Origin: Psammoneis japonica
Taxonomy: Eukaryota
Assembly (NCBI GenBank): GCA_008632985.1
Contig: QPGO01000121.1
Location: 1 to 64,000 of the forward strand
DNA length: 64,000 bases
Direction of reading: 5' to 3'
Shown here one piece after another: positions 1 through 64,000 of this stretch. Numbering within the stretch: position 1 is the first letter of the stretch; each line of letters begins with the position of its first letter. A program made the position numbers and the translations under genes. The notes below the pieces were generated by a model that saw only the letters and a list, made by a program, of their open reading frames with translations, did not search any database and was not told where the DNA came from.

Positions 1-85
1 ATGAGATCAGACCACAAACGAGGTCCCTACGACGTTCACAAATAATCAAGCAGCGACGAGTCTACAGGACGATATTTTTCATTTG

Positions 86-718
86 CTACCGAAAAAGCAT
101 TGTCGCATCTTTTCGAGCCAGTCGATTGTAGACTTGTGGATGCAGCATGTCGCGGACACTTGCAATGTTGTGGTTTTGAATCGCCTTGCGAATGGCCGTG
201 CTGGATTCGTTGTTGGAGAGGATGCTTCCCCTAATGCAAACGGCTTGACAATTTTTGGGTCGCCGACTTGTAGTACCTGGTCGTTCTACAACCACGCACC
301 ATGGCTGTTGATACAATTGACATTTCTCCGCATGATCTGCTCCGCACACATAGTTCACTGACACGTTCGGGCCAAGTGCTTCTAACAAATGGTTTCGCAC
401 GTCGGGAAAGTCCATCAGTCGTGGTTGTGAAATCTCCCAATCGTCCACAATGATACGTTCCGTAGCTACGAGTCGGCAGAGTTCTACTTTGGTGGAATTG
501 TCGAGACTACCAAATGGCTTGCGTTGACTCCACCGAGCATCACTTGGCGATAGTATGCAACCCAAGACGGCCGTACCTTGGTTCTCAAAGTGCTTCGCCG
601 CCAATTCAAGCATGTTCGTGTGGCCAACATGGACTGGATTCATGGAGCCCGTTGTAAACAGCACCACGGCTGGCTTCTCTAGATCATGGCGTTTGCACTT
701 TTCAATCAAGTTTTGCAT
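86..718 (-). CDS. Nicotinamide/nicotinate mononucleotide adenylyltransferase-like protein (HxGH nucleotidyltransferase family)
   Basis: 210-aa ORF with TGSMNPVHVGH (GSxNPxHxGH), VDDWE, YVCGADH, VVVERPG and C-terminal SSTAIR motifs typical of NMNAT/NadD. Confidence 0.8.
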   Translation of the reverse strand: MQNLIEKCKRHDLEKPAVVLFTTGSMNPVHVGHTNMLELAAKHFENQGTAVLGCILSPSDARWSQRKPFGSLDNSTKVELCRLVATERIIVDDWEISQPRLMDFPDVRNHLLEALGPNVSVNYVCGADHAEKCQLYQQPWCVVVERPGTTSRRPKNCQAVCIRGSILSNNESSTAIRKAIQNHNIASVRDMLHPQVYNRLARKDATMLFR

Positions 719-750
719 GTTATTGCTCTTGTATTACAAGCGAAAGTGGT

Positions 751-782
751 GCGAACAGGTAGGCGAACAGGTAGGCGAACAG
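751..782. repeat. 12-bp tandem repeat (gcgaacaggtag, ~2.7 copies) upstream of the NMNAT start
   Basis: gcgaacaggtag gcgaacaggtag gcgaacag read directly. Confidence 0.85.
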
Positions 783-839
783 TGAATGAATCGAAACGTG
801 CAAAATTACAAAACTTCAAACTGCGATCTGCGCGCGCAC

Positions 840-3066
840 CACCCCTGTGGTAGGGGAGCTGTGTGTGTGTGCGTGGTTGTGCGCGCACGGCTTCGCCGTG
901 CGTTGAGTTTTAATGTTAATATCCACACGTATGTGTATATTCCATAAGTAAAAATTCCCATTCCACAGCTCCCCTAAAACTCTAACCACCAAAAACCGAG
1001 GGGTCGGAAGCGCACTTTCGGGAGCTCTTTTTCTCCGCACAAAAAACACGCGTTTCGTCGACTCGACCATGATGATGCCTCGTGGTTCTTCCCCATCGCC
1101 TTCCCAGGACGCCGATCCTACTGACGCCATTGCCAATGACACTGATGCAACAGGCAATGTCATCATTCCGGTTCTGGGTGTGATGCGTACAAAATAAGAT
1201 GCTACAAACTCACACTGTTGTTTGCACGCTCCACCGCCTCCCACAGATGCTGTCACGAATTCCAACGCCGCACCTGCATTTTGGCCCCCTAGCATGCCCG
1301 ATGCTGTTGCTCCTGCCCTTGCTGCCATCACTCCTGCCCTCACTGCCGCAGGTGCTGTTGATGCTGTCATTGCATTTTGCCAATGACGTCCACAATGAAG
1401 TGCCAATGACTCGCACTTCTTTCATTCTCGCCCCACCGCCTCCCACAGATGCTGTCACGAATTCCAGTGCTGCACCTGCGTTTCGGCCCCCTGGCATGCC
1501 CGACACTGTCACTCCTGCCCTCACTGCCGCAGGTGCTGTTGATGCTTGTTGTCTTTTTGCCAACAACGTCCACAACGAAATGCTTGCAACTCACACTTCT
1601 TTCATTCTCGCCCCACCGCCTCCCACAGATGCCATCATGAATTCCAATGCCGTGCCTGCGTTTCGGCCCCCTGGCATGCCCGACACTGCCAATCCCACCC
1701 TTGCTGCTGCAGTTGCTGTTGATGCTGTTGTTGTTTTTGCTTTGGAAGGAACACAATGGATGACGGATGACGGCGGACCAGGAAACCCACGCAACCACGG
1801 CCTGCTGATGGACGACACATCAATGGACATGAATGGTGCCTCTTGGTTGGCTCTCGAGTGCAGTCTAATCTTTGGAACATGCAGACACACATGCAGCTCT
1901 CTGTGGGTTAGAACCTGACAACAATGGATGGCAGGCATGCTTTCACAGTTTTTTAGTTTCAAGTTGGAGAGGTCAGCGAATTGGCATTTGTTTGCAGGTG
2001 ACTTGGCAAGGTTTCAAATGGTGCATGTGACTTGGACACTGCTCTGTTTTCCAGGACCAGGTCATGTGTGCAATTCCACAAGAGGCCACTCTCGCCGTTT
2101 GAGTTCTACATGTGATGTGCAACATGCTGTTTTTGCATGTTGCTAAAATGGAGGCAGGCAGCAACGTGCTTTTGGCAAACACTCACTGTGTTTGTCACTG
2201 TTAGACCTTCAAAACTGGTGCCTTGTCGACAGCCATGCTGCCACTTTGCATGCCGGCACCTTCTCTGCCCGCACTCCATTGGCTGCGTCCTCCTTCACAT
2301 GTTGCTGCGGTTCATCTTGACACTTGTTGTTGGCTCCGATTGGTTCCGCTGGGCTCTGGGTGAGTCTCAATCACCTCCAGATGGACAAGGTTCTGCTTGG
2401 GAACATTGTCCTGAGAAAGGTTGTCACCATGCCTCCTGTCATAGATGCTCCTCTGCCACGCCCACTGAACCTTGACGTCGGTTTGTTGCTTTTGTTTTTT
2501 GACCTGGTTTCGGAGCTGCACCCCAGACGTTTGAGAGAAGGCTCATCAGTGCCTTCCACAACACGGCGATGCGAACGAGAATCCAGTTTTTCCAGGGACG
2601 CAATGACAGGAGCAGACCAATCACGGGCACTGTGTTTGTGTTTCAGGCACAGGATCCGGTGAACAGAACCCAAATCCTCCGGATGGCAAATCGGCTGTGT
2701 TTGGGTAACGACAGCGGGTGCAATGGCACCGGCCATTGCAGGAGGGACTGCCGCATCAGACATGGCAGGCGGGGATGCGTCAGGTGGTGTGGGGGATGAA
2801 GAACGGGAGGTCGTCATGGTCGAGTCGACGAAACGCGTGTTTTTTGTGCGGAGAAAAAGAGCTCCCAAAAGTGCGCTTCCGACCCCTCGGTTTTTGGTGG
2901 TTAGAGTTTTAGGGGAGAATATGGTTCAGGATTTTTCCTGCTACTATTAGCATTTGTGTACAAATGCATAAATAAATGTGAGGACATTTATATAAAAATA
3001 TAATGAATAAGATATAAACTGCCACGTAACCATGACATCACCATATTCTCCCCTACCACAGGGGTG
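840..3066. mobile_element. Non-autonomous TIR DNA transposon, Mutator/MULE-like (9-bp TSD)
   Basis: Perfect 19-bp TIRs cacccctgtggtaggggag (840-858) and ctcccctaccacaggggtg (3048-3066); 9-bp direct repeat cgcgcgcac at 831-839 and 3067-3075; internal ~105-bp inverted repeats at 969-1075 and 2811-2917; no recognisable transposase. Confidence 0.88.
1225..1740 (+). repeat. Three diverged ~180-200-bp tandem units inside the TIR element
   Basis: ccaccgcctcccacagatg...gaattcca...ggccccct.gcatgcccga recurs at ~1231, ~1433 and ~1613; translates as repeated APPPPTDA...AFRPPGMPD. Confidence 0.9.
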
Positions 3067-3294
3067 CGCGCGCACGAGATCGAGATCATCGGAAGCAGGA
3101 TTCTGAAATTTCGATGACGTCAACGGGACATTTCCGACGTGTCACAATGTCGCCACGTGCCGTTGCGTGGCGGCGAAACCTGCCGAAAATTTTGAATCTC
3201 GCGTTCGCTGGAACGGAATCTGATGCATCTCTGTGCATCTGTGAATGTCCATAAGATGCGTTCTTCACCACAAGAGAGACACAGGGCAAAGACA

Positions 3295-5264
3295 ATGCGT
3301 TATCCTCGAAGAGCAGAGTCCATTACAGTGGCTCTGATTTGCTCCTTATATAATGCCGATCCAATTTCGTCGTTTCAAATGCCCATTCGGTCTTTGGCGC
3401 GAGGAGTCGGGAAAGGACCAACCGCTTCGCCGAGGCGACAAATCATCTCCAGTCCCGCATTGAAAGAAGCAAATGACGACAGCTCCATATCAATTTCAAA
3501 TGAAGCCATTGATCTTTTCAGCGACGAGACAACATTATTTAATCCTCCGTCAACACTGGCTCCGGAAACGTTGGCTGGAATTTCTGGGTTGGAAAATACC
3601 ACGGTTGAAACACTCACGGCAGAATGGATATCCCGAGATACTTCCGCTGTAAGCGATTTTACGAGCACAGACTTGAATGCAGAAACAGCATCTGAAACTG
3701 AGATGGAGTCGTCATTGGAAGCTCCCGATGTCAAGAAAGTGCTCAGGTTTGCGATCCCCGCAGTAGGAGTTTGGCTTTGCAGCCCGTTGCTGTCCCTCAT
3801 TGACACGAGTGCCGTAGGACTGCTATCGGGGACAGCCCAACAAGCTGCATTAAACCCTGCCGTGGCAGTCACAGACTACGGATCGCTGCTTGTTGCCTTT
3901 GTGTACACGGCAACGACCAATCTTGTTGCCACGGCCAATGAAAAAGATCGAAATGTAGAGGGCAAACCGCAAACGACCAAGACCTTGACTGCCGCGCTGC
4001 AACTTGCTTCTCTTGTTGGTATCGTGTTTGGGGCATTCTTTGGAATCTTTTCCAAGTTCTTTATGAAGGCACTCATTGGCAACGACGCTATTGATCCTGT
4101 CGTGTTTGCTGCAGCATTACGATATGTACGAATTCGGGCCCTTGGCTTGCCTGCTGCGGTTGTGATTGGGTCGGCACAGGCGGCATGTCTTGGTTTGCAG
4201 GACATTAAGAGTCCTCTCTATGTGCTTCTTGCCGCAGCGGTTGTGAATTTCTTTGGTGACCTTGTCTTTGTGGGGAGTAGTAACCCGCTTATCGGAGGGT
4301 GTGCGGGTGCCGCTTGGGCGACTGTCTTTTCGCAATACGCCGCCTTGGTCATGTTTTTGGGTTGGCTTCAGAGAAAACCAAAAGCCTCGTCCAGCAACAA
4401 TACTTCAGGGACACTAATCACGAGAGGTATATTATCTGGAAAGTTCCGAAAGCGAGATATATTCAAACTCCCGCCACTGGAGAAGGCAAAACAGTTCTGG
4501 CCGTACGTGATTCCCGTCACAACGACGGCGATTGGTCGAGTGTCTGGCTACATAGCAATGTCCCACGTGGCTTCAAGCACACTGGGGATGACCGACATGG
4601 CTGCTCAGCAAATTCTTTTGGCCTTCTTCATGTGCTTCACACCGATTTGTGATTCATTGAATCTTACAGCACAGAGCTTTGTTCCTGGTATTTTTGAACG
4701 CAAACCGAGTTTGGCAAGAACAAACGCCCTCAAACACACCGTCAAGAGCTTTGTCAAGGCGGGAATCATCATGGGAACCGGTTTGCTGGGTATGGTATCA
4801 TGTATGCCAGTGTTTAGCAAATTCTTTACTCTTGACGCCCTGGTGTCTTCCAAGGTGGCGTCAGCCACTCCATTCTTGGCGGCCATTTTCGCCTTGTCAG
4901 GGATCGTATGCGCTGGAGAAGGTAAGCAGTTTTTTGCGAGACGTTTGAACGTGCCGTGGTTGAATCTTGTCAATGCTAATCGTGCTCGTCCTTCTTCGTG
5001 TCATGCCACATAGGCCTCCTCTTGGGACAAAAGGATTTGGGCTTCTTGGGCAAGTCTTATGCGGCTTACTTCTTTGCAGTGCCATTCTTCCTGCTCCGCT
5101 TGAAAAAGGTTGCAGCCAGTGGCATTCACAATGTGGGAGTTTCCTCCATGTGGCAAATCTTTACGGTTTATCAGAGTATACGGTGTGCCATGTGGCTTAT
5201 CCGACTACGATTACTTCATCGACAAAGAAGAGCAAGTCAACCAGTTGGAGCTGTCGCTGTATGA
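3295..5264 (+). CDS. MATE/DinF-family transporter, probably plastid-targeted; intron 4922-5013
   Basis: FAIPAVGVWLCSPLLSLIDTSAVG, YVRIRALGLPA, GAAWATVFSQY MATE motifs; GT..AG intron joins GE-G to LLLGQKDL in frame; N-terminal hydrophobic stretch ending in SSF. Confidence 0.9.
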
Positions 5265-5451
5265 CCACGTGTCTGGAAGCGATGCTAATGCTATAATAAT
5301 TGGAACGATAGAACTTTGCAGTAGCTAAGTGCAAAGATAGAACGCAAACGAGATAGATTTCACTGTTCTACTGAGTATATTAAAATCGCCTAACCGCTAC
5401 AACACACATACTGTAGATTGAGAAAGAGACCCATCCTTTTGCTCACCAACC

Positions 5452-7127
5452 CTACGAAATTGTAAATTGCAAGTCACCGCCATTTTCGTCATCCGCAGCC
5501 GATTCGACATTGTTGTTCTTATCCAAAGGCATGTACTGCGCCAAAATGCCCCGAACCTCGGCGTGCATTCTGTTTTGGGACCGCCGGTAAAGAATCAGTC
5601 CAACGCAGGAAAAGATAAGTACAACGGCCACCAGGGTACCCATAAAGACGGCGGGCGAAAGAAACGTGTCTGCCGCGGCTCCAGCGCAGTGTCCCGTTTC
5701 GACGCAACTGAGTTCATCGTGGCAATTCATGCAGGTCTCACAGACAGCGGGTTTAGTTCCTGACTCGAAACCAGCACAGACGCCCTTGAAAATGGTCGAA
5801 AAGGTCAAGGCCCCGCGAATGGCAACATTGTTGACAAAGGCGGCCGGCATAATCACAACACCCGAGGATTTCTTGGCACCAATTTCGGATTCCAAAATGG
5901 AGTTTTCCTTATCGCCCTCCAGACCACCAGAATCTTTCATGCACGCCTCAATCTTGTGGTGATCAACACCCGCGTGGTTCATGGCATCCTTGATACAATC
6001 CATATTGGTGAACAAGCCGGGTTCATCGCATCGGGCCATAAACTCCAACACGTAGTCCCACCACGGCTCACCAACGCCATCACCCACACCATAGTTCTTC
6101 CAAATACAAAGACGACGCAAGCTCTCCCCGACAACATCGGCACCCGAAATTCCCTTGTCCAAGTCATTGTCTGGATCAGTCGCACAGTAGCGTCCCGAGT
6201 TGGTACAGAGATTGTAGCACTGGTCTTCTCCGCTATCACTTCTGCATCCCGACACGATTCCATCGTACACATACATGTGGGGCGTAAAGGACGCATGGCT
6301 ACCCAACGCTATGGCCGCGTGCTTGAATTGACGCTGAAAGGCTCGACTCACCATGTCGGTGGGGGTCGTCCAGAGCTCATACTCCACGTGGTTGTCGGGA
6401 CTCGGCAAGGCCCAAGCCATTTCCAACCTGACCACCTTGTCCTCCTTCAAGGCCTTCTTGATGGGATCGGCGTCTTGCTTAAACATGAGAAAGGACGGAA
6501 TGGAAATATCCGACCCGGATCCATCGTCGGCCATGTAGGGCTCTTGCGTTTCGCACGGTTCATTGTCTTCGGAAACGCAGGAATCTCCAGCCGAGCACAG
6601 ACACGAATCATCCGCGATAATCACAGCGGCGGCACCCGACCTCTGGGCGTTGCGGACCTTGATGACAAAGGTACACCCACCGCGATCCACCATGAGAATA
6701 TAAGGAGCAGCCCAGGGTTTCATTTCGCCGTCTTCGCCCTTGGAGCGACTCGGATAACCCGCTCTCGTGTCGACATTGGGATCACAGAGGTTCGAATCGG
6801 CGTAGTATACGTTTTGCTGAATCGAACCACCGTAGGGAGGCACACCAAAGAGTGCTTCGCGATGATCATAGCCGCCAGGTCTGTAGAATTCGTGAGGAAT
6901 CTAGAGATACAACAAGAGAAACGGCACGTATGCATGAGAAAAAGATTATTCGGGGTCATTCTAGCAGAAATCCTACGAAATTTGCCGTAGAAACTGAAAA
7001 TGACGAAAAAATCTTTGCTTTTACAGGGGAAACTCACGTGAACTTGCAGTTGACTCGAGACACCCGCACCGTTGGCATAAGCCATAAGGTTGGATAGAGC
7101 CAATACTGCGCTTAACAGGATCTTCAT
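5452..7127 (-). CDS. Vacuolar sorting receptor (PA domain, Cys-rich, single TM, YMPL tail); intron 6901-7037
   Basis: Signal peptide MKILLSAVLAL; ALFGVPPYGG, VDRGGCTFVIKVRNAQ PA domain; CTNSGRYCATDPD; TM segment then EVRGILAQYMPL. Confidence 0.92.
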
Positions 7128-7559
7128 TGTGAATGGATGGCTTTGCTTTGCATGCAGCAGTCGACCAGAGGTGATGCTGTTGTTGTTGTTCATGCTGGAG
7201 CCTTCGCGCGTCGTCGTCGTGCGGTGTGCTGGTGCAGTTGGTGGGAGTTGCACAATGACCCCACCCGCGTTTTGTACTGATTTTCTACGACAAATAGTGT
7301 CCGTTAAATGCTGCGAAAACACGTAGAATTCTACGGAAGAAGTCATAACTTGTGTTATAAGATATTTAAGACCTAAGTAAGATATATCAAATTTCTACTG
7401 AAAGATTGCGTTCAGTTCTTAGTATGTAGAAGTCATACAACGATCACTTCTCATTCCTTTTTCCGGAAAAGGGTGTCATGCTGTACGATTTCGAACCACT
7501 CAACGCAACATCAATCAATTGTGCTCCGCATCAAGCAATTTATCAATCAAGCAATTGAT

Positions 7560-10230
7560 GTAATCTTCTGCCAGCGACCTGACAACAGCACCACAGAGGG
7601 AAAAAGATGTTTTCTGGTGTGTTGCACATGAGGGGGGAAATGGATCTTGAGGGTTGATGTGAGGTTTTGGCATTCTTCACATGCGGTCAATCCAAAACAT
7701 CTTGATGTCTCAGGCAGCAAAGTGCATGACCCCAACAGCCACAACGCTCAAGTGGAAGGGAGTTGCAGGCAGAACAACACTGGCAAGAGCTCTCCAGAGA
7801 CACTCTCACCCATGATGACTTGCAACATCCTCTGTCTTTTGTGCACCACTGGCTTTGCTGGTTGCCGCTGCCCCCAGGCAACCAAGCAAAAGATCAAGTG
7901 ATTTTCTGGGTCAACAAAAAGCAACATTTTCCATCAAAAGCTGTTGTTGAGCACACACACATCCATTTTCCTTTCCAACAACCTGCTGGCCTGCTGCAGC
8001 TGCAAAGTTTCCTCTTCACCCATTGCTTGCACTTTCTGGTGAGAACAGAGCTGGGCTTGCATTTGGTTGTTTCCTTTTTGGCAAATGCCCTGTCCATTGC
8101 TGGCACACCCTGCTGCACTGCCTGGCCTGAGTGCTTCTTCCTTGTCTGCTGTGCTTTTGAGTTGACATCCATTCTAAACCAGAGCTAACTTGGCCATTGA
8201 GTTTGCTGACACTGTCTTTTGGCTCCAGCCAAGGAAGCAGGGTTGCTGCCTTGTGCGCAGCGTGCTTGTTTGTTTGCAGCTTGCATCACCGGCACACCTT
8301 GAGATGAGTTGTTCACAATGAATTTGCAAATTCTGGAGTGTTGTCATTTGGACAAGATGGCAGGTTGGCATTTCTGGCACTTTTGTCATCTGCCACTGGT
8401 GCTGCTGCTCAAGCAACTTGTGCTGCTGGGGGTGCCCCATTTCTCCATGTCAGCAGAAGATTGCAGTGCAGCTGTGGCTGCAGGCTCTGTTGGGCCACAG
8501 TTGCCTTTTTCTGCTGATGATTTTGTTGTTTCATTGTCTGCAACACCCATGAGAGGCTTCAACAGAGAAACAAAAGAGCCAACAGTGCCAGAGTTGGTCT
8601 TGGCTTTGGAGCAGGCAGCACAGCAGGACTGGCTGGCATCAGCGCAGGTGGGGCATGGGAGGATCAGGTGGCACAGGATGGGCAGCAGGTGGGCTCTTGG
8701 AGGAGTGGGCAGCTTTGAAGCATGCAGCTTTGGAGCTGGTGACTGCTCAGTTTGGCTGGAGGAGCAGCCCCAGTGCATCATGATCTCTCACAGCAGCACA
8801 AGCAGTGTGGGGGACATCCCTCTGGCCAGCAACTCCATTGTGTTTGACCTTAATTTGCATGATTCTGTGTGGGAAAATCCAATGTGCTGCATGTGTTGCT
8901 GTGCTGCGTGGTGGGCCCATGCGTGGTGAGACTGGGTTCATGTTTCTTGACACTGGTGCAACATGTGAAAAAACACATGAGAAATGACAGCAAGTGGTCA
9001 CTCAGCAAAGGTGCTTGCCATTTCTGCAAATCCTTTGATTGTTTGTGCTGTGGCATTGGCCAAACTTTCACAAACACCAGCAAAGTCATCTGCACCTCAT
9101 GGTGTCAAAATCCTGGAATTTTTGCACTGCAGACCCCCCACGAAGTTGCAGGTTGGGGCAGAGCCACACTTTTGGCAAACCAGACAATGAGTTGCTTCAG
9201 ACAGCCACTTTGTGCCTCCACCAAGTGTGCAATGGCAAGTTTAAAGAAGCTGTCAAAAACTGGCACATTCATTGCTGCACCTTTCATTGAGGTGCCACTT
9301 TTGCATGAGTGGGCACCACTGCTGCTTCATTTCCAGCACATCATCAAGCCCAATGTGGGCTTGCTTCAGCAGCACTGTCAACAGCATGTTGCAATGCAAA
9401 GCATCTTTTGTCACACCAAGAAATCACAAAAGCATCAGAAAAGTGGCTTGCGGTGGTGTGCCCCTTTCATTTGGTGCTTCAGGATCATCCATTGTCATGC
9501 CAAAACTTGTGGAGCAATGGCAACGTTGTTTCGGGATCACATTTGCATCAATGGCATTGTTCACAACTGGCCCCATTCCACAAACACAAACAGTGCAAGC
9601 ATGGTCACACATTGTCAACACTGTTCCACAAAAGTGCTGCTTGCCATCAATGTGAAAAACAAGACTGTGAAAGGATTTTGCATGTGTGCCACCAGCCAGA
9701 GCCACCAGCGAGAGCCATCACCACACACGGGCCTTGTTGACTGTCACATCTCCTTGTTTGTGCTCTGCTCCCTTGAAGTTTTCATCCACCAAACATGTGG
9801 TTTGTTCAATCCACAATTCTTGTTTTTGATGCAGGCTCTTCATTGAAGTCAAAGAACGATGGAGGCTGTCCCTTTTGGGAGGAGTGTGTTTTTTGTGAAC
9901 ACCACCCGGCATGTGCAATGCTTTCTTTTGTGCCTCTGACAAAGAAAGGCTCTCCTGAAAGTTCAGTAAAAATGTCCACCAAGCCAAGTGATGCAACACT
10001 CACATGCATCTTGAATGAACTGGTGAATGTCCAGCGCACACGTGTCATTGTTGATCGGCTGATCATTCATGGTGCCTCCGCCAAAACATGAGAAAACTGG
10101 CGTCAAGGCACACAAAAGAATGAACACCTTTCAACACTTTTTGAAACCTTTTTTTAACCATTTTTTGCCGGTCCTTACCTCACATTGTCTCCTAAAGCCG
10201 TTGTCTATTTCACCACAACGAAAGAATGCA
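7560..10230 (-). mobile_element. Heavily mutated transposon remnant, tentatively a MULE-like transposase
   Basis: TpA/CpG-depleted block with only broken Cys/His-rich ORFs; minus-strand fragments VFHIDGK and QKWHL resemble MULE DDE-domain motifs; no TIR or TSD found. Confidence 0.45.
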
Positions 10231-10629
10231 AACGACAAAGAGCTGTCGCGTCGTCGTCATGGCAGAGTGGGAGCCACCAACAGTCACGCACAGGCGTCGT
10301 AGATTCTGTACGCAACGGACAATCATAGGCATAGCATCGGCATGCGTTTATCCATCATCGTATGATGTCAAATACCGGTTACGTCTCTACGTGAACGAAT
10401 GTCCGAGTTATTTTATCGGTACAGTATGTGCTGGAATTCCAAATATTGCGTTGGTGTACCGGTAGTTCCTACAGTAGGCCCTACCTGAATTTGTGGTTTG
10501 GTTGTTGGTTGCTGGTTGCTGACCGCTGACTTTCCACAAAGCCAGCTCGAACGGCATTGCATTAAGCAATAAGGTAGCCTAGTAAGTTACTAAGACAGAG
10601 AAGAGCCACCCTATCTTTCGTGCAGCAAC

Positions 10630-12274
10630 ATGTCTTCGTCTTGGGCTCGATTCGCTATCTGGGCCACAAACTTAATCTTGAATGCGCCATCGCAGTTTCT
10701 GCGTGAAAGCGCCAACATCGTTGTGGTCAATACCTTTGCCAACCGCATTCCACCGCGACCTCGCCCGTTAGCCTTGGACGCGGATTACACGACGTGGAAT
10801 GGACTCACGAATCGGACATACAACGGCCGCATCCTTCCAGCGGACCGAGAATACACCAAAACCCTCCCCGACCTCGACAAGGTTCTAGCTTTGTTTGCTC
10901 GTGGCGATGAGACGATCTTGACGAACGCACAACTCTCCTTTTTCCTTTGTTCGCTCAATGGTTTGTAGATGGCTTCTTGCGAACCAATCAAAAAGATTTC
11001 AGGCTCACCGAAGCGCCCGACCATGAGATAAACTTAAATCAGCTGTATGGCACGGGTGAAGCTCAGACAAACATGCTGAGATCTAAGACAGGAGGTAAAC
11101 TGAAATCTCAGGTTTTTAAAGGAGAAGAGTACCCTCCGTTCCTTTTTGATTCTAAGACTCTTGAACTGAAACCGGAGTTCGAAGGCCTGTACACTGAGGC
11201 CAATTTCGAGCGCGTATTTGGATCTGCATCAGACGAAACAAAACAATATGCCTTTGCCGTTGGACTGGACACTGGTAATTCTGCTATTGGGCCTTCCATG
11301 ATGAATATCCTTTTTCTACGAGAGCACAATCGCGTCGCCAGTGTCATTGCCGAGGCGCACAAGGACTGGATGATGAGCGAATCTTCCAGACAACTCGCAA
11401 CTGCATGATTGCAATGGTGATGCGCATTACTGTTGAGGACTACATATATGCTATTTCACAGATTCCAGTTGTTATGGGGCCAATCGGGTTTGCTGAGAAA
11501 GAACGTTGGTATCGAACCAACTGGCTAAGTATTGAATTCAACCTCCTCTACAGATGGCATGATCTAATACCTGATTCGATAGAGTTCGGAGCCACAGCAT
11601 TCGATGCTCCAGCGGCGCTAGGGAACAACAATGCCTTGATGTTTGACCCGGATATGGAAGCGCTACTCGTGGACGCCGCGAACAACCAGGAAGAGTTCGG
11701 AGACCCAGCCTTCGATGCTCCAGCGCTAGTGAACAACAATGCTTTGATCTTTGACCTAGGTATGGAAACGCTGCTCGTGGACGCCTCGAACCAGAAGGCC
11801 GGAAAGCTGATCCTGGGCAACACTGCCCAGTTCTTGATGCCTGTGCAGAATGCCACGCTTCGAGTGTCACGAGCCTGTGGGCTCCGTTCCTACAATGAGT
11901 ACGCTAGGTACTTTGGAATGTCTGTCCCAAAATCGTTTGACGATCTGACTGGCGACCCTGAGTTGTCAAGGAAGCTTGCTAGCGTCTATGATAGTGTAGA
12001 GCAAGTCGAATGGTACGTTGGACTTTACGCAGCAGAACGGGAGGTACCAAGTATGTTTGCGCCCACATTGATGAATTTTATGGTTGGATACGATGCCGTG
12101 ACACACATCTTCACAAACCCTTTGCTCAATAGTGCAGTTTACTCGAAAGACACGTTTTCCAAGGAGGGTTTTGAAATCATGGAAAGTACGAATCGGCTTC
12201 ATGATATCGTCATTCGGAACACGAAGATTACTGATCCCGCGACGGTTTCTCTGGTTTCAGATCGTCGAGACTAA
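10630..12274 (+). CDS. Cyclooxygenase-like haem peroxidase (peroxidase-cyclooxygenase superfamily), intronless, frameshifted near 10915 and 11370-11400
   Basis: DYTTWNGLTNRTYNGRILP, FAQWFVDGFLRT, HEINLNQLYG, FLREHNRVA, EFNLLYRWH (catalytic Tyr and proximal His equivalents), YNEYARYFG, TNPLL across three consecutive ORFs. Confidence 0.85.
11581..11794 (+). repeat. In-frame 111-bp tandem duplication within the COX-like gene
   Basis: agagttcggag...ttcgatgctccagcg...gaacaacaatgc...gtggacgcc.cgaac at 11581 and 11692. Confidence 0.9.
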
Positions 12275-12539
12275 ATGCACAATGTTGTTTAGAGTTTTTT
12301 ACGTTGGGGTTGAAAGAATCCCATTTTTCAACAGTAGCTAGGGCGTCTCTCCTACTTTTACTTTCCGTGTCTATTGAAATCACACCTGCTTCCACAAAAC
12401 CTTGCCAAAGAACCACGCAGCGTGTGCCGGATAAGCACGAATCATGATAGGACCCAAGCCGCGAAAGAGACCCAGAAAGCCACGCTCGCGATCGATGCGA
12501 AATCATTTCTGGAAAGCAGCTGCCAAGAATCATGACATC

Positions 12540-14638
12540 CCGTCGAGATCGGACGCTGTTTTTGGCAAGTCAAATGGCATGGCAATTGTTTATCCCAACA
12601 TTACGCAAAGCCACCTCTGCACAGAAGAAAGTGGATGTCAGACCCTCTTTGAGTACAATGCCAAAGTTGTTTCTCCTGTTTTCCAACCAAGGACTCACAT
12701 CAAAAAGTGGCTCAGCTCCTCTGGGATTGATGGCACACAGGTTTCTCAGAGAAGGCACCTCGTTTGTGGGAACAATGCCCACCTGCATTGGTTGGGTCTG
12801 CAAATGGGACATTTCAGGGGAACCTTGAGTTTGGCTCTGCAGGAGTAAATTCCAAGGGAACCACACACCATGCCATCTTGTCCCCAGTCTAGCCACAGTT
12901 GCCCTGAGCCAAATCCAGTGGCAAAATTTCAATTGTTCTAACATGGCAGGGACACTCTTGAGGAGTCAGCCTGGCACTTCTCTCATTGGCATTGTGCTGG
13001 GATCTTGAGCATGGAGTGTTGAACCAGCAAGTCAAAGTCGCCAACAAAAGGGAATCCGACAAGATTTCTATGCCACTTGTTGCACTTGCCTTGGCAGTCT
13101 CCAGCAGTTGTGGGACACCTTGGTGCATCTGCACAAACTCTGCAACTGCTGCAACAACAGGCATCTCTTGATGCTGACTGACAATCATGCAAACCAAATG
13201 ATTCACTCAAAACAGTGAGAACAAAACACATGCAAGGGATTGATGGCAGTGCTCATTTCTTCACAGAAGGTTGCATCAGCCAACTGCATCAGGGTCCATG
13301 CATCTTTCTTGTTGGTGCATCTGGGTCACACAACTTGACACCTCTGAGTCTCACAACTTCACATTCCTGACACACTCCTGCTGCTTGCATTGATGTCTCT
13401 TAAAACACAGTCTGACAATGCTTCTTGGGCTTGGACCCATTTCCATTTGAGACACAAAGCACGCTCTGTCCCAACACAAGCCATCAAGTTCATTGTTGGC
13501 ACCCTCCAGGTCACAGCGTCAAAAAAGGTTTGCATGCCCCATCCAAAAAGTCAATCAAATCATTGAAAGCATTGGCAATTTTTCATTATGCACTCTCTCC
13601 ACAAAATGCCATGCAAAGGCACATCTCTTGTCTTCTCAATGCTGACACTGAAGTCCATGGACCAACCAATTGATCCACAACCATCTGCCAATTGTCTTTG
13701 GGGTCAATTGAGGACCTCCACATTCTTGTGAGTCCACTCTGTCTCTTGGGACTGGCTCAAACAATCTTGCAATTGAAGAAAAAAAATGAAACACACCGTG
13801 AGCAACTCCTCTCTCTTCTCAATCTTGAGCAAGCTCAAATGGCTCATTTGTCATCAGGATTGTGGGGACCACAAACCCAATTGGCGCTGGTGCCACAGGT
13901 GGGACAGCTGACTGTCAATTTCTCCATCAATGGGTGGTTGACATCACCTCTGTCCAGGGCAAACTGCAACCCACCATTCCCAAAGCCTGCAATGCACTCT
14001 TCTTTGACAATTCATTGCTCTCATCATGCTTTGCAGTGCTGCTGCAACATGTGCTGCCTTGACACAATCCCTTGCATCCCACTGCCTTTGCCAGCATTCT
14101 CCTTGGTCTTGTGATCTCTTGCATGGTGCACATCATCCACATCCTGGTGCATGTTGACATCACATTGTGAGGTGTGAAGCAAACATTGGCACAGCAGTGG
14201 ACATGCATTCATGTGCCTGTGGCTCCCAGGTGCTTGCAAAGTCTTCATGTGGGTCCTCCACTTGGCGGTGTCTTTTCTTCCACACACAATTCCCACAGCC
14301 ACTGAAAACAGTCAAGGCAAGTGCAGCAAGTGGTGAAGGAGACCATGTTGGGCTCTCTTTTAGTGACATTGACTTGCCAGCAACATTTGCTCCAAAAAGT
14401 GAGAACAAAATACATGCAGGGGATCAATGATGGCACTGATCTCTTCACTGAAGGACACACCAGACAGCCACGTGAGGATCCACACATCTTGCAGTTGTGA
14501 GGTTGGAAGTCTTGAGAGCAAATTTCACAAAGCAAAGTGCAAATTTAAAGAAGACTCAGCATTTGCAATCTGGCAGCAACAAATCTCTGACAAGAGCACT
14601 CCCCAAGAAATCACTGCACAGCCAAGCAAAGCTGTGAA
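12540..14638 (-). mobile_element. Degenerate repeat/TE of unassigned family (homologous to 62.7-64 kb)
   Basis: TpA/CpG-depleted; 13010-13400 aligns by eye with 63420-63810 (shared ctcttgatgctga.tgacaatcatgcaaaccaaatgattcactc). Confidence 0.7.
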
Positions 14639-14911
14639 NNNNNNNNNNNNNNNNNNNNNNNNNNNNNNNNNNNNNNNNNNNNNNNNNNNNNNNNNNNNNN
14701 NNNNNNNNNNNNNNNNNNNNNNNNNNNNNNNNNNNNNNNNNNNNNNNNNNNNNNNNNNNNNNNNNNNNNNNNNNNNNNNNNNNNNNNNNNNNNNNNNNNN
14801 NNNNNNNNNNNNNNNNNNNNNNNNNNNNNNNNNNNNNNNNNNNNNNNNNNNNNNNNNNNNNNNNNNNNNNNNNNNNNNNNNNNNNNNNNNNNNNNNNNNN
14901 NNNNNNNNNNN
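14639..14911. other. Assembly gap (N run) followed by poly-G
   Basis: N run read directly. Confidence 1.
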
Positions 14912-14929
14912 GGGGGGGGGGGGGTGAGG

Positions 14930-15370
14930 TTGCATTGAAACTGTGAAGATGCAGTTGGCTTGATCAGAGAGGTCAGAAAAAGAGCTTGCTTGGGTCATCT
15001 GTTGGAGCATCTGGCTCGGGGGACACAACATGTGGCTGACCCAGAAATGAAGTTGTGTCTTTTAAACCATGACGTGGCATGTTGATGACTGTTCTTTGGA
15101 GAACATCCTCAGTCATTGAACTTGATCGTGATCTCACCAACTTTTTGGAGTGAATCATCTGGCTTAACAACAACAACAAGTGGCACCTGGTGATGCCCAA
15201 CAATCCATCAGTTTGCATTCTGTGCATGATGTCAAGGCAAACCACAGCCAACACAGCAACCAGGGCAAGTTTGGCAAGTGGCACAGGAAGCCCAATGGGG
15301 AGGATTTCCTTTTGGTGACTCAGACTTGCCGGTTCAACATTCACTCCAAAGAGTCATTGGCACTTGTTGA
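14930..15370 (+). repeat. Copy of the unassigned repeat family (similar to 20330-20700; inverted relative to the 13.0 and 63.4 kb copies)
   Basis: Shares atcatctgg..., caacaacaagtggc, gccaacacagcaaccag.gcaagt and gtggcacaggaagccca with 20480-20690. Confidence 0.75.
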
Positions 15371-15399
15371 GTGTGCACTGACTTGGCAAAAGTCCACAA

Positions 15400-18300
15400 G
15401 ATCATTCATGAGTGTGGCAGAGCATGCAGAAAACAAGCAAAGATTTGTGACCTTCACAAGGATGATGGTGGAAGGGACAACAGAAGCCATGCCAAGAACA
15501 AGAAGTCTTTCCAATGTGAAATGAAGTTTTGTCCTTCTACACTGGACTGCAATGTGCACAAAGAAGGTCTGCAGATGTGTGCAGAAGGAATTCAAACAAG
15601 GCAAATGTGCTGCAAGATCACTGGAGGACATGAAGCACCTTGACTTTGAGGCCAAGCAAGAAACCAAAATTGAAGCTGTCAACAACCACACCTGAGGAGA
15701 ATGCAGACACTCACATGAGAGAGACCTGAAGAAAAAGGAGTGCAAGGACAAACAGATGGAACACAAATTCCATGCCAAGCACAATGAATGCTGCTCAAAA
15801 CTGAAGCAGTTCAATGAAAACAAATCAAGGCATTTGCTTTGATCATGGATGATTGCTGCACAAACCACATGAGGAACAGGGTCATGAGTGACCCAAGCTG
15901 CAACAAAATCAGGGACAATCCAATTGAGTTGCCAAAACTCATCCATTCCCTGATGTTCCATTCAATTCAAGGTTGACACCCATTCCATGCATTGACCAAG
16001 TTCCTGAAGAACACACCACAGGTCGTGAGGCAACAATGAAATGAGTCGTCATGGATCACTTGTCAAGATTCAAGAACAAGACTCCACAACAAGAGATGGC
16101 CTGGGTGGTGAGATGCCAAATGGGTTTGTTGAGAACACCAAGGAGCACAAGAAGGAAAGCAACAGCACCAAGCAAACTGAGCTGAAGAAGACACTGTTTG
16201 ATGCCTGAATGATGCACCTGTTTGTCAAGCACAGTGACAACCATTGCCACAAGACTCTGAAGAAGAGCTTCATGAGAGACTGCAGTCTGTGAAATGACAT
16301 GCACCCCAAGGACTTAGACAGGGCAATGGATGTCTTTTTCAACCATGAACAAGATGACAAACAGCAGAGAAGCAACTCAAAGAACCATGACCGTCACAAC
16401 AAAAGCAGGAAGGAAAAGAATGACAGCAAGAACAAGTGCCAGAGTTGTGCAGAGAAGGCCAAGAACAAAAGCAGAACAACACGCCACTGTTGCAGCAAAG
16501 AGGATCAAAAATCCCCGGAGTGCAGCCACAAAGACAAGATGGCTGCCAAAGATTGGGGCGCAATGAGACCAGAAGAAAGCCAGATGCACAGGGACAGAGT
16601 TGTGCACAAACAAGAGATGGCAATGGAGACCACTCTTTGGCAGACAGTGACATGAGCATCAACGCTGCCAGATTGACAAGATCCACCCATTCAACCCAAA
16701 GCAAGGGATGCTTGGCACTGGTTGCAGCTGGTCAGCAAACTGCAAGAGACAAGCATGAGCAAGTCAAGTGTGGGTGTTGAGACTGATGAGATCATTTTAG
16801 ACAACAGATCTGCCCTCAGCATGGCAGCAAGCTGGAGACCAGTGCATGATGCATGACCAGCAAAGACCAAGATTGACCCACCCACAAATGCAGGAGTGTG
16901 CACCCTGGACAAGGATTGCGCCATGCCAGGATGGGGTGACATGGAGTTGGGATCAAAGGGCATGATGGCAAATGTTCCAAGCCTGAAGGATGTGAAGGCC
17001 AAGCACTGCTTGACATGCAAAGACTGAGTGGCATAAAAGTTTTGACTGCTGAACAAGAAGACTGGCAAACAAGTCACAGTTTTTCAGGCAAACAACATCA
17101 AACTGCACACATTTGCAGTTTTTTGACCATGCCAAGGGCCTGCAAAGAGCAGAGTCACAAGCAAACATGAACCTGGTCAAGAAGAAAACAAAGAAAAGCA
17201 ACAAGAAGCACAGGAGTGCACTGGAGGCCATTGTCCCAACCATGAAGCACAACACCACAGGCTGCTCCAAGAGGAAGGTGGCAAACATTGAGTTGGCACT
17301 GCAGCTGTGCTGCAAGGCCAGTGCACCAGTGCCAGAGATTTCAAATGATTCCTTCATTCCAATCAGGTGAAGAACCTGTTCATTGTGCCAGAGGACATGG
17401 ACAGGATGGTGGACATTTGGGAGCTGCCTGTTGCTGCACTGAAAGGCAAGACCAAACAAGCACACCATCCCCAAGTGAAAACTGATGTGACAGTGACACC
17501 ACCCAAGATGTGCGGCAAACAAAGAGAAGGCATGATGCTGTGCATCTGCATCATGGAAGCATGTGGCACCAAACTGCTGCTCACTGTCAACAAGATGATC
17601 AAGTGTTGTTGATCAAGTGTGTGGCTAAAATCCAAGGAGCGGGCAGACCTGTGTGAGTTGCCAGACATGGTGCTGTGACAACACAGCAAAGCAATGTTCA
17701 ACACAAATTTTGTCAAATGCAACCCCAAGTTCAAGGTCATGCTTGCTGAAATGGCCAGCAGGACAACCCTCAAGCTGTTGCCAGTGAGTGCAAGCAACCA
17801 TGTGCCCAAGGTTGAGTGCAGCATCAAAGCTGTTAAAGAAAGGACCCCAGCTGCTGTGCACCACCCACCTCCCAAGGCCATGCCCAAGCATGTGTGCAAA
17901 CATGCAGTCACAAAAACCACCATGGAAAACATGCATCTGCAGAAAGAGGGCATTTCAAACACCTGCAGCCCACACACCATCATGCAATGCCAAGTTCTTA
18001 ACTGCAACAAACATTTTGAATTTTCCTTTGGGGAATTTGTTCTCTGTCTCATTTTGAGAACAACCCCACCAACACCATGGAGACATGGGCATTGACAGCA
18101 TGTGTGTCTGTGCCAACATTTGACTCTCCAAAAAGGACATTGCACCACGAACCTGCACATGGGGAAACTTCTCAACCCCTGCAAATGCTCCCTCCTCCAT
18201 GCCCTCAACTGACACATGTCAGAGCAGTCAAACAGATGGCACAGGCCCAGGGTGCCAAAGACTTTAAATTTGTGGGCAAAGGCAGAGACAATGTTTGCAA

Positions 18301-19600
18301 TGCTGGCAGGACTGCAGGAGTGGAACAAGATGACAATGACAAAAACAAAAATGAAGACCAAGAAAGTGAAGACAGCACTGACAAAGAATGCAATGAAATG
18401 GACTCAGATGAAGAATCCAAAGAAGCCAACAACACACATCCTGGCTGGTGAAAGGTCCAGTCCCAACCAGCACGACAAGGACACAGAATCAGAAGATGAC
18501 AGCTGCAGCCACCACAAAGAGGATGACCATGAGGACATTGATGATGCAAAAGATGACAACAAATCTCACAAAGACACCAAGGAGCTGAAGATGGAACAGA
18601 GGAAAAAGCCAGAGCTGCAACCCACACAACCACAAGGTCTGGAAAGTCCTTTGCACAAAGGCACAAGAAGCATGAAAAAATGGTCCTGTTCACAGGGGTG
18701 ACCCAAACTGATGAAGAGCAGGAAGAGATCACAAAGCTGGGTTGCTGTGCCTCCATCTGCAACCAAATGTGAGTCCAAATCCAGAGAACACCTTTGGGTG
18801 CAATTCCAAATCAGCAATGGCATCAGTGCAGTTTGTGTGCAAGACAAATGACAGAGTTTCCAAGCTGCCGGAAAGGGTGTTTTGTTTGCCCAACAGCACC
18901 CACTGCATGAATGCCTGAAAGCACTCAAAAACAGAAGGGGCATGATGCCTTCAAGAAGGAGACAGAGAACAACTCCACAATGGGGTGTGTGCTTTGCGCC
19001 AACATCTGTCAAAGAAATTGCTCCAAGTGAAAGGGTCAAGGCCACATGTGCCCCAATGTTCCTTGCAGAGAAACAAGACAGTCAGACTCAAAGGATGAGT
19101 GGTGTGCAATCTACAATGGGACACCAACCACGGAGCAGCTGGACAAAGATGAGTCAGCCAGTCCAGCGGTGTCATTGGAAGGAGTGTTCATGACTGCAAT
19201 TGTTGACACCAAGAAAGGGCGCAACATCATGAGCACCAACATGCCCAACTCATTCATCCAAACTCAGGCTCCAGAAGTCAAAGACGGAAAGGATGGGATC
19301 GTGATGAAGATCACAAAAGTGCCAGCTGATGTGCTTGTCAGCATTGATCTTGACCTTTGTGGACTGCACATGGTCCTGGAAAAGGGCAAGAGACAACTTT
19401 GCATGCAAGTCCACAAGAATCCAGAAAAGATTGGGTTTGTGCTCAACCCATGTGACCCATGTGTTGCCAATTGCACTGTCAATGGGAAACAGCACGCGCA
19501 AGATTCCATGTGGACAATCTGTTGTTGAGCCACCGGAGCCCAAAGTGAACAACAAATTTTTAGGTTGGTGGTTCAAGGAAGCCCTGCTTGCATGACATGT
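15400..19600 (+). mobile_element. Ty1/copia LTR retrotransposon remnant (CoDi-like), hypermutated
   Basis: Protease-like ILDNRSALSM (~16790), integrase-like NHVPKVECSIKAVKER (~17800), RT-like ASPAVSLEGVFMTAIVD...NMPNSFIQT and GFVLNPCDPCVANCTVNGKQ (19150-19490), in copia order PR-IN-RT; LTRs not identified. Confidence 0.85.
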
Positions 19601-20900
19601 CATGGACTGGTCTCTAGAGATCAATGAACATGTGTTTGATGCAACACTGATTGCAGCTTTGAGGATCTCAAAGAGAAGATGTCACAAAAAGACAAGGACC
19701 ATGCACTGAGCTGTGGAGCACTGGCAGATTGCAGGCAGTCACACCAACAGACAAGGGCTCAGACTCCACCCAAGTTGGAGATTTGTGGATGACAAAAGCG
19801 CAGCACTCAACAGTGCAACAGTGGCAGGCTCAAGCCTGTGACATGGACACTCAAGGGAGTTGTGGTCCCTTGATGAAGAGAATCACAAGAGAAGCCGGTG
19901 AAACCCAAGACCAACACAGACTGGTTGGGAACAAAACTGGAACAATTTTTGATGCCAAAAAATTGGCGGCATTTGTCCATCATTGTGACATCAAGGTTGG
20001 AACGCAGGCTGCATGATGTGCTGTGCACATGTCGCAAAATGGAGTTCCCAGAGCTGCTCCGAGAGAGAACTGACAATTGGATCAGCAGCTGCTCCCTGAT
20101 CCACTGGTTGACATCATCAAAGAAAGCATCCATTGTGCCTGCATTGGGCATTTTGTGGAAGCCACAAAGGGCTGCACAAAAGACATGGCCACTTTCTCAG
20201 ATGAAGGACGTTGTGCCGCCAATCTGCACCATGGCAGCCAAGATGTCAAGTGTGTTGTTGGGAGGAGTGGCACCCCAGAAGATGAGACTGTCAAGTTTCT
20301 CATCCTAAATCCCTGGAACATTGGCAAGAGTGGCAGGGTGTGGAGTCTTTGGCCTGGAAATGCAGCTGCTGCATCTTTTGAACCCTGGCATGGCGCATGT
20401 TGACAGCATTGATGGCTGCTCTTTGGAGAGCATTTTTCATCATTGATTGTGATCTTGCCAACTTTTTGCGCTCACTGTTTGGAGCAAATCATCTGGTTTG
20501 ATCACAACAACAAGTGGCGCTTGCAAACATCCAACAATCTGTCAGCACACGGTTTGCATGCACGACATTGTTGGGGCAAGCCGCGGCCAACACAGCAACC
20601 AGAGCAAGTGCAGCGAGTGGCACAGGAAGCCCAGCAGGCACCCCTTTTGGCTACATTGATTTGCTGGTTCAACATCATCAGGAGCATTGGAGCTTTCCAA
20701 GGAACAGCTGCTCAGTTTTTTTGGGATGCTTTGCTTTGTTGCTCGCAGAAAACAACCCCAGAAAGTGCTTTTGCAGAAGCAGGTGCGAGCTGTTTGTGGC
20801 TCCCTCATGCTTGTGGCACACAGTTCCTTCATGAGCACACCTCAAAAGCATCCCAGCACTTGTCTGCACATCTTCCATGGGTGTTGCACAGCATCTGTTC
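19600..20900 (+). mobile_element. Degenerate copy of the unassigned repeat family
   Basis: TpA/CpG-depleted; 20330-20700 is homologous to 15000-15360 and to the reverse complement of 13010-13200. Confidence 0.65.
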
Positions 20901-21295
20901 ACTCACTTCATGAGACACAGCGCGAGAGACAGTGACCCGCACAATTTGCTGCGGTTCCGACAGTGAGATTCGATGATGCAACAGCGAGACGCAGCCACGT
21001 CGTTTCTTCCGCGCCGATTGGCTGCAACATCATTGATGAAACGAAAGCGTTTCCCGCCTTGCGAACTCCGTGTCAATTCTCGCTGGATGGAAGAAGCCTT
21101 TGGCATCTGTTTCTACGAGCACTTCAATGACAGTTCTGTAGGATACCGTAGAATTTGTACTGTCCACGTCATTACTGGTCACGGATGAGCTGATGTCACC
21201 ACTTCTGGCATAAGTCGAAGAACACGGCCACGTCAGCGGCGCTTTTCAGAAATTCCCTCCAACGTTTTCAAAATTTTCGTTGCTCCTGCTCCACC

Positions 21296-22496
21296 ATGAA
21301 GATGACCAACACTTGTAAACTCCTCGCCGCGCTCGGCGTCTTTCACTATGCCGTGTGGGGTACTGCCGCATTCGTATCTCAAGTACCAAAGGTAGGAATG
21401 CCAGCTCTTGGTTATCGCTCGAGACGTGGACGTGGACGTCGATACGAATACGATACGGACTACGAGTTGGAGGAACGGGAAAGAGTTCTAGAGGAGAGGG
21501 AAAGGGATTTGGAGGAACGGGAAATGGAAATGGTAAGCAGTTTCAGACTCTAAACTCTTTGTCTGTATTCCCTATTAGTTCTCACAGAGGACTCACCTGC
21601 GTGATGTTTTTGTGACACAGAGAGACAGAGACATTGAAAGAGAGATCGACATGGATCGCTTTGATCGTAGAGGAGGAGATATTGTATATGATGGGCCCCG
21701 TCGTGGGCGTAGTACTGTTGGACGTGACCTTGGCTTTTCTTCTGGCAGAGGGCCCTATGCACGTCAAGGCAAGGATCTAAGAGGTCCACGTCGTGAAGTA
21801 GTTCAAGGAGGGTCGCTCAAGACGTGGTCATTTGATACCGACGTTGTTGATAGCGTGCGAGTTCTGCTCGAGTCTGAGGGTCGCCCGTTGGATGCAGACA
21901 TCGAATTGTGGCAGGGCCCCGACAACACTCCTCATAAAATGAGGATCTACTCCGAAGATGGATTTATGCGCCCCTTCTGTGCCGTGCTTGACACCCCAGG
22001 CAGCCCCAACACCATCACGGTTCGCAACAACGGCATGTTGGAGTTCCCCCTCGATGCATACGTAACGGAAGACTCCATCGCGACCGGATCTGTTGGCGGC
22101 GAAACGGCTGCTATAGCTTACGACATGGTTTCGTACCCAGAGACAATTCAAGGAGGCGCTCTCCGTACATTCGACTTTGACTCCACCGTCGACAGTGTTC
22201 AAGTCTTGTTGGAGAGCGACGGCCGTCCTTTGAATGCGAGAATCGAGTTACTCCAGGGGCCCAACAACAAAAAGCAAGTCGTCGAGTTGTACACGGACGA
22301 TGGAAACTACCGTCCGTTCTACATGATTGTCGAAACACCAGGAAGTGGAAACGTAGTTAGAATTGTAAACTCCGCCACCATGGAATTTCCCTTGTACGCA
22401 AGGGTAGAGCCGTACTCATTCACCGAGTATGAATACGGAACCGGTCGTGGACGCCGTGGCCGTGTTGGTCCATACAGCAGACGAAATGGGTACTAA
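21296..22496 (+). CDS. Algal protein of unknown function with two tandem homologous domains, plastid-type presequence; intron 21533-21620
   Basis: Signal peptide ending TAAF; duplicated QGG(S/A)L(K/R)T.SF...VLLES.GRPL.A.IEL.QGP.N...PF....TPGS.N domain; phase-0 GT..AG intron keeps frame. Confidence 0.8.
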
Positions 22497-22865
22497 GTTA
22501 CCACAAGGGGCAAAATCGACCAAACAAGATTTTGAAAGGGGTATCGATGCCTTACGCATCTGGCCAGCATTGCCGGACTGCACCAGGCAGCTAGGAATTC
22601 CTAGTTTATAAAAACTTGCAGTCTGTGGGATATTACACATTTCACGATAAAATTAAAATATAATGAGATGCTTGGTTTTCGATACTGCTTTAGGATTCAG
22701 TTGTCTGCTGTGAATTTCTTCTTGTCCCTCGGATTCTCTACGCCATGAAGTCTTCTACAAACGTTACTCCGAATGGTGCTACCGGTACTATTTAGGTCGA
22801 GTATAACCTGAGAACAACAACTTCTTTGAAACTATCACTATACCGGTACCTCGCAAGAGAGAAAA

Positions 22866-23729
22866 CTATATTACAGAGTCCGCCATTCGAGTGTCTCCGA
22901 TGGCATTCTGAACGTGATTTGAAACCATTTCCGGCGCCCCGCTTCCATCGATTTCATGAAAGACATTCTTCTCCTCGTAGAATCTTTTGACGGCGGAGAC
23001 GTTTTCTCGGAATTGCTTTAGTCTAGAAGAAATCTTTTCGACTGTATCATCATCGCGTTGAAACAGCCTCTGTCAAATGTCTTCAGTCGGAGGAGGTGAG
23101 AAAGTCATGTGGTAGATCTTTCCGGAGACCGGATCAATTCTACGTCCAACTACACGTTCAATCATGGTTTTGTCAGGCACATTTAGGAACAGAAACGTAT
23201 CCACCTGTATGCCCATCTCCTCCATGGCCTCCGCCTGCGCAAGCGTCCTTGGAAACCCATCTAGTAGCCAGCCTCGCTCTTGGCAGTCCGGCTTCTGGAT
23301 CCTTTCCATAACAATCCGAATAATGATCTCGTCCGGAACGAGCTTGCCAGCATTCATGTATTGATTGGCAATCTTTATTGTAGGATGATGTGGTTGTGTC
23401 TTGACAGCTTCTCGCAGCATGTCGCCAGTGGACAAATGAACTAGATTGTACTTGGAAGCAATCATGTTTGATTGAGTGCCCTTTCCGCTGGCTGGGCCTC
23501 CCATAATTACGATCTTTCTAGGGATCTTATCAGACGGTGGAGGTGCATAGTTCTTCACGATCTTGATTTCAATCTCTGGCTCCATCAAGGATTCGTTAAT
23601 CTTGAGCTCACTTTTCCCCGCCACCCAGGGCACCCTCGAGTTCGGAGCAGAATATGTTTGGGGCGTCGCCATGACCCATTCAGGGCAGAGAAGCAAGGCG
23701 CACACCGATAAGAACTGAATTTGAGCCAT
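22866..23729 (-). CDS. adk: Adenylate kinase with signal peptide; frameshift near 23075
   Basis: GGPASGKGTQ, HLSTGDMLR, GWLLDGFPRT, GRRIDPVSGKIYH; another frame continues RLFQRDDDTVEKISSRL...EIDGS to a stop at 22866. Confidence 0.9.
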
Positions 23730-24015
23730 CACTTGGCTTCAAAGCGATCACACAGAGAAGAAGAGAAAAGAAGATTGTGTGATGGATCAGTGATGGGAAG
23801 TGGAATCCGAAGCTGATGACGTGCGGCGAGTGGCCACCGCAGATCTTTCTCGAAGCCCGCTGAAAGTGTAGGACCCTACTGCCGTAGATGTCAGTATTGA
23901 ATCTACGCAAATACCCTGGTACGCACGACTGACGACTGACGTTGGCCGTTCAATCACGCCGGGATTTCCGAGCGAGGAGGCAAGGCAGGAGCAAGGAGCG
24001 AGGAACGTATACAGT

Positions 24016-25335
24016 ATGGGTAACTCTCTTTACGGCAAGTGGCGAGACGCGAGAACAAGCGCCTTGCTTATGGTAGTACCAACAGGAAAACTGCTTGTTG
24101 ATGCTGCCAAGTCATGGAAAGCAACGACAAGATGGTCGTTGAAAACATTATCTCAATTGGGGAGCAAACCATTGAAATCGAATGCCAAGGTGTTGCTGAC
24201 GGATGTTGCCTTGCGATTGGCATGCCAACACGATCTTTGCACGGAACTCATGGACCAAGTAAGTTGCTTGACAGACAGCAGCAATCAATCCTCCTCAGCC
24301 TCGCCATCTGGTGTGATACGAGCGGTGAACCGACCAGTGCAAATGTCGCTCAAGCAACAATTAAGGCATCATCAACTCATGGAGCAAGAGCAGGACAATG
24401 CACGTCGACAGCTAAACAATCTACGAGTTCTTCATAATGACACACATCAGCTCGTCCAAGGCTTGCGAGATCATGAAAGTTTACTGGAACGATTCACATC
24501 ATCCGACCAACACTTGGTCGCGGCCACTATGGAACAAGTTCGATCTCGACATGCTTCAACGGTTGAAACGCTTGCGGATGTTTGTATTGGACTGCGACAT
24601 GTTGCTCATCAAGGAGGTTCGCATTACAATCTCAAAGGCTTTGATGTCACCGTCGAAACCTTTTTGAAGGGTCGTCTTGGTGTACAGCTTCTATGCGATC
24701 ACTATGTTGCGTTGAACAAGGGTAAACCACACGGCGGGATAAGTGTCGACTGTTCACTCTATGATGTCTTGGAAGATGCTGTAACGGAAGCCAAGCACAT
24801 GTGTGATGCCAATCTAGAATCAGTCCCAGATGTTATAATGCCCGAGTTTGACCACAAAATCACGCTGGTGCGGCCTTGGGTGAATCACGCGTTGGTGGAG
24901 CTCCTCAAGAACGCAATGAAGTCCTCTGTGGATAGAGCAGAAAGAGATCATTCTAGTCGCTGCAACCCTTCCCCCATTCATATTCGACCTAGAAAAGATG
25001 GCGGATGTCTTTCCGTGGACGTAATCGATCAGGGTTTGGGATTAGACGGAGACAATGGTGCAATTGATAGAGCTTTTGGTTTTGCGTACTCCTCGGCGAT
25101 TCAACGATGGGACAGATTAGATGAGCAGCAGTCATATGCGATGGTCCGTTCACCATTACAAAGCCTGGGCGTTGGACTGCCGCTGAGCCGTATGATGATG
25201 AGACATTTCGGTGGAGACGTAACCTTGAGGAACCGGCCGGAGATTGAAGAAGAAATATCTTCAGGTTGCACCGCCGCGATGAGTCTAAGAATGGATGATA
25301 CCATCATGGAACAGCTTCCTGGAGACAGCAACTAA
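24016..25335 (+). CDS. Pyruvate/branched-chain ketoacid dehydrogenase kinase-like protein (GHKL ATPase fold)
   Basis: FLKGRLGVQLL, ELLKNAMKS (N box), DQGLG (G1), LGVGLPLSRMMMRHFGGD (G2). Confidence 0.85.
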   Translation: MGNSLYGKWRDARTSALLMVVPTGKLLVDAAKSWKATTRWSLKTLSQLGSKPLKSNAKVLLTDVALRLACQHDLCTELMDQVSCLTDSSNQSSSASPSGVIRAVNRPVQMSLKQQLRHHQLMEQEQDNARRQLNNLRVLHNDTHQLVQGLRDHESLLERFTSSDQHLVAATMEQVRSRHASTVETLADVCIGLRHVAHQGGSHYNLKGFDVTVETFLKGRLGVQLLCDHYVALNKGKPHGGISVDCSLYDVLEDAVTEAKHMCDANLESVPDVIMPEFDHKITLVRPWVNHALVELLKNAMKSSVDRAERDHSSRCNPSPIHIRPRKDGGCLSVDVIDQGLGLDGDNGAIDRAFGFAYSSAIQRWDRLDEQQSYAMVRSPLQSLGVGLPLSRMMMRHFGGDVTLRNRPEIEEEISSGCTAAMSLRMDDTIMEQLPGDSN

Positions 25336-25408
25336 AGCTAGGTTTTGTGGACAACTGTAGAGTTCGTCATTGTAACAAGGGTTCACTGTCTCTTATGAAT
25401 TATGTTGA

Positions 25409-26581
25409 TCAACGCTGTATAGCGCGGTATCCGTCGGGTCCAGCCTTTAGACAGTATCTCATGTACAGATCACCACTACTGGTATCACCTACCACGTGCA
25501 TACTTGACTTGTCGTCATTTCCCAACTTGCTTTCGATATCGTGCCTCAATTGAAACCACCTTTCATGAAACGTCAAACAAGACGAGTCGTCGTCATTATG
25601 TTTCGTCTCGTTCTGAACGTTCCCACAGTTCCAAGGCAATGGACAGGCATTCTTCATGGCAACAATTCTGCCAAACGTCAGGTCACAGACGGATCCACAG
25701 GTAGTCCACGAGGAGAAGTGATCAACACGAGTATCTTTATCATCGGCCAACGTGTGGTTGGAGCATTCCTTTAAAATGTCTTGGACGAGAGCATTCTTAG
25801 CGGCTTCACTGGGCCGATGAACGCTAATTGAGCCCGAGACCATGTCTTCAAATGTTGTCATTTGCTTTGCTTGTATGGCACTGTCCGAGGCCTGGATCTG
25901 CGTGTTGTTAAAAGACGTGGGAAGTACCAGAGATGGCAGGGGCACGCTCACTACCACGTCCACTCCAACTTGATGAGTTGAATACAACGGTATCCTAACC
26001 TTGTCAGAAAGACAAGACTCAGATTCGTATTTCTCCAATACTTTTGGGAGTCCAATCGTCTCTCGATCCACTGTCCTGTATCCCATAGTTCTAAGCGTTG
26101 AACCACACTCGGCAATAAGGTGACCTGACAATATGGCATGGAGCTGAATAATTTCTCGATTCTTGAGTTGCGTCGCAATGGAGTGCTGCAAAACAGCCGC
26201 CGCATCCATCCAGTGTGCATCACAGCTCGTGATATCTACTACAAACACAATTGTCTGCTGCTTGACAGGCGGCTTCTTCTTGCCTTGTTGTTTCGGACTG
26301 CCCAGTCTCATGCCATGATGGGGCGGTATTGCCGGTTCCAATTTTTCGCGGCTACTTGGAAAGACAAAACGAAACAATCCGACCGACATTTGTCGTCCGA
26401 ACAAGCCAAGAGGCGGATCGTCGTAGTACTCGTCTCCATATGTTTCTTGATGAGAAAAATGGTCGTAAAGATGATTCTGATGGTAATCGAAACTCTGCAT
26501 GCGTTGCCACGCCAAAATCACAAGCAACGCTGCGGAAATCACGAGTGTGTTTTGTACGTATCGTAAAATGACACGAATCAT
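25409..26581 (-). CDS. Hypothetical type-II membrane protein, possibly a divergent glycosyltransferase
   Basis: 390-aa ORF with N-terminal TM anchor; ITSC...DAAAVLQHSI, PWNC and C-terminal YC...G.Y pattern resembling algal GT8-like proteins (recalled, not verified). Confidence 0.55.
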   Translation of the reverse strand: MIRVILRYVQNTLVISAALLVILAWQRMQSFDYHQNHLYDHFSHQETYGDEYYDDPPLGLFGRQMSVGLFRFVFPSSREKLEPAIPPHHGMRLGSPKQQGKKKPPVKQQTIVFVVDITSCDAHWMDAAAVLQHSIATQLKNREIIQLHAILSGHLIAECGSTLRTMGYRTVDRETIGLPKVLEKYESESCLSDKVRIPLYSTHQVGVDVVVSVPLPSLVLPTSFNNTQIQASDSAIQAKQMTTFEDMVSGSISVHRPSEAAKNALVQDILKECSNHTLADDKDTRVDHFSSWTTCGSVCDLTFGRIVAMKNACPLPWNCGNVQNETKHNDDDSSCLTFHERWFQLRHDIESKLGNDDKSSMHVVGDTSSGDLYMRYCLKAGPDGYRAIQR

Positions 26582-27116
26582 TATCGTTTCTCTTGTAATA
26601 CAAACTTATTGCCTCTCTTTGAAACTACGGTAGGTGATTCTGATTGTGTTAGTAGAAGTAGCAACATCAGCCTCGCTTGGTGGGGTTGCGGGTTCTGGTT
26701 TCGGCGGAACGCGGAACATTGAGCGAAAGAAAAGGCGGGAAAGACAAAAAAGGACTTGATTATTCCGATTTTTTTGGAGTTTTCATAGATATGAATGCTC
26801 TAATAATTATTACTATACTTTTACTGCCTTTAGCGATGAAGAAAAATATATATATATACATAACGCATGTATGCTTTTTATGATTAGTCTGTCTGTAGTA
26901 CGCGGACCATTTTCAATTTGTCACGCTGACAAAAAACACACACACCAAAAATAAATCTTGCACGTTCTGCTGGTTGTCTTGGACCGGTTGTCTTTGTGTT
27001 GTGGTTGCAGCGGCTGTCGTCCGTCTCGAAGTAAAGGCTTACGGTGTGAAAGAGGAGGAGAAGGGCGCCGCTTGGGTAGAGAAAGAGGTCTATAAAGCCA
27101 CCCTCACGTTAAAAAG

Positions 27117-29645
27117 ATGGCTGGCAACATGGAATCGATGCTTATGGGAGGGTCGGACGATTCCTCGTCTGACGATAGCGACAATGAGCTTCAGGAGGTG
27201 ACTGCCGGCACGGCTGCATCTGCTGTTGCTGCCGCGGTTGTACCACCACCCGTTGCACCCCCCGCTCCTGCGCCTGCTGCCCCTCCTCCTATTCCAGCTC
27301 CGACGGGTCCGAAAACTCAATCAGATCTAAGTGCTCGCTTAAAGTCGCTGTATTCTCCAGCCAACAAAGCAACACCAACTGCGGGACGAACGGTAGCACC
27401 TGCTCAGGCTGCCAATATGCCTGCTGTCCCAAACATCACTTCGCCACCCTCTCGTGCTCAAAGTGGAAGTTCTCATGGACAGCAACAGCAGATACCACAG
27501 CAAACACAGCAACTGTCATCGCCACAACAGCAGGCAGCAAACGCTTTTCGTCCGCTCGTTCCCAACGCTTCTGCAAAGCCCCATCCACCCAAGCCAAAGG
27601 CTGTTCCTCGACAATCGGATCCCTTTGAACCAACGCCGTTAAGGAAAATGATTGAACGAGAACAACAAGCAAAAGCTACTCCGCCCGCCGCCATGCCGGT
27701 TTCAACCGGAGCACCGACACAGCACATGGCTTCCACAACCGCCATGCCTGTAACCAACAATCGCGTCGCTCCTTCTGGAATCAAAGTGTCGGGTCTTCCA
27801 ATTCACAGTTCCGGTTCTACAGCAAGCACAAGTAGCAGTGTCAGTACGGTTCGAGCATCCAATGTCACGGCGTCACGGGGTGGCACAAGTAGTAGTCGAC
27901 AAGAGATGGATGCCAAGCGTCGCAAGGAAAAGTTTTTAATGTTTACGCGCGTCTTGATGAAGTATCTCGAACAAAAGGATCCTCCCATGCACGCACGGGC
28001 CAAGTCTGTCATTCGAGAGTGTGCGGAAAAGAACAAGGCCAAGGAAGCTGGCTATGAGAGTGTGACGGCGAGTATGCAAACGCGGCTGCGTGTGACTGTG
28101 GGTGATCAGTATTGGAAGCGAGCGGAGAATTATCTGAATCACTTTTTGACTCAAAAGAAATCAAANNNNNNNNNNNNNNNNNNNNNNNNNNNNNNNNNNN
28201 NNNNNNNNNNNNNNNNNNNNNNNNNNNNNNNNNNNNNNNNNNNNNNNNNNNNNNNNNNNNNNNNNNNNNNNNNNNNNNNNNNNNNNNNNNNNNNNNNNNN
28301 NNNNNNNNNNNNNNNNNNNNNNNNNNNNNNNNNNNNNNNNNNNNNNNNNNNNNNNNNNNNNNNNNNNNNNNNNNNNNNNNNNNNNNNNNNNNNNNNNNNN
28401 NNNNNNNNNNNNNNNNNNNNNNNNNNNNNNNNNNNNNNNNNNNNNNNNNNNNNNNNNNNNNNNNNNNNNNNNNNNNNNNNNNNNNNNNNNNNNNNNNNNN
28501 NNNNNNNNNNNNNNNNNNNNNNNNNNNNNNNNNNNNNNNNNNNNNNNNNNNNNNNNNNNNNNNNNNNNNNNNNNNNNNNNNNNNNNNNNNNNNNNNNNNN
28601 NNNNNNNNNNNNNNNNNNNNNNNNNNNNNNNNNNNNNNNNNNNNNNNNNNNNNNNNNNNNNNNNNNNNNNNNNNNNNNNNNNNNNNNNNNNNNNNNNNNN
28701 NNNNNNNNNNNNNNNNNNNNNNNNNNNNNNNNNNNNNNNNNNNNNNNNNNNNNNNNNNNNNNNNNNNNNNNNNNNNNNNNNNNNNNNNNNNNNNNNNNNN
28801 NNNNNNNNNNNNNNNNNNNNNNNNNNNNNNNNNNNNNNNNNNNNNNNNNNNNNNNNNNNNNNNNNNNNNNNNNNNNNNNNNNNNNNNNNNNNNNNNNNNN
28901 NNNNNNNNNNNNNNNCACTGCAAATGGTCAGCCTGTTGTTGCCGGATTTACCCTTCCAGGAAGCGCCAAACCTGTTCCACCGGCCCCGCCGGTAGCAGTT
29001 CCTCCTGTACCGCCTGGTCCACCTCTTGTTGCTGCACCAGCTGCTCCAGCTCCAGTCCAGGCGCCCGCTCCCACTGCGGCATGGTTCAATGAGGAAAAGG
29101 CAGAAGAAGACAAGACTCTTGCCATGCTGAGTGAAGCGACCGATATTTACTTGAAATCGATATTGGAGAAGGCGATTCATTCGGCTCGGCAGCGTGAGAA
29201 TTTGGACGGAATTCGTTTGTGGCATTTACAGCACAACACAATGCAGAAACCTCCTCTTGCACTGCGGCTAGGCTGTGATGTGAAGCGTCAGGTAGCGCAG
29301 GCTGCAGGGAATGCTGCTAAAACGACGCAACGAATGGAAGAAGCGCTGGAACGGCAAAAGGGAATTCCAGCCAAAGCCAGAGCATTGGATAGTGACGAAA
29401 CGTTGTATGAAGCTTCGAGTATGGCCGACCTCGCCTTGAGGCCCATGCTGGCAAAAGCTGCTCCTGAGGCTGACCTTAATGCAAAGAGGAGCTATGAAGT
29501 ATATGGGGGAAAGGATAGCGGCGCTCCTCCGTTTGGGCGAGTTCCAAAGAAAGTCAAGATTGAGGTTAAAGATTTTCAATTTGGCTTGGAGAACTCTTGG
29601 TTTCCTCACCAACGGACGGACATTGCTGCTTCGTCCTTTATTTAG
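27117..29645 (+). CDS. TAF4-like transcription factor (RST-like domain and histone-fold region), interrupted by a gap
   Basis: Pro/Gln-rich N-terminus; KEKFLMFTRVLMKYLEQKD helical domain; after the gap MLSEATDIYLKSILEKAIHSARQR resembles the TAF4 histone fold; continuity across Ns is unverified. Confidence 0.6.
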   Translation: MAGNMESMLMGGSDDSSSDDSDNELQEVTAGTAASAVAAAVVPPPVAPPAPAPAAPPPIPAPTGPKTQSDLSARLKSLYSPANKATPTAGRTVAPAQAANMPAVPNITSPPSRAQSGSSHGQQQQIPQQTQQLSSPQQQAANAFRPLVPNASAKPHPPKPKAVPRQSDPFEPTPLRKMIEREQQAKATPPAAMPVSTGAPTQHMASTTAMPVTNNRVAPSGIKVSGLPIHSSGSTASTSSSVSTVRASNVTASRGGTSSSRQEMDAKRRKEKFLMFTRVLMKYLEQKDPPMHARAKSVIRECAEKNKAKEAGYESVTASMQTRLRVTVGDQYWKRAENYLNHFLTQKKSXXXXXXXXXXXXXXXXXXXXXXXXXXXXXXXXXXXXXXXXXXXXXXXXXXXXXXXXXXXXXXXXXXXXXXXXXXXXXXXXXXXXXXXXXXXXXXXXXXXXXXXXXXXXXXXXXXXXXXXXXXXXXXXXXXXXXXXXXXXXXXXXXXXXXXXXXXXXXXXXXXXXXXXXXXXXXXXXXXXXXXXXXXXXXXXXXXXXXXXXXXXXXXXXXXXXXXXXXXXXXXXXXXXXXXXXXXXXXXXXXXXXXXXXXXXTANGQPVVAGFTLPGSAKPVPPAPPVAVPPVPPGPPLVAAPAAPAPVQAPAPTAAWFNEEKAEEDKTLAMLSEATDIYLKSILEKAIHSARQRENLDGIRLWHLQHNTMQKPPLALRLGCDVKRQVAQAAGNAAKTTQRMEEALERQKGIPAKARALDSDETLYEASSMADLALRPMLAKAAPEADLNAKRSYEVYGGKDSGAPPFGRVPKKVKIEVKDFQFGLENSWFPHQRTDIAASSFI
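28166..28915. other. Assembly gap (N run)
   Basis: N run read directly. Confidence 1.
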
Positions 29646-29747
29646 TTGAGAATCTGGGTTTCGACTTGAGAAGTCATTACATTTAAGAATTGTATAATTA
29701 TAGGGAAAGTTAATCCCCTTCTTCATTGCCAGATTGTGTGCAAATAG

Positions 29748-31397
29748 TTACAAGGGTGGCATTGATTTTGACGACAAGCGACCGCTTATCATTGACTCAT
29801 CGTTACTGCTGACTTTCTCTCCAGTCCACCTGGCCAATCGCTGTGTCTGAACTCCATGAAGTGCGCAAAGTGAAATGAGCCGTTCCCTCAAATCATGTGT
29901 TTCCTTCGCTGCACGCGGTTGTCGTCGCTTGGTGGCCGTTATCATTACATTCTTACTCGTGTGCTCCCCGCCAATAAACTCAAACACTTGAACATTGTAA
30001 TTTGCAATCTCCAATAGCAAAGCTCGAATGGAATCCGTCGCCGTCTCAGCGGCACGTTCACGGTATATGTTGTGGCGGAGGATGTCCGCTAGTGGATGAT
30101 CCTTGCCCATCTTGACAACGTAGGGATCCAGTTGCTTTCTCACTTCCTTGTGGCAGCAGGGTGCAACAACAATCACATTTGCATGACCCCGAATCCCAGT
30201 CCACAAGGCATCGTCTGTGGCAGTATCACAGGCGTGCAAAGCAATCAGCACATCTAGTGAATCTTTGTCGTGCTGGTCACTTTCACTTGACAATAGACTT
30301 TCGATTGTTCCTTCTTCAAACTGCAGCCCCGCAAACTCAGGTCCGAGAGAACGAGCAATTGCGGTGATTTCTTTGATGAGTTTTGGGCGCATATCGATAC
30401 CGCGAGACTGAACCATTGGTCCATGAATCTTTTCGAGAAACGAGTGCAACGAAAAGGTAAGGTAGCCGCGTCCGCAACCCATGTCGACAACCGAAATGTT
30501 GGTCACGTCTTTGTCATTGAATAGAGAAGATTCTACGAGACCTCCCACGATTTCTACAAACTTTTGGCACTGTCGCAACTTGGACGACATGCCCGGGCGT
30601 GGTTTTCCATCTGCTTTGGACAGACCCAGTGCCTGCAGAAATGGCGCATCGGAAGGAAGTGGGACCTGCTTTGTGCGATCATGAGCTGTCGGAGACGCGG
30701 CTGCCCCATTGTTTGCGCTGGACCGCCGTTTCCAAAGTTTGGGTTTCTTTCGTTTCAGGTCCATTTCCCACGTGCTGTCGGTGCAAACGAGCTCACCGCG
30801 TTGAATGCCCAATTCCGAACCGACAGGATTAAGGCCCCGTTCTCCCCACTCAGACATCACCACGCTATTGTCACTGGATGAAGGCAGTAACAACGAATAC
30901 AAACCCTTTTCAACTTTATCGACTCTCCAATTCTTTGCCACATCTGTTGCCCCATGATACTTGATGGTAATCTGGAGAAACGTTGTGTCTTGCTTTGCTT
31001 GTTTCTTGCTGTTGTTTAGAACAATCATGCGTCCCTGTACTTGTCGTATACAGCCTCGTAATCGTCCCTTATCGCCCTTGTGCTTGCCTTTCTTCGCAAC
31101 CGACGGCCCTCGCAAATTGAACGACACAAAGGATTCTTTCTGAACCGATTGTGTGATGTGCGTGATAAAGTCACGAACAGTTGCAGTTACTTGAGGTGAT
31201 GCGGAGGTGTCAGATATGAAAGGTTTAGATAGACTATCCTCTGATACAGATGACGAGAAGAGAATTGATGCAGAGTTTGTCTCGTGCCATCTCAACTTCG
31301 TTGTTCTGGAGGAAGTTTGTGTGCCTTGGAAACCGCATGCCAAACTCATCATGATGAATGAGAATGAAGCCAACATCATTCTGGAGCAAAATTTCAT
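29748..31397 (-). CDS. SAM-dependent methyltransferase (Methyltransf_32-like) with plastid-type presequence
   Basis: VVDMGCGRGYLTF, IALHACDTATDDAL, VAPCCH, EHTSKNVMI; signal peptide ending ACGF. Confidence 0.88.
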   Translation of the reverse strand: MKFCSRMMLASFSFIMMSLACGFQGTQTSSRTTKLRWHETNSASILFSSSVSEDSLSKPFISDTSASPQVTATVRDFITHITQSVQKESFVSFNLRGPSVAKKGKHKGDKGRLRGCIRQVQGRMIVLNNSKKQAKQDTTFLQITIKYHGATDVAKNWRVDKVEKGLYSLLLPSSSDNSVVMSEWGERGLNPVGSELGIQRGELVCTDSTWEMDLKRKKPKLWKRRSSANNGAAASPTAHDRTKQVPLPSDAPFLQALGLSKADGKPRPGMSSKLRQCQKFVEIVGGLVESSLFNDKDVTNISVVDMGCGRGYLTFSLHSFLEKIHGPMVQSRGIDMRPKLIKEITAIARSLGPEFAGLQFEEGTIESLLSSESDQHDKDSLDVLIALHACDTATDDALWTGIRGHANVIVVAPCCHKEVRKQLDPYVVKMGKDHPLADILRHNIYRERAAETATDSIRALLLEIANYNVQVFEFIGGEHTSKNVMITATKRRQPRAAKETHDLRERLISLCALHGVQTQRLARWTGEKVSSNDESMISGRLSSKSMPPL

Positions 31398-31975
31398 ACT
31401 GACAATTAAGTCGCCTCTCTAGCCGCGTCTAATACATCCTAAAGGGCGCCGCCCAACTCATCCATCATAAGTATCGCCGCCATGGCCGTCCATGCCGCCA
31501 TCTATCGGCATCACAGTCTCACTTGGGGTTTACGATAGGCTGATGTGCTGTTCGCACGGAATGGATGGATGGACGGACGCGGACGCGCGGACGGACGTAC
31601 GCGGAACTCGAATCATCGAGTGATCGTGAGTGCGTGATAGACTCCTCCAACTCTAGCTACTACTAGTAGCTAGAGCTAGAGTAGAGAGTAGTCTACGAGC
31701 GGAAGCTACCATAAAGTGCCGATAAGAAATCAAAAGGGACAGTCGTAGCTCTCTAGTATTTTATCTTCTAAGCATGTGCTTCACGTTTGGCTGTAGCTAG
31801 AAAACATTTTGCTGGAGAGAGAGAGAACAGACAGCTACCGCTAGGTACTAGACTTCCCAACACGAAAGCTTTGGTTTTAGGTACTCTAGTAGAGGTCGGA
31901 AGAGATAAAGATAAAGTTAAAAATGAAGTTAAATATACAGCACGAAAATGAAACCCAGTGTCCAATAATATGCAG

Positions 31976-33385
31976 CTAGCATGTATATAAATCTGCATAG
32001 ACAGACTTTGCGCTGCATTTGATACATTGACATTCGGGTCGTTTCTTCTTGGTCACAGGCTTTGCCGGTTTGGGTTTTTTGCCGCTAGATGGCAACTTGA
32101 GAACCTTGGGAAACTGTGGAACCACTTCGAAACCCAGCTCCTTCCTATACGGGTCGCTTTGAACAATACTGTCAGAAACAGCCTCGTCAAAGGGGTAGTT
32201 TTGTGATGATCGACAAGCAGCAGGAACCGAGTACCGGTCTCTTGGTCCTACCAAGTTTGGCGACATCAAGGGGCGCGAGCGCAAAACGTTTCCATACTGT
32301 CCACCAGTGCCACGGTTCACAGCGACACAGCCACCATCAAATGACGCATCTCCCAGGTTTTCCCAATCTGCTCCATAGTCTTCTCGTTTCTCTGCTTGTT
32401 GTTTTTTCAAAAAGGCTGGATGAGAAAAGGAAACACCCATGGGCCGTGCGGGTGAATCTCCCGGGGAGGAAGGCGGTGGCGACTCGTATGCGCTTGAATC
32501 TTCATCACTTGGTGAGGTATTTCCACTGTCAAAGGTGCGTTCATCGAATGGTCTATCCTCTTCTTCGTCAAACGGCTTTTCTGAAAACACCAACTGCGCA
32601 CAATTGTTCTCATAGGAAACTGCCATGTTTGGCTGACTGGAACTGACAGCCTCTGTAACGGCAGTCCTGGTGGGCGAATGCGTCGCAAAATCGAAATTCT
32701 TTGAGGGGTAAGATGGTGTTTTCTGAGAGTCTACTTCCTCGTTCCTTGCAATCTTGCTAATATTCCTCTCCTGGGGTTCATAAGGATTCTGGTATGACGC
32801 CTTCTTGCCGTACCAACGGCGCTCGGTTGTTTTGAGAGGAGTTTGAGTTCCACCGTATAGCTTATCTGACATTGTTCTGTACTGTTTCTTTGCCACCACG
32901 TTTCTCATTGACTTGCTCACTCGAGACCTCCATTTCTTCATTTGTTTCTTGAGACGCCTCTGCTCCATTGGAACCGAGTAGGGAACAGGAGCCGTATAAA
33001 CAGACAGGTCATCCGATGTCAAATCTGAACTAACGTCACTGCTGAGCAAAGACCTTCGGTCTAGAGAGTCCCCGGCAAACGAGAACGAACGACTCCTCGA
33101 GAGAGACGAACGACTTTTCGGGAGCGATCGACTTCTCCTCCGTGACGGGGATTTCTCCTTGCATGTCGTAATGAATGCCTTTGAAACAAGGGAACGCAAG
33201 GGAGGCCTTGGAGGCCTTCCGCTTCGTTTGGTGGGTGACTCTTGTTTCTTGACGGGTTCCTCGACCGGTTCATCATCATCATCCAATGATGGCCACTCGA
33301 GTTCGAAAAAGAAATCACTCTCGTTCTTGTACGTTGTGCTCCCAAACTCCACGACAACATCGTCTGCAATAACTTCTCGTGTCAT
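31976..33385 (-). CDS. Hypothetical Ser/Arg-rich, probably disordered protein
   Basis: 469-aa open frame with normal dinucleotide composition; no family motif recognised. Confidence 0.6.
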   Translation of the reverse strand: MTREVIADDVVVEFGSTTYKNESDFFFELEWPSLDDDDEPVEEPVKKQESPTKRSGRPPRPPLRSLVSKAFITTCKEKSPSRRRSRSLPKSRSSLSRSRSFSFAGDSLDRRSLLSSDVSSDLTSDDLSVYTAPVPYSVPMEQRRLKKQMKKWRSRVSKSMRNVVAKKQYRTMSDKLYGGTQTPLKTTERRWYGKKASYQNPYEPQERNISKIARNEEVDSQKTPSYPSKNFDFATHSPTRTAVTEAVSSSQPNMAVSYENNCAQLVFSEKPFDEEEDRPFDERTFDSGNTSPSDEDSSAYESPPPSSPGDSPARPMGVSFSHPAFLKKQQAEKREDYGADWENLGDASFDGGCVAVNRGTGGQYGNVLRSRPLMSPNLVGPRDRYSVPAACRSSQNYPFDEAVSDSIVQSDPYRKELGFEVVPQFPKVLKLPSSGKKPKPAKPVTKKKRPECQCIKCSAKSVYADLYTC

Positions 33386-33992
33386 TTTCGTCGTGCCTTG
33401 ATTCTTTGAAAAATCGGTTCAAATGCTCGGCACGAACCGCGCAATGGCACGTGTCTCGAAGAAAATGAGAACAGATGAAATTATTGTTGGACGTGACAGC
33501 ACAACAAGCAAGTCGTGGTCAGCGACAGTCTTGTTCCAGATCAATGGTGCTTCTCAAACCTGTAAAGGTGGATAAGAAGTGGAAACCCAACGGTCTCGAA
33601 TGCCTTTCTCCGCACCAATGTTGTGGCCATCAAGACCCGGGATTGCTTCCCGGATTTCTGGTTCGTGTGAGGCGAAAAAACGTTAAATCAAATGTATATA
33701 CAAGTATGAAGATATTTCAATTTAATTTTGTCACGACTGACCTCCCTCCGACATGCGCGTGCTTTCCGTGATTGACTGTCTGTTTGCCTGTTTGTCGGGT
33801 TTTAGGACACGTTGTCTGTGCAGTGAACGATCCAACCATGGAATTCCATGCTGGTGCGAGTGCGTGGGCGGGTGCGCGGCGCGGCCCGAGAGTGAGGTGG
33901 GAATGACAATGATGCCACGAGCGCTTTCTCATCTCGCTGGTTGATGAGAGAACGATCTACTTCAGAACACACATGAATATTGAACATCAACA

Positions 33993-36900
33993 ATGACACC
34001 GGGGATTCTTGGCTTCGTCTCCGAGGTTGCAGAGACTGTTGCAAGTCACCTGCCATCGAAACTCGCTTCTGTGGAACTACCAACACTTTCAGCCACGTCT
34101 CCAGAAGAGCGACTGCAACGCCATGTTCCAAAGAGATTAGACTTGCATTATATTACAGAGCGGATAATTGGAATGGGTCAGCCAGCAGAAGCAGCTTCTC
34201 CTACGAGAATAGACAAGGGACGAGATGTTATTATAGAAAGGAAGCGCTCCGTGGAACCCGATGAGAACGATGTATCGCCCACAGACACGAGCACAGCAAA
34301 TGGCCCGATATCACCAGAAGAAGAATCTGCACCGCAATCGCCATCATCACATGTTCAAATAATCGAACTGCCGCCTCGAATAGCGAAAAAAGCTGGGAAT
34401 TCTCCAGCTACTCTCAGCAGCTTTTTGAGTCGGCGCCACCCAAAGCACTTTCTAGTGGTCAATGCATCCGACCAAGAGGCTGACGATCGCACGCTACTCT
34501 TGCTCAATCGACAAATTATTCGATTTCATTGGTCTTCTCCCTGTATTGAAAAGTCGGAAACACCATCGCTTTCTCAAATGTTTGATGTATGTTACGCAAT
34601 ACACGCGTACTTGTCGCTGGACGAGAAGAATGTAATGCTTGTGTACTGTTCCAACGGAAGGACCCGAACGGCCATTATCGTGGCGTGCTACTTGAAATTC
34701 TCGCGAGTTGTCAAGGACGCGCTGGATGGGTTTCGATTATTTTGTCAACGACGGTGTCCAGATCTTGATGCTACAAGCATTTCGGATCACATACCGCCGT
34801 CTCTCAAGGTGTTTTTCAACAATTTCAACAGCTGTGTCGAGCTCGGGGGATACATGAATCCGAAGCCGCTACTGCTGCGCGCTATTGCATTGCAGGGTGT
34901 TCCTGTGGATGATAAGCCTTGTATTGATATTTGGGATAGCCAACAACAACATGTGTATTCGTCGCATCAAGATTTGTGGTTGGATGACGATGAGCAGAGC
35001 GCTCAGCAACAGAAAATATCAACCTCTCAGTGGGCTGACGAGGAAGGGTTTTATCGGGTAAACAAGATTCTTGCTGGGGACTTTGTGTTGATTTGCCGTT
35101 TCGGTGGCTTGCATGCGGATGATTCAGATGATCCAAGCAAAATGCTGTTTCGTTACGCAAACAGCTCTGGATTTTTGTGTATGGGACCTTATGAGTTTCC
35201 GAAACGGAGGGTAGACATGATGAGACGCTATGATGCTTCGTTTGACGAAGAAGACTTTTTACTTACTTTCATGTTTGACTCGAGCTTGGATGATGCAGCA
35301 GCTGAGGAATTCCCGGAGCTCTGCCAACCATGTTCCGAATCCGTACTGCCTTGCATACTTGAGGGGCCAGATGCTATCAAGCGCGGATTTCAAATCATTG
35401 GGGAACGGCACGCCGCCCGTCCTTTAACGAGCGACGTCGAGCTGTTGGTTTCTGAAGAAGCTGCATTGGCATCACTTGCATTGCAACTTACAAACCATGA
35501 TGTTGCTGGGGCGCAAGAATTGTTATCTGGGAAATTACTACAGCCAGAGTTGCGTCGCGTTGGGGAAGAAGCTCGGGTAGAGTCGGAAGAGGCTGGCCCA
35601 GATCGCACTTCCACTACTCGCAAGAGCTCGTTCGGTGTGACTGGGGTTCCGGAGCTCACTTCAGAGAAAGCTTGCGCAAACATTCTTGGAATTTTGGATG
35701 AAATAGATGTTGGGGGCGAGATGGAATGGATCGATCGTGTCGATGGCGATCTCGTGGACAATTGGAAACGTCAACCAGTGAATGACGATGGCACATCTCA
35801 ACGTAATGAACTTTCCGCAGAGCTACCAGTCGCTTTGTACGACCCTCCCATGATGCCGAATAGGGGTGATCTTGTGGACGCTTTTGGATCATACAACGTG
35901 TTTGTCCATCCTACTGCTCAGGATCGGAATCATGCCGACTGGCGACAAACTTCTGAATGGGGCTCTCGACCGCGTTTGCCAATGCACCGCGGTCGAAAGC
36001 GGCGGCGAACGACGAGTGCGGAAAATCGCCGTTCTGCAAAAAAGAGCCATGTGGCCGAGCACACGTTGATGGATGATGATGCCTCGTCAGCAATGGAGTT
36101 TCTCATTGATTTACCCCACACCGGTGTAACCCTTCAACATTTGCTGACTCTTCAGGATGCCTCTCAACGATGGATACCTGAAAAAATGGAAGCGTCAGAG
36201 AGTCAACCGCTAAACAAGGATGCTTCTGAAGCGTCAAAACAACCCGTCCCGACCGATTCTGTTGAAACAGAACGAATACGCAATGAGCCTGCCGATTCAA
36301 ATATCAAAGCGGAATGTCGTGATGGGCAAACGGTGCCCAAGGACACAAAATCAGAGTCTGGTGCAAAGTCTGAGTCTCAAGCTGAGAAAAAGATGATGCC
36401 TGGCAAGAATCTAGAGACCCAGGACAAACAAGCGGACGGCGATTCGAAAGCAATTTCCTCGACGCCCAAAGATGATAAGGACACAAAAGAGTCTACTGGC
36501 GACAAATCGCCAGAATCTGAGAAGGAAAATATTCCTCAGGGAAAGGATGATAAAAAGAAAGGTGGCGAAGTGCCGTTGCGGGAGGATCCTGAGTATGTCA
36601 AGGTGAGTACGATCCCCGAGTTTCGGATACGTTCAACCACCCGTTGCTTTCAGCATCGCTCACTCTGTCGTTTCGTGCTTTTGTTGTTCACGTACAGTTC
36701 TTCAGAATGCTACAGGTCGGACTCCCAATGGGAGCGGTTCGCAATGCTCTACAGCGAGCTGGGAAAGACCCGGACGTTATGGACTTGGACCCTAACAAAA
36801 GCCTGAAATCACAGCTGGGGAGTGGAGAGGACGAGAAAAGAGGAGACAAAGATGATGGTCCTCCATTGAAGGATGATCCCGAGTACTCCAAATATTTCAA

Positions 36901-39900
36901 AATGATGAAAGTGGGAATGCCGAAAGAAGTCGCAGCTCACGCGATGCAACGAGACCAGAAGGATCCCGGGATACTTGACCTCGACCCCGAGAGGAGCCTT
37001 AAATCGCAACAGACGGGTGGAGGGGACAAGAAAAGTGGAGACGAAGACGATGGTCCTCCGTTGAAGGATGATCCTGAGTACTCCAAATATTTCAAAATGA
37101 TGAAAGTGGGAATGCCGAAAGAAGTCGCAGCTCACGCGATGCAACGAGACCAGAAGGATCCCGGGATTCTCGATCTCGACCCCGAAAAGAGCCTTAAATC
37201 GCAACAGTCGAGTGGAGGGGACAAGAAAGAAGACGACGGCCCTCCTTTGAAAGACGATCCTGAATTTTCCAAATACTTCAAAATGATGAAAGTTGGGATG
37301 CCGAAAGAAGTAGCCGCTCATGCGATGCAACGAGACGGTAAAGATCCCGGCATTCTCGATCTTGACCCCGAAAAGAGCCTTAAGTCGCAGCAAGGGAGCG
37401 AGGGAGAAGACGATGGTCCTCCGCTGCGAGATGATCCTGAGTACGCTAAATACTTTAAAATGCTCTCAATGGGGCTTCCTGTTGGAGCGTGCAAGAATGC
37501 ACTACAACGTGACGGAAAAGACCCTGGGATCATGGACTTAAATCCCGACAAGAGCTTGAAGTCACAGATGGACGATAATGGCGAAGACGACCGTGGCCCG
37601 GCGTTAAAAGATGACCCGGAATTCGAAAAGTACTTCAAAATGCTGAAAATGTTGCTTCCGATCGGTGCTGTCAAACAAGCACTGCAAAGAGATGGGAAAG
37701 ACCCCTCGATTCTTGACCTCGATCATAACAAGTCACTGAAGAGCCAAATAAAGAAAGAGGATGCTGATGATGGCCCTCCATTGAAGGACGACCCTGAGTA
37801 TGCCAAGTATTTTAAAATGCTGAAGATGGGGTTGCCGAAAGGAGGTTCGTAGATGCTCACGTGTGTCGCAGTTTGAAAATGCTCGTTTCGTTCAAATATC
37901 CTTCTCACTGCTCTCGAATTGTATTTATAGCTGTAAAGAATGCTATGCAGCGGGATGGGAAAGATGGGTCAATTTTAGACCTAGATTACAACAGGTCCGT
38001 CGCATCGCAGCAAAACTCAGGGAAGAGGCGAAAGCTGAGCAAAAAGGAAAAGAAGTCAGTTCGTCGCAAGAAAATATATTGGACACCCATTGATCCTGTG
38101 AAAGTACGTCAAGACTCGCTATGGTCGTTAGTCCAGGGCACAATCGAAATGGCACAACTCAACTATGATACGAAGGAATTTGAGAATCTGTTCACTGAAT
38201 CGTCGAACCCCGCAGAACGGAAGAAGAAGTCTCGTTCGGCGGCAGGCGACAAATCAGAAAAACAGAAGAAAACTGTGCAAATCATCGATGGAAAGAGAGG
38301 AATGAATGGTGGCATCATTTTGGCTCGATTGAAGATCGATTACCACGAACTAGCTAAAATGGTGGACAACATGTAAGTCGAACTGTGGCACTGATAAACC
38401 TGACAATGAGTCGACTCCTTTCCTTTGATATGTAGAAAGGATGATTTGCTCACATTTTCCTTGATTGAATTCGGGTTGCAGGGAGTCGAAGAATCTTGAT
38501 TCCACACAACTAAGCGCCCTTAAAGAGTTTCTTCCGACAGACGAGGAGCGCATGGCACTCCAATCGTATCTCAAGAAGAGTGAGGGATCCGACGATGCAA
38601 AGGCCAAGGCGATGGCAGCTATAAGTGAATGTGAAAAGTACATGTGCGCTATGTTGAATGTTCGAAATGCAAATGAGAAATTTGACTGCATGCTCTTTAA
38701 GGCTCAATTTGACTCTCGACTGGATGAGCTCAAATCCGGAAGAGACACCATTAAGAAAGCATGTGATGAAGTGAGGTCGTCCGAACGCATAAGAAAGATG
38801 ATGGCGATGATTCTTACGCTTGTGAATCAGATCAACACCGGCGGTAGTGGAAACATGGCGGTTGGTTTCAGTTTGGATGCCCTTTTGAAGCTCAATGAGG
38901 TATGCTTGATGAATCAATAATTCGTTTTTGCGGCAGCGAACGACCAATTCAATCGTTTTTGCTAATCTTTGATCTTTATTTTTCGCAAAAGGCAAAGGCG
39001 TTTGACAAGAAAACAAGCGTTTTGCATTATTTGGCGAAACTCGTGCTTCAGAATGACAAGACTTTGATTACATTTCACGAAGACATTCCTTCAGTCGGAC
39101 CTGCGGAGAACATTATTCTTGATAGTCTGTCAAGCGATATCGGAACTCTGAGCAAGGAACTTGACAAAGTTCATCAGACAGCAATGGAGGAGGCATCATC
39201 CACCGGAGGACAGAATAGTTCAGGCGAAATCGAAGAGGCTGCAGGCGGACGAACACCAATGGAAATATTTACGCTTCGTGCAAAAAAGGAAGTTCAAGAG
39301 GCTGTTGCGTCGATTGATGAATTGAAAAAATCGTATGGGCAGCTTTTGGAATATTTTGGAGAGGACGAACAGCTGGCTAGCAATGACTTTTTCGGAACAA
39401 TTCAGAAGTTCGTCGCAGCGTTTACTGCTGCTGCTGAGCAAGTTGAACAGGCCGAGAAGAAAAAGGTATGCGCAACACTTGTCTTGCATCGAGCTTGTAC
39501 ATTCGTCCATGTCCTTTGACTTATCTAGTTCAAACATCTCCTTGCCACCTTCTGCTAACGCGCAGCAAAAAGAAAAGCAACGTGCCGATGCGAAAGCGGC
39601 AGCTCTTTCGACCGGGGTTGCAAAGCCGACAACGAAGAACTTGTTGAAACGTCAGAATGGAGAGCGCATGATCACATCCACCAAAGCAGGAAACAAAGTT
39701 TTGGAGGTCATTGCTGATACACCTGGAGCCTCCAGGATGGGCATGAAACAGAAAACACCACTCGATGCCGTTGGAAAAGGTATTGCAGCTGCGGCAGCCG
39801 CGGCCGCTGCACTAAGATCCAAGGAAAACGGATATGAAATGGAAAAAGGAGGCCGGGGAAGAAATACGACATGCGAAATACCGCCGGGGAAAGCAGGTAT

Positions 39901-42364
39901 TGCCGCCGTTGCTGCAGCTGCTGCTGGAGCGAGGAAAAGAGGTCAGCTGTCCAAAATGCCACCGGGTAGAGCCGGCATTGCTGCTGTCGCCGCCGCTGCG
40001 GGAGCGATGAAATCGAATCAGAAACCCGACATGTCCCAGGGAATAGCGGGCATTGCTGCCGCCGCTGCAGCTGCAGCTGGGGCTAGGAAGAAAGTCGAAA
40101 TGGCATCAGGAAAAATGGGTATTGGTGCCGCCGCAGCAGCGGGAGCAAAGAAAGAAGGTCAACTATCCGAAATGCCATCAGAGAGAGCGGGTATTGCCGC
40201 CGCCGCCGCCGCTGCAGGAGCGAGAAAAGGAGACGAGAAGTCGGAAATGCCGTCGGGGAGAGGTGGCATTGCCGCCGCCGCCGCTGCAGCAGCCTTGCTG
40301 CGTTCAAACTCCCCAAAACAAACTCCACTTGCAATGGCAGCACGTCCTTCTGGTGTCGATAGAAAGAGTTCTTCTGATGATGAGGGCGACTCGTTTCCAC
40401 CGACCAACTCTCCTCCGCTGTCTCCCGCCGTCAAAGACGGAAGCGTTTCTCCTCCACCGCCACCGCCTCCAGCTTCAAAAGACGGCGGTGTCTCTCCTCC
40501 TCCTCCGCCTCCAATCTCATTCGACGGTGGCGTTTCTCCTCCACCTCCGCCACCACCAGCACCGTTACCACACGTAGGTCCTGAGATCGAAATCAAGTCT
40601 CGAATGCCACTAAGTGAGAAGGAATCTTCCTTGCCGCCTCCGCTACCAAAGCCATCCGCCGGACATGATGACGGTATCATCTCCCTTGCATCTTCGAGAA
40701 GTGACGAAAGTTACTCTCCTCCTCCACCACCGCCATCTTCTAGTATCGACAGCGATGACAGCTCTTCGCCTCCGCCACCGCCGCCTTCCACAGGTCGTAG
40801 TGATCCATCTGCATCAGGTGATGGCAATTATGGCCTTCCGCTCTCTCCGCCACAACTTCCCGGTATTCGTAACAGCGAGCCCTCTCCTTCGGAATCGAAA
40901 CAGCCTGTCAGCGAAGATTTGCCTGCCACTGATGCTTTGGGAAAAATAGATCCCAAGCAAACCGCGGCTGCATCTAGTCGTGACGAGCCATTCAAATCAA
41001 TTTTTCGCCCAGCAGCACTGTCGTCGTCGTTGGCGTCATCATTGACGGAGGATTGGTTGGCAGACAAACAGTCCTCAAAAGACTTGACGACCTCTGCACA
41101 AAATGAAGCTGCTTCGATGGCAATGGAGGCGTTGGCTGTGTCGGAAGGAAGCCAACAGAAGTCAGCAAAAGATGTGGCGCTTCAGGCGGCTGCTGCTCGA
41201 AAGGACGAAGCCGCCTCTCTTGCTATGGAAGCATTATCGCGTTGCGATGACAGACAAGATTCAGCAAAGGATGTCGCCGGCCTAGCTGCAGCTGCCCGAC
41301 AAAGCGAAGCCGCGTCTTTGGCAGCGTCTGCTGCTTCGACCCGTGCCGAACGCATTACACAGTCGGCAAAAGAAATCGCAGCTTTAGCCGCTACCGCGAG
41401 ACAAAGTGAAGCTGTTTCCCTAGCTTCGGCTGCCTTGGAGCGTTCGGGAAGTGTCGAAGAGTCGTCAAAGAATGCGGCTGCTGCAGCTGCTACGACGAGA
41501 AAAAACGAAGCAGCTGCTGCTATTGCAGCTGCATTGGACGTGTCTCGTCGAGAGAGGGAAGTTTCAAAGGAAAACAGGACTGCGACCAAGCCATCACGGC
41601 AAAGCGAGGCCGCCGCCGCAATTGCAGCTGCGTTTGCTGCTTCTAAACGTGTTGGGAGCACAAAAGAGGAATCATCGGCAAGGACAGACAAAGTGAATGA
41701 TGTCGAAGCTTCTTTGGCTGCTGCGAGAGCTACACTTGGGTTGCGTCGGGAAGATGCCGATGCTTCAGGAACGTCACCGCTTCTGTCGTCGCTTTCACCA
41801 GAAAGTGCCTCGTCTCGCCTGGATCGTTTGTTGCTCGAGAAGTCTGGTCAGAGAGCTGACGGTACGTCATCGAGTCGAAGACACCCCGGTGCCGGTAATT
41901 CCGGCGCAGCACCACTGTCATCATCCTCGTCGACAGGACACGCACGTCCTAGTATCGATGATCTTGTAGACACATCTCGTAGGAGTTGGAGCAACGACAG
42001 TACACCTTCGATCAGCGAGACTATGACAGATGACCTTGCTGAACTCTTGAAAGCACGAATGGCGATTCGCAGCGCGAAGAAAACAATATATAAATCCAAG
42101 GAAAACGCGCTTGCTTCTCCAGAAGCGAGGCCGTTGAAGCCGTCTGACGTGAAAGCTTCTTTGGAGGGCACAGGCTCGAGAGTCGATGCCAATGCTCTGC
42201 TTTGGGATACCGAGGCGACAGGAATAAACAACGACCTCAGTGCAATTCTATGGGACAACGACGTCAAGGAAGAGGGGGGAGACGAGGAGTCCGAACAAAC
42301 CAAAGAAAAGGACAACGCTGTCAAACAGTGGTTTCGTGGAGTGATGGGTGATTCCAATAGCTAG
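33993..42364 (+). CDS. Formin: PTEN-like phosphatase/C2 region, 7 CCDC53/WASH-like repeats, FH2, Ala-rich and poly-Pro C-terminus; introns 36603-36697, 37845-37930, 38373-38481, 38900-38991, 39466-39565
   Basis: LDLHYITERIIGM and VYCSNGRTRT (PTEN-like); DPEYxKYFKMxKxGxP repeats; RRKKIYW, IIDGKRGMNGGI, NQINTG, GFSLDALLKL, SVLHYL, YFGED (FH2); all five GT..AG introns checked to keep frame. Confidence 0.9.
36570..38005 (+). repeat. Seven ~60-65-aa coding repeats (~180-195 bp) in the formin
   Basis: PLKDDPEYSKYFKMMKVGMP...MQRDxKDPxILDLDPxKSL; units at 36851 and 37046 are nearly identical in DNA. Confidence 0.92.
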
Positions 42365-42554
42365 GTGACTACAACTGAAAAGGCTTCGAGTATAATCGGA
42401 CGTCATTCATAATGAAAAAAAGAATTCAACCTTTCTACAGTACCGGTATAAAAGCTGGAACGCACATTGCATTTGCTTCCGTCCAGAAGATATTGCATGT
42501 GTTTGTGACTGAAATGTGGCATCCATCTGGAATTCAACACAGCTCGTCTTGATT

Positions 42555-43949
42555 CTAGCCAGCAACATCCAACGCAAGACGAAGCGAATCTTCAGTCCAG
42601 CCGTAAGTCCGTGCATTGTCCAAGAGCTCTTGTCGGTTTCGGATGCGATTTATAACTGGTACTAGCTTCTCTTCCAAAGATGGGTCGACCTCGATTGCCT
42701 TTTCATAGTACTGGGCACTCTCTTTTAGTTTCCACAGCTCCGAGAGGATTTCTCCAGCGCGTATCCACGACCTTGAAGCCTTTGGCAAGAGCTGCGTGGC
42801 ACGCAGTGAGTCTTGCGCAGCCTGGAGCAACGCAAACTGATACAGCCCATGGCGGAACTGCGTTTTCTTGAACAGCTTTTCCTGCCTTCTCGAATCAGAT
42901 AAAATTCGTTGGTAAATAGAACTTGCTAACTCCGGATGCTGTGCAGCCTCTTCGTATAAAAATTCTAGCTTTGTCGTCTCGGGCACTGACAACGAAAGAT
43001 CTTTCAACGACTTCTTGAGTTCCTCACGATGTGAAACTGCTCGTCGAAGATAGGCGGTAGCTCTCATTAGTAGTATGATCCCTTCTTGATCCGTAAAGCC
43101 AGTTTGAAGCGCTTTGTCATATGCTTCGATGGCTGATGCTATCTCGGAAGCTTCCAAATGCTCATTTCCTCTATATTTCCACTTCAAACTTTCGCGGGCT
43201 CCTGAGTTGACGTTCTAGCAATCACAGAGGAGAGAAACTCATTCATAGTGAATTCCAATCTGCAGGCTAGCTAGAGTCGTGGAAAAATATACAATCCTCT
43301 TACCCTGAGACGCAAGTGATGGCTCAATACTCTGTAAACCTTGTCAACAGAGTCAACGTTGCCAACTTCCAAAGCCTTGGAATCATTCCCATTACCATGA
43401 AAGACACACCGCACCACTGGAGGCTTTGCTTTTGTTTTTGGCAAGATCGCTGGGCATACTTTTACCTGTGGAGGTGCTAGACACGTGAACGCCTGTGCAT
43501 AAGCAAGACGGGAGAAACATAGGTGAGTCAAGCAGCAGAGAAAAGCACCTGACTGACGCCCATTATTCACTTACATCCAAAGTAGCACTCGCACCACGTT
43601 CTAATGAAGGTTTTGATTGATCAACGAATATTTCCCATTCCGCAGCTTTTAAAACTGTCTTTTCTTTGCTAGAGACTGGCACATTGGGCTCTATTCCTGC
43701 CATTGATGATGCGCTGAAAGATAAGGAAAGGTCTTTCTCTTCTCCTTCAACTGAATGCTCCTCTGATTCCGCGCCAAACAAACACAACTGAGGTGTCAGC
43801 GCATCGATCCAGATCGAAGGCAGGCGTCGCTTGGACGACGAAAGCAGAGTAGGAAACGAAGCAACAAGCTCAACGAATGAAACAGAAAAGAAGATTCTGA
43901 GAATAAGAGGAGTCTTTAAACGAGAAGGTCTTCTGGTCTTTCTCATCAC
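42555..43949 (-). CDS. TPR-containing protein with probable plastid presequence, multi-exon
   Basis: KYRGNEHLE...AIEAYDKAL and SWIRAGEILSELWKLKESAQYYEKAIEVDP TPR units; upstream exons at ~43557-43949 (VASFP) and ~43303-43500; exact splice sites uncertain. Confidence 0.7.
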
Positions 43950-44394
43950 TTCGAACTTTACCCTTCACGTGTCATCGTTTGCATGATGCTTACAGTGTGG
44001 ATACAGTGCGCCTGATGCCTGATGATTCTTCGTGCTTACTGTACTGTACGTTCTTCGTCCGGTAGAGGGGTCATCAGGGATATAATGTAAATATACAGGC
44101 TCAAATATGTCCATAGCGAGCCATCTGTAACAACAAGTGGAAACCTACATACGTGATCTTCCCTGTGCGGTTTATACCATAATTCTTGCGTACAGAAACC
44201 GTGTGACTGTGGTACATTCGTACAATAGTATGAGACCCTACTTACGTACCAGCATGGTATTAAAATAGAGCATCCAACGCACCTCTTCCAAAGTTAGTTG
44301 CTTCCGACAACTTTTTGCGCACTTTTCTTCTCACAATCTGCGTCCGAACAAGACAAAGTATTTTCGATTGTGGCTGCTGTTGATCCCCGTCACC

Positions 44395-47300
44395 ATGTCA
44401 GATACGTTCGTCGAACCGTGGCCAAAAAACGACACTATCCCTCCCTTCGCTCGTTATGATGGGCAGCAGTCGTTCTTTGGAGGCGACGCGCCTCTCCCCG
44501 AGGCTGTTGGATACGTTGTTGTGTTGGGATTTGGTCTCCTCTTCAGTGTCATTACCACTCTACTTGTAATGGCTGACAAGTTCTTTGCTGGCAATGCGAG
44601 CATCACAAGCGAACACTTCAAGTAAGTAATGGGAGGCAATCTGTTTTATCTGTTTTCATCTTTAATCTGTGGTGCTGCTCCCCCGGGATCACAATCCCGA
44701 CACGGGGAAGGCCGATCATGGGTCCAATCGAGATTTGCGGAGTTACAAAGCAATACTGCTTCGTATATCATCAGTGTAGTCTCTCTGAATACCGTATCAT
44801 TGCGTTGAAACTCCTTCAAACGAAGAATCCTCGTCGCTCACGGCATTTCTTTCCATTCCTTCATCATCTTACTCTCTATTTTAGCACCGCTGGCCGTATG
44901 ATCAAAACGGGTCTCACAGCAAGTGTTATCGTCAGTCAATGGACGTGGGCTGCTACCTTGTTGCAGTCGTCCAACGTTGCTTGGCAATACGGAGTTTCGG
45001 GACCGTTCTGGTAAGTCACGCCGTTGTTCATGGCGATTTTTCGCTTCAGAGGATCGGGGACCGCTCATTTTTTCGATTTCAGAATCGGTGCAAATAATGT
45101 TTTCTTCGCGGTTTCCTTCGCTCGTTCTGTAAAGAAGATTTGCTGATTCCTCGATTTTGATTGGTCGATGAAAAAGTTCTGGAAGTTGTCTTTTCAACAT
45201 GAAAGATATGTTTATGCTTTTCTCCGTTCTTGATTCCATTGTAATGTTGTCAGCATGCCCCTATCATTTGTTCATTTATATTTGTTCCTACATGTTTATG
45301 ATCATTTGTCTTGACGCGCCACTATAACTGCCCATGTATTGCCCATTAATTGCTGCAAATTTTCACAGAGGAAATCAAACATCAATCATGTGACGTCATT
45401 CTTCCGTGTCAATCAAAGTCGATGACCCTCCTCACTTTTTCTGTTGCCTTCCACCTTCTCATACCAAGGTACGCCTCTGGCGCGACGATCCAGGTCCTTC
45501 TCTTTGGTGTTCTTGCGATTTCGCTGAAGCAGGTTGCCCCGTCTGCTCACACTGTCTGTGAGATCGTCCGTGCCCGCTGGGGGAAAACCGCCCACCTTAC
45601 TTTCCTCTTCTTCGCGTTCTGCGCCAACATCATTGTGACTTCGATGCTCCTTCTCGGTGGAGCGGCCACCGTTGATGCTCTTACCGGAATGGATTACCGT
45701 CTTGCCGCCTTTTTGATTCCCTGGGGTGTGATTGTGTACACCGCATCGGGTGGCCTCAAAGCTACCTTCTTGGCAAGCTACCTGCACACTGTGATCATTT
45801 TCACCGTTCTCGTCACGATGATCCTTGTCGTCTACATCAAGGTCTACAGTTCCGACCAAATCTATCGATTCCTTGATGCGACTGTCAGCTACAGCCCCGA
45901 AGATTGCGCAAGGATTTACTCAGATAACGGCGTCTCGTTCTTTGAACCAGGTTTTTACGCCTGTGGTCCAGTCTCCGGCAACCACGAAGGTTCATACCTT
46001 ACGATGCTTTCTGGCGATGGTCTGATGTTCGGTATCATTAACATTGTGGGAAATTTCGGAACCGTGTTTGTTGACCAGGTGAGTATTGCCGAGCTTTCTC
46101 TTTCGCGTGACAACTTATGATTTGCCTTATCGATGTTTTGAATTTTTTTTCTGCAGTCCTACTGGCAGTCAGCTATCGCGGCTCGGCCGTCCTCTGCTGC
46201 CCGAGGATATCTTCTTGGAGGCATCTGCTGGTTTGCAATTCCATTCTCGTTGGCCACGTCCCTTGGTCTTGCGTCGACTGCTCTGATGCTGCCCATCACC
46301 GCTGATGAGGCAGGTGCTGGTCTTGTCCCCCCAGCTGTGGCTGTAGAACTTTTGGGAGATGGAGGCGCTACTCTTATCCTCATCATGCTTTTTATGGCGA
46401 TCGTATCCACCGGATCAGCCGAGTCAATCGCTGTTTCATCTCTTGTTGCGTATGACATTTACCGGGAATATTTCAACCCGGAGGCGACAGGGGAACAGAT
46501 TCTTCGCGTATCCCGTATTGTCATTGTCGGCTTTGGCCTGATCATGGGTGCCTTCGCGATCGCCCTCTTCGAGATGGGACTCAGTCTAGGATGGGTATAC
46601 CTTTTCATGGGTGTCGTCATCGGATCGGCTGTCATTCCCCTTTGGAACATGATGACTTGGTCCAAGGCTTCCGGAACGGGTGCCGTTGTTGCGGCTTGGT
46701 CCGGCCTTGTTTTGGCAGTGACCGGCTGGCTCTCGGGTGCCAAGATTCAAGGTGGATCCGTCACCGTCGATACCCTAGGAACGAACGAAGTCATGCTCAG
46801 TGGAAACTTGATCGCTATTCTTAGTTCTGGAATCATTCACTATGTCTATTCCAAGTTCATCGATCCTCAGGATTACGACTTCGCCGAACTGGACAAGAAC
46901 ATCCATCTCGTCGAAGAAGACATGTCTGGACTGACCGCCGAAGAACAGGTGAGTATTGTGCTGTCTCTTTTACGTTGCATGCTCTTACGAGTTGCCTTAT
47001 CGATGTGTATTGCAAATTGTCTCTGCTTAATATAGGACCCTGTTCTTCTCGCAAAGACGAAGCGATGGATCGTCCGTCGCGGCTACGCGTTGACTTTCGT
47101 CCTTATCATTCTCTGGCCGTGCTTGTCTCTTCCGGCCGGAGTCTTCACTCAAGGTTACTTTGCCTTTTGGGTCTTCCTCGCGATCGCCTGGGGCTTTGGT
47201 GCCGCTCTTGTCATTACCATCCTTCCTCTCACTGAAAGCAGCGAAGAAATTGGAAAGGTTCTTAGCGGTATGTGGAACTACTTCACCTGCCGAAAGGGCA

Positions 47301-47443
47301 ATGCTGAAGACTACGAGGAGGATGAAGAGGAGAACGTAAAGGTTCTCGACGAAGAAGAGAGTGAGGAAACTCCCGACGAAATTGCCGAGGAAGCTCCCGC
47401 TGAATCTACGGCTGACGCTGCTGTCGAAGTGGATGAGGAATAA
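44395..47443 (+). CDS. DUR3: Urea active transporter (sodium:solute symporter family); introns 44622-44884, 45011-45468, 46079-46156, 46949-47035
   Basis: [93 protein letters not shown]; introns keep frame. Confidence 0.95.
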
Positions 47444-47739
47444 GCTTGTTTGTTTCTCGAGTCGCCGGCATGCTTGTCACTTCGTTTACAGGTGCCTTTG
47501 TTGTGACTGAATGCCTGTGCGTTTCGTATACATATCATATTCTGTACTTATGTCTGTGTCTGCATCGGAGGGAAGGCAGGTTCACTCCAGCAATGTGTGT
47601 TACCATGTAGTATTATTCTTAGATTAGTTGACATTAAATACTGTGGTAAAACCATATCTTGCTTTCGAAGATTCCGAGTAAGTTAGGTGTGACAATCTCG
47701 GGGCTTTGAACCTCAAAAGTCACCAGGTAGCACCGTGCA

Positions 47740-49106
47740 TTATACCGACAGTGTGCCTTTGCTGCTTGCGGTCTTCCCAGCGCGACGCGGGTCCACAGCC
47801 GAACAGAAATACAAAGCTCGACCAAAGGCAGCCGCAGTCGCCATTGCTGTCTCTTTCAGATCTTTGCCTGCGCTTCGTTCCACAATGTGGACAGTCATGA
47901 GTCCATTCATGACGAGCGACTCCAATACGTGATCAAACATTTCCACCGATAAACCTTCATCGACGTATTCTTGCCCACTACTGGACAATGAAAGATTGTG
48001 TGTGAGACATGGGCGGTTCGACAGATCCATTGTCACTTCCACCTCGGCGTCTGCGAGAGAAACAAAAGGCCAGTATCAACAAGTACATGAGCAATAACCT
48101 TTTTTTTCCTCCTCAGATTTAGACAGTGAGTTCTTACCTCCATATTGAGCCACGGCACACCACATGCGATTGAGCCCCGCTTTTGTTCCAAACGCCTTAT
48201 TCAAGACCTGGCCAATCGATATGGAAACGTCTTCACTTGTATGGTGGTCGTCCACCCACAAATCTCCTGTGCATTTGATATTCAAGCTAGCCTTTGCTTC
48301 TTGCGCCAAGGTTGTAAAGATTTCGTCCAGGCATTTGATTCCTGAATCAATTGCAACTCCATTCTTGCCACCATCCAGGTCGAGAGCAACCGAGATGCTG
48401 GTTTCCTTGGTTGCTCGCTCCACCGACCCTTTGCGATCAAGCGCAAGGCCTTGCTTGTAGCTTCACTGTCTGGACCCCACAGGTTTTCGGTGGAAGCACT
48501 GACGGAATTGATGTTGGTCCCATCTAGTAGGTTCCGAAAGGCACGAGAAAATGCCTTAAAGGCGCTTTCCACAACATGATGGCCATTGTCGCCTCTAACT
48601 TTGTCAAGTTTCACGTGAAGACCAGCGTGAGTCGCCAGTTGATCAAAAAACAGATTCAAATGTGCAGTCTCCATTTGACCAATTTTGCTTCGGCCCTTTC
48701 CTTTTGGATAAATGCCATATGGAGCAAGTGTAAAGGAGCCGAGTCTACCACCCTCATTCACAGAACATGTCAAATTGCATTCAACCAGTGCCTCATCGAG
48801 AGGACAGCAGAACCGACTCGTCGCTCCAATAGGAACACGCCTCTCTAACAAGAGCTTTTTCATTTCACATCCCAGCGAAGCTCCTACTTGTTTCATGAGG
48901 CTCGCTTGATCGTTCGAGGCGAATCGATTCTTATCGTCAGACGATGTCTCCGCACATGACGACGAGACGGAAACTGCAACTCCGACTTGTGCGTGCGAAT
49001 TGAATTGATCCAACATGTGATCAAAGAACCCGACGCCAGACGAAATTGGCTTTGAAGATTTTGCTACATCGAGACACTCAACGTTGGAGATCTCAAAGGA
49101 CGTCAT
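47740..49106 (-). CDS. hisB: Imidazoleglycerol-phosphate dehydratase, two tandem HisB copies; intron 48051-48137, frameshift near 48450
   Basis: Copy 1: SGVGFFDHML, PLDEAL, GDNGHHVVESAFKAFSRA; copy 2: ERATKETSI, GDLWVDDHHTSEDV, DLSNRP, EMFDHVLES, ASSKGTL. Confidence 0.9.
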
Positions 49107-49613
49107 GGTGTTGTCGTGAGACTTGTGTGGCGGTGGCAGAGCGAGATGGGGGGGGGGAGAAATCTGAGTGCGCTGGAATAAAGTTTCGATTTGATTCAAC
49201 GGATACATACGTATCTTCGTGCTGATTATTTTTTGAATAATTCGCTGCGAACACCAAAATTTCAAAATGAAAATTGCATCCGAGTGGGATGCTCGTGCGT
49301 CCGTCGGGGATGCTAGTCTATTCACTTTTCGAGTTACAATGACAGAACCACGGTCCTGAAGGACAGCCAACAAAAGGATTAAAACATGGGGTGAGCAGCA
49401 TCCTGAGGAAGCTCGTGGCAACCGCAAGATTTTATTGTTGCGACACGACGAACCGCGCGCACATCGAGAACGCGCATAAGATCCACGATCCTGCGACGAA
49501 CGAAAACCGATGGATTCCATTCACGCGGAGGTGTCAGACGTGCGAAGTCAAATATATATCGAAAGAAGAGCAAAGAGTAACACAGAAGAAGAGAACGCAA
49601 TATCCTGCATTTT

Positions 49614-51698
49614 ATGAAGATTCTTCTATTCTTTTGTGTCTTGACACTCTCGTTTGTTTCTGGAATGACAATGAAACAAAACCGCGTAACAATCTTTTCC
49701 AACGGCGTTGCTGATTTTCAGCGTGTCTTCTCTACCACGGGCGAGAAGCAGCAGGTGGAGCTTCACGTCAAGAAGGATCACGTGGGAGACATTCTATCGT
49801 CGCTGCTCATTGACGGTCCCGTAGTTCTCACGGTACCACCGAACTTTACTCCGGAAAATGAGCAGTACGGCGACAAACTGACTCTGTCGGAAGACAATGT
49901 GTTTCAGGATATCTTTCGACAGTTACGTGGTTCGCAAATCAAAATCACAACCATTGGGAACGAGGTTTTGGAGGGACGCATCTTTGGTCTTGATTCGGAA
50001 ATTGTTGCTATTCATGGCGACGCTGAACACAGTGCCACCAAGAACTATTACGGCCAAATCTTGACGGAAACCGGCTTGAGGCGTGTCTTACAGTCTGCGG
50101 TTACGACTATGGAGTTTCCTCAGGACTCGGTCAAGTCTGAAGTGGACAAGGCGCTCAATCGTGCTTTCCAGAAAATCAGGCCTCAATCGACGACTGTCGA
50201 TATGGAAGTCACTTCGGAATCTCCTGACCAGCAATTTACAATTCAGTACACTGTTCCGGCCGCCGCATGGAAAATGACGTACCGCTTGATTCATACCGGA
50301 TCGGATGATGATCATATTCGGCTGGATGGTGTGGGAGTCGTGGATAACAATACAGAAGAAGACTGGGACGACTTTTTGGTTTCCATGGTGGTTGGAGAGC
50401 CCGTCACCTTTTCGACGGATGTGGCCACCAGCAAAATTCCTCGCCGCCAGAATATCAATCTAGTATCTCAAGCGGCGCAAGGCGGTGTGGAAATTGAGAA
50501 AGGACGTGTCGCCGAGAAGGCAAGGAGAGTCCATCGCCATATGGGTGCTGAGAGGAAGGCTGCAGCATTTGACATGATGGAAGCAACTGCAGAGGCCGAG
50601 AGGTTCGGGGGCGGTTCAATGGCGATGATGTCTGCAGCCGCGCCGCCACCCATGGAGGAAGCACAAAACGCCATGGTCCCAGACGCCTCCTCTCGTGAAG
50701 TTGGGGACTTTGCTGTGTGGGATGTTGAGAATCCCTTGACAATCAAGGCGGGTCAGTCCGCAGAGATTCCAGTCTTTTCTACCGAGCTCAAGGATGCCGA
50801 CGCCGTGTTGTTTTACAAGTTTGCAAACAACCCGGAGCGTGCCTTCCGTTCCATCCGATTCAAGAATAAGACCGGCAACAACCTTGGTCGCGGTGTCTGC
50901 ACGGTATACGAGAAAGGCGTTTACTCGGGCTCGGCCATTCTCAGTGCTGCCCAAAAGGATGAAGACGTCCTTCTGTGCCATGCAGTCGAGACGGGGGTGA
51001 GGGTCAGCTTTACGCCTGGTAACCAGGAGCATGAAGTCTCTTCTCTCCACATTGCCAAGGGCATTGTGGTTCAGACAAATAATTGGCGTCGTGAATCTAC
51101 GTACACGATCAAAAACATGAAAGATGAGGAATTTCTGTTGGTTCTTGATCACCAGAAGGTTTGGGATCGAAAGGGAGTATTGACGAGTCTGCTAGAAGAG
51201 GAAAAGATTGAACCAAAAGAAGAGTTGAAGAATGGCGTCCGTTTTGAGGTCCCAGTACCTCCCGGTGCAAGCATCGTCCTTTCAGTTATGGAAACATTTG
51301 GTCAGGAGCAGAGGCTGACACTCGGAAAGGCTTGGCTTGACCGTACCATCATTGCCACGGAGCATCCATTGCTTGCAGAGAATTCGATCCAGTCAGTGAT
51401 TGAGTTGGAAAAGAAATTGGGCCAGTTACAAGGAGTTGAGACTCACCTTAGACGCAAACTTGAGACGATTGAGTCCGAGCAACAGCGTGTTCGCAGCTTG
51501 ATTGAAAGCGACCCCAACAATGATCAGTGGAAGAATGATCTTCGCAGCACGGAGACAGAGATTCGTAGCTTAAGTCGCAAGGAGCTACCCAAGATTGCTA
51601 AGGATATCACTGAGGCTCGCGAGGCTGTTCATGCTGCGCTCCAAACGGTCGCTGTGCAATGGACGAAAGAAGGATCCTGTGGTGTCACGCGTGACTAG
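49614..51698 (+). CDS. DUF4139-like protein, intronless, with signal peptide
   Basis: RVTIFSNGVADF start, YTVPAAAWKMTYRL, VDNNTEEDWDD, GQSAEIP and C-terminal coiled coil resemble bacterial DUF4139 proteins. Confidence 0.7.
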   Translation: MKILLFFCVLTLSFVSGMTMKQNRVTIFSNGVADFQRVFSTTGEKQQVELHVKKDHVGDILSSLLIDGPVVLTVPPNFTPENEQYGDKLTLSEDNVFQDIFRQLRGSQIKITTIGNEVLEGRIFGLDSEIVAIHGDAEHSATKNYYGQILTETGLRRVLQSAVTTMEFPQDSVKSEVDKALNRAFQKIRPQSTTVDMEVTSESPDQQFTIQYTVPAAAWKMTYRLIHTGSDDDHIRLDGVGVVDNNTEEDWDDFLVSMVVGEPVTFSTDVATSKIPRRQNINLVSQAAQGGVEIEKGRVAEKARRVHRHMGAERKAAAFDMMEATAEAERFGGGSMAMMSAAAPPPMEEAQNAMVPDASSREVGDFAVWDVENPLTIKAGQSAEIPVFSTELKDADAVLFYKFANNPERAFRSIRFKNKTGNNLGRGVCTVYEKGVYSGSAILSAAQKDEDVLLCHAVETGVRVSFTPGNQEHEVSSLHIAKGIVVQTNNWRRESTYTIKNMKDEEFLLVLDHQKVWDRKGVLTSLLEEEKIEPKEELKNGVRFEVPVPPGASIVLSVMETFGQEQRLTLGKAWLDRTIIATEHPLLAENSIQSVIELEKKLGQLQGVETHLRRKLETIESEQQRVRSLIESDPNNDQWKNDLRSTETEIRSLSRKELPKIAKDITEAREAVHAALQTVAVQWTKEGSCGVTRD

Positions 51699-52427
51699 TT
51701 TAGCAGGAGTGACTCCGAGGAGCAGCAGGCTTTCCCATGAAACTGACACAATTTTAGACTAGGATACTGCGGATAACAGTGTAGAGAATTGCTTTTCTTG
51801 CCAATATATCAAAACTGTCCCTCAAATGAAATATGGTCGATGCACCGATATCGTCAATATGAAGCCATCCCGAGAAAGGGTAGGCCCTAGGTAGCTTAGA
51901 TGCGCGTTCACTGTACATCGTGTCGAACAAAGCCCACACAGGGCCACAGCTCCGCTCATGTGTTTTCAGATTAGATCAATTTTGACAGCTGTTGTGTCAA
52001 CTAGGGTTTCCACTCCAACGATTCCGACATGCTCCTTTTCCCTTCGGGCGGGGTGTCGACTTGACCAATCACAAAAAAGCTATATCTGCGTGTTAGGGCT
52101 CAACCTACCAACGAACGAGTTCTTGTGGCACTTAGTAAGATTGAAAGGATAGAGAGCTGTACCGTGACTGGCGACGAGTTGGAAAGTGCCGGATTGTTTT
52201 ACGTAGAGTATGCATCAAACTTCGGTAGAAAATGATGCTTCTGTCCCATCCTATGGCCTACGATGATATCAAAAGAGTGAAGACGTAACGAAACCCTAGG
52301 TTATGGAAATGATCGCATAGGATACAGTCTAGTACATAAGTTTCACTCGAGATCTAGCACGTGCCCGGAATGGGATGCTCTTCAACTATTGGAATGACTC
52401 TGCTCAGACAGACTTCGTGAGATCCGT

Positions 52428-53634
52428 CTACATGGCAACAGGAGTTCGCCAAAAGAAAAGTACAGGCTTGCCCTCCAACGATCCTCCCTGTCTCGGATAC
52501 TTGACTCTATCCACTCTTTCTTCTCCATTCCACAGAGAGATGGAACCCCCTTTGTTCCCGAGGCTTACTGGGGACAATGGCTTAATCTGTACAGCCTGGC
52601 CGGGCGCAAGGGAGCCCGAGATGTGCAGTTCGCCTTGAGGGTCTTTGAGTTTCCATCCAGTCAAGTCAACACCTTCATCAGAGAGATTGATAATGGACAC
52701 CCACTCATTTGTCTGCTCATCTCCAGGTGCGTTGACCAAAGCAGCTGCAATGTAGATGGGCACGTCATCGTCTCGCACCACAACGCGCTGACCGTCTGGC
52801 CCCACGATTTCCTTGGGGTCATCCACTTCAATTGGACGTTCATCATCCGCAACGGGGTTATAATACGAAAGCTCGGGTGCAAACGCAAGCCCCGTCAATC
52901 GTTCCACCTCTTCTGTCGAAACCTGGTATCGCTGATGGTTAAACATGCGGCGCCCATATTTGTCGCGAAGCGACTCTTCATCCTGCAACATGACAAAGGC
53001 ACGCACATCCAATTTGTTCTGGTGGTTTATAAATACAACGAGTTTGAAAAAGCCTGCTGGAACTTGCGCCGGGAGACGTCCTTCTGGAGAAACGGTTCGG
53101 TCAAACTCCCCAAAGATGGGACCCGTAATCACACTAATTTTGCCGTCGGCATCCAGCTCTAGCTCGAGGACCCAGTCCTCTAACTCCAACCACTCATCCT
53201 GATTGAAGTTACTGTGCTGCAGAGCTGCATTTGTGTAGTAGAATGTGTCGTCGGATGCCTTTTTCGCTTTTTCGTTCGTGTCGCCCCATGCAGCGGCTAC
53301 CCGTCGTGTCAAGTGTCCTCGGTCCCACGGGTTGTTTCTGTAGTAATCGTTGTTGAGCTGATTCGCTGTCCCAACGCGTTCATCCTCCCTCCAGTCGTCG
53401 CTTCTACTACGGGTTTGATTAGGCCTGATTGCAATTGACGGCCGAAAAGAGAGCTGTGCGTTGAGACTTGCTCATGACAACGGTGTAGTTCTCGTATTTG
53501 GCAAGGATGCGACGACCGTCGTGGGCTTCATCCGGAGACAGCTCAGGGCGCTCGAGCACATCCTCAAACAAGGTCGACGAGAAGGATGGGAGAGGGACCG
53601 GCTCATCAAGAAAGTTAGGATCGTAACCACTCAT
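52428..53634 (-). CDS. DNA/RNA non-specific endonuclease (NucA/EndoG beta-beta-alpha-Me) fused to a lamin-tail domain; frameshift(s) at 53400-53425
   Basis: MSGYDPNFL start; reconstructed YRNNPWDRGHLTRR; TFYYTNAALQHSNFNQDEWLELED; VITGPIF; LTD-like EWVSIINLSDEGVDLTGWKLKD...LGNKGGSI. Confidence 0.88.
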
Positions 53635-54065
53635 CTTGGTAACTTTCAAATCGTAAAAGTGTCATGACACAAGAAAAGGGTTCGCAAAACAAGCGTGCGG
53701 AGTCGGAGGGAAGTTTTCGTTGTGTCAGTCTGGCGGTCGTCTGCTTTGCTCGCCTTCAGACGCACGCGATGATGAATGCTCTGACGCCGGACGCCGTGTC
53801 ACGGTGTCATGTGTCATCGTTCGTCGTGTCGAAGCTGTTGCCATAGTTCTTGCTATATACTCTCTATCAGCTCTAGTAGTGTTGTCCTCAGTGACACAAG
53901 CCTTGAGTGCGACGCCGTCTCTCCGAAGCGACGCGGTGGATGAATGCTGCAGTTACAAAATCTTTACACAACAATCGTTTGACACACCGCAAGATCACTA
54001 GAAAGAAAGCGCTTCCATCGAATCATCTGTCTTCCGTCCTGTTTCTGCTGTGTTTGATATTCAAC

Positions 54066-54993
54066 ATGAGTACATTTTCAGCCAAAGCAGCAGAGAGCCG
54101 CAATCTTGTAGTAGCAACCCGTCTTCATCTGGGAAATGCCTCTAAACCTAGGGAGCAGGATGAGCTCGATCAAACCATGTTGAGCTTTCTGCAATTCGCG
54201 AGTCGCTGTCGCGCCACATGTGCTTTTATCGCCGTGGATTCCACTCCTAAAATACAAAATTACGACTTGGTGGATGCCGTGAAACAAGCTTGTCATCAGG
54301 CTGCTGTCGAAAATAACAATCTGGTCGAATGCAGAGTGATTCCCGTGACACCGTGGGGCAAGTTTGTTCCGGCTCTCAACGCTCTGGTCAGCAGTGCAGC
54401 ACGTCATGGAGCGGATCTGTGTCTCTTTTGTTCCGCTGAAACCGAAGCATCAGCAGAGTCCATTCAATCCCTTTGCGGGGAAATGGATAGCAATACTTTA
54501 GTGGCAGGTGCGCTTTTACCGGGACACTGTTATCACGCTAGTGAAAAGGTGCAGCTGGACGGCAGGACTACCCATGGAATACTCTCGCTCTCTGGAATGT
54601 CCCCAAATTGGCTCTCAACGGGTTCGCGTTAGTATCGGAAGGATTGCATCCGTATTCAGACGGAAGGTATGTACAGTACTGCAGTACAATCAAAATGAAA
54701 TTTCACTCCTATACCGAATAACACACGCACTTATTGGCGCTGTTCTCTGTGCACGATATAGTGAGGGAGCGTCTGGCGTGGAGGAGGCGGTGGCGATTGC
54801 CATACTACAAGCTATTCTCGGCGAGCAATGCGCCATGGCAAAACTCGTGAAACTACCAGACGTTCAATGGGAGCAGGAGTGGCCTGATGAAGAACGACGC
54901 AAATGGCATGAACGAAAGATGAAGAGTAAAAGCGAACGAGCGGAGCGACAAATGAGTTTGACAGGTCTAAAGGGTTGGGTGCATCACTGTTAA
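54066..54993 (+). CDS. Conserved hypothetical protein; frameshift ~54572, intron ~54668-54761
   Basis: PVTPWGKFVPALNAL, DGRTT.WNTLALWNVPKL, GVEEAVAIAI, RRKWHERKMKSK in consecutive frames. Confidence 0.6.
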
Positions 54994-55416
54994 TAACTTA
55001 GATTCGGTCGACAGATGCTCGTGACCACCGCAATACCATAGGAAACAACGAGGAAAGGTTTTGGAAAACGGAACGGAAGAGTCCCGCAAGACTCATCGAA
55101 ATCTTTTTAGTCCCGAGATTTCAGTCTTGGCTTCGATTATTTTACCTGGTTTTTCGTGGGTATGATTTTCGGTCGGGGAAGAGACGGCTACTCTTTAAAT
55201 GAATGCTTCTAGAGCTTGCATATAAGATCTATGGGTCCCACTTTGGTTGCCAGACCGATGGATCATCAAATGGATTTGTTACTTATGGTGCGCCCCAGGA
55301 TCGATTATTCCCACCTGGACTGCAAGAACGACAGAAATTCTTGTCAAAGCCTTGATGAGAGATTCTCTTTGTGACGCTCTTGATGTGTCACTTTTTCTGG
55401 TTCTATATTGTAATCG

Positions 55417-56930
55417 ATGGCGTCAAGCCTCTTTGCTCTTACCCTGTTCAAGCTGTGGCTTCCGGCCTTTGGAAGAAGCTGGACGGAAACGCTTCCGTTC
55501 GAGGTCGTGAACCCGCCATACCCGATGGATGCGATCGAAAGAATGGAGATCAGCACTGACTTGATTTATACCGCTGCTCCGTCTTCCTTTCCAAGTCTTA
55601 ATCCTACAATGTTTCCAACCACGAGCGAGCCTTCGAGCCACCCAACTGGTTTTCCAAGCGTGAGCTTCTCCCCCTCCATGCATCCAACTAATGCCCCGTC
55701 ACAGAATCCTACACCCCCTCCAACTCACCAGCCAACTCAGTCACCGACACAAAACCTTCAATGAACCCAACACCCCCTCCTATCAGTGTATCTCTGAAAT
55801 CAAATCCAGCTCCCAGTGATCCAAGAGCTGGGTTCTTCAACTACGACGAAGGGCCTGACGCTCAGTACGGTCCGAATGAAGGCTGGGCGAAAAGGTACCG
55901 CGTCCCTGATGACTTTTATTGGAGAGAGTTTGACAATAATGGTTTTGGTCCTTGGAAGGAATCATTGGCGAAACGATTTCCTTCCAAGAATCGTTGCGCT
56001 CGTGTTGGACTGCAAAGTCCCATTGATATACGACCGAATGGAGCGAAATGCTGGGAGCATCATCAAATTCGCAACTTTGTAAGTGACCCCGAGAGCTGGT
56101 GCGTTTGCTGTCGATTAGAATGAAGCTGACTGACTTGTGATCTTTCTACAGCCAGGCGATTTACGGTAGGTGACGTAGACGTTCGAAAGGAAATCCATCC
56201 CAACAAGCTTCGCCTGGTTTGGCCACGTCGCCCTTGCTTTGATCACAAAGACCCAAAGTGCGGCGAGCCCGATCCGCCACACGCTGATTTCCCGCATGGC
56301 TGGTCCTTTACAGATATGATGCACATCGACTTCAAGGTTCCAAGTGAGCACTTGATCAAGGGTGAACGTTTCGATGGGGAGATGCAAATGTTTCACCTTC
56401 ACAGGGGTAGAGGCCGGATGCCAACGAGTTCGGTACTCATGCGAGCTTCCGCGGACGGGCACAACTCCATGTTGCAGCAAGCGTTGGATGAATTCCAAAA
56501 CGTTTTCGACAAACACAGGACCGAATGCGCAAGACAGAAGAGACGGGAACGCGAGCTTGATGTCGATCACGACTGGGATGAAGCGACTTTGAAGTGTACA
56601 ATGCGACAGAAAGTGATCGGCGAAGACTGAAACGTTGGGACCCGTACGATATTAGGCTGGTGCCAACGGTCCATTTTTATGGCTACAAGGGAAGTTTAAC
56701 TGAGCCGCCGTGCGGTGAATGGATAAGCTGGCGCATCTTTGATGAGCCTATGAAAATAAGTTTCTCCAGCTTGAACAAATGAAGAAGCTAATCTTTGCAC
56801 ACGTTTCCCCGTCCTGTGAAAGGACTGGTGCCCAGTGGCGCGGAAGTGTAGCTCGTCCGATACAAGACATAGCAGGCCGAGAAGTGTATCACTGCGGAAA
56901 GAAAAATTTTGAGCCCGAATGTCCGTTTTT
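55417..56930 (+). CDS. Alpha-carbonic anhydrase-like protein with PT-rich stalk; intron ~56079-56150; several frameshifts
   Basis: LQSPIDI, PSEHLIKGERFDGEMQMFH, YGYKGSLTEPPCGEWISWRI; boundaries approximate. Confidence 0.75.
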
Positions 56931-57089
56931 CCCGCCTGCGTGTCAGAATTAGAAGAATCGAAACAACAACAGAACATTGACCAAGACACGGGCTGCGTTT
57001 TTTTTCTACAAGTACTGTACTGAATGTATCTAGCGCAACCAATACAAGACTACTTGTTTAGAATGCTTCTGCTTGGTGATTGTTTCGCT

Positions 57090-58521
57090 TTATGCCCATG
57101 TATGTTGTCCAACAGCAATCCCAGTGGCAAGAATTCCGAACACCAAAAATGGCTGTGCTGATGCCTGATACTTGACATCATTTTCAATGGGATCAGGGAG
57201 GAGCAATGTAGCTTGAAAGTAAATTTGTGGCAAGATCAAACCCAATAGGATTGCAGCGTACGTGGCTTCCCCGATAGCGTACAAGTACGCGGCCACACCC
57301 AACTGTGTCAATGTTACCGAGCCAGCACAAATCCACTTTGCCGTATCAACACCGAATGCAACTGGGAGTGACTGCAGACCCATCTCCCGATCGCCTTCGA
57401 TCGACTTAAAATCGTTGACAATTGCAATACCCAATCCCGCAATGGAATACAACACAGGCCTTTCCACATTTTAAACAAAAATGGCAACGAGACAGCACGA
57501 AGTAAGTATACGAAGCCATTCTCGTGACTAAATTACAGTAGGAGTACTTACAAGATCCAATATATGGGCCTGTCCAGAGTACCAAACACCGCTTGACCAC
57601 ACCTTATGAGGAGCGAATAGAAGAAAAATAAGCATTCCAGTTAGTGCCATATCATACAACAACGACGCACAGGCAATACGAAGTTGGTATCAACGAAGCT
57701 TACCACCATGGGAGCGAAATGTAACTGGCACCGAGAGCATAGTTTCCAGCCCATCCATTCTGCTTGAGCTTTAAAGGAGGTGCAGAGTAAATGTACGAAA
57801 TGAAGGACCCAAAGATGCTGAGCAACAAAACAGAAGGCACCTCGTGACCACACCACACATCAAGCCCGTACGCGATTCCAAGTCCGCCAAGGAGCAAGAA
57901 CCAGATTTGGAAAATAACCTCGCCCTCTGAAATAGCTCCCGATGGGATGGGTCGATACGGCTCATTAATTGCGTCGATCTCACGGTCATACCAATCGTTA
58001 ATTGTCTGTGTGTATCCGGTCAAAAAGGGTCCGGCCAAAATCATGGCGACAAATCCTTTTGCGGCGTCCTCCAAACCGAGCATGACATCACGATCGTTGG
58101 GATCAAAAGGATTCCAGATCCAATGGTAGTTACCAGAAGCAGCGGCACCGCACATGACACCCCAAACTAGAGGAATCCACGTTACGGGTTTGGTAAGCTG
58201 GAGTCGAATCTTCCAAATGTCGGTTTCGGTGGATGCACCTTTGACACCCAAGAGCTGTCGCACTCCAGCACTTCCATCGTCACCTGAACATTTGGTCCCT
58301 CTGAATCACGGCTTTGAAACAATAGAGTAGAGGACGATGAAAGCTGGTCTCTGGAATCAAATGGGAAAAACGATCCTACTTGCTTGTCGGATTGCTGCGG
58401 TATCATTCCGAGAGAAGATGAAGAGCTACGTCTCGCAAACGACTTTGTAGAAAATCCATTTGAGGAGAAACCAGAAACTCCCGAATGCACGTGGCGACGG
58501 TTACAGAGAAAAGACCTTCAT
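57090..58521 (-). CDS. chlG: Chlorophyll synthase, multi-exon, 5' part frameshifted
   Basis: WKIRLQLTKPVTWIPLVWG, NDWYDREIDAINEPYRPIPSG, YSAPPLKLKQNGW, YISLPWW, NDFKSIEGD, NDVKYQASAQPF. Confidence 0.95.
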
Positions 58522-58769
58522 GGTTTCAATTTCGAGCAAAGACGCTTTCGAATGTTGCAGCTTGCTGTGTCACACGATGGAGTCGTCGCATTCTTCACTT
58601 TGCTCGGTGATCGCTCGGCTCGTATCTTCGGCGAGGGACCGCCAATTGGAACCGCACATACGTACTTCAACTTGTCGTAGATTTCTACGTGGCGCAAGAT
58701 TGAACACCGTGCGTGGTGAGGCGGACGAACGATCAAACGGACGACCAACGGACGGAATGAAAACTTGAA

Positions 58770-59890
58770 ATCAAAAATCTACTTTGCAAGTGTCTTGTTC
58801 CTCGTCACTGCTACAGCGATGGCAACTCCAACCACCAGGATTGCCCCCAGAACAATCCTGCCTCGCCTCTGTTCACCTTTGGTCGCCCAATTCCCGTGTG
58901 GCCCATCCTTCTCTTTCCAAATGCTGCTGCATTGTAGACAACTCCGGCACTATCTTGCGCAGGTCGTCAATGTCTTTTCTTGCTTCAGCCAATGCTTGCG
59001 GGTTTCTCCCAAACTCTTCAAAGAACAGCCGCATTAGATAGAATTCTTTGGAAAAGAGTCGAATGAGGAAACGGGGTATGGAGTAATATCGAAAGTTTCG
59101 CCGGAGCGCAGGTGCGACATCATTTGTGCTAAATCATCGCCCGAGACGAGATCGCCAATCACCTTGATGGTCTGTTTATTGTACGCAAGTGGATCTTTCA
59201 ACACCACCTCTGTACAAGTCCAATGTCGCGACAGGAAACATAGGGGACCTTGGCATCGGCATCCACAAATCCTCGAATCCACCCGTTGGCTTGCACTGGC
59301 AAGAAAGGAAGGCCCACGTTATCAGCATACTGTACAGGATGCAGTATCGTGTAGTTCATTCCGGACTCTTTGATGTAATTTTCAATTTGTATCTTGGAAT
59401 CGACGTGACAACCCTGATTCTACACCATCGCTGGCGGCCGAGGAAAACACTAAATGCTTCACGTGCAATCTAGACAAGCCTGCACAATGTTCTTACCCTG
59501 CAGAACCTCGGCTTGTACGTCCGCATGAGTATAGTCCTTATTCCAGGGTTGAGTCATACCAAACACATAGTCAGCACCCTGAAAAACTCGCTGAAGGGAT
59601 GCGAGATCGACCAAATCTGCCGCAACGAGTTGAACTTGACAGCCGAGCTTTGCCTGTGCCAGAGGGACGTTGCGAGAAAAGCCAATCACCTCAAACGCAT
59701 CGTTCTTCTTCAGAGCGTCAAAAACCCACCCTCCTTGGCTTCCTGTGATACCACAAACTACTACTTTTTCTGATTTTTGCCCTTGGACACCATTGTTAGC
59801 ACGAACGGTGAAGCTCCTGTGTAGTAGGCCATTAACCGGACCTCATACCGCGACCCTGCCGTTTTTGCGTTTTGCGCAGAAATTGGCATG
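58770..59890 (-). CDS. NmrA-like NAD(P)-binding protein, fragmented by frameshifts
   Basis: KVVVCGITGSQGG Rossmann motif, ADLVDLASLQRVFQGADYVFGMT, EVLQGKNIVQAC, IKVIGDLVSG; ends approximate. Confidence 0.7.
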
Positions 59891-60199
59891 ATGAAGATAC
59901 TGGAGCTCGTACTTCGTACCGCAACAACGCAAAACACAGAACAAGCCAAAACAAGATGGAAGAGCCAAAGCCAACAAAGCAAGGTTGAAGTTGGGACTCC
60001 AGGCTCCAGGCTCCAGCAGGTGTCGTTGTTGTAACCGCTCTACAGTATTCACGAGACAAGCACAACATGTTGTGTGTGGTAAATACATTCTCAGATTCTT
60101 CAAGAAAGAAGTCAGAAGATGTCTTCAAGTTTCTATGTACTGGTATGGGATTATCTATGTTCTATGTTTTAAGGATTGCACTTGCGCCTTGCGCCTTGC

Positions 60200-61684
60200 C
60201 TGCAATTTGCCATTTCTGCTCTAGCCGAACACCTCGCAGTAGTCGCATGTGTCGGGGCACACCATGGCTACATCAACAAACTGGCACAAATACGAATAGC
60301 GCCCCTCGTGTCCTTTAGCCATTCGCAGGTCTGGAAACCTGCCTCACTATCAGCAAAGAACGTATCATCATTGTCGGTGCATGGACCTCCATCTGGTGGA
60401 GTCGGTTGTGGGTTGGGGACGGCGTTGAATCGGGAGTTCCTGGGACTTTAAATACCGTCTCATCCGAATGCTCGAATTGTGCGCCACTTGCGACTATCTG
60501 ATCGCCGAGTTTTACCTCGTAGTAAGCTGGGTAAAACATGCCGTCACCATATGAGTCGGTCATGTTGAACGTGTATTCCCTTCCCTTTTCGAGGCTAATC
60601 GTTGATGATATGAGTCGAAATGCGAGTTGGTAATCCCCTGCGTCAGCACCCGCTATCTCAGTTCCGGTGTCATCCAAAAGATGCCACCCGATCTCATATG
60701 GGTGAAGGTCAGTAAGAATTTCAAGTGTCATCACTGTATCACCTGGTGGCGGTGGTGGTTCGGGGCAGTTATCGGGCTTGTCATCAGAAAGCTTGCAAGT
60801 TTCCGTGAGGATCCAATCTTGAGCAGAGCTTACTTCTGCGTAGACACCGGGGAAATCGGGTAGGGCGCAGTCCGCACCCCAGGAGACCACGCCAACTTGC
60901 TTGTCCACTTTTCCGGAGGATGTCACAAACAGAGGGCCGCCCGAGTCGCCATAGCATGAATCTTTGCCGCCACCTTCAACACCCGCACACAGCATAACGT
61001 CAGGATCGATGCTTCCTTCGTAGTTGCTGTTGCATTCTGAGTCGGAGACTGTCTTGACAATGACTTCCTGGAGCGTGTCTGGTTGGAACCCGTCCGCATC
61101 GACACCTAGACCGATACAGTCAAGTTTTGATCTGTCGCCGGGACGGATGAATCATCATTGAGTTCGATTGGCTCGATGGTATCAATGCCGTTTTTCAGTT
61201 TGAGAAGAAGAAAATCATTGGCATTTGTGTCGTAGTTGTACTCGGGATGAATTGAAAAGGCAGAAACGGATCGAATCTCTGCTCCCTCTGTGCTGCTGCT
61301 GCCAAGGGTGTATGCATTCACCGTGACTACGTCATTGATCCCAAGGACTTCTACGCAGTGAGCAGCAGTAAGCACAATGTCAGAGCGGATTAAACTTCCG
61401 CCGCAAATGCCACCCCAGCTGACAAAGAATGGATAGACACCAGGACTAGGAACATCAGTCCCGCCAATGACCTTCGACGAGGCATCCTGTCCTTCTGGAT
61501 CTTCCTCCCTCTTCCCATGGATGTCAAGAAGTGCCCCTGGCCGGTGTGGTCGGAATTTTGCCCGCGACCAATCCTTGGGAGTCGGCTTGCTGTAGCCACC
61601 AAGTTTAGCTGAAACCGGTGGTGAAATCAGAAGTGCTTGTAGCGACAAGGAGACAGAAAACGTTTCGAGTGTCTTTATTTGCAT
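60200..61684 (-). CDS. Secreted trypsin-like serine protease (S1) with C-terminal extension; frameshifts near 61110, 61040 and 60410
   Basis: Signal peptide, [42 protein letters not shown]; 3' end approximate. Confidence 0.9.
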
Positions 61685-62699
61685 GTATTGGGGACGGTGA
61701 TTTGCTTTGATGCGCCTTTTGAGTTTGCGATTACTATACTGCGGAACAGAGAAAAGCGGAATGTGATGTAAGCATTTGATACAAATGGGGAACGTATGTA
61801 TGGACCCAGACAGCTTAGATCATATCTCTCTTACCGTGAAAAAGTTTGGTTAAAAAGAGAAATTATGAGCAAAGCAAGATCAAAAATGAATACGGGCAAG
61901 ACTAAGCACAGCTCTCCTGATTCGTGGCGGCACTCAAATTTTGAAACTCTCACGACTCGTGAGCGAGGAAAGGTGTCATCGGTCGTGTTCCAGCTTTCTC
62001 TTGTTTGTAACATAAATTATCTTTTACCTCCCCAACCTAAAGCCTCGTGTTCTAATAGCAAAGCTGTTGAGAGAGTTGTAGGTAAATAAGCAGTCGCTAC
62101 ACTCGGTGCCTTGTACCGGAACGACGGTCTACATCAGACCTGGCAACACGGCTGCCTGATTCGTGACTAGCCAGCGTTTCGAAATTCCCGTGACTCATGT
62201 TTGAGGATGTGTCCAGCGTTCGCGCTTTCATTTTGCATCTTGTTGGACTTTTAGGCCGTGCTTTGAAGTTGTGACCGACACCATACGCCGGGTCAATCTT
62301 CTGCGGTAATGAGTTCCTCCCCATTGGGCGCGCAACAACGAAGGCACACCGTGCAACTAGAAAGCGCGACCGACAGCGACAACGGAAGGGCAAACCGCTG
62401 ACGCTCGCACAGATGCAACGTTTCTTACTTGTAGATCCACTGCAGCAGTAGACTTGTAGGAGGGAGACTGCTTCTAGCTAGACTACTACGAGCAGCATCA
62501 AGAATTGAGCTAAGGCGCAAAACGAATGCGATGCCGCAATCATTGAGTCGTGCCGCCATCACCGTGTCGTGTCGCGCCGCGCCCCTGCCACGATCATCAG
62601 CCGCCGACAGTTGTTGTGTTGCCTCTTTCTTGCAAAGAAATGTTTTTTGGGTTCGACTACACCGCACGGGTTTGTGCAGCTTCTAGGGTCGTGGTTCGT

Positions 62700-64000
62700 G
62701 AGTCAAGTTGAAAAAGACTCCAAAAGAGCCAGGGGGTGAGTTGAAAGACTCTCCACACCTCAGCTGGTGCCGCACAAGAAATGGGTGCTGAGAGGGCATG
62801 TTGAAAAGAACACCTCTGCTCCTGAAGTGTGGCTGCACCTCTCTGTCTCTTTTCTTCTTGCTGTTTGTGTTTGCACAGCTCCCATTGACTTTTTTTTTAT
62901 CCTGGAATTGCCTTTGCATTTGAATTGAATTTTTTTGCAGTGCTCATTTTTTAAAATGCAAAAATTGTTCACAGCCACACCACCACTCACACCCGATCGC
63001 GCACCAAAAAACGAGAACATCATGCACCGCGATCAAAGCACGATGATGTGATGGCAATGGTTGATGTTTCTCCAAAATGCAGTGGTCTAACCACAATAAT
63101 TTGATGTGCGTGTGACCTTTTACACACAACAAACACAAAATGCATGGGAGTTGGTGGTTGGACCACCTCCTTCCCACAGACTTGTGGCTTGATGTTTTTC
63201 ACTTTCACCATGGTGAAGCACGGTGAAACTCAGAAAAAATCATGCAAATCACAAGCTGTTTAACCAAATTCAAGCTAAAAAAAACAGCAACCAGCTCCCA
63301 TTGAGCTGTGCAAAAACATGCACCAAAAACTTGGGTTCCAAGTGGGCAAATTTCAGGCTGGCAGAGCAAGTTTAAAAACATGCCTGAGCGGCACTGTGCG
63401 CAACAGAGCACACAGCAGCACCATCCTGGTGTCACACCAACAAGTCAATGTCGCCAAAAGGGAATCCTGTGAGGTCTTCCATGCTGCTTCTTGCAGTTGT
63501 TGTGGCAGTCTGTGGCAGCTGTGGTTTGCCTTGGCATCAATGTAAACTGAACAACTGCTGAAATGACAGGCACCTCTTGATGCTGAGTGACAATCATGCA
63601 AACCAAATGATTCACTCCAAAGAGTGAGAGACACTCGCAGGGAATGTGGTGACACTTGTGATCTCATCAGAGAAGAACACTCCATCCAACCACACATCAG
63701 GACCAACATCCTTCTCATTCAACATGTCTGGGTCACATGATGTGACACCCATGTCTCACATTTTGATCTTCCAACACACACTCCTGCTGCTCCTCGCATT
63801 GATGATCTGACATTCCCTGGCTTCATGATTGCACTGAGGCTTGGCATTGCCCTCTGGCATGCTCATTGCAAATTTGTCAGGTGCGTCAATGCTGTTGTCT
63901 GACAGCTCACACAAAGCGAACATCTGAATTGAGCTGCAATCTTCAAAGTCAAGGGGAGGAGCATGTGTCAAATTTCTTGTTTGCAATCCACCCCACTTGA
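62700..64000 (-). mobile_element. Degenerate TE/repeat, same family as 12.5-14.6 kb; runs off the window
   Basis: TpA/CpG-depleted; 63420-63810 homologous to 13010-13400. Confidence 0.7.

What the first reader, a model, noticed from the sequence alone, without database searches (positions are those of the whole stretch)
7560..20900. Repeat-restricted loss of TpA as well as CpG: candidate genome-defence hypermutation, opposite in direction to RIP
Seen: all TE-derived blocks (~1250-2800, 7560-10230, 12540-20900, 62700-64000) are almost free of TA and full of TG/CA. A manual count of 8401-9000 gave 1 TA and 3 CG in 600 bp, where a few tens of each would be expected. Neighbouring genes have normal TA and CG. 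ORFs in these blocks are Cys/His-rich, nearly Tyr-free, and end mostly at TGA. Known: 5mC deamination explains CpG to TpG/CpA, and fungal RIP creates TpA. Neither removes TpA. Inference: a second repeat-targeted process converts TpA to TpG/CpA (A:T to G:C), so silenced DNA converges on TG/CA from both sides. I do not know of a described mechanism for this.
Basis: partly seen in the sequence, partly recalled or inferred. Interest (0 to 1): 0.93.

Follow-up and report, generated by a model that had tools for sequence, protein, structure and literature searches.

The report
TpA-erasing hypermutation in diatom retrotransposon relics
Dead retrotransposon copies in this diatom genome have had nearly every TpA as well as every CpG converted to TpG/CpA, which matches a TpA-specific hypermutation of foreign DNA so far reported only in one unrelated alga.

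Summary
Trimmed to their cores, the three strong blocks (7560-10230, 12540-20900, 62700-64000) keep 39 TpA of ~410 expected and 92 CpG of ~686 expected, and TpG/CpA is nearly doubled. An independent DNA run reproduces the sequence.

The core of the region (about 15040-20700) is a degenerate Copia-type LTR retrotransposon in a diatom nuclear genome. Polarity is shown at protein level. At 26 Tyr positions conserved in intact relatives, the window has Cys (TGY) 9 times, His (CAC) 9 times and Tyr once. Other conserved residues are kept at 235 of 436 sites. Intact relatives have ordinary TpA.

The loss is strand-symmetric, so it happened at DNA level. It follows a simple flank rule: TTAA is spared and ATAT/GTAC are erased. 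It can occur without CpG loss, as two stretches have no TpA but near-normal CpG. Five TG<->CA doublets between two genome data sets suggest very fast, recent turnover.

A 2026 preprint shows TpA-only T/A->C/G hypermutation of integrated viruses in Bigelowiella natans. This looks like the same kind of process in a diatom, at saturation and on top of methyl-CpG decay. The enzyme is unknown; a DNA adenine deaminase is the leading guess.

The parts
7500..10100 (.). Block B2: fully converted stretch (TA o/e 0.06, CG 0.16) of unknown origin. It is single-copy by depth in the independent run.
   Evidence: composition, edges; no Pfam or Copia homology; depth ~61.5, the same as the flanking genes
12600..14638 (.). 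Left part of B3: older relic DNA holding LTR-like units 13015-13386 (-), 14291-14382 (+) and 14385-14490 (-). It ends at an assembly gap (N run 14639-14911).
15040..15360 (+). 5' LTR of the degenerate Copia-like element
   Evidence: direct repeat with 20365-20700; 76.6% identical over 278 aligned bases, 55 transitions, 10 transversions, 10 TG<->CA discordant dinucleotides
15827..19775 (+). Internal gag-pol region, colinear with intact ~1,670-aa Copia (RVT_2) polyproteins. It carries 20 in-frame stops and frameshifts, and 1 Tyr codon is left.
20365..20700 (+). 3' LTR of the element
20726..21100 (.). Flank beyond the 3' LTR with TpA loss only: 0 TA, TG o/e 1.57, CA 1.61, but CG o/e 0.84
62700..64000 (.). 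Block B4, cut by the window end. It is converted DNA holding an LTR-like unit at 63428-63792 (-) of the same family as 13015-13386.
1250..2800 (.). Block B1: milder and ambiguous. A 180-nt tandem repeat (1328-1740) and Pro/Ala/Thr-rich ORFs lie between inverted duplicated gene starts (969-1094 / 2792-2917). Stretch 1301-1850 has 0 TA, CG o/e 0.59, TG 2.20, CA 1.55.

Best explanation
The window is diatom nuclear DNA. Region 12600-20700 is a nest of Copia-type LTR-retrotransposon relics, including one nearly full-length dead copy at about 15040-20700. After they ceased to be functional, two separate context-specific transition processes acted on the double-stranded DNA in place. (i) CpG>TpG/CpA, most simply deamination of methylated CpG. 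(ii) A TpA-specific A:T>G:C process that turns TpA into TpG or CpA with equal probability on either strand. Process (ii) behaves as two independent single-strand hits. The chance of each hit depends on one flanking base: 5'-TA followed by T or C is hit most, G less and A hardly at all, so TTAA survives. It is confined to domains with sharp edges, can act where CpG is largely intact, and appears to be still active. It is the same kind of process as the TpA-only hypermutation of integrated viral DNA measured in Bigelowiella natans, seen here at saturation in a stramenopile and on retrotransposons. Shown here: the signature, its polarity, strand symmetry, flank rule, separability from CpG loss, and reproducibility. 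Inferred: that it is enzymatic, with a DNA adenine deaminase that requires a 5' T as my leading guess at about 35-40%; that it is targeted by chromatin or small RNA; and that it serves as genome defence. The confidence given is for a locally targeted, DNA-level, TpA-specific A:T>G:C hypermutation of the B. natans kind, not for the identity of the enzyme.
For: Host: Pfam DiatomPyrShell, E 4e-85, at 21579-22496; a solved diatom pyrenoid-shell chain at E 6e-86. Element: 741 homologs at E<=0.001 for ORF 19031-19528. All 8 that I scanned with Pfam are RVT_2. Alignment to full polyproteins is colinear over 15827-19495. Polarity: of 26 sites where >=60% of >=10 intact references have Tyr, the window has TGC/TGT 9, CAC 9, TAC 1 and other codons 7. 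Other non-Arg conserved residues are kept at 235 of 436 sites (Fisher p 1.3e-7). Arg is kept at 4 of 23 sites, with 12 single-step CGN>TGN/CAN changes. Leu>CCA occurs 7 times and Ile>ACA/ATG 5 times. Strand symmetry: Cys 9 against His 9 in the window. In 7 independent Tyr-poor database relics, 10 conserved Tyr columns read His 19, Cys 18, Tyr 5 and other residues 13. Not intrinsic to the lineage: 80 of 80 loci with intact relatives have TA o/e >=0.32, median 0.62. Flank rule: a two-strand multiplicative model fits the 10 NTAN contexts with chi2 1.5. The doses are A 2.53, G 2.21, C 1.0, T 0.13. TTAA keeps 12 of 16.8 expected, ATAT 0 of 31.9 and GTAC 0 of 29.7. Separability: 1301-1850 and 20726-21100 have 0 TA with CG o/e 0.59 and 0.84, and no 300-bp window shows the converse. 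Changes in place: the LTR pair has 10 TG<->CA discordant dinucleotides, against 0-1 in three gene-repeat controls. Among the 40 differences shown of 48 between the window and run X1 there are 5 isolated TG<->CA doublets (about 0.06 adjacent pairs expected by chance, P~8e-9), 5 CG<->TG/CA singles and 3 TA<->TG/CA singles. Precedent: in B. natans, 230 of 231 de novo mutations in two viral inserts were A>G or T>C, all at TpA, at ~1000x the background rate. TpA-poor CDS there are enriched for RT and DDE domains (Results read).
Against: No methylation, chromatin, small-RNA or expression data could be seen, so targeting and the origin of the CpG loss are inferred. The 10 discordant LTR sites could come from CpG alone: ~17 CpG expected in 278 bp would give ~8.5. 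The LTR pair therefore does not prove that TpA loss came after integration. The one TA/TG difference between the LTRs lies in TTAA and could be a new TpA. The strain differences are not polarised, 8 of 48 were not shown, and X1 may be the same culture or the other haplotype. LTR divergence outside YpR steps is ~13% (26 transitions + 10 transversions in 278). From that alone a ~25-fold excess rate over a long time would suffice, and only the 5 doublets argue for ~1000-fold. No close, unmutated copy of the same family was available; the relatives are 23-49% identical at protein level. The deaminase guess fits imperfectly. The eukaryotic ADAT anticodon contexts I recall are U-A-G/A/C rather than U-A-U, and amphioxus ADAT2 prefers GAA for A and TCG for C on DNA (passages). 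Whether the 21 Tyr-poor database relics come from other organisms could not be learned.
Confidence: 0.74

Rival explanations
1. No dedicated enzyme or defence exists. In methylated or heterochromatic DNA of this diatom, ordinary damage or repair (for example error-prone or biased mismatch/base-excision repair, or TpA-specific lesions) raises the TpA>TpG/CpA rate some tens of fold. Old relics simply reach equilibrium.
For: LTR divergence outside YpR steps is high, about 13%. The element is therefore old, and a ~25-fold excess would already give the observed ~90% loss. CpG shows a similar degree of loss (13% left, against 9.5% of TpA).
Against: Five isolated TG<->CA doublets separate two nearly identical genomes. 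They need a very fast second step. The flank dependence is enzyme-like and fits a two-hit model. TpA loss extends into DNA with near-normal CpG. In B. natans the same signature arises de novo at ~1000x and only in some lines.
Confidence: 0.13
2. The modified base is thymine, not adenine. A TET/JBP-type or other enzyme modifies T in 5'-R-T-A (as with 5hmU or base J), and the modified T mispairs or is mis-repaired to C.
For: TpA is palindromic, so A>G and T>C cannot be told apart. The flank rule can equally be read as purine > C >> T on the 5' side of the T. From recall, not from any call: dinoflagellate 5hmU and kinetoplastid base J sit preferentially at TpA.
Against: I know of no precedent for efficient T>C mutation from such bases. 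The strict requirement would then fall on the 3' neighbour, which is unusual. Deaminase-fold enzymes typically read the 5' neighbour (recalled).
Confidence: 0.07
3. RNA-level A-to-I hyperediting (ADAR- or ADAT-like, 5'-U preference) of retrotransposon transcripts was fixed by reverse transcription and reintegration.
For: The 5'-U preference of A-to-I editors would give UA>UG. The best-characterised block is a retrotransposon.
Against: Sense-strand editing predicts Tyr>Cys only. Observed are Cys 9 and His 9, and His 19 and Cys 18 in other relics. TA-involving differences and doublets occur at the same locus between two genome data sets. The LTRs diverged in place. A non-element flank is also TpA-free. 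The targets in B. natans are DNA viruses.
Confidence: 0.04
4. The element family is intrinsically TpA- and CpG-poor through selection (for example to escape UpA- or CpG-sensing host factors), or the pattern is an assembly or sequencing artefact.
For: Many RNA viruses are UpA/CpG-poor (recalled). The window comes from a draft assembly with N gaps.
Against: Conserved Tyr is replaced at 25 of 26 sites, there are 20 in-frame stops, and Pfam no longer recognises the RT. Intact relatives have normal TpA. An independent run reproduces the sequence.
Confidence: 0.02

Closest known systems
TpA-specific hypermutation of integrated viral DNA in Bigelowiella natans (Mettrop et al., bioRxiv 10.64898/2026.01.13.699255; abstract, whole Results and Discussion read, supplements closed)
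   Same: Only TpA is hit and it becomes TpG or CpA depending on the strand. The process is confined to foreign or mobile DNA domains. The long-term footprint is low TpA with high CpA+TpG, and it is enriched in RT/DDE-bearing ORFs. The direction is opposite to the usual GC>AT bias.
   Different: The host is a diatom (stramenopile), not a chlorarachniophyte (rhizarian). The identified target is an LTR retrotransposon, not an NCLDV or virophage. The footprint is at saturation: TA o/e 0.05, against Rho 0.45 for the NCLDV insert. It coincides with near-complete CpG loss, which that paper does not mention ('CpG' 0 occurrences). The flank rule and the TG<->CA doublets are new here. No de novo rate has been measured here.
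Repeat-induced point mutation (RIP) of Pezizomycotina fungi
   Same: Transition-only hypermutation of mobile or repeated DNA in place, on both strands, which destroys ORFs. Diatoms carry DNMT4 enzymes related to RID (passages of PMC9998398).
   Different: RIP makes TpA from CpA. Here TpA is destroyed and CpA gained, so the direction is A:T>G:C rather than C:G>T:A. GC content is kept (~48%) rather than lowered. Short tandem repeats inside genes are untouched.
Methyl-CpG decay of silenced transposons (5mC deamination)
   Same: CpG o/e is 0.13-0.25 with TpG/CpA gain, restricted to TE relics. Diatom TEs are known to be CpG-methylated (PMC9998398, abstract and passages).
   Different: It cannot remove TpA. 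Here TpA loss is at least as complete and also occurs where CpG is near normal.
Deaminase editing of retroelements in animals (APOBEC3 on cDNA; ADAR on dsRNA) and DNA-active ADAT2 (amphioxus BjADAT2, PMC10354150, passages read)
   Same: The idea that a CDA-fold deaminase mutates mobile elements. A-to-I editors and TadA/ADAT prefer a 5' U/T. BjADAT2 shows that an ADAT can deaminate both A and C in DNA, with TCG preferred for C, and TCG is also the most depleted CpG context here.
   Different: The marks here are strand-symmetric and lie on integrated DNA. The A preference of BjADAT2 is GAA, not TA. No enzyme is identified here.

Membership tests
TpA-specific hypermutation of foreign DNA (B. natans type) | Changes are A:T>G:C transitions confined to TpA | tested here: met
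   39 TA are left of ~410 expected, while AA, AT and TT are near normal. Conserved Tyr became TGY or CAC at 18 of 26 sites.
TpA-specific hypermutation of foreign DNA (B. natans type) | Both outcomes (TpG and CpA) occur, i.e. either strand is hit | tested here: met
   Cys 9 and His 9; His 19 and Cys 18 in 7 other relics; TG and CA o/e both 1.7-2.0.
TpA-specific hypermutation of foreign DNA (B. natans type) | Confined to integrated foreign or mobile DNA, with neighbouring genes spared | tested here: inconclusive
   Met for the Copia relic and its LTR-family fragments. The origin of B2 and B1 is unknown. The gene at 10594-12274 between blocks is normal.
TpA-specific hypermutation of foreign DNA (B. 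natans type) | De novo rate orders of magnitude above background; episodic between lines | not testable with these tools
   There is only an indirect hint: 5 TG<->CA doublets between two genome data sets, against ~0.06 expected.
Fungal RIP | C>T at CpA, producing excess TpA and a drop in GC | tested here: not met
   TA o/e is 0.05-0.09, CA is raised, and GC is ~0.47-0.49 as in the flanks.
Methyl-CpG decay alone | Accounts for all of the dinucleotide distortion | tested here: not met
   The CpG loss fits, but TpA loss is not produced by C deamination, and it occurs alone in 1301-1850 and 20726-21100. The presence of 5mC could not be tested.
RNA hyperediting fixed by retrotransposition | A>G on the sense strand only, acquired before integration | tested here: not met
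   Tyr>His is as frequent as Tyr>Cys. There are locus-specific TA<->TG/CA differences between data sets.
Ty1/Copia LTR retrotransposon (identity of 15040-20700) | RVT_2-type reverse transcriptase and a colinear gag-pol | tested here: met
   The window ORFs themselves fail Pfam. ORF 19031-19528 has 741 homologs at E<=0.001, and 8 of 8 scanned are RVT_2. Residues ~150-1346 of ~1,676-aa polyproteins align colinearly to 15827-19495.
Ty1/Copia LTR retrotransposon (identity of 15040-20700) | Flanking direct LTRs; target-site duplication, PBS and PPT | tested here: inconclusive
   The direct repeats 15040-15360 and 20365-20700 were found. I did not look for a target-site duplication. The stretches where a PBS and PPT would lie were printed, but I did not analyse them for either.

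The most novel reading that the evidence does not exclude
Diatoms possess an active genome-defence system that is independent of CpG methylation. In it a DNA adenine deaminase (or equivalent) requiring 5'-T erases TpA from mobile DNA at roughly 1000x the background rate, spares TTAA, and is homologous to the system behind B. natans hypermutation. That would make TpA-erasing DNA editing an ancient immune mechanism shared across SAR, and perhaps more widely, that has been overlooked in algal genomes.
Probability: 0.3. Interest if true: 0.9.

Novelty: new member of a known kind. Interest (0 to 1): 0.72.

Why it matters
TpA-specific A:T>G:C hypermutation of foreign DNA has, as far as my searches show, been reported once, in a 2026 preprint on a chlorarachniophyte, and its enzyme is unknown. 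If the same footprint exists in a diatom, the process is not a curiosity of one lineage. It would then be present in one of the most important groups of marine primary producers, some of which can be engineered with CRISPR, so the enzyme and its targeting could be found by knock-outs. The flank rule derived here (TAT ~ TAC > TAG >> TAA, with each strand hit independently) can be compared directly with candidate deaminases and with the de novo mutations in B. natans. The finding also has practical consequences. Such relics escape Pfam and TE annotation, they yield long spurious Cys/His-rich ORFs that end in TGA and already sit in protein databases, and they distort estimates of TE age and of mutation spectra.

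Tried and rejected
- Whole genome of the window: none is held, so no genome-wide profile or family-wide polarised spectrum could be made.
- Pfam on 28 block ORFs and on 15 read-through frames (stops as X): no family passed in the blocks.
- Inverted repeat 969-1094 / 2792-2917 as a polarity test: both arms are unmutated, so it gave nothing.
- LTR pair as proof of post-integration TpA loss: the discordant sites can be explained by CpG alone.
- A transition-tolerant local alignment over-extends in this TG/CA-rich DNA. I trust only about 15040-15360 against 20365-20700.
- The search for homologous proteins with the RT ORF: 8 candidates, none at E<=1e-5.
- The listing of cluster members for the sources of Tyr-poor relics: database switched off.
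- Earlier findings of the scan: none by place, words or sequence.
- Metagenome loci: the scan's pattern and ranking favour intact copies. Only 1 small patch with the signature (L049 395-608) was found in 338,503 bases, which says nothing about breadth. No locus was close enough for a nucleotide-level comparison.
- Identity of B2 and of 12600-14638: no hit with 153 ORFs of intact elements or 150 homologs.
- Expression: no RNA holder listed.
- One enzyme for both losses (an ADAT2-like enzyme deaminating TA and TCG): considered, but ACG, CCG and GCG are also 78-87% depleted and TC in general is not depleted. CpG loss is therefore better explained by methylation, and the extra depletion at TCG remains unexplained.
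- Biased gene conversion towards GC: rejected, because AA, AT and TT are not depleted.
- Literature: six searches found no report of TpA loss in diatom repeats. The diatom mutation-accumulation paper PMC6604790 (passages) has 0 occurrences of 'transpos' and, in the passages seen, names CG/CC/TG as mutagenic contexts and makes no mention of TA.
- The supplements of the B. natans preprint (the list of mutated sites) are closed, so its flank preferences could not be compared.

Full report
**1. The observation**

A 500-bp profile of the window shows four stretches where TpA and CpG almost vanish and TpG/CpA nearly doubles, while G+C stays at about 0.46-0.52 as in the flanks.

| Stretch | TA o/e | CG o/e | CA o/e | TG o/e |
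|---|---|---|---|---|
| 7560-10230 (B2) | 0.06 | 0.16 | 1.98 | 1.78 |
| 12540-20900 (B3) | 0.05 | 0.13 | 1.76 | 1.97 |
| 62700-64000 (B4) | 0.09 | 0.25 | 1.70 | 1.95 |
| 1250-2800 (B1, milder) | 0.11 | 0.54 | 1.71 | 1.72 |
| Rest of the window | 0.54 | 1.00 | 1.12 | 1.18 |

The other twelve dinucleotides are near normal. The TG+CA excess is what full conversion of TA and CG into TG/CA would give.

- In the trimmed block cores, 39 TA remain of ~410 expected and 92 CG of ~686 expected.
- TGA is 602 of 673 stop triplets in the blocks, against 1777 of 3194 outside them.
- The edges are sharp. The haem-peroxidase gene at 10594-12274, between two blocks, is normal.
- No whole genome is held for this window.

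**2. It is not an artefact**

One public DNA run (X1, 2019, kept as Logan contigs) holds 0.88 of the sampled words of 15400-20400. Laid on 7000-21500, it covers all 30 bins. Its long pieces carry 0-16 other letters each over 548-3293 bases. X1 may be the same culture or the other haplotype, but it is a separate data set.

**3. What the DNA is**

The host is a diatom. ORF 21579-22496 matches Pfam DiatomPyrShell at E 4e-85 and a solved diatom pyrenoid-shell chain at E 6e-86.

Pfam finds nothing in the blocks, either in 28 ORFs or in 15 read-through frames. An exhaustive HMMER search with ORF 19031-19528 nevertheless found 741 proteins at E<=0.001. All 8 that I scanned are RVT_2, i.e. Copia-type reverse transcriptases. 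Intact polyproteins of ~1,670 aa, taken from metagenome loci, align colinearly to 15827-19495 on the + strand.

A direct repeat at about 15040-15360 and 20365-20700 brackets this region. I therefore read 15040-20700 as one dead Copia-like LTR retrotransposon.

Copies of the LTR-like unit also lie at 13015-13386 (-), 14291-14382 (+), 14385-14490 (-) and 63428-63792 (-). These copies are 71-76% identical in nucleotides but 86-88% identical in a purine/pyrimidine alphabet, so most of their divergence is transitions.

B2 has no detectable homolog and is single-copy by depth in X1. B1 is a 180-nt tandem repeat with Pro/Ala/Thr-rich ORFs, lying between inverted, unmutated duplicated gene starts.

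**4. Polarity**

A functional polyprotein needs Tyr, and Tyr codons are TAY. In ~1275 homology-supported codons the window has 1 Tyr (0.1%), Cys 4.5%, His 4.9% and 20 stops. Fourteen long relatives have Tyr 3.4%, Cys 1.3% and His 3.0%.

I then worked per site, with 269 reference proteins, keeping sites covered by >=10 of them with >=60% consensus (485 sites):

| Consensus residue | Sites | Kept in window | Main changes |
|---|---|---|---|
| Tyr | 26 | 1 (TAC) | TGC/TGT 9, CAC 9, other 7 |
| Arg | 23 | 4 | 12 single-step CGN>TGN/CAN (CAA 4, TGA 2, TGY 4, CAY 2) |
| Leu | 36 | 21 | CCA 7 |
| Ile | 30 | 11 | ACA 3, ATG 2 |
| All other residues (neither Tyr nor Arg; includes the Leu and Ile rows) | 436 | 235 | - |

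Tyr retention against the other residues gives Fisher p 1.3e-7. The direction is therefore TA>TG and TA>CA, starting from a functional ancestor.

Eighty of 80 loci encoding intact relatives have ordinary composition: TA o/e median 0.62 (minimum 0.32) and CG median 0.85. The lineage is not intrinsically TpA-poor. Those relatives are only 23-49% identical to the window copy, and no unmutated copy of the same family was available.

**5. Strand symmetry and level of action**

Tyr>Cys (TA>TG on the sense strand) and Tyr>His (TA>CA) are equally frequent, 9 and 9.

Of the 142 database homologs of >=100 aa, 21 are themselves nearly Tyr-free. In 7 of these, the 10 conserved Tyr columns read His 19, Cys 18, Tyr 5 and other residues 13.

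Editing of a sense RNA followed by reverse transcription would give only Tyr>Cys. The symmetry points to double-stranded DNA.

The two LTRs, which are identical at insertion, now differ by 55 transitions and 10 transversions in 278 aligned bases. Ten dinucleotide sites read TG in one LTR and CA in the other, against 0-1 such sites in three gene-internal repeat controls. That shows independent mutation in place. The ~17 CpG expected in 278 bp could alone give ~8.5 such sites, however, so this does not prove that TpA loss came after integration.

**6. Differences between the two data sets**

Forty of the 48 single-letter differences between the window and X1 were shown. Their contexts include:

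- 5 isolated TG<->CA doublets (7509/10, 7764/5, 8021/2, 13285/6, 20459/60);
- 5 CG<->TG/CA singles;
- 3 TA<->TG/CA singles (7523, 14411, 18840).

About 0.06 adjacent pairs are expected by chance (P~8e-9).

A TG<->CA switch needs two transitions through TA or CG. Isolated doublets between genomes that are otherwise ~99.5% alike imply that a newly arisen or ancestral TA/CG is resolved very quickly. I estimate this at the order of 1000x the neutral rate. That estimate rests on 5 events, and the ancestral state is unknown. The TA and CG that persist would then be the refractory ones.

**7. Flank rule**

Residual TpA depends strongly on context.

| Context | TA observed | TA expected |
|---|---|---|
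| TTAA | 12 | 16.8 |
| CTAA/TTAG | 11 | 29.2 |
| ATAT | 0 | 31.9 |
| GTAC | 0 | 29.7 |
| ATAC/GTAT | 1 | 70.4 |

In the model, each strand is hit independently, with a dose set by the base 5' of the T (equivalently, the base 3' of the A on the other strand). It fits all 10 contexts with chi2 1.5. The doses are A 2.53, G 2.21, C 1.0 and T 0.13. Read as adenine deamination, this gives 5'-TAT ~ TAC > TAG >> TAA.

For CpG the order is T 1.6 > A 1.09 ~ C 1.0 > G 0.48. TCGA is at 0 of 62 expected and GCGC at 15 of 32.6. The fit is poorer (chi2 9.9).

**8. Two processes, not one**

Two stretches have no TpA and raised TG/CA but largely intact CpG: 1301-1850 (CG o/e 0.59) and 20726-21100 (CG o/e 0.84). 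The second lies beyond the 3' LTR, towards the pyrenoid-shell gene. No 300-bp window shows the converse, i.e. CpG gone with TpA kept.

All four NCG contexts are depleted by 78-92%, while TC in general is not depleted. CpG loss is therefore most simply methyl-CpG decay, and TpA loss is a separate process that can reach further or act sooner.

Tandem repeats inside genes (36750-37850, 39855-40294, 11572-11791) have normal TA and CG. Repetition alone is not the trigger at that scale.

**9. What is known**

Six full-text searches found no report of TpA loss in diatom repeats. They did find a 2026 preprint on Bigelowiella natans (10.64898/2026.01.13.699255). I read its abstract, whole Results and Discussion; its supplements are closed. 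Its findings:

- In mutation-accumulation lines, two integrated viral regions mutate ~1000x faster than the rest of the genome.
- 230 of the 231 mutations there are A>G or T>C, and all of these fall on TpA.
- Hypermutation occurs in only some lines.
- TpA-poor, CpA+TpG-rich CDS and 1-kb clusters are enriched for RT and DDE domains.
- An ADAT2 homolog is proposed as the enzyme.
- The words 'diatom' and 'CpG' do not occur in the text.

Other papers, of which I read passages only:

- Amphioxus ADAT2 deaminates A and C in DNA, preferring GAA and TCG (PMC10354150).
- Diatoms have DNMT5 and RID-related DNMT4 enzymes (PMC9998398).
- A diatom mutation-accumulation study does not mention transposons or TA (PMC6604790).

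**10. Verdict**

The process is the reverse of RIP in direction, and methylation cannot explain it. It is no longer without precedent, because it matches the B. natans phenomenon in signature. I file it as a new member of that newly described kind.

What this case adds:
- a second, distant host lineage;
- a retrotransposon target;
- saturation of the footprint;
- co-occurrence with CpG decay, but separability from it;
- a quantitative flank rule;
- doublet polymorphisms that hint at current, very fast action.

The enzyme and the targeting are unknown. My leading guess is a DNA adenine deaminase that requires a 5' T, at about 35-40%. A non-enzymatic or repair-based excess (about 13%) and a thymine-modification route (about 7%) are not excluded.

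Noticed in passing
database proteins P0070, P0067, P0088, P0086, P0003 and 16 others: Of the 142 Copia-RT homologs of >=100 aa in the public representative library, 21 are nearly Tyr-free and rich in Cys/His. They are predicted 'proteins' that are really hypermutated relics, so the footprint exists at other loci or in other genomes and pollutes protein databases.
   Followed up: partly
window 969-1094 and 2792-2917: A 126-nt inverted repeat, 93% identical (99% in R/Y), that covers a 5' region and start codon of two convergent ORFs. It looks like an inverted duplication of a gene start around the B1 tandem-repeat region. Both arms keep their TA and CG.
   Followed up: partly
window 36593-37852: The ORF has six tandem ~180-195-nt repeats, each matching the C-terminal part of Pfam CCDC53 (a WASH complex subunit; 6 stretches, E 5e-62). 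This is an unusual multiplication of that domain.
   Followed up: no
window 11572-11791: A 108-nt in-frame tandem duplication (about 85% identical) lies inside the animal-haem-peroxidase-like gene (10594-12274).
   Followed up: no
window 21579-22496: A diatom pyrenoid-shell protein gene lies about 500 bp from the edge of the hypermutated domain. The TpA-free zone (20726-21100) reaches towards its promoter side without loss of CpG.
   Followed up: partly
window 7000-7560: The intergenic stretch just upstream of B2 holds 8 of the 40 listed differences between the window and run X1 in about 560 bp. That is denser than in the genes or the blocks.
   Followed up: no
window 52428-53471 (-) and 33984-36806 (+): An ORF with DNA/RNA non-specific endonuclease plus a lamin-tail domain, and a 940-aa ORF with a sub-threshold hit to a DSP-PTPase domain of polymorphic toxin systems (22.3 bits, cut-off 27).
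   Followed up: no
window 14639-14911 and 28166-28915: Two assembly gaps (N runs of 273 and 750). The first lies inside the hypermutated nest, directly before the 5' LTR, so the structure there is incomplete.
   Followed up: no

Follow-up and report, generated by a model that had tools for sequence, protein, structure and literature searches.

Dead retrotransposons in the 64,000-nucleotide stretch of Psammoneis japonica DNA analysed here (the window) have lost nearly all of their TA dinucleotides to TG or CA, fastest where the A precedes C or T, and this points to a transposon-directed mutation process. In the literature searched, we found no description of such a TpA-erasing process. The data show the direction of the change, its confinement to the elements, its context rule and its independence from CpG loss, and as the best explanation of the data as a whole we regard the process described here as probable. 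According to this model, relics of LTR retrotransposons would carry the result of a transition hypermutation that stayed within the elements, with TpA being converted to TpG or CpA (A:T to G:C) on both strands, intermixed along the element. The rate would be set by the base 3′ of the changed A, TAC changing no more slowly than TAT, and TAA and TAG more slowly than either; in the complementary reading, GTA and ATA would be faster than TTA and CTA. A TA with a pyrimidine before and a purine after it, written YTAR in contrast to the mixed and RTAY flank classes, has no TAY on either strand, so that it would go last and, being lost last, would dominate the remaining TAs. The process would act apart from the CpG to TpG/CpA decay of the same blocks, and individual copies would be struck in bursts.

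Depleted blocks and their identity

The depleted blocks and the features within B3 are as follows (o/e, observed/expected ratio):

1291..2901, no strand assigned: B0, strong TA depletion (o/e 0.09), mild CG depletion (o/e 0.59)
7562..10154, no strand assigned: B1, TA- and CG-depleted; 5 TAs, 4 of them YTAR; TA o/e 0.03, CG o/e 0.15
12655..14638, no strand assigned: B2, TA- and CG-depleted; YTAR context in 5 of its 9 TAs; LTR-like pieces in inverted orientation, with relatives in B3 and B4
14912..21113, forward strand: B3, relic of an LTR retrotransposon, depleted in TA and CG, with 15 TAs over 6202 bases; begins at the assembly gap 14639-14911
15001..19620, forward strand: internal part of the decayed Ty1/copia element; TA o/e 0.04, CG o/e 0.10, TG 2.16, CA 1.70
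15082..15340, forward strand: 5′ LTR-like repeat of B3; 70.7% identity to 20409-20675 over 273 columns
19031..19528, forward strand: reverse-transcriptase remnant; 165-aa open frame containing a single Tyr
20409..20675, forward strand: 3′ LTR-like repeat of B3; CGs kept, TAs lost
63277..64000, no strand assigned: B4, TA- and CG-depleted; 2 TAs; related to B2; runs past the window end

The depleted blocks are decayed LTR retrotransposons, and the one at 14912-21113 is of the Ty1/copia type. The open frame of its reverse-transcriptase remnant has 741 relatives at E ≤ 0.001 (phmmer), RVT_2 is the only Pfam family common to all eight relatives tested, seven of them scoring above the curated cut-off, and tblastn with 150 relatives gave coverage of 16197-19777 on the forward strand; direct Pfam scans of the three forward frames of B3 gave no match. 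The elements are dead, with stops in all frames. B2 resembles 15302-15342, 20464-20674 and 63436-63804, and B4 aligns with 13023-13395 in B2 (71.8% identity over 383 columns). B1 is presumed to be a transposon relic of unassigned family; it had no Pfam match, and its longest frame had no protein relative. B0, whose 8 TAs comprise 5 YTAR, 3 mixed and no RTAY, is flanked by 126-nt inverted repeats (969-1094 and 2792-2917), not by LTRs, 180-nt tandem repeats also being present; nothing in it marks a retroelement, but its TA signature is the same. The TA o/e of B1-B4 is 0.03-0.07 as compared to 0.54 outside, their CG o/e is 0.08-0.18, and their TG and CA lie at about 2 (1.7-2.1). At the block edges 7561, 10155 and 21114, TA density returns abruptly to normal, over a distance of tens of bases.

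Context of the remaining TAs

Exactly 13 TAs remain in 15001-19620, ten of them YTAR (TTAA at 15063, 15165, 17834, 17999 and 18265; TTAG at 16315, 16798 and 19561; CTAA at 17626; CTAG at 19615) and three in other contexts (CTAC at 15538 and 19112; ATAA at 17034), and this dinucleotide count matches the number, contexts and positions that the initial annotation had given by eye. If the YTAR share of the 1753 window TAs outside the depleted blocks (16.8%) is taken as the null, ten of 13 has p = 3e-6. B1-B4 together hold 31 TAs, 21 YTAR, 9 mixed and 1 RTAY, against background shares of 16.8%, 51.4% and 31.8%. The excess stays (p = 3e-5) against the 31% YTAR that a first-order model gives from the NT and AN frequencies of the blocks themselves, a null that covers the suggested explanation by poly-A/T composition alone, and against the 23% expected of TAs newly made by transition from CA/TG in the blocks (p = 2e-7). 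The same tendency had been claimed for the other blocks and is indeed seen there, with 11 of the 18 TAs beyond 15001-19620 being YTAR (p = 3e-5). The bias was replicated in B0 (five of eight) and in an unrelated metagenome contig (seven of seven), and 33 of 46 TAs (72%) are YTAR when window blocks and replicates are pooled. Counted by half-sites, a purine lies 3′ of TA in 78 of 92 cases as compared to 43% in the background; the half-site test showed no significant effect of the second neighbour, and only the adjacent base matters.

The assumption that all of these TAs are survivors did not hold, as at least two of the 13 in 15001-19620 are new. The TA at 17034 is a window-specific transversion and thus new, and the TA at 17999 looks newly made, since the AAC of the window stands at a position that is Asp in homologues. 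As the window blocks are saturated and old, some present TAs will have been re-created, and biased creation could account for some of the YTAR excess.

Expressed as the TA share of pyrimidine-purine steps, blocks versus background, the flank classes stand at 3.2 versus 10.4% (YTAR), 0.6 versus 14.1% (mixed) and 0.14 versus 20.7% (RTAY). The derived TA survivals of 0.31, 0.044 and 0.007, which presuppose that TA contexts in the ancestral elements were distributed as in the normal DNA of the window, fit a², ab and b² with a = 0.55 and b = 0.08. The tyrosine codons tell of the same loss: 16 probable ancestral Tyr codons in the window now read Cys (6), His (4), Tyr (1) or other (5), and those preceded by a pyrimidine gave Cys (TGY) four times and His never, whereas those preceded by a purine gave His four times and Cys twice. 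Among the 150 best database relatives, 24 have less than 1.2% Tyr, and at five conserved Tyr columns these 24 hold 38 Cys, 35 His, 5 Tyr and 21 others, a Cys:His ratio nearer to 1:1 than the expected ~2:1.

Direction of the change in metagenome copies

The direction was read from two copies of one metagenome family, the near-intact L002, whose polyprotein frame has a single stop, and the hypermutated L011, in which all frames are broken; this family is tied to the window by the shared reverse-transcriptase family and the same signature, not by identity. The two copies are 91.8% identical over 1478 columns. At the 37 TAs of L002, L011 has kept four and shows TG at 17, CA at 15 and another state at one, and there is no TA in L011 that is absent from L002 in the aligned columns. 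From L002 to L011, 89% of the TAs changed (33 of 37) versus 6% of other positions. YTAR was kept in four of six cases and other contexts in none of 31 (Fisher p = 2e-4), so that here, as in the flank-class shares of the window, TA loss depends on the flanks; independence from them had been named in advance as the check on the proposed target. The rates of A>G were 21/29 in TAC, 5/16 in TAT, 3/11 in TAA and 3/18 in TAG, at most 13% in every non-TA context, and by half-sites 32/74 in TAN versus 10/205 in AAN. Where only one strand has TAY, the A of that strand changed at 13 of 17 sites (p = 0.025; pairwise L002/L011), and TAC won 17 of 21 half-site contests. Direction and context in this pair, with the kept YTAR sites and the TAC rate, support a preference for TAY. 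The TAY lesion context of the initial annotation thus stands as far as flank-dependent loss is concerned, to which the kept YTAR sites, the TAY strand, the TAC contests and the Tyr codons all speak, and falls as an exclusive target, because YTAR has also been lost, by ~70% in the window (R/Y-class comparison) and at two of six sites in L011. The data therefore support TAY as a rate preference.

The strands are intermixed in L011, where the 17 TG and 15 CA outcomes form 14 runs versus 16.9 expected. Strand choice was 12:6 in a four-copy alignment and 7:9 in three lightly mutated copies; in the latter, 15 YTAR were kept and 2 lost versus 73 kept and 26 lost in other contexts, YTAR retention being not significantly better. 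Within its first 240 bases, L011 has 13 TAs and is not depleted, and either flank or an unaffected LTR would explain this. L003 has 21 YTAR, 12 mixed and 9 RTAY versus 7.0, 22.4 and 12.7 expected, a YTAR excess without RTAY depletion for which the half-site rule does not account. The same signature was found in metagenome contigs from other projects.

Separation from CpG decay

TpA loss is separable from CpG decay, as it occurs with little CpG loss in B0 (TA o/e 0.09, CG o/e 0.59), in 20500-21113 (0.03 and 0.65) and in L011 (0.10 and 0.51, with 0.50 and 0.36 in its sister copy L002); within 20900-21113 there is no TA at all, at a CG o/e of 1.25. The CpG loss of the blocks is faster after a pyrimidine, the CG share of pyrimidine-purine steps being 2.3% in yCGr versus 5.2% in rCGy. 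TCGA makes up 1 of the 102 surviving CGs in the blocks versus 265 of 2949 in the background, and the ratio of TCG/CGA to background is 0.09.

Timing, chemistry and alternative explanations

We infer that the change occurs in the chromosome, after integration, because the LTR-like repeats of B3 differ from each other (over 345 columns, 6 TG/CA double differences, 7 CG-versus-TG/CA and 2 TA-versus-TG, besides 35 other transitions and 37 transversions) and because TG-to-CA double changes separate paralogous contigs from the window at 15608-9, 16847-8 and 19045-6. Alternatively, an adenosine deaminase with single-stranded nucleic acid as its substrate could have edited retrotransposon RNA and minus-strand cDNA in the course of retrotransposition, before the edited copy was inserted, as an A-to-G counterpart of APOBEC-edited proviruses and ADAR-edited retroelements. 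Such editing would be copy-specific and burst-like, as in L011 with its 89% TA loss at 6% other divergence, and it would agree with an L002 that does not look younger than L011 by CpG, with the sharp edges of the depleted zones and with the undepleted start of L011. We nevertheless consider it unlikely, since both strands are equally hit without run structure, sites derived from TA and from CG distinguish the two repeats of B3, B0 carries the signature without LTRs, the TA-free 20900-21113 reaches past the CG-depleted zone, and the 3′ preference (C, then T, then A/G) is unlike that of ADARs. As to the chemistry, enzymatic adenine deamination in T-A-Y is the preferred candidate, although taken by itself it is less likely than not, and it is about evenly matched with a route through modified thymine. 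The 41 long ORFs scanned within the window contained no deaminase domain, in line with the earlier statement that no TadA/ADAT-like enzyme is encoded there. In the thymine route, the T of R-T-A would be enzymatically modified (5-hydroxymethyl- or 5-formyluracil, or base-J-like) and then read or repaired as C. All sequence results fit this equally, T>C at GTA being the complement of A>G at TAC, and A>G at TAY and T>C at RTA are indistinguishable by sequence because they are one event seen from opposite strands; moreover, 5-hydroxymethyluracil in dinoflagellates and base J in kinetoplastids lie preferentially at T before A. However, near-complete T>C at 33 of 37 TAs would require a strongly miscoding derivative, the 5hmU:A pair is weakly mutagenic, and base J has not, to our knowledge, been reported in diatoms; we rate this route as rather doubtful.

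The YTAR excess might instead be a steady state of biased creation: once all TAs had been erased, C>T changes at CpA would generate new ones, with a preference for a C that follows a pyrimidine, giving YTA and TAR. New TAs do exist (17034 and 17999), the old blocks offer 2661 CA/TG dinucleotides as raw material, and CpG loss is itself faster after a pyrimidine; but no new TA is seen in L011 among those aligned to L002, all four kept there are YTAR, biased creation predicts ~54% YTAR (YCAR 321 versus YCAY 274 in the blocks) where 72% is seen, and Tyr codons (TAY) have demonstrably been destroyed, which makes this an improbable full account. Still less probable is collateral error-prone repair, with T:G mismatches, common where methylated transposons suffer 5-methylcytosine deamination, leading to mismatch repair and polymerase-eta-like A>G at WA. 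WA-motif A>G errors occur in immunoglobulin somatic hypermutation, polymerase eta favours A>G at TA and AA, and TpA and CpG loss coincide in B1-B4, but TA is hit far above AA, conversion is nearly complete, and B0, 20500-21113 and L011 lost TpA with little CpG loss. That no process is at work, and that the signature is an assembly or sequencing artefact or reflects elements evolved to avoid TA and CG, is hardly credible. The public short-read run X1 has contigs that together tile 15039-21300, each piece differing at 0-6 letters, although X1 is the only run with the stretch and may be the source of this assembly, so that the tiling is not independent support. Low TA that looks like an effect of codon usage does occur in the metagenome loci L004 and L005, where most of the TAs left are YTAY when read on the coding strand. 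Artefact and avoidance are contradicted by the tiling, by the recurrence of the signature in other metagenome projects, by the direction from L002 to L011, and by the state of the elements, which have stops in every frame and Cys or His in place of Tyr.

Comparison with known systems

Repeat-induced point mutation (RIP) changes C:G to T:A, chiefly by turning CpA into TpA, and leaves TpA enriched (PMC2621366). The window blocks share with RIP of ascomycete fungi the dense transitions confined to transposon copies, the sharp edges, the dinucleotide specificity, the action on both strands and the dead elements of skewed dinucleotide content that are left behind; the change found here is the mirror image of RIP, in that A:T goes to G:C and TpA disappears. 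TCG-biased hypermutation has been reported in basidiomycete transposons (PMC3318451). The blocks resemble those transposons, and methylated transposons undergoing CpG decay, in losing CpG to TpG/CpA, fastest in TCG/CGA, but this covers only the CpG half of the signature, as B0, 20500-21113 and L011 show TpA loss without it. Bacterial TadA edits U-A-C in the anticodon loop of tRNA-Arg, and the early adenine base editors derived from it prefer TAC/YAC; the T-A-C hot spot found here matches both. We know of no natural TadA/ADAT that mutates chromosomal DNA, and by this analogy a TadA/ADAT-like deaminase is a candidate only. In animals, fossil retroelements edited by ADAR or APOBEC are strand-clustered and were edited before integration, with ADAR preferring a 3′ G and APOBEC changing C. 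Copy-specific bursts of one kind of transition are common to those elements and ours, whereas here the strands are intermixed, C and T are preferred on the 3′ side, and the LTR-like repeats differ mutually.

TpA-depleted blocks of the window

A 1-kb dinucleotide scan of the window, combined with finer mapping, delimited four blocks (B1–B4) in which TpA and CpG are both nearly absent and TpG/CpA approximately doubled: the observed/expected ratio (o/e) in these blocks is 0.03–0.07 for TpA and 1.7–2.1 for CpA/TpG, and the window outside the blocks has a TA o/e of 0.54 and a CG o/e of 0.99. In a fifth block, B0, the signature is seen for TpA but not for CpG. The edges at 7561, 10155, and 21114 are sharp, with the TA density back to normal over tens of bases, and the normal DNA adjoining the blocks contains 35 TAs per kb.

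Depleted blocks and assembly gaps
1291–2901: B0, fifth block; TA o/e 0.09, CG o/e 0.59
7562–10154: B1; TA o/e 0.03, CG o/e 0.15
12655–14638: B2; TA o/e 0.07, CG o/e 0.08
14639–14911: N run (assembly gap) inside the transposon nest; the 5' end of the B3 LTR is unassembled
14912–21113: B3; TA o/e 0.04, CG o/e 0.18
28166–28915: N run (assembly gap)
63277–64000: B4; TA o/e 0.04, CG o/e 0.17

Stop codons interrupt every frame of B3, and a Pfam search of B1, B2, and B3 (15 frames, stops read as X) gave no match, so that the assignment of B3 to Ty1/copia is based on its homology to members of this group. B3 contains direct LTR-like repeats at 15082–15340 and 20409–20675, which lie 5.3 kb apart, are only 70.7% identical, and abut the assembly gap on the 5' side. 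A full HMMER search with its frame 19031–19525 yielded 741 relatives at E <= 0.001, RVT_2 is present in all eight tested relatives of this reverse transcriptase (RT) frame (above the curated cut-off in seven), and tblastn with the 150 best relatives as queries covers 16197–19777 on the plus strand. With these relatives and this coverage, B3 appears to be a Ty1/copia relic, too decayed for a direct Pfam match. B2 and B4 have sequence in common with each other and with the LTR of B3, and for B1 neither the Pfam frames nor a protein search with the longest frame revealed a recognizable relative. B0 lies within a 1.9-kb segment (969–2917) whose ends are 126-nt inverted repeats (93% complementary) and which includes 180-nt tandem repeats; no retroelement feature was seen in B0.

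Among the runs listed, X1, a public sequencing run, contains the stretch, two further runs come from the same sample, and no RNA run is given as containing it. Contigs of X1, which may be the source of the assembly itself, tile 15039–21300 with 0–6 differing letters each. A total of 383 X1 contigs have at least 80% likeness to the stretch, and as about 375 of them are additional to the tiling ones, the B3 family must be large; among viral contigs, no relative was found. The X1 contigs differ from the window by 333 transitions and 152 transversions, and the site-level view covers 40 of these 485 places, too few for a spectrum.

The remaining TAs are predominantly YTAR

The initial annotation had counted 13 remaining TAs in 15001–19620, 10 of them in YTAR context, and both the numbers and the positions proved exact. 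YTAR, with a 5' pyrimidine and a 3' purine, has no TAY on either strand, the mixed class (YTAY or RTAR) has it on one, and RTAY on both. Among the 1753 TAs of the window outside the blocks, 295 (16.8%) are YTAR, 51.4% mixed, and 31.8% RTAY, and relative to this background the excess in 15001–19620 has p = 3e-6. As the hypothesis arose from this very stretch, the fair test is given by the other blocks, and there the same tendency was found, as had been claimed, with YTAR accounting for 11 of 18 TAs (p = 3e-5). In total, B1–B4 contain 21 YTAR, 9 mixed, and 1 RTAY, and B0 has YTAR at five of its eight TAs and no RTAY. Poly-A/T composition does not explain the excess, since the first-order expectation from the NT and AN frequencies of the blocks is 31% (p = 3e-5); newly arisen TAs, made by transition from the CA/TG of the blocks, would be YTAR in 23% of cases (p = 2e-7). 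Only the nearest neighbor matters: a purine follows TA in 78 of 92 half-sites (background 43%), and the base beyond it has no significant effect. The scarcity of TA and the YTAR bias are thus confirmed and replicated. Some of the present TAs are not survivors. At 17034, 70% of the paralogue depth in X1 contigs has G where the window has T, which is therefore a private transversion, and at 17999 the homologues encode Asp where the window has AAC, so that this TA was probably made by G>A.

TA is changed to TG or CA

A metagenome scan with alignment A3 of Tyr-poor relatives as query (an earlier alignment, A2, was too diverse) returned 15 loci, four of which (L002, L007, L010, and L011) form one family with 88–93% identity. 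L002 has a polyprotein frame with a single stop, a TA o/e of 0.50, and a CG o/e of 0.36, whereas all frames of L011 are broken and its TA o/e is 0.10 and its CG o/e 0.51. In an alignment of 1478 columns with 91.8% identity, L011 has, at the 37 TAs of L002, TA in 4 cases, TG in 17, CA in 15, and something else in 1; 32 changes from TA to TG/CA are thus opposed by none in the reverse direction, as the aligned columns of L011 hold no TA that is absent from L002. The change of 89% of the TAs but only 6% of the other positions shows directional hypermutation and not drift.

Tyrosine codons of the window point in the same direction. The conserved-Tyr test yielded 4 codons with strict thresholds and 16 with a looser threshold, and these 16 probable ancestral Tyr codons now encode Cys (6), His (4), Tyr (1), or other residues (5). 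The 150 best relatives that the RT remnant has in the database include 24 with less than 1.2% tyrosine, and five conserved Tyr columns in these 24 proteins contain Cys 38 times, His 35 times, Tyr 5 times, and other residues 21 times. The Tyr-poor database proteins are evidently gene-caller predictions from hypermutated copies.

The flanking bases influence the loss of TA

The initial interpretation, A>G at TAY on both strands, is partly supported, as the context rule holds: TAY is a preference, with YTAR kept in L011 at 4 of 6 sites and other contexts at 0 of 31 (Fisher p = 2e-4), but it is not the exclusive target, since YTAR is also lost, by about 70% in the window and at 2 of 6 sites in L011. 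All seven TAs remaining in L011:251–3343 are YTAR. A>G changes in L011 affect 21 of 29 TAC, 5 of 16 TAT, 3 of 11 TAA, and 3 of 18 TAG, and no context other than TA exceeds 13%. Because each TA has one A per strand, the changed strand reveals the relative rates: TAC has 17 wins and 4 losses against other half-sites, and where only one strand has TAY, this strand was the changed one 13 times out of 17. Tyr codons of the window that follow a pyrimidine became Cys in four cases and His in none, and those after a purine became His in four cases and Cys in two (small n, p = 0.07), an outcome by preceding base that the rule predicts.

As transitions leave the purine/pyrimidine pattern unchanged, the share of TA among pyrimidine-purine steps can be compared by flank class between blocks and background. 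It is 3.2 vs. 10.4% for y_r, 0.6 vs. 14.1% for the mixed class, and 0.14 vs. 20.7% for r_y, and the ratios of 0.31, 0.044, and 0.007 fit independent half-sites with a survival of 0.55 for TAR and 0.08 for TAY, assuming ancestral context shares like those of the background. The mixed class of the blocks has 57.0% TG and 38.9% CA (background 32.8% and 28.1%), which fits the half-site rule and is inseparable from biased CpG decay. The strand-specific reading is weakened by several results: the strand asymmetry is 12:6 in a four-copy alignment and 7:9 in three lightly mutated copies, the Cys:His ratio of 38:35 in the Tyr-poor relatives is close to even, and the metagenome copia relic L003 (positions 1251–3500) has 21 YTAR, 12 mixed, and 9 RTAY where 7.0, 22.4, and 12.7 are expected, a YTAR excess without RTAY depletion that the half-site rule does not explain. 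In addition, two further metagenome loci, L004 and L005, are low in TA with the remaining TAs mostly YTAY on the coding strand, which we read as codon usage and hence another phenomenon.

TpA loss is separable from CpG loss

The loss of CpG to TpG/CpA in B1–B4 (CG o/e 0.08–0.18) matches the decay pattern that deamination of 5-methylcytosine would produce. Its flank rule is opposite to that of TpA loss, being fastest in TCG/CGA: among the surviving CGs of B1–B4, 16 of 102 are GCGC and 1 of 102 is TCGA, compared with 141 and 265 of 2949 in the background. TpA loss can be separated from CpG loss not only in B0 but also in 20500–21113 (TA o/e 0.03, CG 0.65) and, within it, in the 214 bases at the right edge of B3 (20900–21113), which contain zero TA but 19 CGs (o/e 1.25, normal), so that the TA-free zone extends past the CpG-depleted zone. 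The copy L011 likewise has less TA but more CG than L002, and L003:1251–3500 is nearly CG-free and has kept part of its TAs.

Site of action and candidate mechanism

Taken together, our comparisons show that TpA undergoes an A:T to G:C hypermutation confined to transposons, with T-A-C/T preferred. The process cannot be genome-wide, as the adjoining DNA has its normal 35 TAs per kb and L002 has kept its TAs. We favor an action on chromosomal DNA after insertion, because the TG (17) and CA (15) changes in L011, equivalent to 17 A>G and 15 T>C on one strand, are intermixed (14 runs vs. 16.9 expected), the LTR-like repeats of B3 differ from each other (TG/CA at six sites, CG vs. TG/CA at seven, TA vs. 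TG at two), paralogous X1 contigs show TG-to-CA double changes relative to the window among the differences listed, and B0 lacks retroelement features. Editing before integration would agree with the copy-specific burst in L011 and with its TA-rich first 240 bases, which hold 13 TAs before a TA-free region starts at a (GA)n run just upstream of an ATG; these 240 bases are either host flank or an LTR/leader spared by hypermutation. We regard such early editing as unlikely.

Although the pattern is similar to the hypermutation of mobile elements by RIP or APOBEC/ADAR, it lacks the defining features of each. Fungal RIP changes C:G to T:A and thus raises TpA and lowers CpA/TpG, whereas TpA is erased here (32 changes from TA to TG/CA vs. 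0). RIP acts on duplicated sequence only, before meiosis, and needs a homologue of the RID-type methyltransferase. According to the article text of a survey of 60 diatom species, the RID-related DNMT4 is present in 31 of them, with unknown function (PMC9998398). A fossil of ADAR-type RNA hyperediting would have strand-clustered A>G, and is opposed by the intermixed A>G and T>C of L011. The WA signature of polymerase eta comprises A>G at TA and AA, and here TAN is changed in 32 of 74 cases and AAN in 10 of 205.

With regard to chemistry, enzymatic deamination of adenine would be our preferred reading, by resemblance of the motif. Bacterial TadA edits U-A-C in tRNA-Arg, and early adenine base editors have a T-A-C-like preference. 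Adenine deamination of the TadA/ADAT type calls for a target A with a 5' T(U) and a 3' C, and the 21 of 29 changed TAC in L011 correspond to this in motif alone. A modification of the T in G-T-A, the complementary reading, would fit the sequence equally well, and we consider it unlikely. For the deaminase, we tentatively propose, as a possibility that is itself doubtful, that an adenine deaminase that acts on DNA, and is plausibly a paralogue of TadA/ADAT drawn to repeats or heterochromatin, turns T-A-C/T into T-G-C/T on both strands of chromosomal transposon copies, and that this could be a genome-defence, A-to-G counterpart of fungal RIP in diatoms and perhaps their relatives. If so, every tyrosine codon as well as TATA-like and poly(A) signals would be destroyed. 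In agreement with the initial annotation, which placed no such enzyme in the window, no deaminase domain was detected among the 41 long ORFs scanned.

To our knowledge, the natural transposon hypermutation systems either alter cytosine, as RIP and APOBEC do, or work on RNA, as ADAR does. A process that removes TpA from transposon DNA by A:T to G:C changes and has T-A-C as its hot spot would be a further, new kind of genome defence or mutagenesis, and it would explain the tyrosine shortage in many "proteins" that public databases predict for diatom-like retroelements. For other genomes, two values could serve as an index: the TA o/e of the repeats and, among the TAs still present, the share of YTAR. 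Should an adenine deaminase prove to be the agent, DNA adenine editors, which we know so far only as engineered enzymes, would also exist in nature, and this enzyme would be the first of natural origin known to deaminate chromosomal adenines. A loss of TpA in diatom transposons is not reported in the article texts searched, which include PMC4504042, PMC9998398, and PMC9258296.

Genes surrounding the blocks

Genes are dense in the window, which is nuclear DNA from a diatom or close relative. The ORF at 21579–22496 matches DiatomPyrShell in Pfam (E = 4e-85), and other long ORFs are ordinary eukaryotic genes. This diatom pyrenoid shell protein gene lies 0.5 kb off the edge of a transposon block. 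The ORF at 36593–39519 contains six CCDC53/WASH-like repeats with units of 177–195 nt, followed by three ORF pieces that jointly cover a formin FH2 domain, and this region is probably a single formin gene interrupted by introns or breaks of the frame.

Follow-up and report, generated by a model that had tools for sequence, protein, structure and literature searches.

What process could have replaced the tyrosines of conserved reverse transcriptase (RT) motifs with cysteine or histidine is the question raised by positions 19046–19528 of the window, by which we mean the whole 64,000-nucleotide stretch of contig QPGO01000121.1 from the diatom Psammoneis japonica that was analyzed. An earlier note on this DNA, made from the sequence alone, had proposed that TA dinucleotides were ancestral at these motifs and were removed on both strands.

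A decayed Ty1/copia element and its tyrosine codons

The stop-to-stop ORF at 19031–19528 (frame 2, plus strand) matches two RVT_2 (PF07727) proteins with E values of 2.9e-20 and 5e-13, and a profile built from 12 relatives recovers it at 4e-39. A direct Pfam scan of this ORF gave no RVT_2 match, even at E values up to 10; transposon domains were likewise absent from the three sets of window ORFs scanned against Pfam (18, 6 and 40 ORFs), and a homologous-protein search among proteins of near length returned none for the RT ORF. The blindness of Pfam to the window ORFs is a consequence of hypermutation. Judged by homology, 19046–19528 is the N-terminal half of the RT of a decayed Ty1/copia LTR retrotransposon on the plus strand at ~15.08–20.68 kb, a class assignment that derives from Ty1/copia RVT_2 homology only and is made above the level of any CoDi clade.

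The element is flanked by direct copia-type LTRs with approximate ends. The 5′ LTR at 15081–15339 (plus strand, TG...CA) aligns to the 3′ LTR at 20399–20675 (plus strand) with 194 identical positions, 51 transitions, 11 transversions and 30 gap columns, the identity of 76% rising to 88% in purine/pyrimidine space; inspection of the LTR ends revealed neither a recognizable target-site duplication nor a primer-binding site. The gene order is that of copia elements, with tblastn placing the integrase part of related polyproteins upstream of the RT part on the same strand: an integrase remnant with four in-frame stops occupies 17328–18173 (plus strand, frame 3; copia polyproteins match it in tblastn at E values as low as 3e-22), and the N-terminal half of the RT lies at about 18852–19580 (plus strand), spread over three frames (tblastn, BLASTP and family HMM), with the polyprotein alignments covering 18863–19580. 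The RT remnant is damaged by two frameshifts around 19495–19540 and by the deletion of 18–19 residues after 19411. The family HMM match to it is confined to positions 125–364 of 676, and profile positions 365–676, which cover the RT C-terminus and RNase H, have no tblastn or HMM match in 19546–20400. Their expected place, 19581–20398 (plus strand), is a hypermutated segment with only 2 TA left, and its depth in run X1 is 60–82, about single-copy, as against 110–1285 elsewhere. These parts are either lost or have diverged too far to be recognized, which marks this copy as a remnant and leaves the family assignment unaffected. Run X1 has 380 contigs with ≥80% likeness to the family, which is thus present in many copies; in the window, tblastn of 152 copia proteins gave no match outside 16.1–19.6 kb. 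A PF25192 gene at 21579–22496, downstream of the element, marks the host as a diatom.

Within the RT remnant, the GFVLNPCDPCVAN motif at 19433–19471 (plus strand) has TGT at 19451 in place of the near-invariant Tyr of NPYD, while in frame 2 of the same strand LCGLHMV at 19355–19375 has TGT at 19358 and CAC-ATG at 19367–19372, and QLCMQV at 19394–19411 has TGC at 19400. In BLASTP alignments, NPYD(A/P)CVAN and IYGGYVAYERGEKVLYV of the relatives face NPCDPCVAN and LCGLHMVLEKGKRQLCM of the window, and relative P0002 shows GFVLNPYDPCVAN opposite GFVLNPCDPCVAN. Among 152 relatives, of which 115–122 align at each Tyr position, Tyr is found at 19451 in 104/122 (Cys 2, His 1), at 19400 in 75/119 (Cys 18), at 19358 in 54/115 (Cys 12) and at 19367 in 48/119 (His 8). 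The NPYD position is clean, and the other three are Tyr only by majority or plurality, some relatives already having Cys or His there. The Tyr to Cys/His replacement claimed in the earlier note is borne out by these counts; the possible objection that the relatives share Cys/His fails at 19451 and holds in part at 19400 and 19358, where Cys occurs in 10–15% of them. At the eight Tyr-plurality positions in the window, Tyr is kept at 0/8, with TGY at 4/8 and CAC at 2/8. Residues that are Tyr in relatives correspond in the window to Cys (29%), Phe (14%) and His (11%), against Tyr 50%, Phe 18% and His 5% in the control between intact relatives. The integrase frame has no Tyr in 282 codons and 6% Cys, versus a median of 1.2% in relatives. 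Both counts uphold the view that TA was ancestral and was lost even at constrained residues. The suggested conversion of tac gtg to cac atg also agrees with the alignment: the Tyr-plurality position 19367 is now CAC, and the consensus Val at 19370 is now ATG, with the G>A change right after C. Reverting TGY/CAY to Tyr in silico did not bring the hoped-for rise in the profile score (127.9 to 128.0), but the reverted score stayed above all 30 random same-size reversions, whose scores fell, averaging 104 and reaching 116 at most.

Depletion of TpA and CpG in bounded blocks

Three blocks of the window (7576–10034, 12655–20920 and 62700 to the end) have a TpA observed/expected ratio (o/e) of 0.02–0.08 and a CpG o/e of 0.03–0.37, against about 0.5 and about 1.0 in their flanks. 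The element interior at 15346–20405 holds 12 TA, where ~319 are expected from base composition, a shortfall much too large for chance. Falls in strand-symmetrized dinucleotide frequency are seen for TA and CG only: TA stands at 0.32% in the blocks compared with 3.5% in the flanks, while intact copia loci have 5.1%; for CG the values are 0.74%, 6.0% and 3.8% in the same order. TG and CA are up in the blocks at 11.6%, from about 7.3%, and AA/TT is not depleted (8.2% versus 7.6–8.5%). Comparison of intact ORFs (TG 7.1, CA 7.9, TA 4.7 and CG 4.2%, summing to 23.9) with the element (TG 10.3, CA 12.9, TA 0.2 and CG 0.6%, summing to 24.0) establishes a mass balance in which the gain in TG+CA equals the loss of TA+CG, and GC stays at ~0.48 as TpA falls ~15-fold. 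Only 38 TA survive, 31 of them in a TAA/TTA context (mostly TTAA, TAA or TTA); they could be sites that resist the process or TA that arose by later mutation.

The block that holds the element begins with older TA/CG-depleted repeat DNA (12655–15078, no strand assigned), delineated by purine/pyrimidine-space self-BLAST, alignment and TA/CG positions; it contains LTR-like pieces of the same family in inverted (13015–13386) and direct (14291–14490) orientation, and an N gap at 14639–14911, one of two in this draft scaffold. Past the 3′ LTR, a depleted tail at 20676–20920 reaches the block end, where a CpG-dense stretch begins at 20921. The separate block at 7576–10034 (5 TA, 17 CG, 295 TG and 292 CA) has no similarity to the copia element and no Pfam or protein match; a purine-periodicity scan gave no clear coding frame, and the homologous-protein search with its 327-aa ORF (8863–9843) had no match among proteins of near length. 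The block at 62700–64000 runs past the window end and includes an inverted LTR-family copy at 63428–63792. A partly affected region at 1084–2802 (13 TA, 68 CG) contains tandem units of ~200 bp at 1193–1738. What leads us to use the term repeat-restricted is the evidence from the copia family and from the tandem units, together with composition, 7576–10034 and 1084–2802 standing outside any family assignment.

Alignment of ~2 kb in purine/pyrimidine space against 8 intact loci gave 807 TA site pairs, counts that are pseudo-replicated because they pool related loci: sites that are TA in these relatives read TA in 1%, TG in 31% and CA in 30% of cases in the window, against TA 31, TG 13 and CA 12% between intact loci, and their CG sites read CG in 2%, TG in 19% and CA in 31%. 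Retention relative to the intact-locus control is 0.04 for TA and 0.07 for CG, with the remaining 14 dinucleotides at 0.5–1.1. The low CpG o/e of the blocks and the loss of most of the relatives' CG sites fit the decay of presumably methylated CpG.

Timing, strands and alternative readings

Could the TA loss be secondary to CpG decay, either as a Duret–Galtier normalization artefact or as collateral error-prone repair (mismatch repair with a Pol-eta-like polymerase) near deaminated methyl-CpGs? The two depletions share the same blocks, and elevated CpG mutation is able to lower TpA o/e indirectly, as PMC3829696 describes. However, the TA frequency is down ~15-fold in absolute terms, which excludes the ratio artefact, and obligatory TAY codons are gone. 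The tandem units at 1193–1738 lost TA much faster than CG: CG survives in the two units alike at 11 sites and is missing from one of them at 10, a loss of ~0.31 per unit which predicts ~1 CG-derived swap where 8 are observed, while TA is retained in both at 0 sites, a loss of ~0.9 per unit. The TA loss is therefore no by-product of CpG decay in these units. Similarly, 18 CG remain versus only 3 TA at 19.6–20.9 kb, and 80 intact metagenomic copia loci, with CG o/e down to 0.12 in some, have TA o/e of 0.45–1.09 and, among 1501 600-bp windows, none below 0.2. WA is the error motif of Pol-eta-like polymerases, and this signature is also out, AA/TT being undepleted. On this evidence, a secondary origin of the TA loss is unlikely.

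Comparably improbable, in our estimate, is a process without targeting, i.e., a genome-wide context-dependent bias against TA that has reached equilibrium in old unconstrained DNA. The host background is indeed TA-poor already, with an o/e of about 0.5, and the element is old, with non-YR transitions at 15/106 LTR sites and 10–11 transversions, so that a slow process is as compatible with the data as a burst. What speaks against such a bias is the sharpness of the block borders, which lie within ~100 bp; apart from the blocks and the 1–3 kb region, the TA o/e of 1-kb windows never falls under 0.28, compared with ≤0.08 in the blocks, and the AT-rich intergenic stretches adjoining them are rich in TA (e.g., 7275–7440 and 2900–3060). 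Biased gene conversion was also considered and is out, as GC is unchanged and CG is lost too.

The two LTRs of the element were identical at integration but now differ by 10 TG<>CA swaps, with each of six control double-transition swaps at 0–3, and a second, independent pair (13015–13386 and 63428–63792) has 13 such swaps versus 0–3 for the controls. Hence, the change took place after integration and on both strands, which cannot be reconciled with RNA editing or RT error. Editing in the retrotransposition cycle, whether as ADAR-like A>I on RNA, APOBEC-like C>U on minus-strand cDNA or RT errors, could claim in its favor that G>A makes up 29/56 of the sense-strand changes inferred for conserved codons, more than any other type, and that CG sites became CA (31%) more often than TG (19%). 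TA sites, in contrast, resolved evenly to TG (31%) and CA (30%), Tyr>His is seen alongside Tyr>Cys, and the tandem repeats at 1193–1738, which are not retroelements, have the same swaps; this kind of editing is thus a very improbable source. The earlier claim that both strands were hit is confirmed by these proportions and by the Tyr codons themselves (TGY 4 versus CAY 2), and its argument against one-strand editing or RT error is strengthened by the LTR swaps. Other copies in run X1 have TA where the window reads TG at 16602 and 16900, and swaps at 4 listed places.

We give no more credence to the idea that an active element had little CpG and UpA by nature, as a composition kept by selection, even though it is these two dinucleotides that are kept low in RNA viruses and in cytoplasmic RNAs (PMC3829696). 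Near-invariant Tyr residues are gone, there are frameshifts, in-frame stops and a deletion, the LTRs and non-coding blocks are depleted equally, the o/e of 0.02–0.08 lies far below anything seen in the 80 intact loci, and Pfam fails on every ORF. An artefact of assembly, chemistry or contamination, for which one might point to the draft scaffold and its two N gaps, can practically be set aside: the borders at 7576, 10034, 12655 and 20920 are away from gaps, the pattern tracks the element anatomy, and the stretch is matched by Logan contigs of run X1 with 0–6 differences per piece, although this run is probably the source of the assembly and so no independent check; bisulfite-like chemistry would neither remove TA nor respect element borders. 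The element was listed in no RNA run and in one DNA run only, which is probably the assembly's source.

A TpA-directed process and its parallels

The reading that we favor, and deem probable, is that of a dead Ty1/copia RT remnant subjected to a post-integration, DNA-level, repeat-restricted transition process converting CpG and TpA to TpG and CpA on either strand. In this element and the other repeat blocks of the window, both self-complementary pyrimidine-purine dinucleotides have been turned into TpG or CpA, and TAY (Tyr) codons thereby into TGY (Cys) or CAY (His); the TAA and TAG stops being gone, all six frames are open. The CpG half is probably ordinary 5-methylcytosine deamination in methylated transposons. 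The TpA half would require a separate TpA-specific process (A>G, equivalent to T>C on the opposite strand), uncoupled from CpG loss and running at roughly 10–20 times the rate of background transitions in the same DNA, no slower than CpG decay. As to mechanism, we speculate that an enzyme-driven lesion arises at the palindromic TpA step in silenced or repeated DNA—either adenine deaminated to hypoxanthine or a miscoding TpA-directed base modification. The outcome of such a lesion would be that of fungal RIP in mirror image.

The closest parallel is fungal RIP of the Neurospora type, which is confined to repeats, as the present process would be. Both have sharp borders and dinucleotide specificity, give only transitions and affect either strand; each copy is mutated on its own, and transposon ORFs are ruined to the point where homology searches no longer find them. 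RIP is a C>T change at CpA, which creates TpA and lowers GC. Here, in contrast, TpA is destroyed by A:T>G:C changes and depleted ~15-fold, CpG is lost too and GC is unchanged at ~0.48; copies did resolve independently to TG or CA, yet 19567–20314, single-copy by depth, is TA-depleted to an equal degree. Diatoms carry RID-like DNMT4 genes (PMC9998398). Methyl-CpG decay of silenced transposons, as in vertebrates and plants, is similarly a CG>TG/CA change limited to transposons and accounts for the CpG half, but it offers no reason for the loss of TpA, which equals or exceeds that of CpG in completeness and can precede it. Like ADAR hyperediting and APOBEC activity, the process would inactivate retroelements by clustered A>G (or G>A) transitions; ADAR even has a 5′-U preference. 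Unlike those one-strand, pre-integration activities, the changes in the window came after integration and are symmetric for TA.

RNA viruses and mRNAs share the under-representation of CpG and UpA (PMC3829696), but there it is moderate and selective and the protein is kept, whereas in the window it is near-total, in dead DNA, with conserved Tyr lost; for mammalian DNA, that study found no mutation bias that removes TpA. With diatom Ty1/copia (CoDi) elements the copy shares the diatom host, integrase followed by RT, RVT_2 homology and LTRs, clade placement lying outside this comparison; unlike the CoDi elements as described, it is dead. Diatom transposons are CpG-methylated (PMC2806351 and PMC11842555), and the passages of the former that a term search brought up do not mention such hypermutation.

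A TA-specific mutation process aimed at repeats is apparently undescribed: our literature search, which left out most subscription journals and may thus have missed an earlier report, found no TpA hypermutation in transposons of diatoms or other algae. To our knowledge, all well-understood transposon-directed point mutation acts on cytosine, as in RIP, methyl-CpG decay and APOBEC. More tentatively, and short of favoring it, we raise the possibility that a dedicated diatom system, using a putative adenine deaminase or miscoding modification, acts against TpA of repeated or silenced DNA and inactivates transposons by A:T>G:C changes on both strands; as part of the same tentative reading, it would be a genome defense opposite to fungal RIP in chemistry and outcome, and distinct from cytosine methylation.

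On the practical side, DNA free of TAA and TAG looks like long ORFs in six frames, so that false genes are called, and transposons that escape homology tools, as they did Pfam here, leave repeat content under-annotated; alignment in purine/pyrimidine space restores the lost homology. If true, repeat-restricted erasure of TpA via A:T>G:C would be a new class of change, either a mutagenic genome defense or an epigenetic side effect, and would imply an enzyme or DNA modification new to science in a major marine algal group.

Tyrosine codons of the decayed copia element

The element, a decayed Ty1/copia LTR retrotransposon on the + strand (~15.08-20.68 kb), carries its LTRs as direct repeats at ~15081-15339 and 20399-20675; other members of the LTR family are found at 14291-14490 and, in inverted orientation, at 13015-13386 and 63428-63792. 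Alignment of copia polyproteins among 152 relatives recovers an integrase remnant (17328-18173, frame 3) and an RT remnant spread over three frames (18863-19580), with two frameshifts at ~19495-19540 and the LYG region gone through a deletion of 18-19 residues; a profile search for the RT C-terminus and RNase H (profile positions 365-676) gave no match in 19546-20400. The family is multi-copy, since 380 contigs align at ≥80% to the stretch in the sole public run that contains it, which is probably the source data of the assembly itself. Directly 3' of an N gap (14639-14911) stand 13 consecutive G (14912-14925), probably an edge effect of assembly or sequencing.

The three RT peptides quoted in the earlier note, GFVLNPCDPCVAN (19433-19471), LCGLHMV (19355-19375) and QLCMQV (19394-19411), are all present in frame 2 of the + strand, within the stop-to-stop ORF 19031-19528. 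A Pfam scan of this ORF and 17 neighboring ORFs found no domain, even at E up to 10. The ORF matches two PF07727 (RVT_2, copia-type RT) proteins in a large protein collection (E 2.9e-20 and 5e-13) and a profile built from 12 relatives (E 4e-39). The NPYD(A/P)CVAN of the PF07727 proteins aligns with NPCDPCVAN in the window, and their IYGGYVAYERGEKVLYV with LCGLHMVLEKGKRQLCM.

The claim that tyrosine was ancestral and has become Cys or His is borne out: none of the eight positions with Tyr as plurality residue (≥10 aligned relatives) retains it, the codons now being TGY (Cys) at four, CAC (His) at two, and TGG and TTT at one each. Judged by the aligned residues, the NPYD position (Y in 104 of 122 relatives, C in 2, H in 1) is the clean Tyr-ancestral case, and positions 19400 (Y 75/119, C 18), 19358 (Y 54/115, C 12) and 19367 (Y 48/119, H 8) rest on a majority or plurality of relatives. 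Taking all alignments together, the window has Cys (29%), Phe (14%) or His (11%) opposite the relatives' Tyr, as against Tyr 50%, Phe 18% and His 5% when intact relatives are compared with each other. Tyr is absent from the 282 codons of the integrase frame and occurs once in the 166 of the RT ORF (a surviving TAC at 19112); Cys makes up 6.0% of both, whereas 64 intact loci have a median of 1.2% and at most 2.3%. The rise in homology score that reversion might have brought did not appear, the profile score moving from 127.9 to 128.0 when all 14 TGY/CAY codons were returned to Tyr in silico; this nonetheless outperformed 30 random sets of 14 residues changed to Tyr, which lowered the score (mean 104, maximum 116).

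Conserved positions differ from the consensus at 74 of 158 sites, with 47 explicable by transitions alone and 27 requiring a transversion. At conserved codons, inferred A>G changes have T directly before them in 11/14 cases (chance 41%), T>C have A directly after in 5/6 (57%), G>A have C before in 16/29 (40%) and C>T have G after in 4/7 (55%), in a count that takes the best-fitting ancestral codon and thus leans slightly towards fit. G>A is the most frequent inferred codon change in the element.

Block-wise depletion of TA and CG

The missing Tyr codons reflect a wider compositional change that comes in blocks. At 8-10 kb and 13-21 kb, TpA o/e in 1-kb windows falls to 0.02-0.08 and CpG o/e to 0.03-0.37, while TpG and CpA stand at ~1.6-2.7; at 63-64 kb, TA o/e is 0.10 and CG o/e 0.25, and in the remainder of the window they are near 0.5 and 1.0. 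Outside these repeat blocks and the 1-3 kb region, no 1-kb window has TA o/e <0.28. The block borders (~7576, 10034, 12655, 20920 and 62700) are sharp, and none of the five is an assembly gap. After strand-symmetrisation, the blocks, the flanking DNA and intact copia loci have 0.32, 3.5 and 5.1% TA and 0.74, 6.0 and 3.8% CG, respectively; these are the only dinucleotides to drop so, while TG and CA go up, AA/TT shows no decrease and GC is unchanged at ~0.48. The loss of TA and CG balances the gain of TG and CA: intact copia ORFs have TG 7.1, CA 7.9, TA 4.7 and CG 4.2% (sum 23.9), and the element 10.3, 12.9, 0.2 and 0.6% (sum 24.0). Among 80 related metagenome loci, partly retrieved by a pattern with the NPYD Tyr and hence biased to intact copies, TA o/e is 0.45-1.09 and CG o/e 0.12-1.32, and none of their 1501 600-bp windows has TA o/e <0.2.

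A CpG-dense stretch (20921-21081, ~20 CG in 160 bp) adjoins the end of a depleted block and sits upstream of a diatom pyrenoid-shell protein gene (ORF 21579-22496; PF25192, E 4e-85), which marks the host as a diatom; one possibility is that the stretch acts as an unmethylated promoter island and fixes the block border there. The long internal tandem repeats of host genes at 36593-37852, an ORF matching the WASH-complex CCDC53 domain in six stretches, and at 39855-40790 have normal TA and CG, unlike the repeat blocks.

Direction, strands and timing of the changes

As transitions leave the purine/pyrimidine class as is, we aligned the element to eight intact loci in a two-letter alphabet (~2 kb, 75-76% identity). 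In site pairs pooled over these mutually related, and so non-independent, loci, the relatives' TA sites (807) are TA in 1%, TG in 31% and CA in 30% in the window (31, 13 and 12% in control intact loci at similar distance), and their CG sites (687) are CG in 2%, TG in 19% and CA in 31% (controls 23, 17 and 14%). Measured against the control, TA retention is 0.04 and CG retention 0.07; the remaining 14 dinucleotides lie at 0.5-1.1. TA sites resolve symmetrically and CG sites favor CA on the sense strand, a hint of different mechanisms behind the two halves. In small counts, where part of the surviving TA and CG may be new mutations, the blocks retain 38 TA, of which 31 sit in TAA/TTA (12 of them in TTAA) versus 37.5% expected from the flanks, 1/38 is in RTAY versus ~32% expected, and 14/87 surviving CG are in GCGC versus 4.7%. 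The residual TA is mainly TTAA, CTAA/TTAG or GTAA, with RTAY almost wiped out.

The LTRs of one insertion are identical at integration. Those of the element differ over 256 ungapped columns by 51 transitions and 11 transversions, including 10 adjacent TG<>CA double changes, while six other kinds of double-transition swap occur 0-3 times each; a second, independent pair of LTR-family copies has 13 versus 0-3. Such a swap is the product of an ancestral TA or CG resolved independently on opposite strands, and normal composition predicts ~20 ancestral sites in 256 bp. Among the 40 listed of 476 places where other genomic copies differ, TG/CA swaps occur at 15608/9, 16847/8, 16852/3 and 19045/6, and TA stands opposite window TG at 16602 and 16900. 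These differences place the mutation after integration, on DNA and on both strands, upholding the earlier note's view that both strands were hit and its argument against one-strand RNA editing or RT error; ADAR-like RNA editing, cDNA editing and RT error are excluded as the main cause. Non-YR transitions at 15/106 LTR sites indicate that the element is old; under a gradual model, we estimate TA loss at roughly 10-20x the background transition rate, assuming an ancestral composition equal to the median of the relatives.

Separate losses of TA and CG and their possible causes

The change of TA and CG into TG or CA took place on DNA after integration, was restricted to the blocks and affected both strands. 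The CG half would be deamination of methyl-cytosine, CpG methylation of diatom transposons being documented (PMC2806351, PMC11842555). The TA half would require its own cause. The disappearance of TA does not simply follow from CpG decay. In the region 1084-2802, 68 CG survive versus 13 TA, with no TA and many CG between 1291 and 1865. About three tandem units of ~200 bp each (1193-1738), which read as a Pro/Ala-rich ORF, differ mainly by TG/CA swaps: CG is common to both units at 11 sites and lost in one at 10, so that a loss of ~0.31 per unit predicts ~1 CG-derived swap, versus eight observed, and TA is common to both at none. At 19.6-20.9 kb, 18 CG and 3 TA are left; the opposite is seen in some metagenomic copia loci, poor in CpG (o/e as low as 0.12) with normal TA. 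An inverted duplication of ~115 nt (arms 969-1085 and 2801-2917, one difference, CG vs TG) gives each end an ATG and a promoter/5'UTR-like stretch, and thus two convergent gene starts facing the TA-poor interior; the arms retain their own TA.

TpA is the other self-complementary YpR step, and its neighbors matter; for the TA half we therefore favor, speculatively, an enzyme with duplex TpA as its substrate in DNA that is repeated or silenced. This might be adenine deamination or a miscoding modification directed at TpA. Possible leads are tRNA adenosine deaminases, whose target A follows U, and the thymine hydroxylation of some protists, with its preference for TpA. RID-like DNMT4 genes, present in diatoms (PMC9998398), would account for the cytosine changes only. 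A strictly homology-triggered process is hard to square with the segment 19567-20314, which is single-copy by depth and still fully TA-depleted, unless its copies have diverged beyond the 80% limit. The error-prone polymerase signature at WA motifs would deplete AA too, yet AA is not depleted. The ratio artefact of CpG decay, described for human DNA (PMC3829696), can neither lower absolute TA nor delete Tyr codons. ORF 29748-31418 (-) encodes a SAM-dependent methyltransferase (Methyltransf_32/31 domains, E 7.5e-37), for which no link to the TA/CG loss is seen.

A full-text literature search that covered few subscription journals returned no description of TpA-directed hypermutation of diatom or other algal transposons, and a term search of the CoDi paper (PMC2806351) found no mention of hypermutation of this kind; given this coverage, an earlier report may exist. 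Neurospora RIP makes TpA from CpA, whereas the process in the window is its inverse in outcome, removing TpA. The loss of TA and CG may be a form of repeat-directed point mutation.

With TAA and TAG gone and only TGA stops left, all six frames carry long ORFs in the blocks (12655-20920, 7576-10034 and 62700-64000), with 93 of ≥60 aa in 9 kb. Gene callers would predict too many genes in such TA-depleted blocks.
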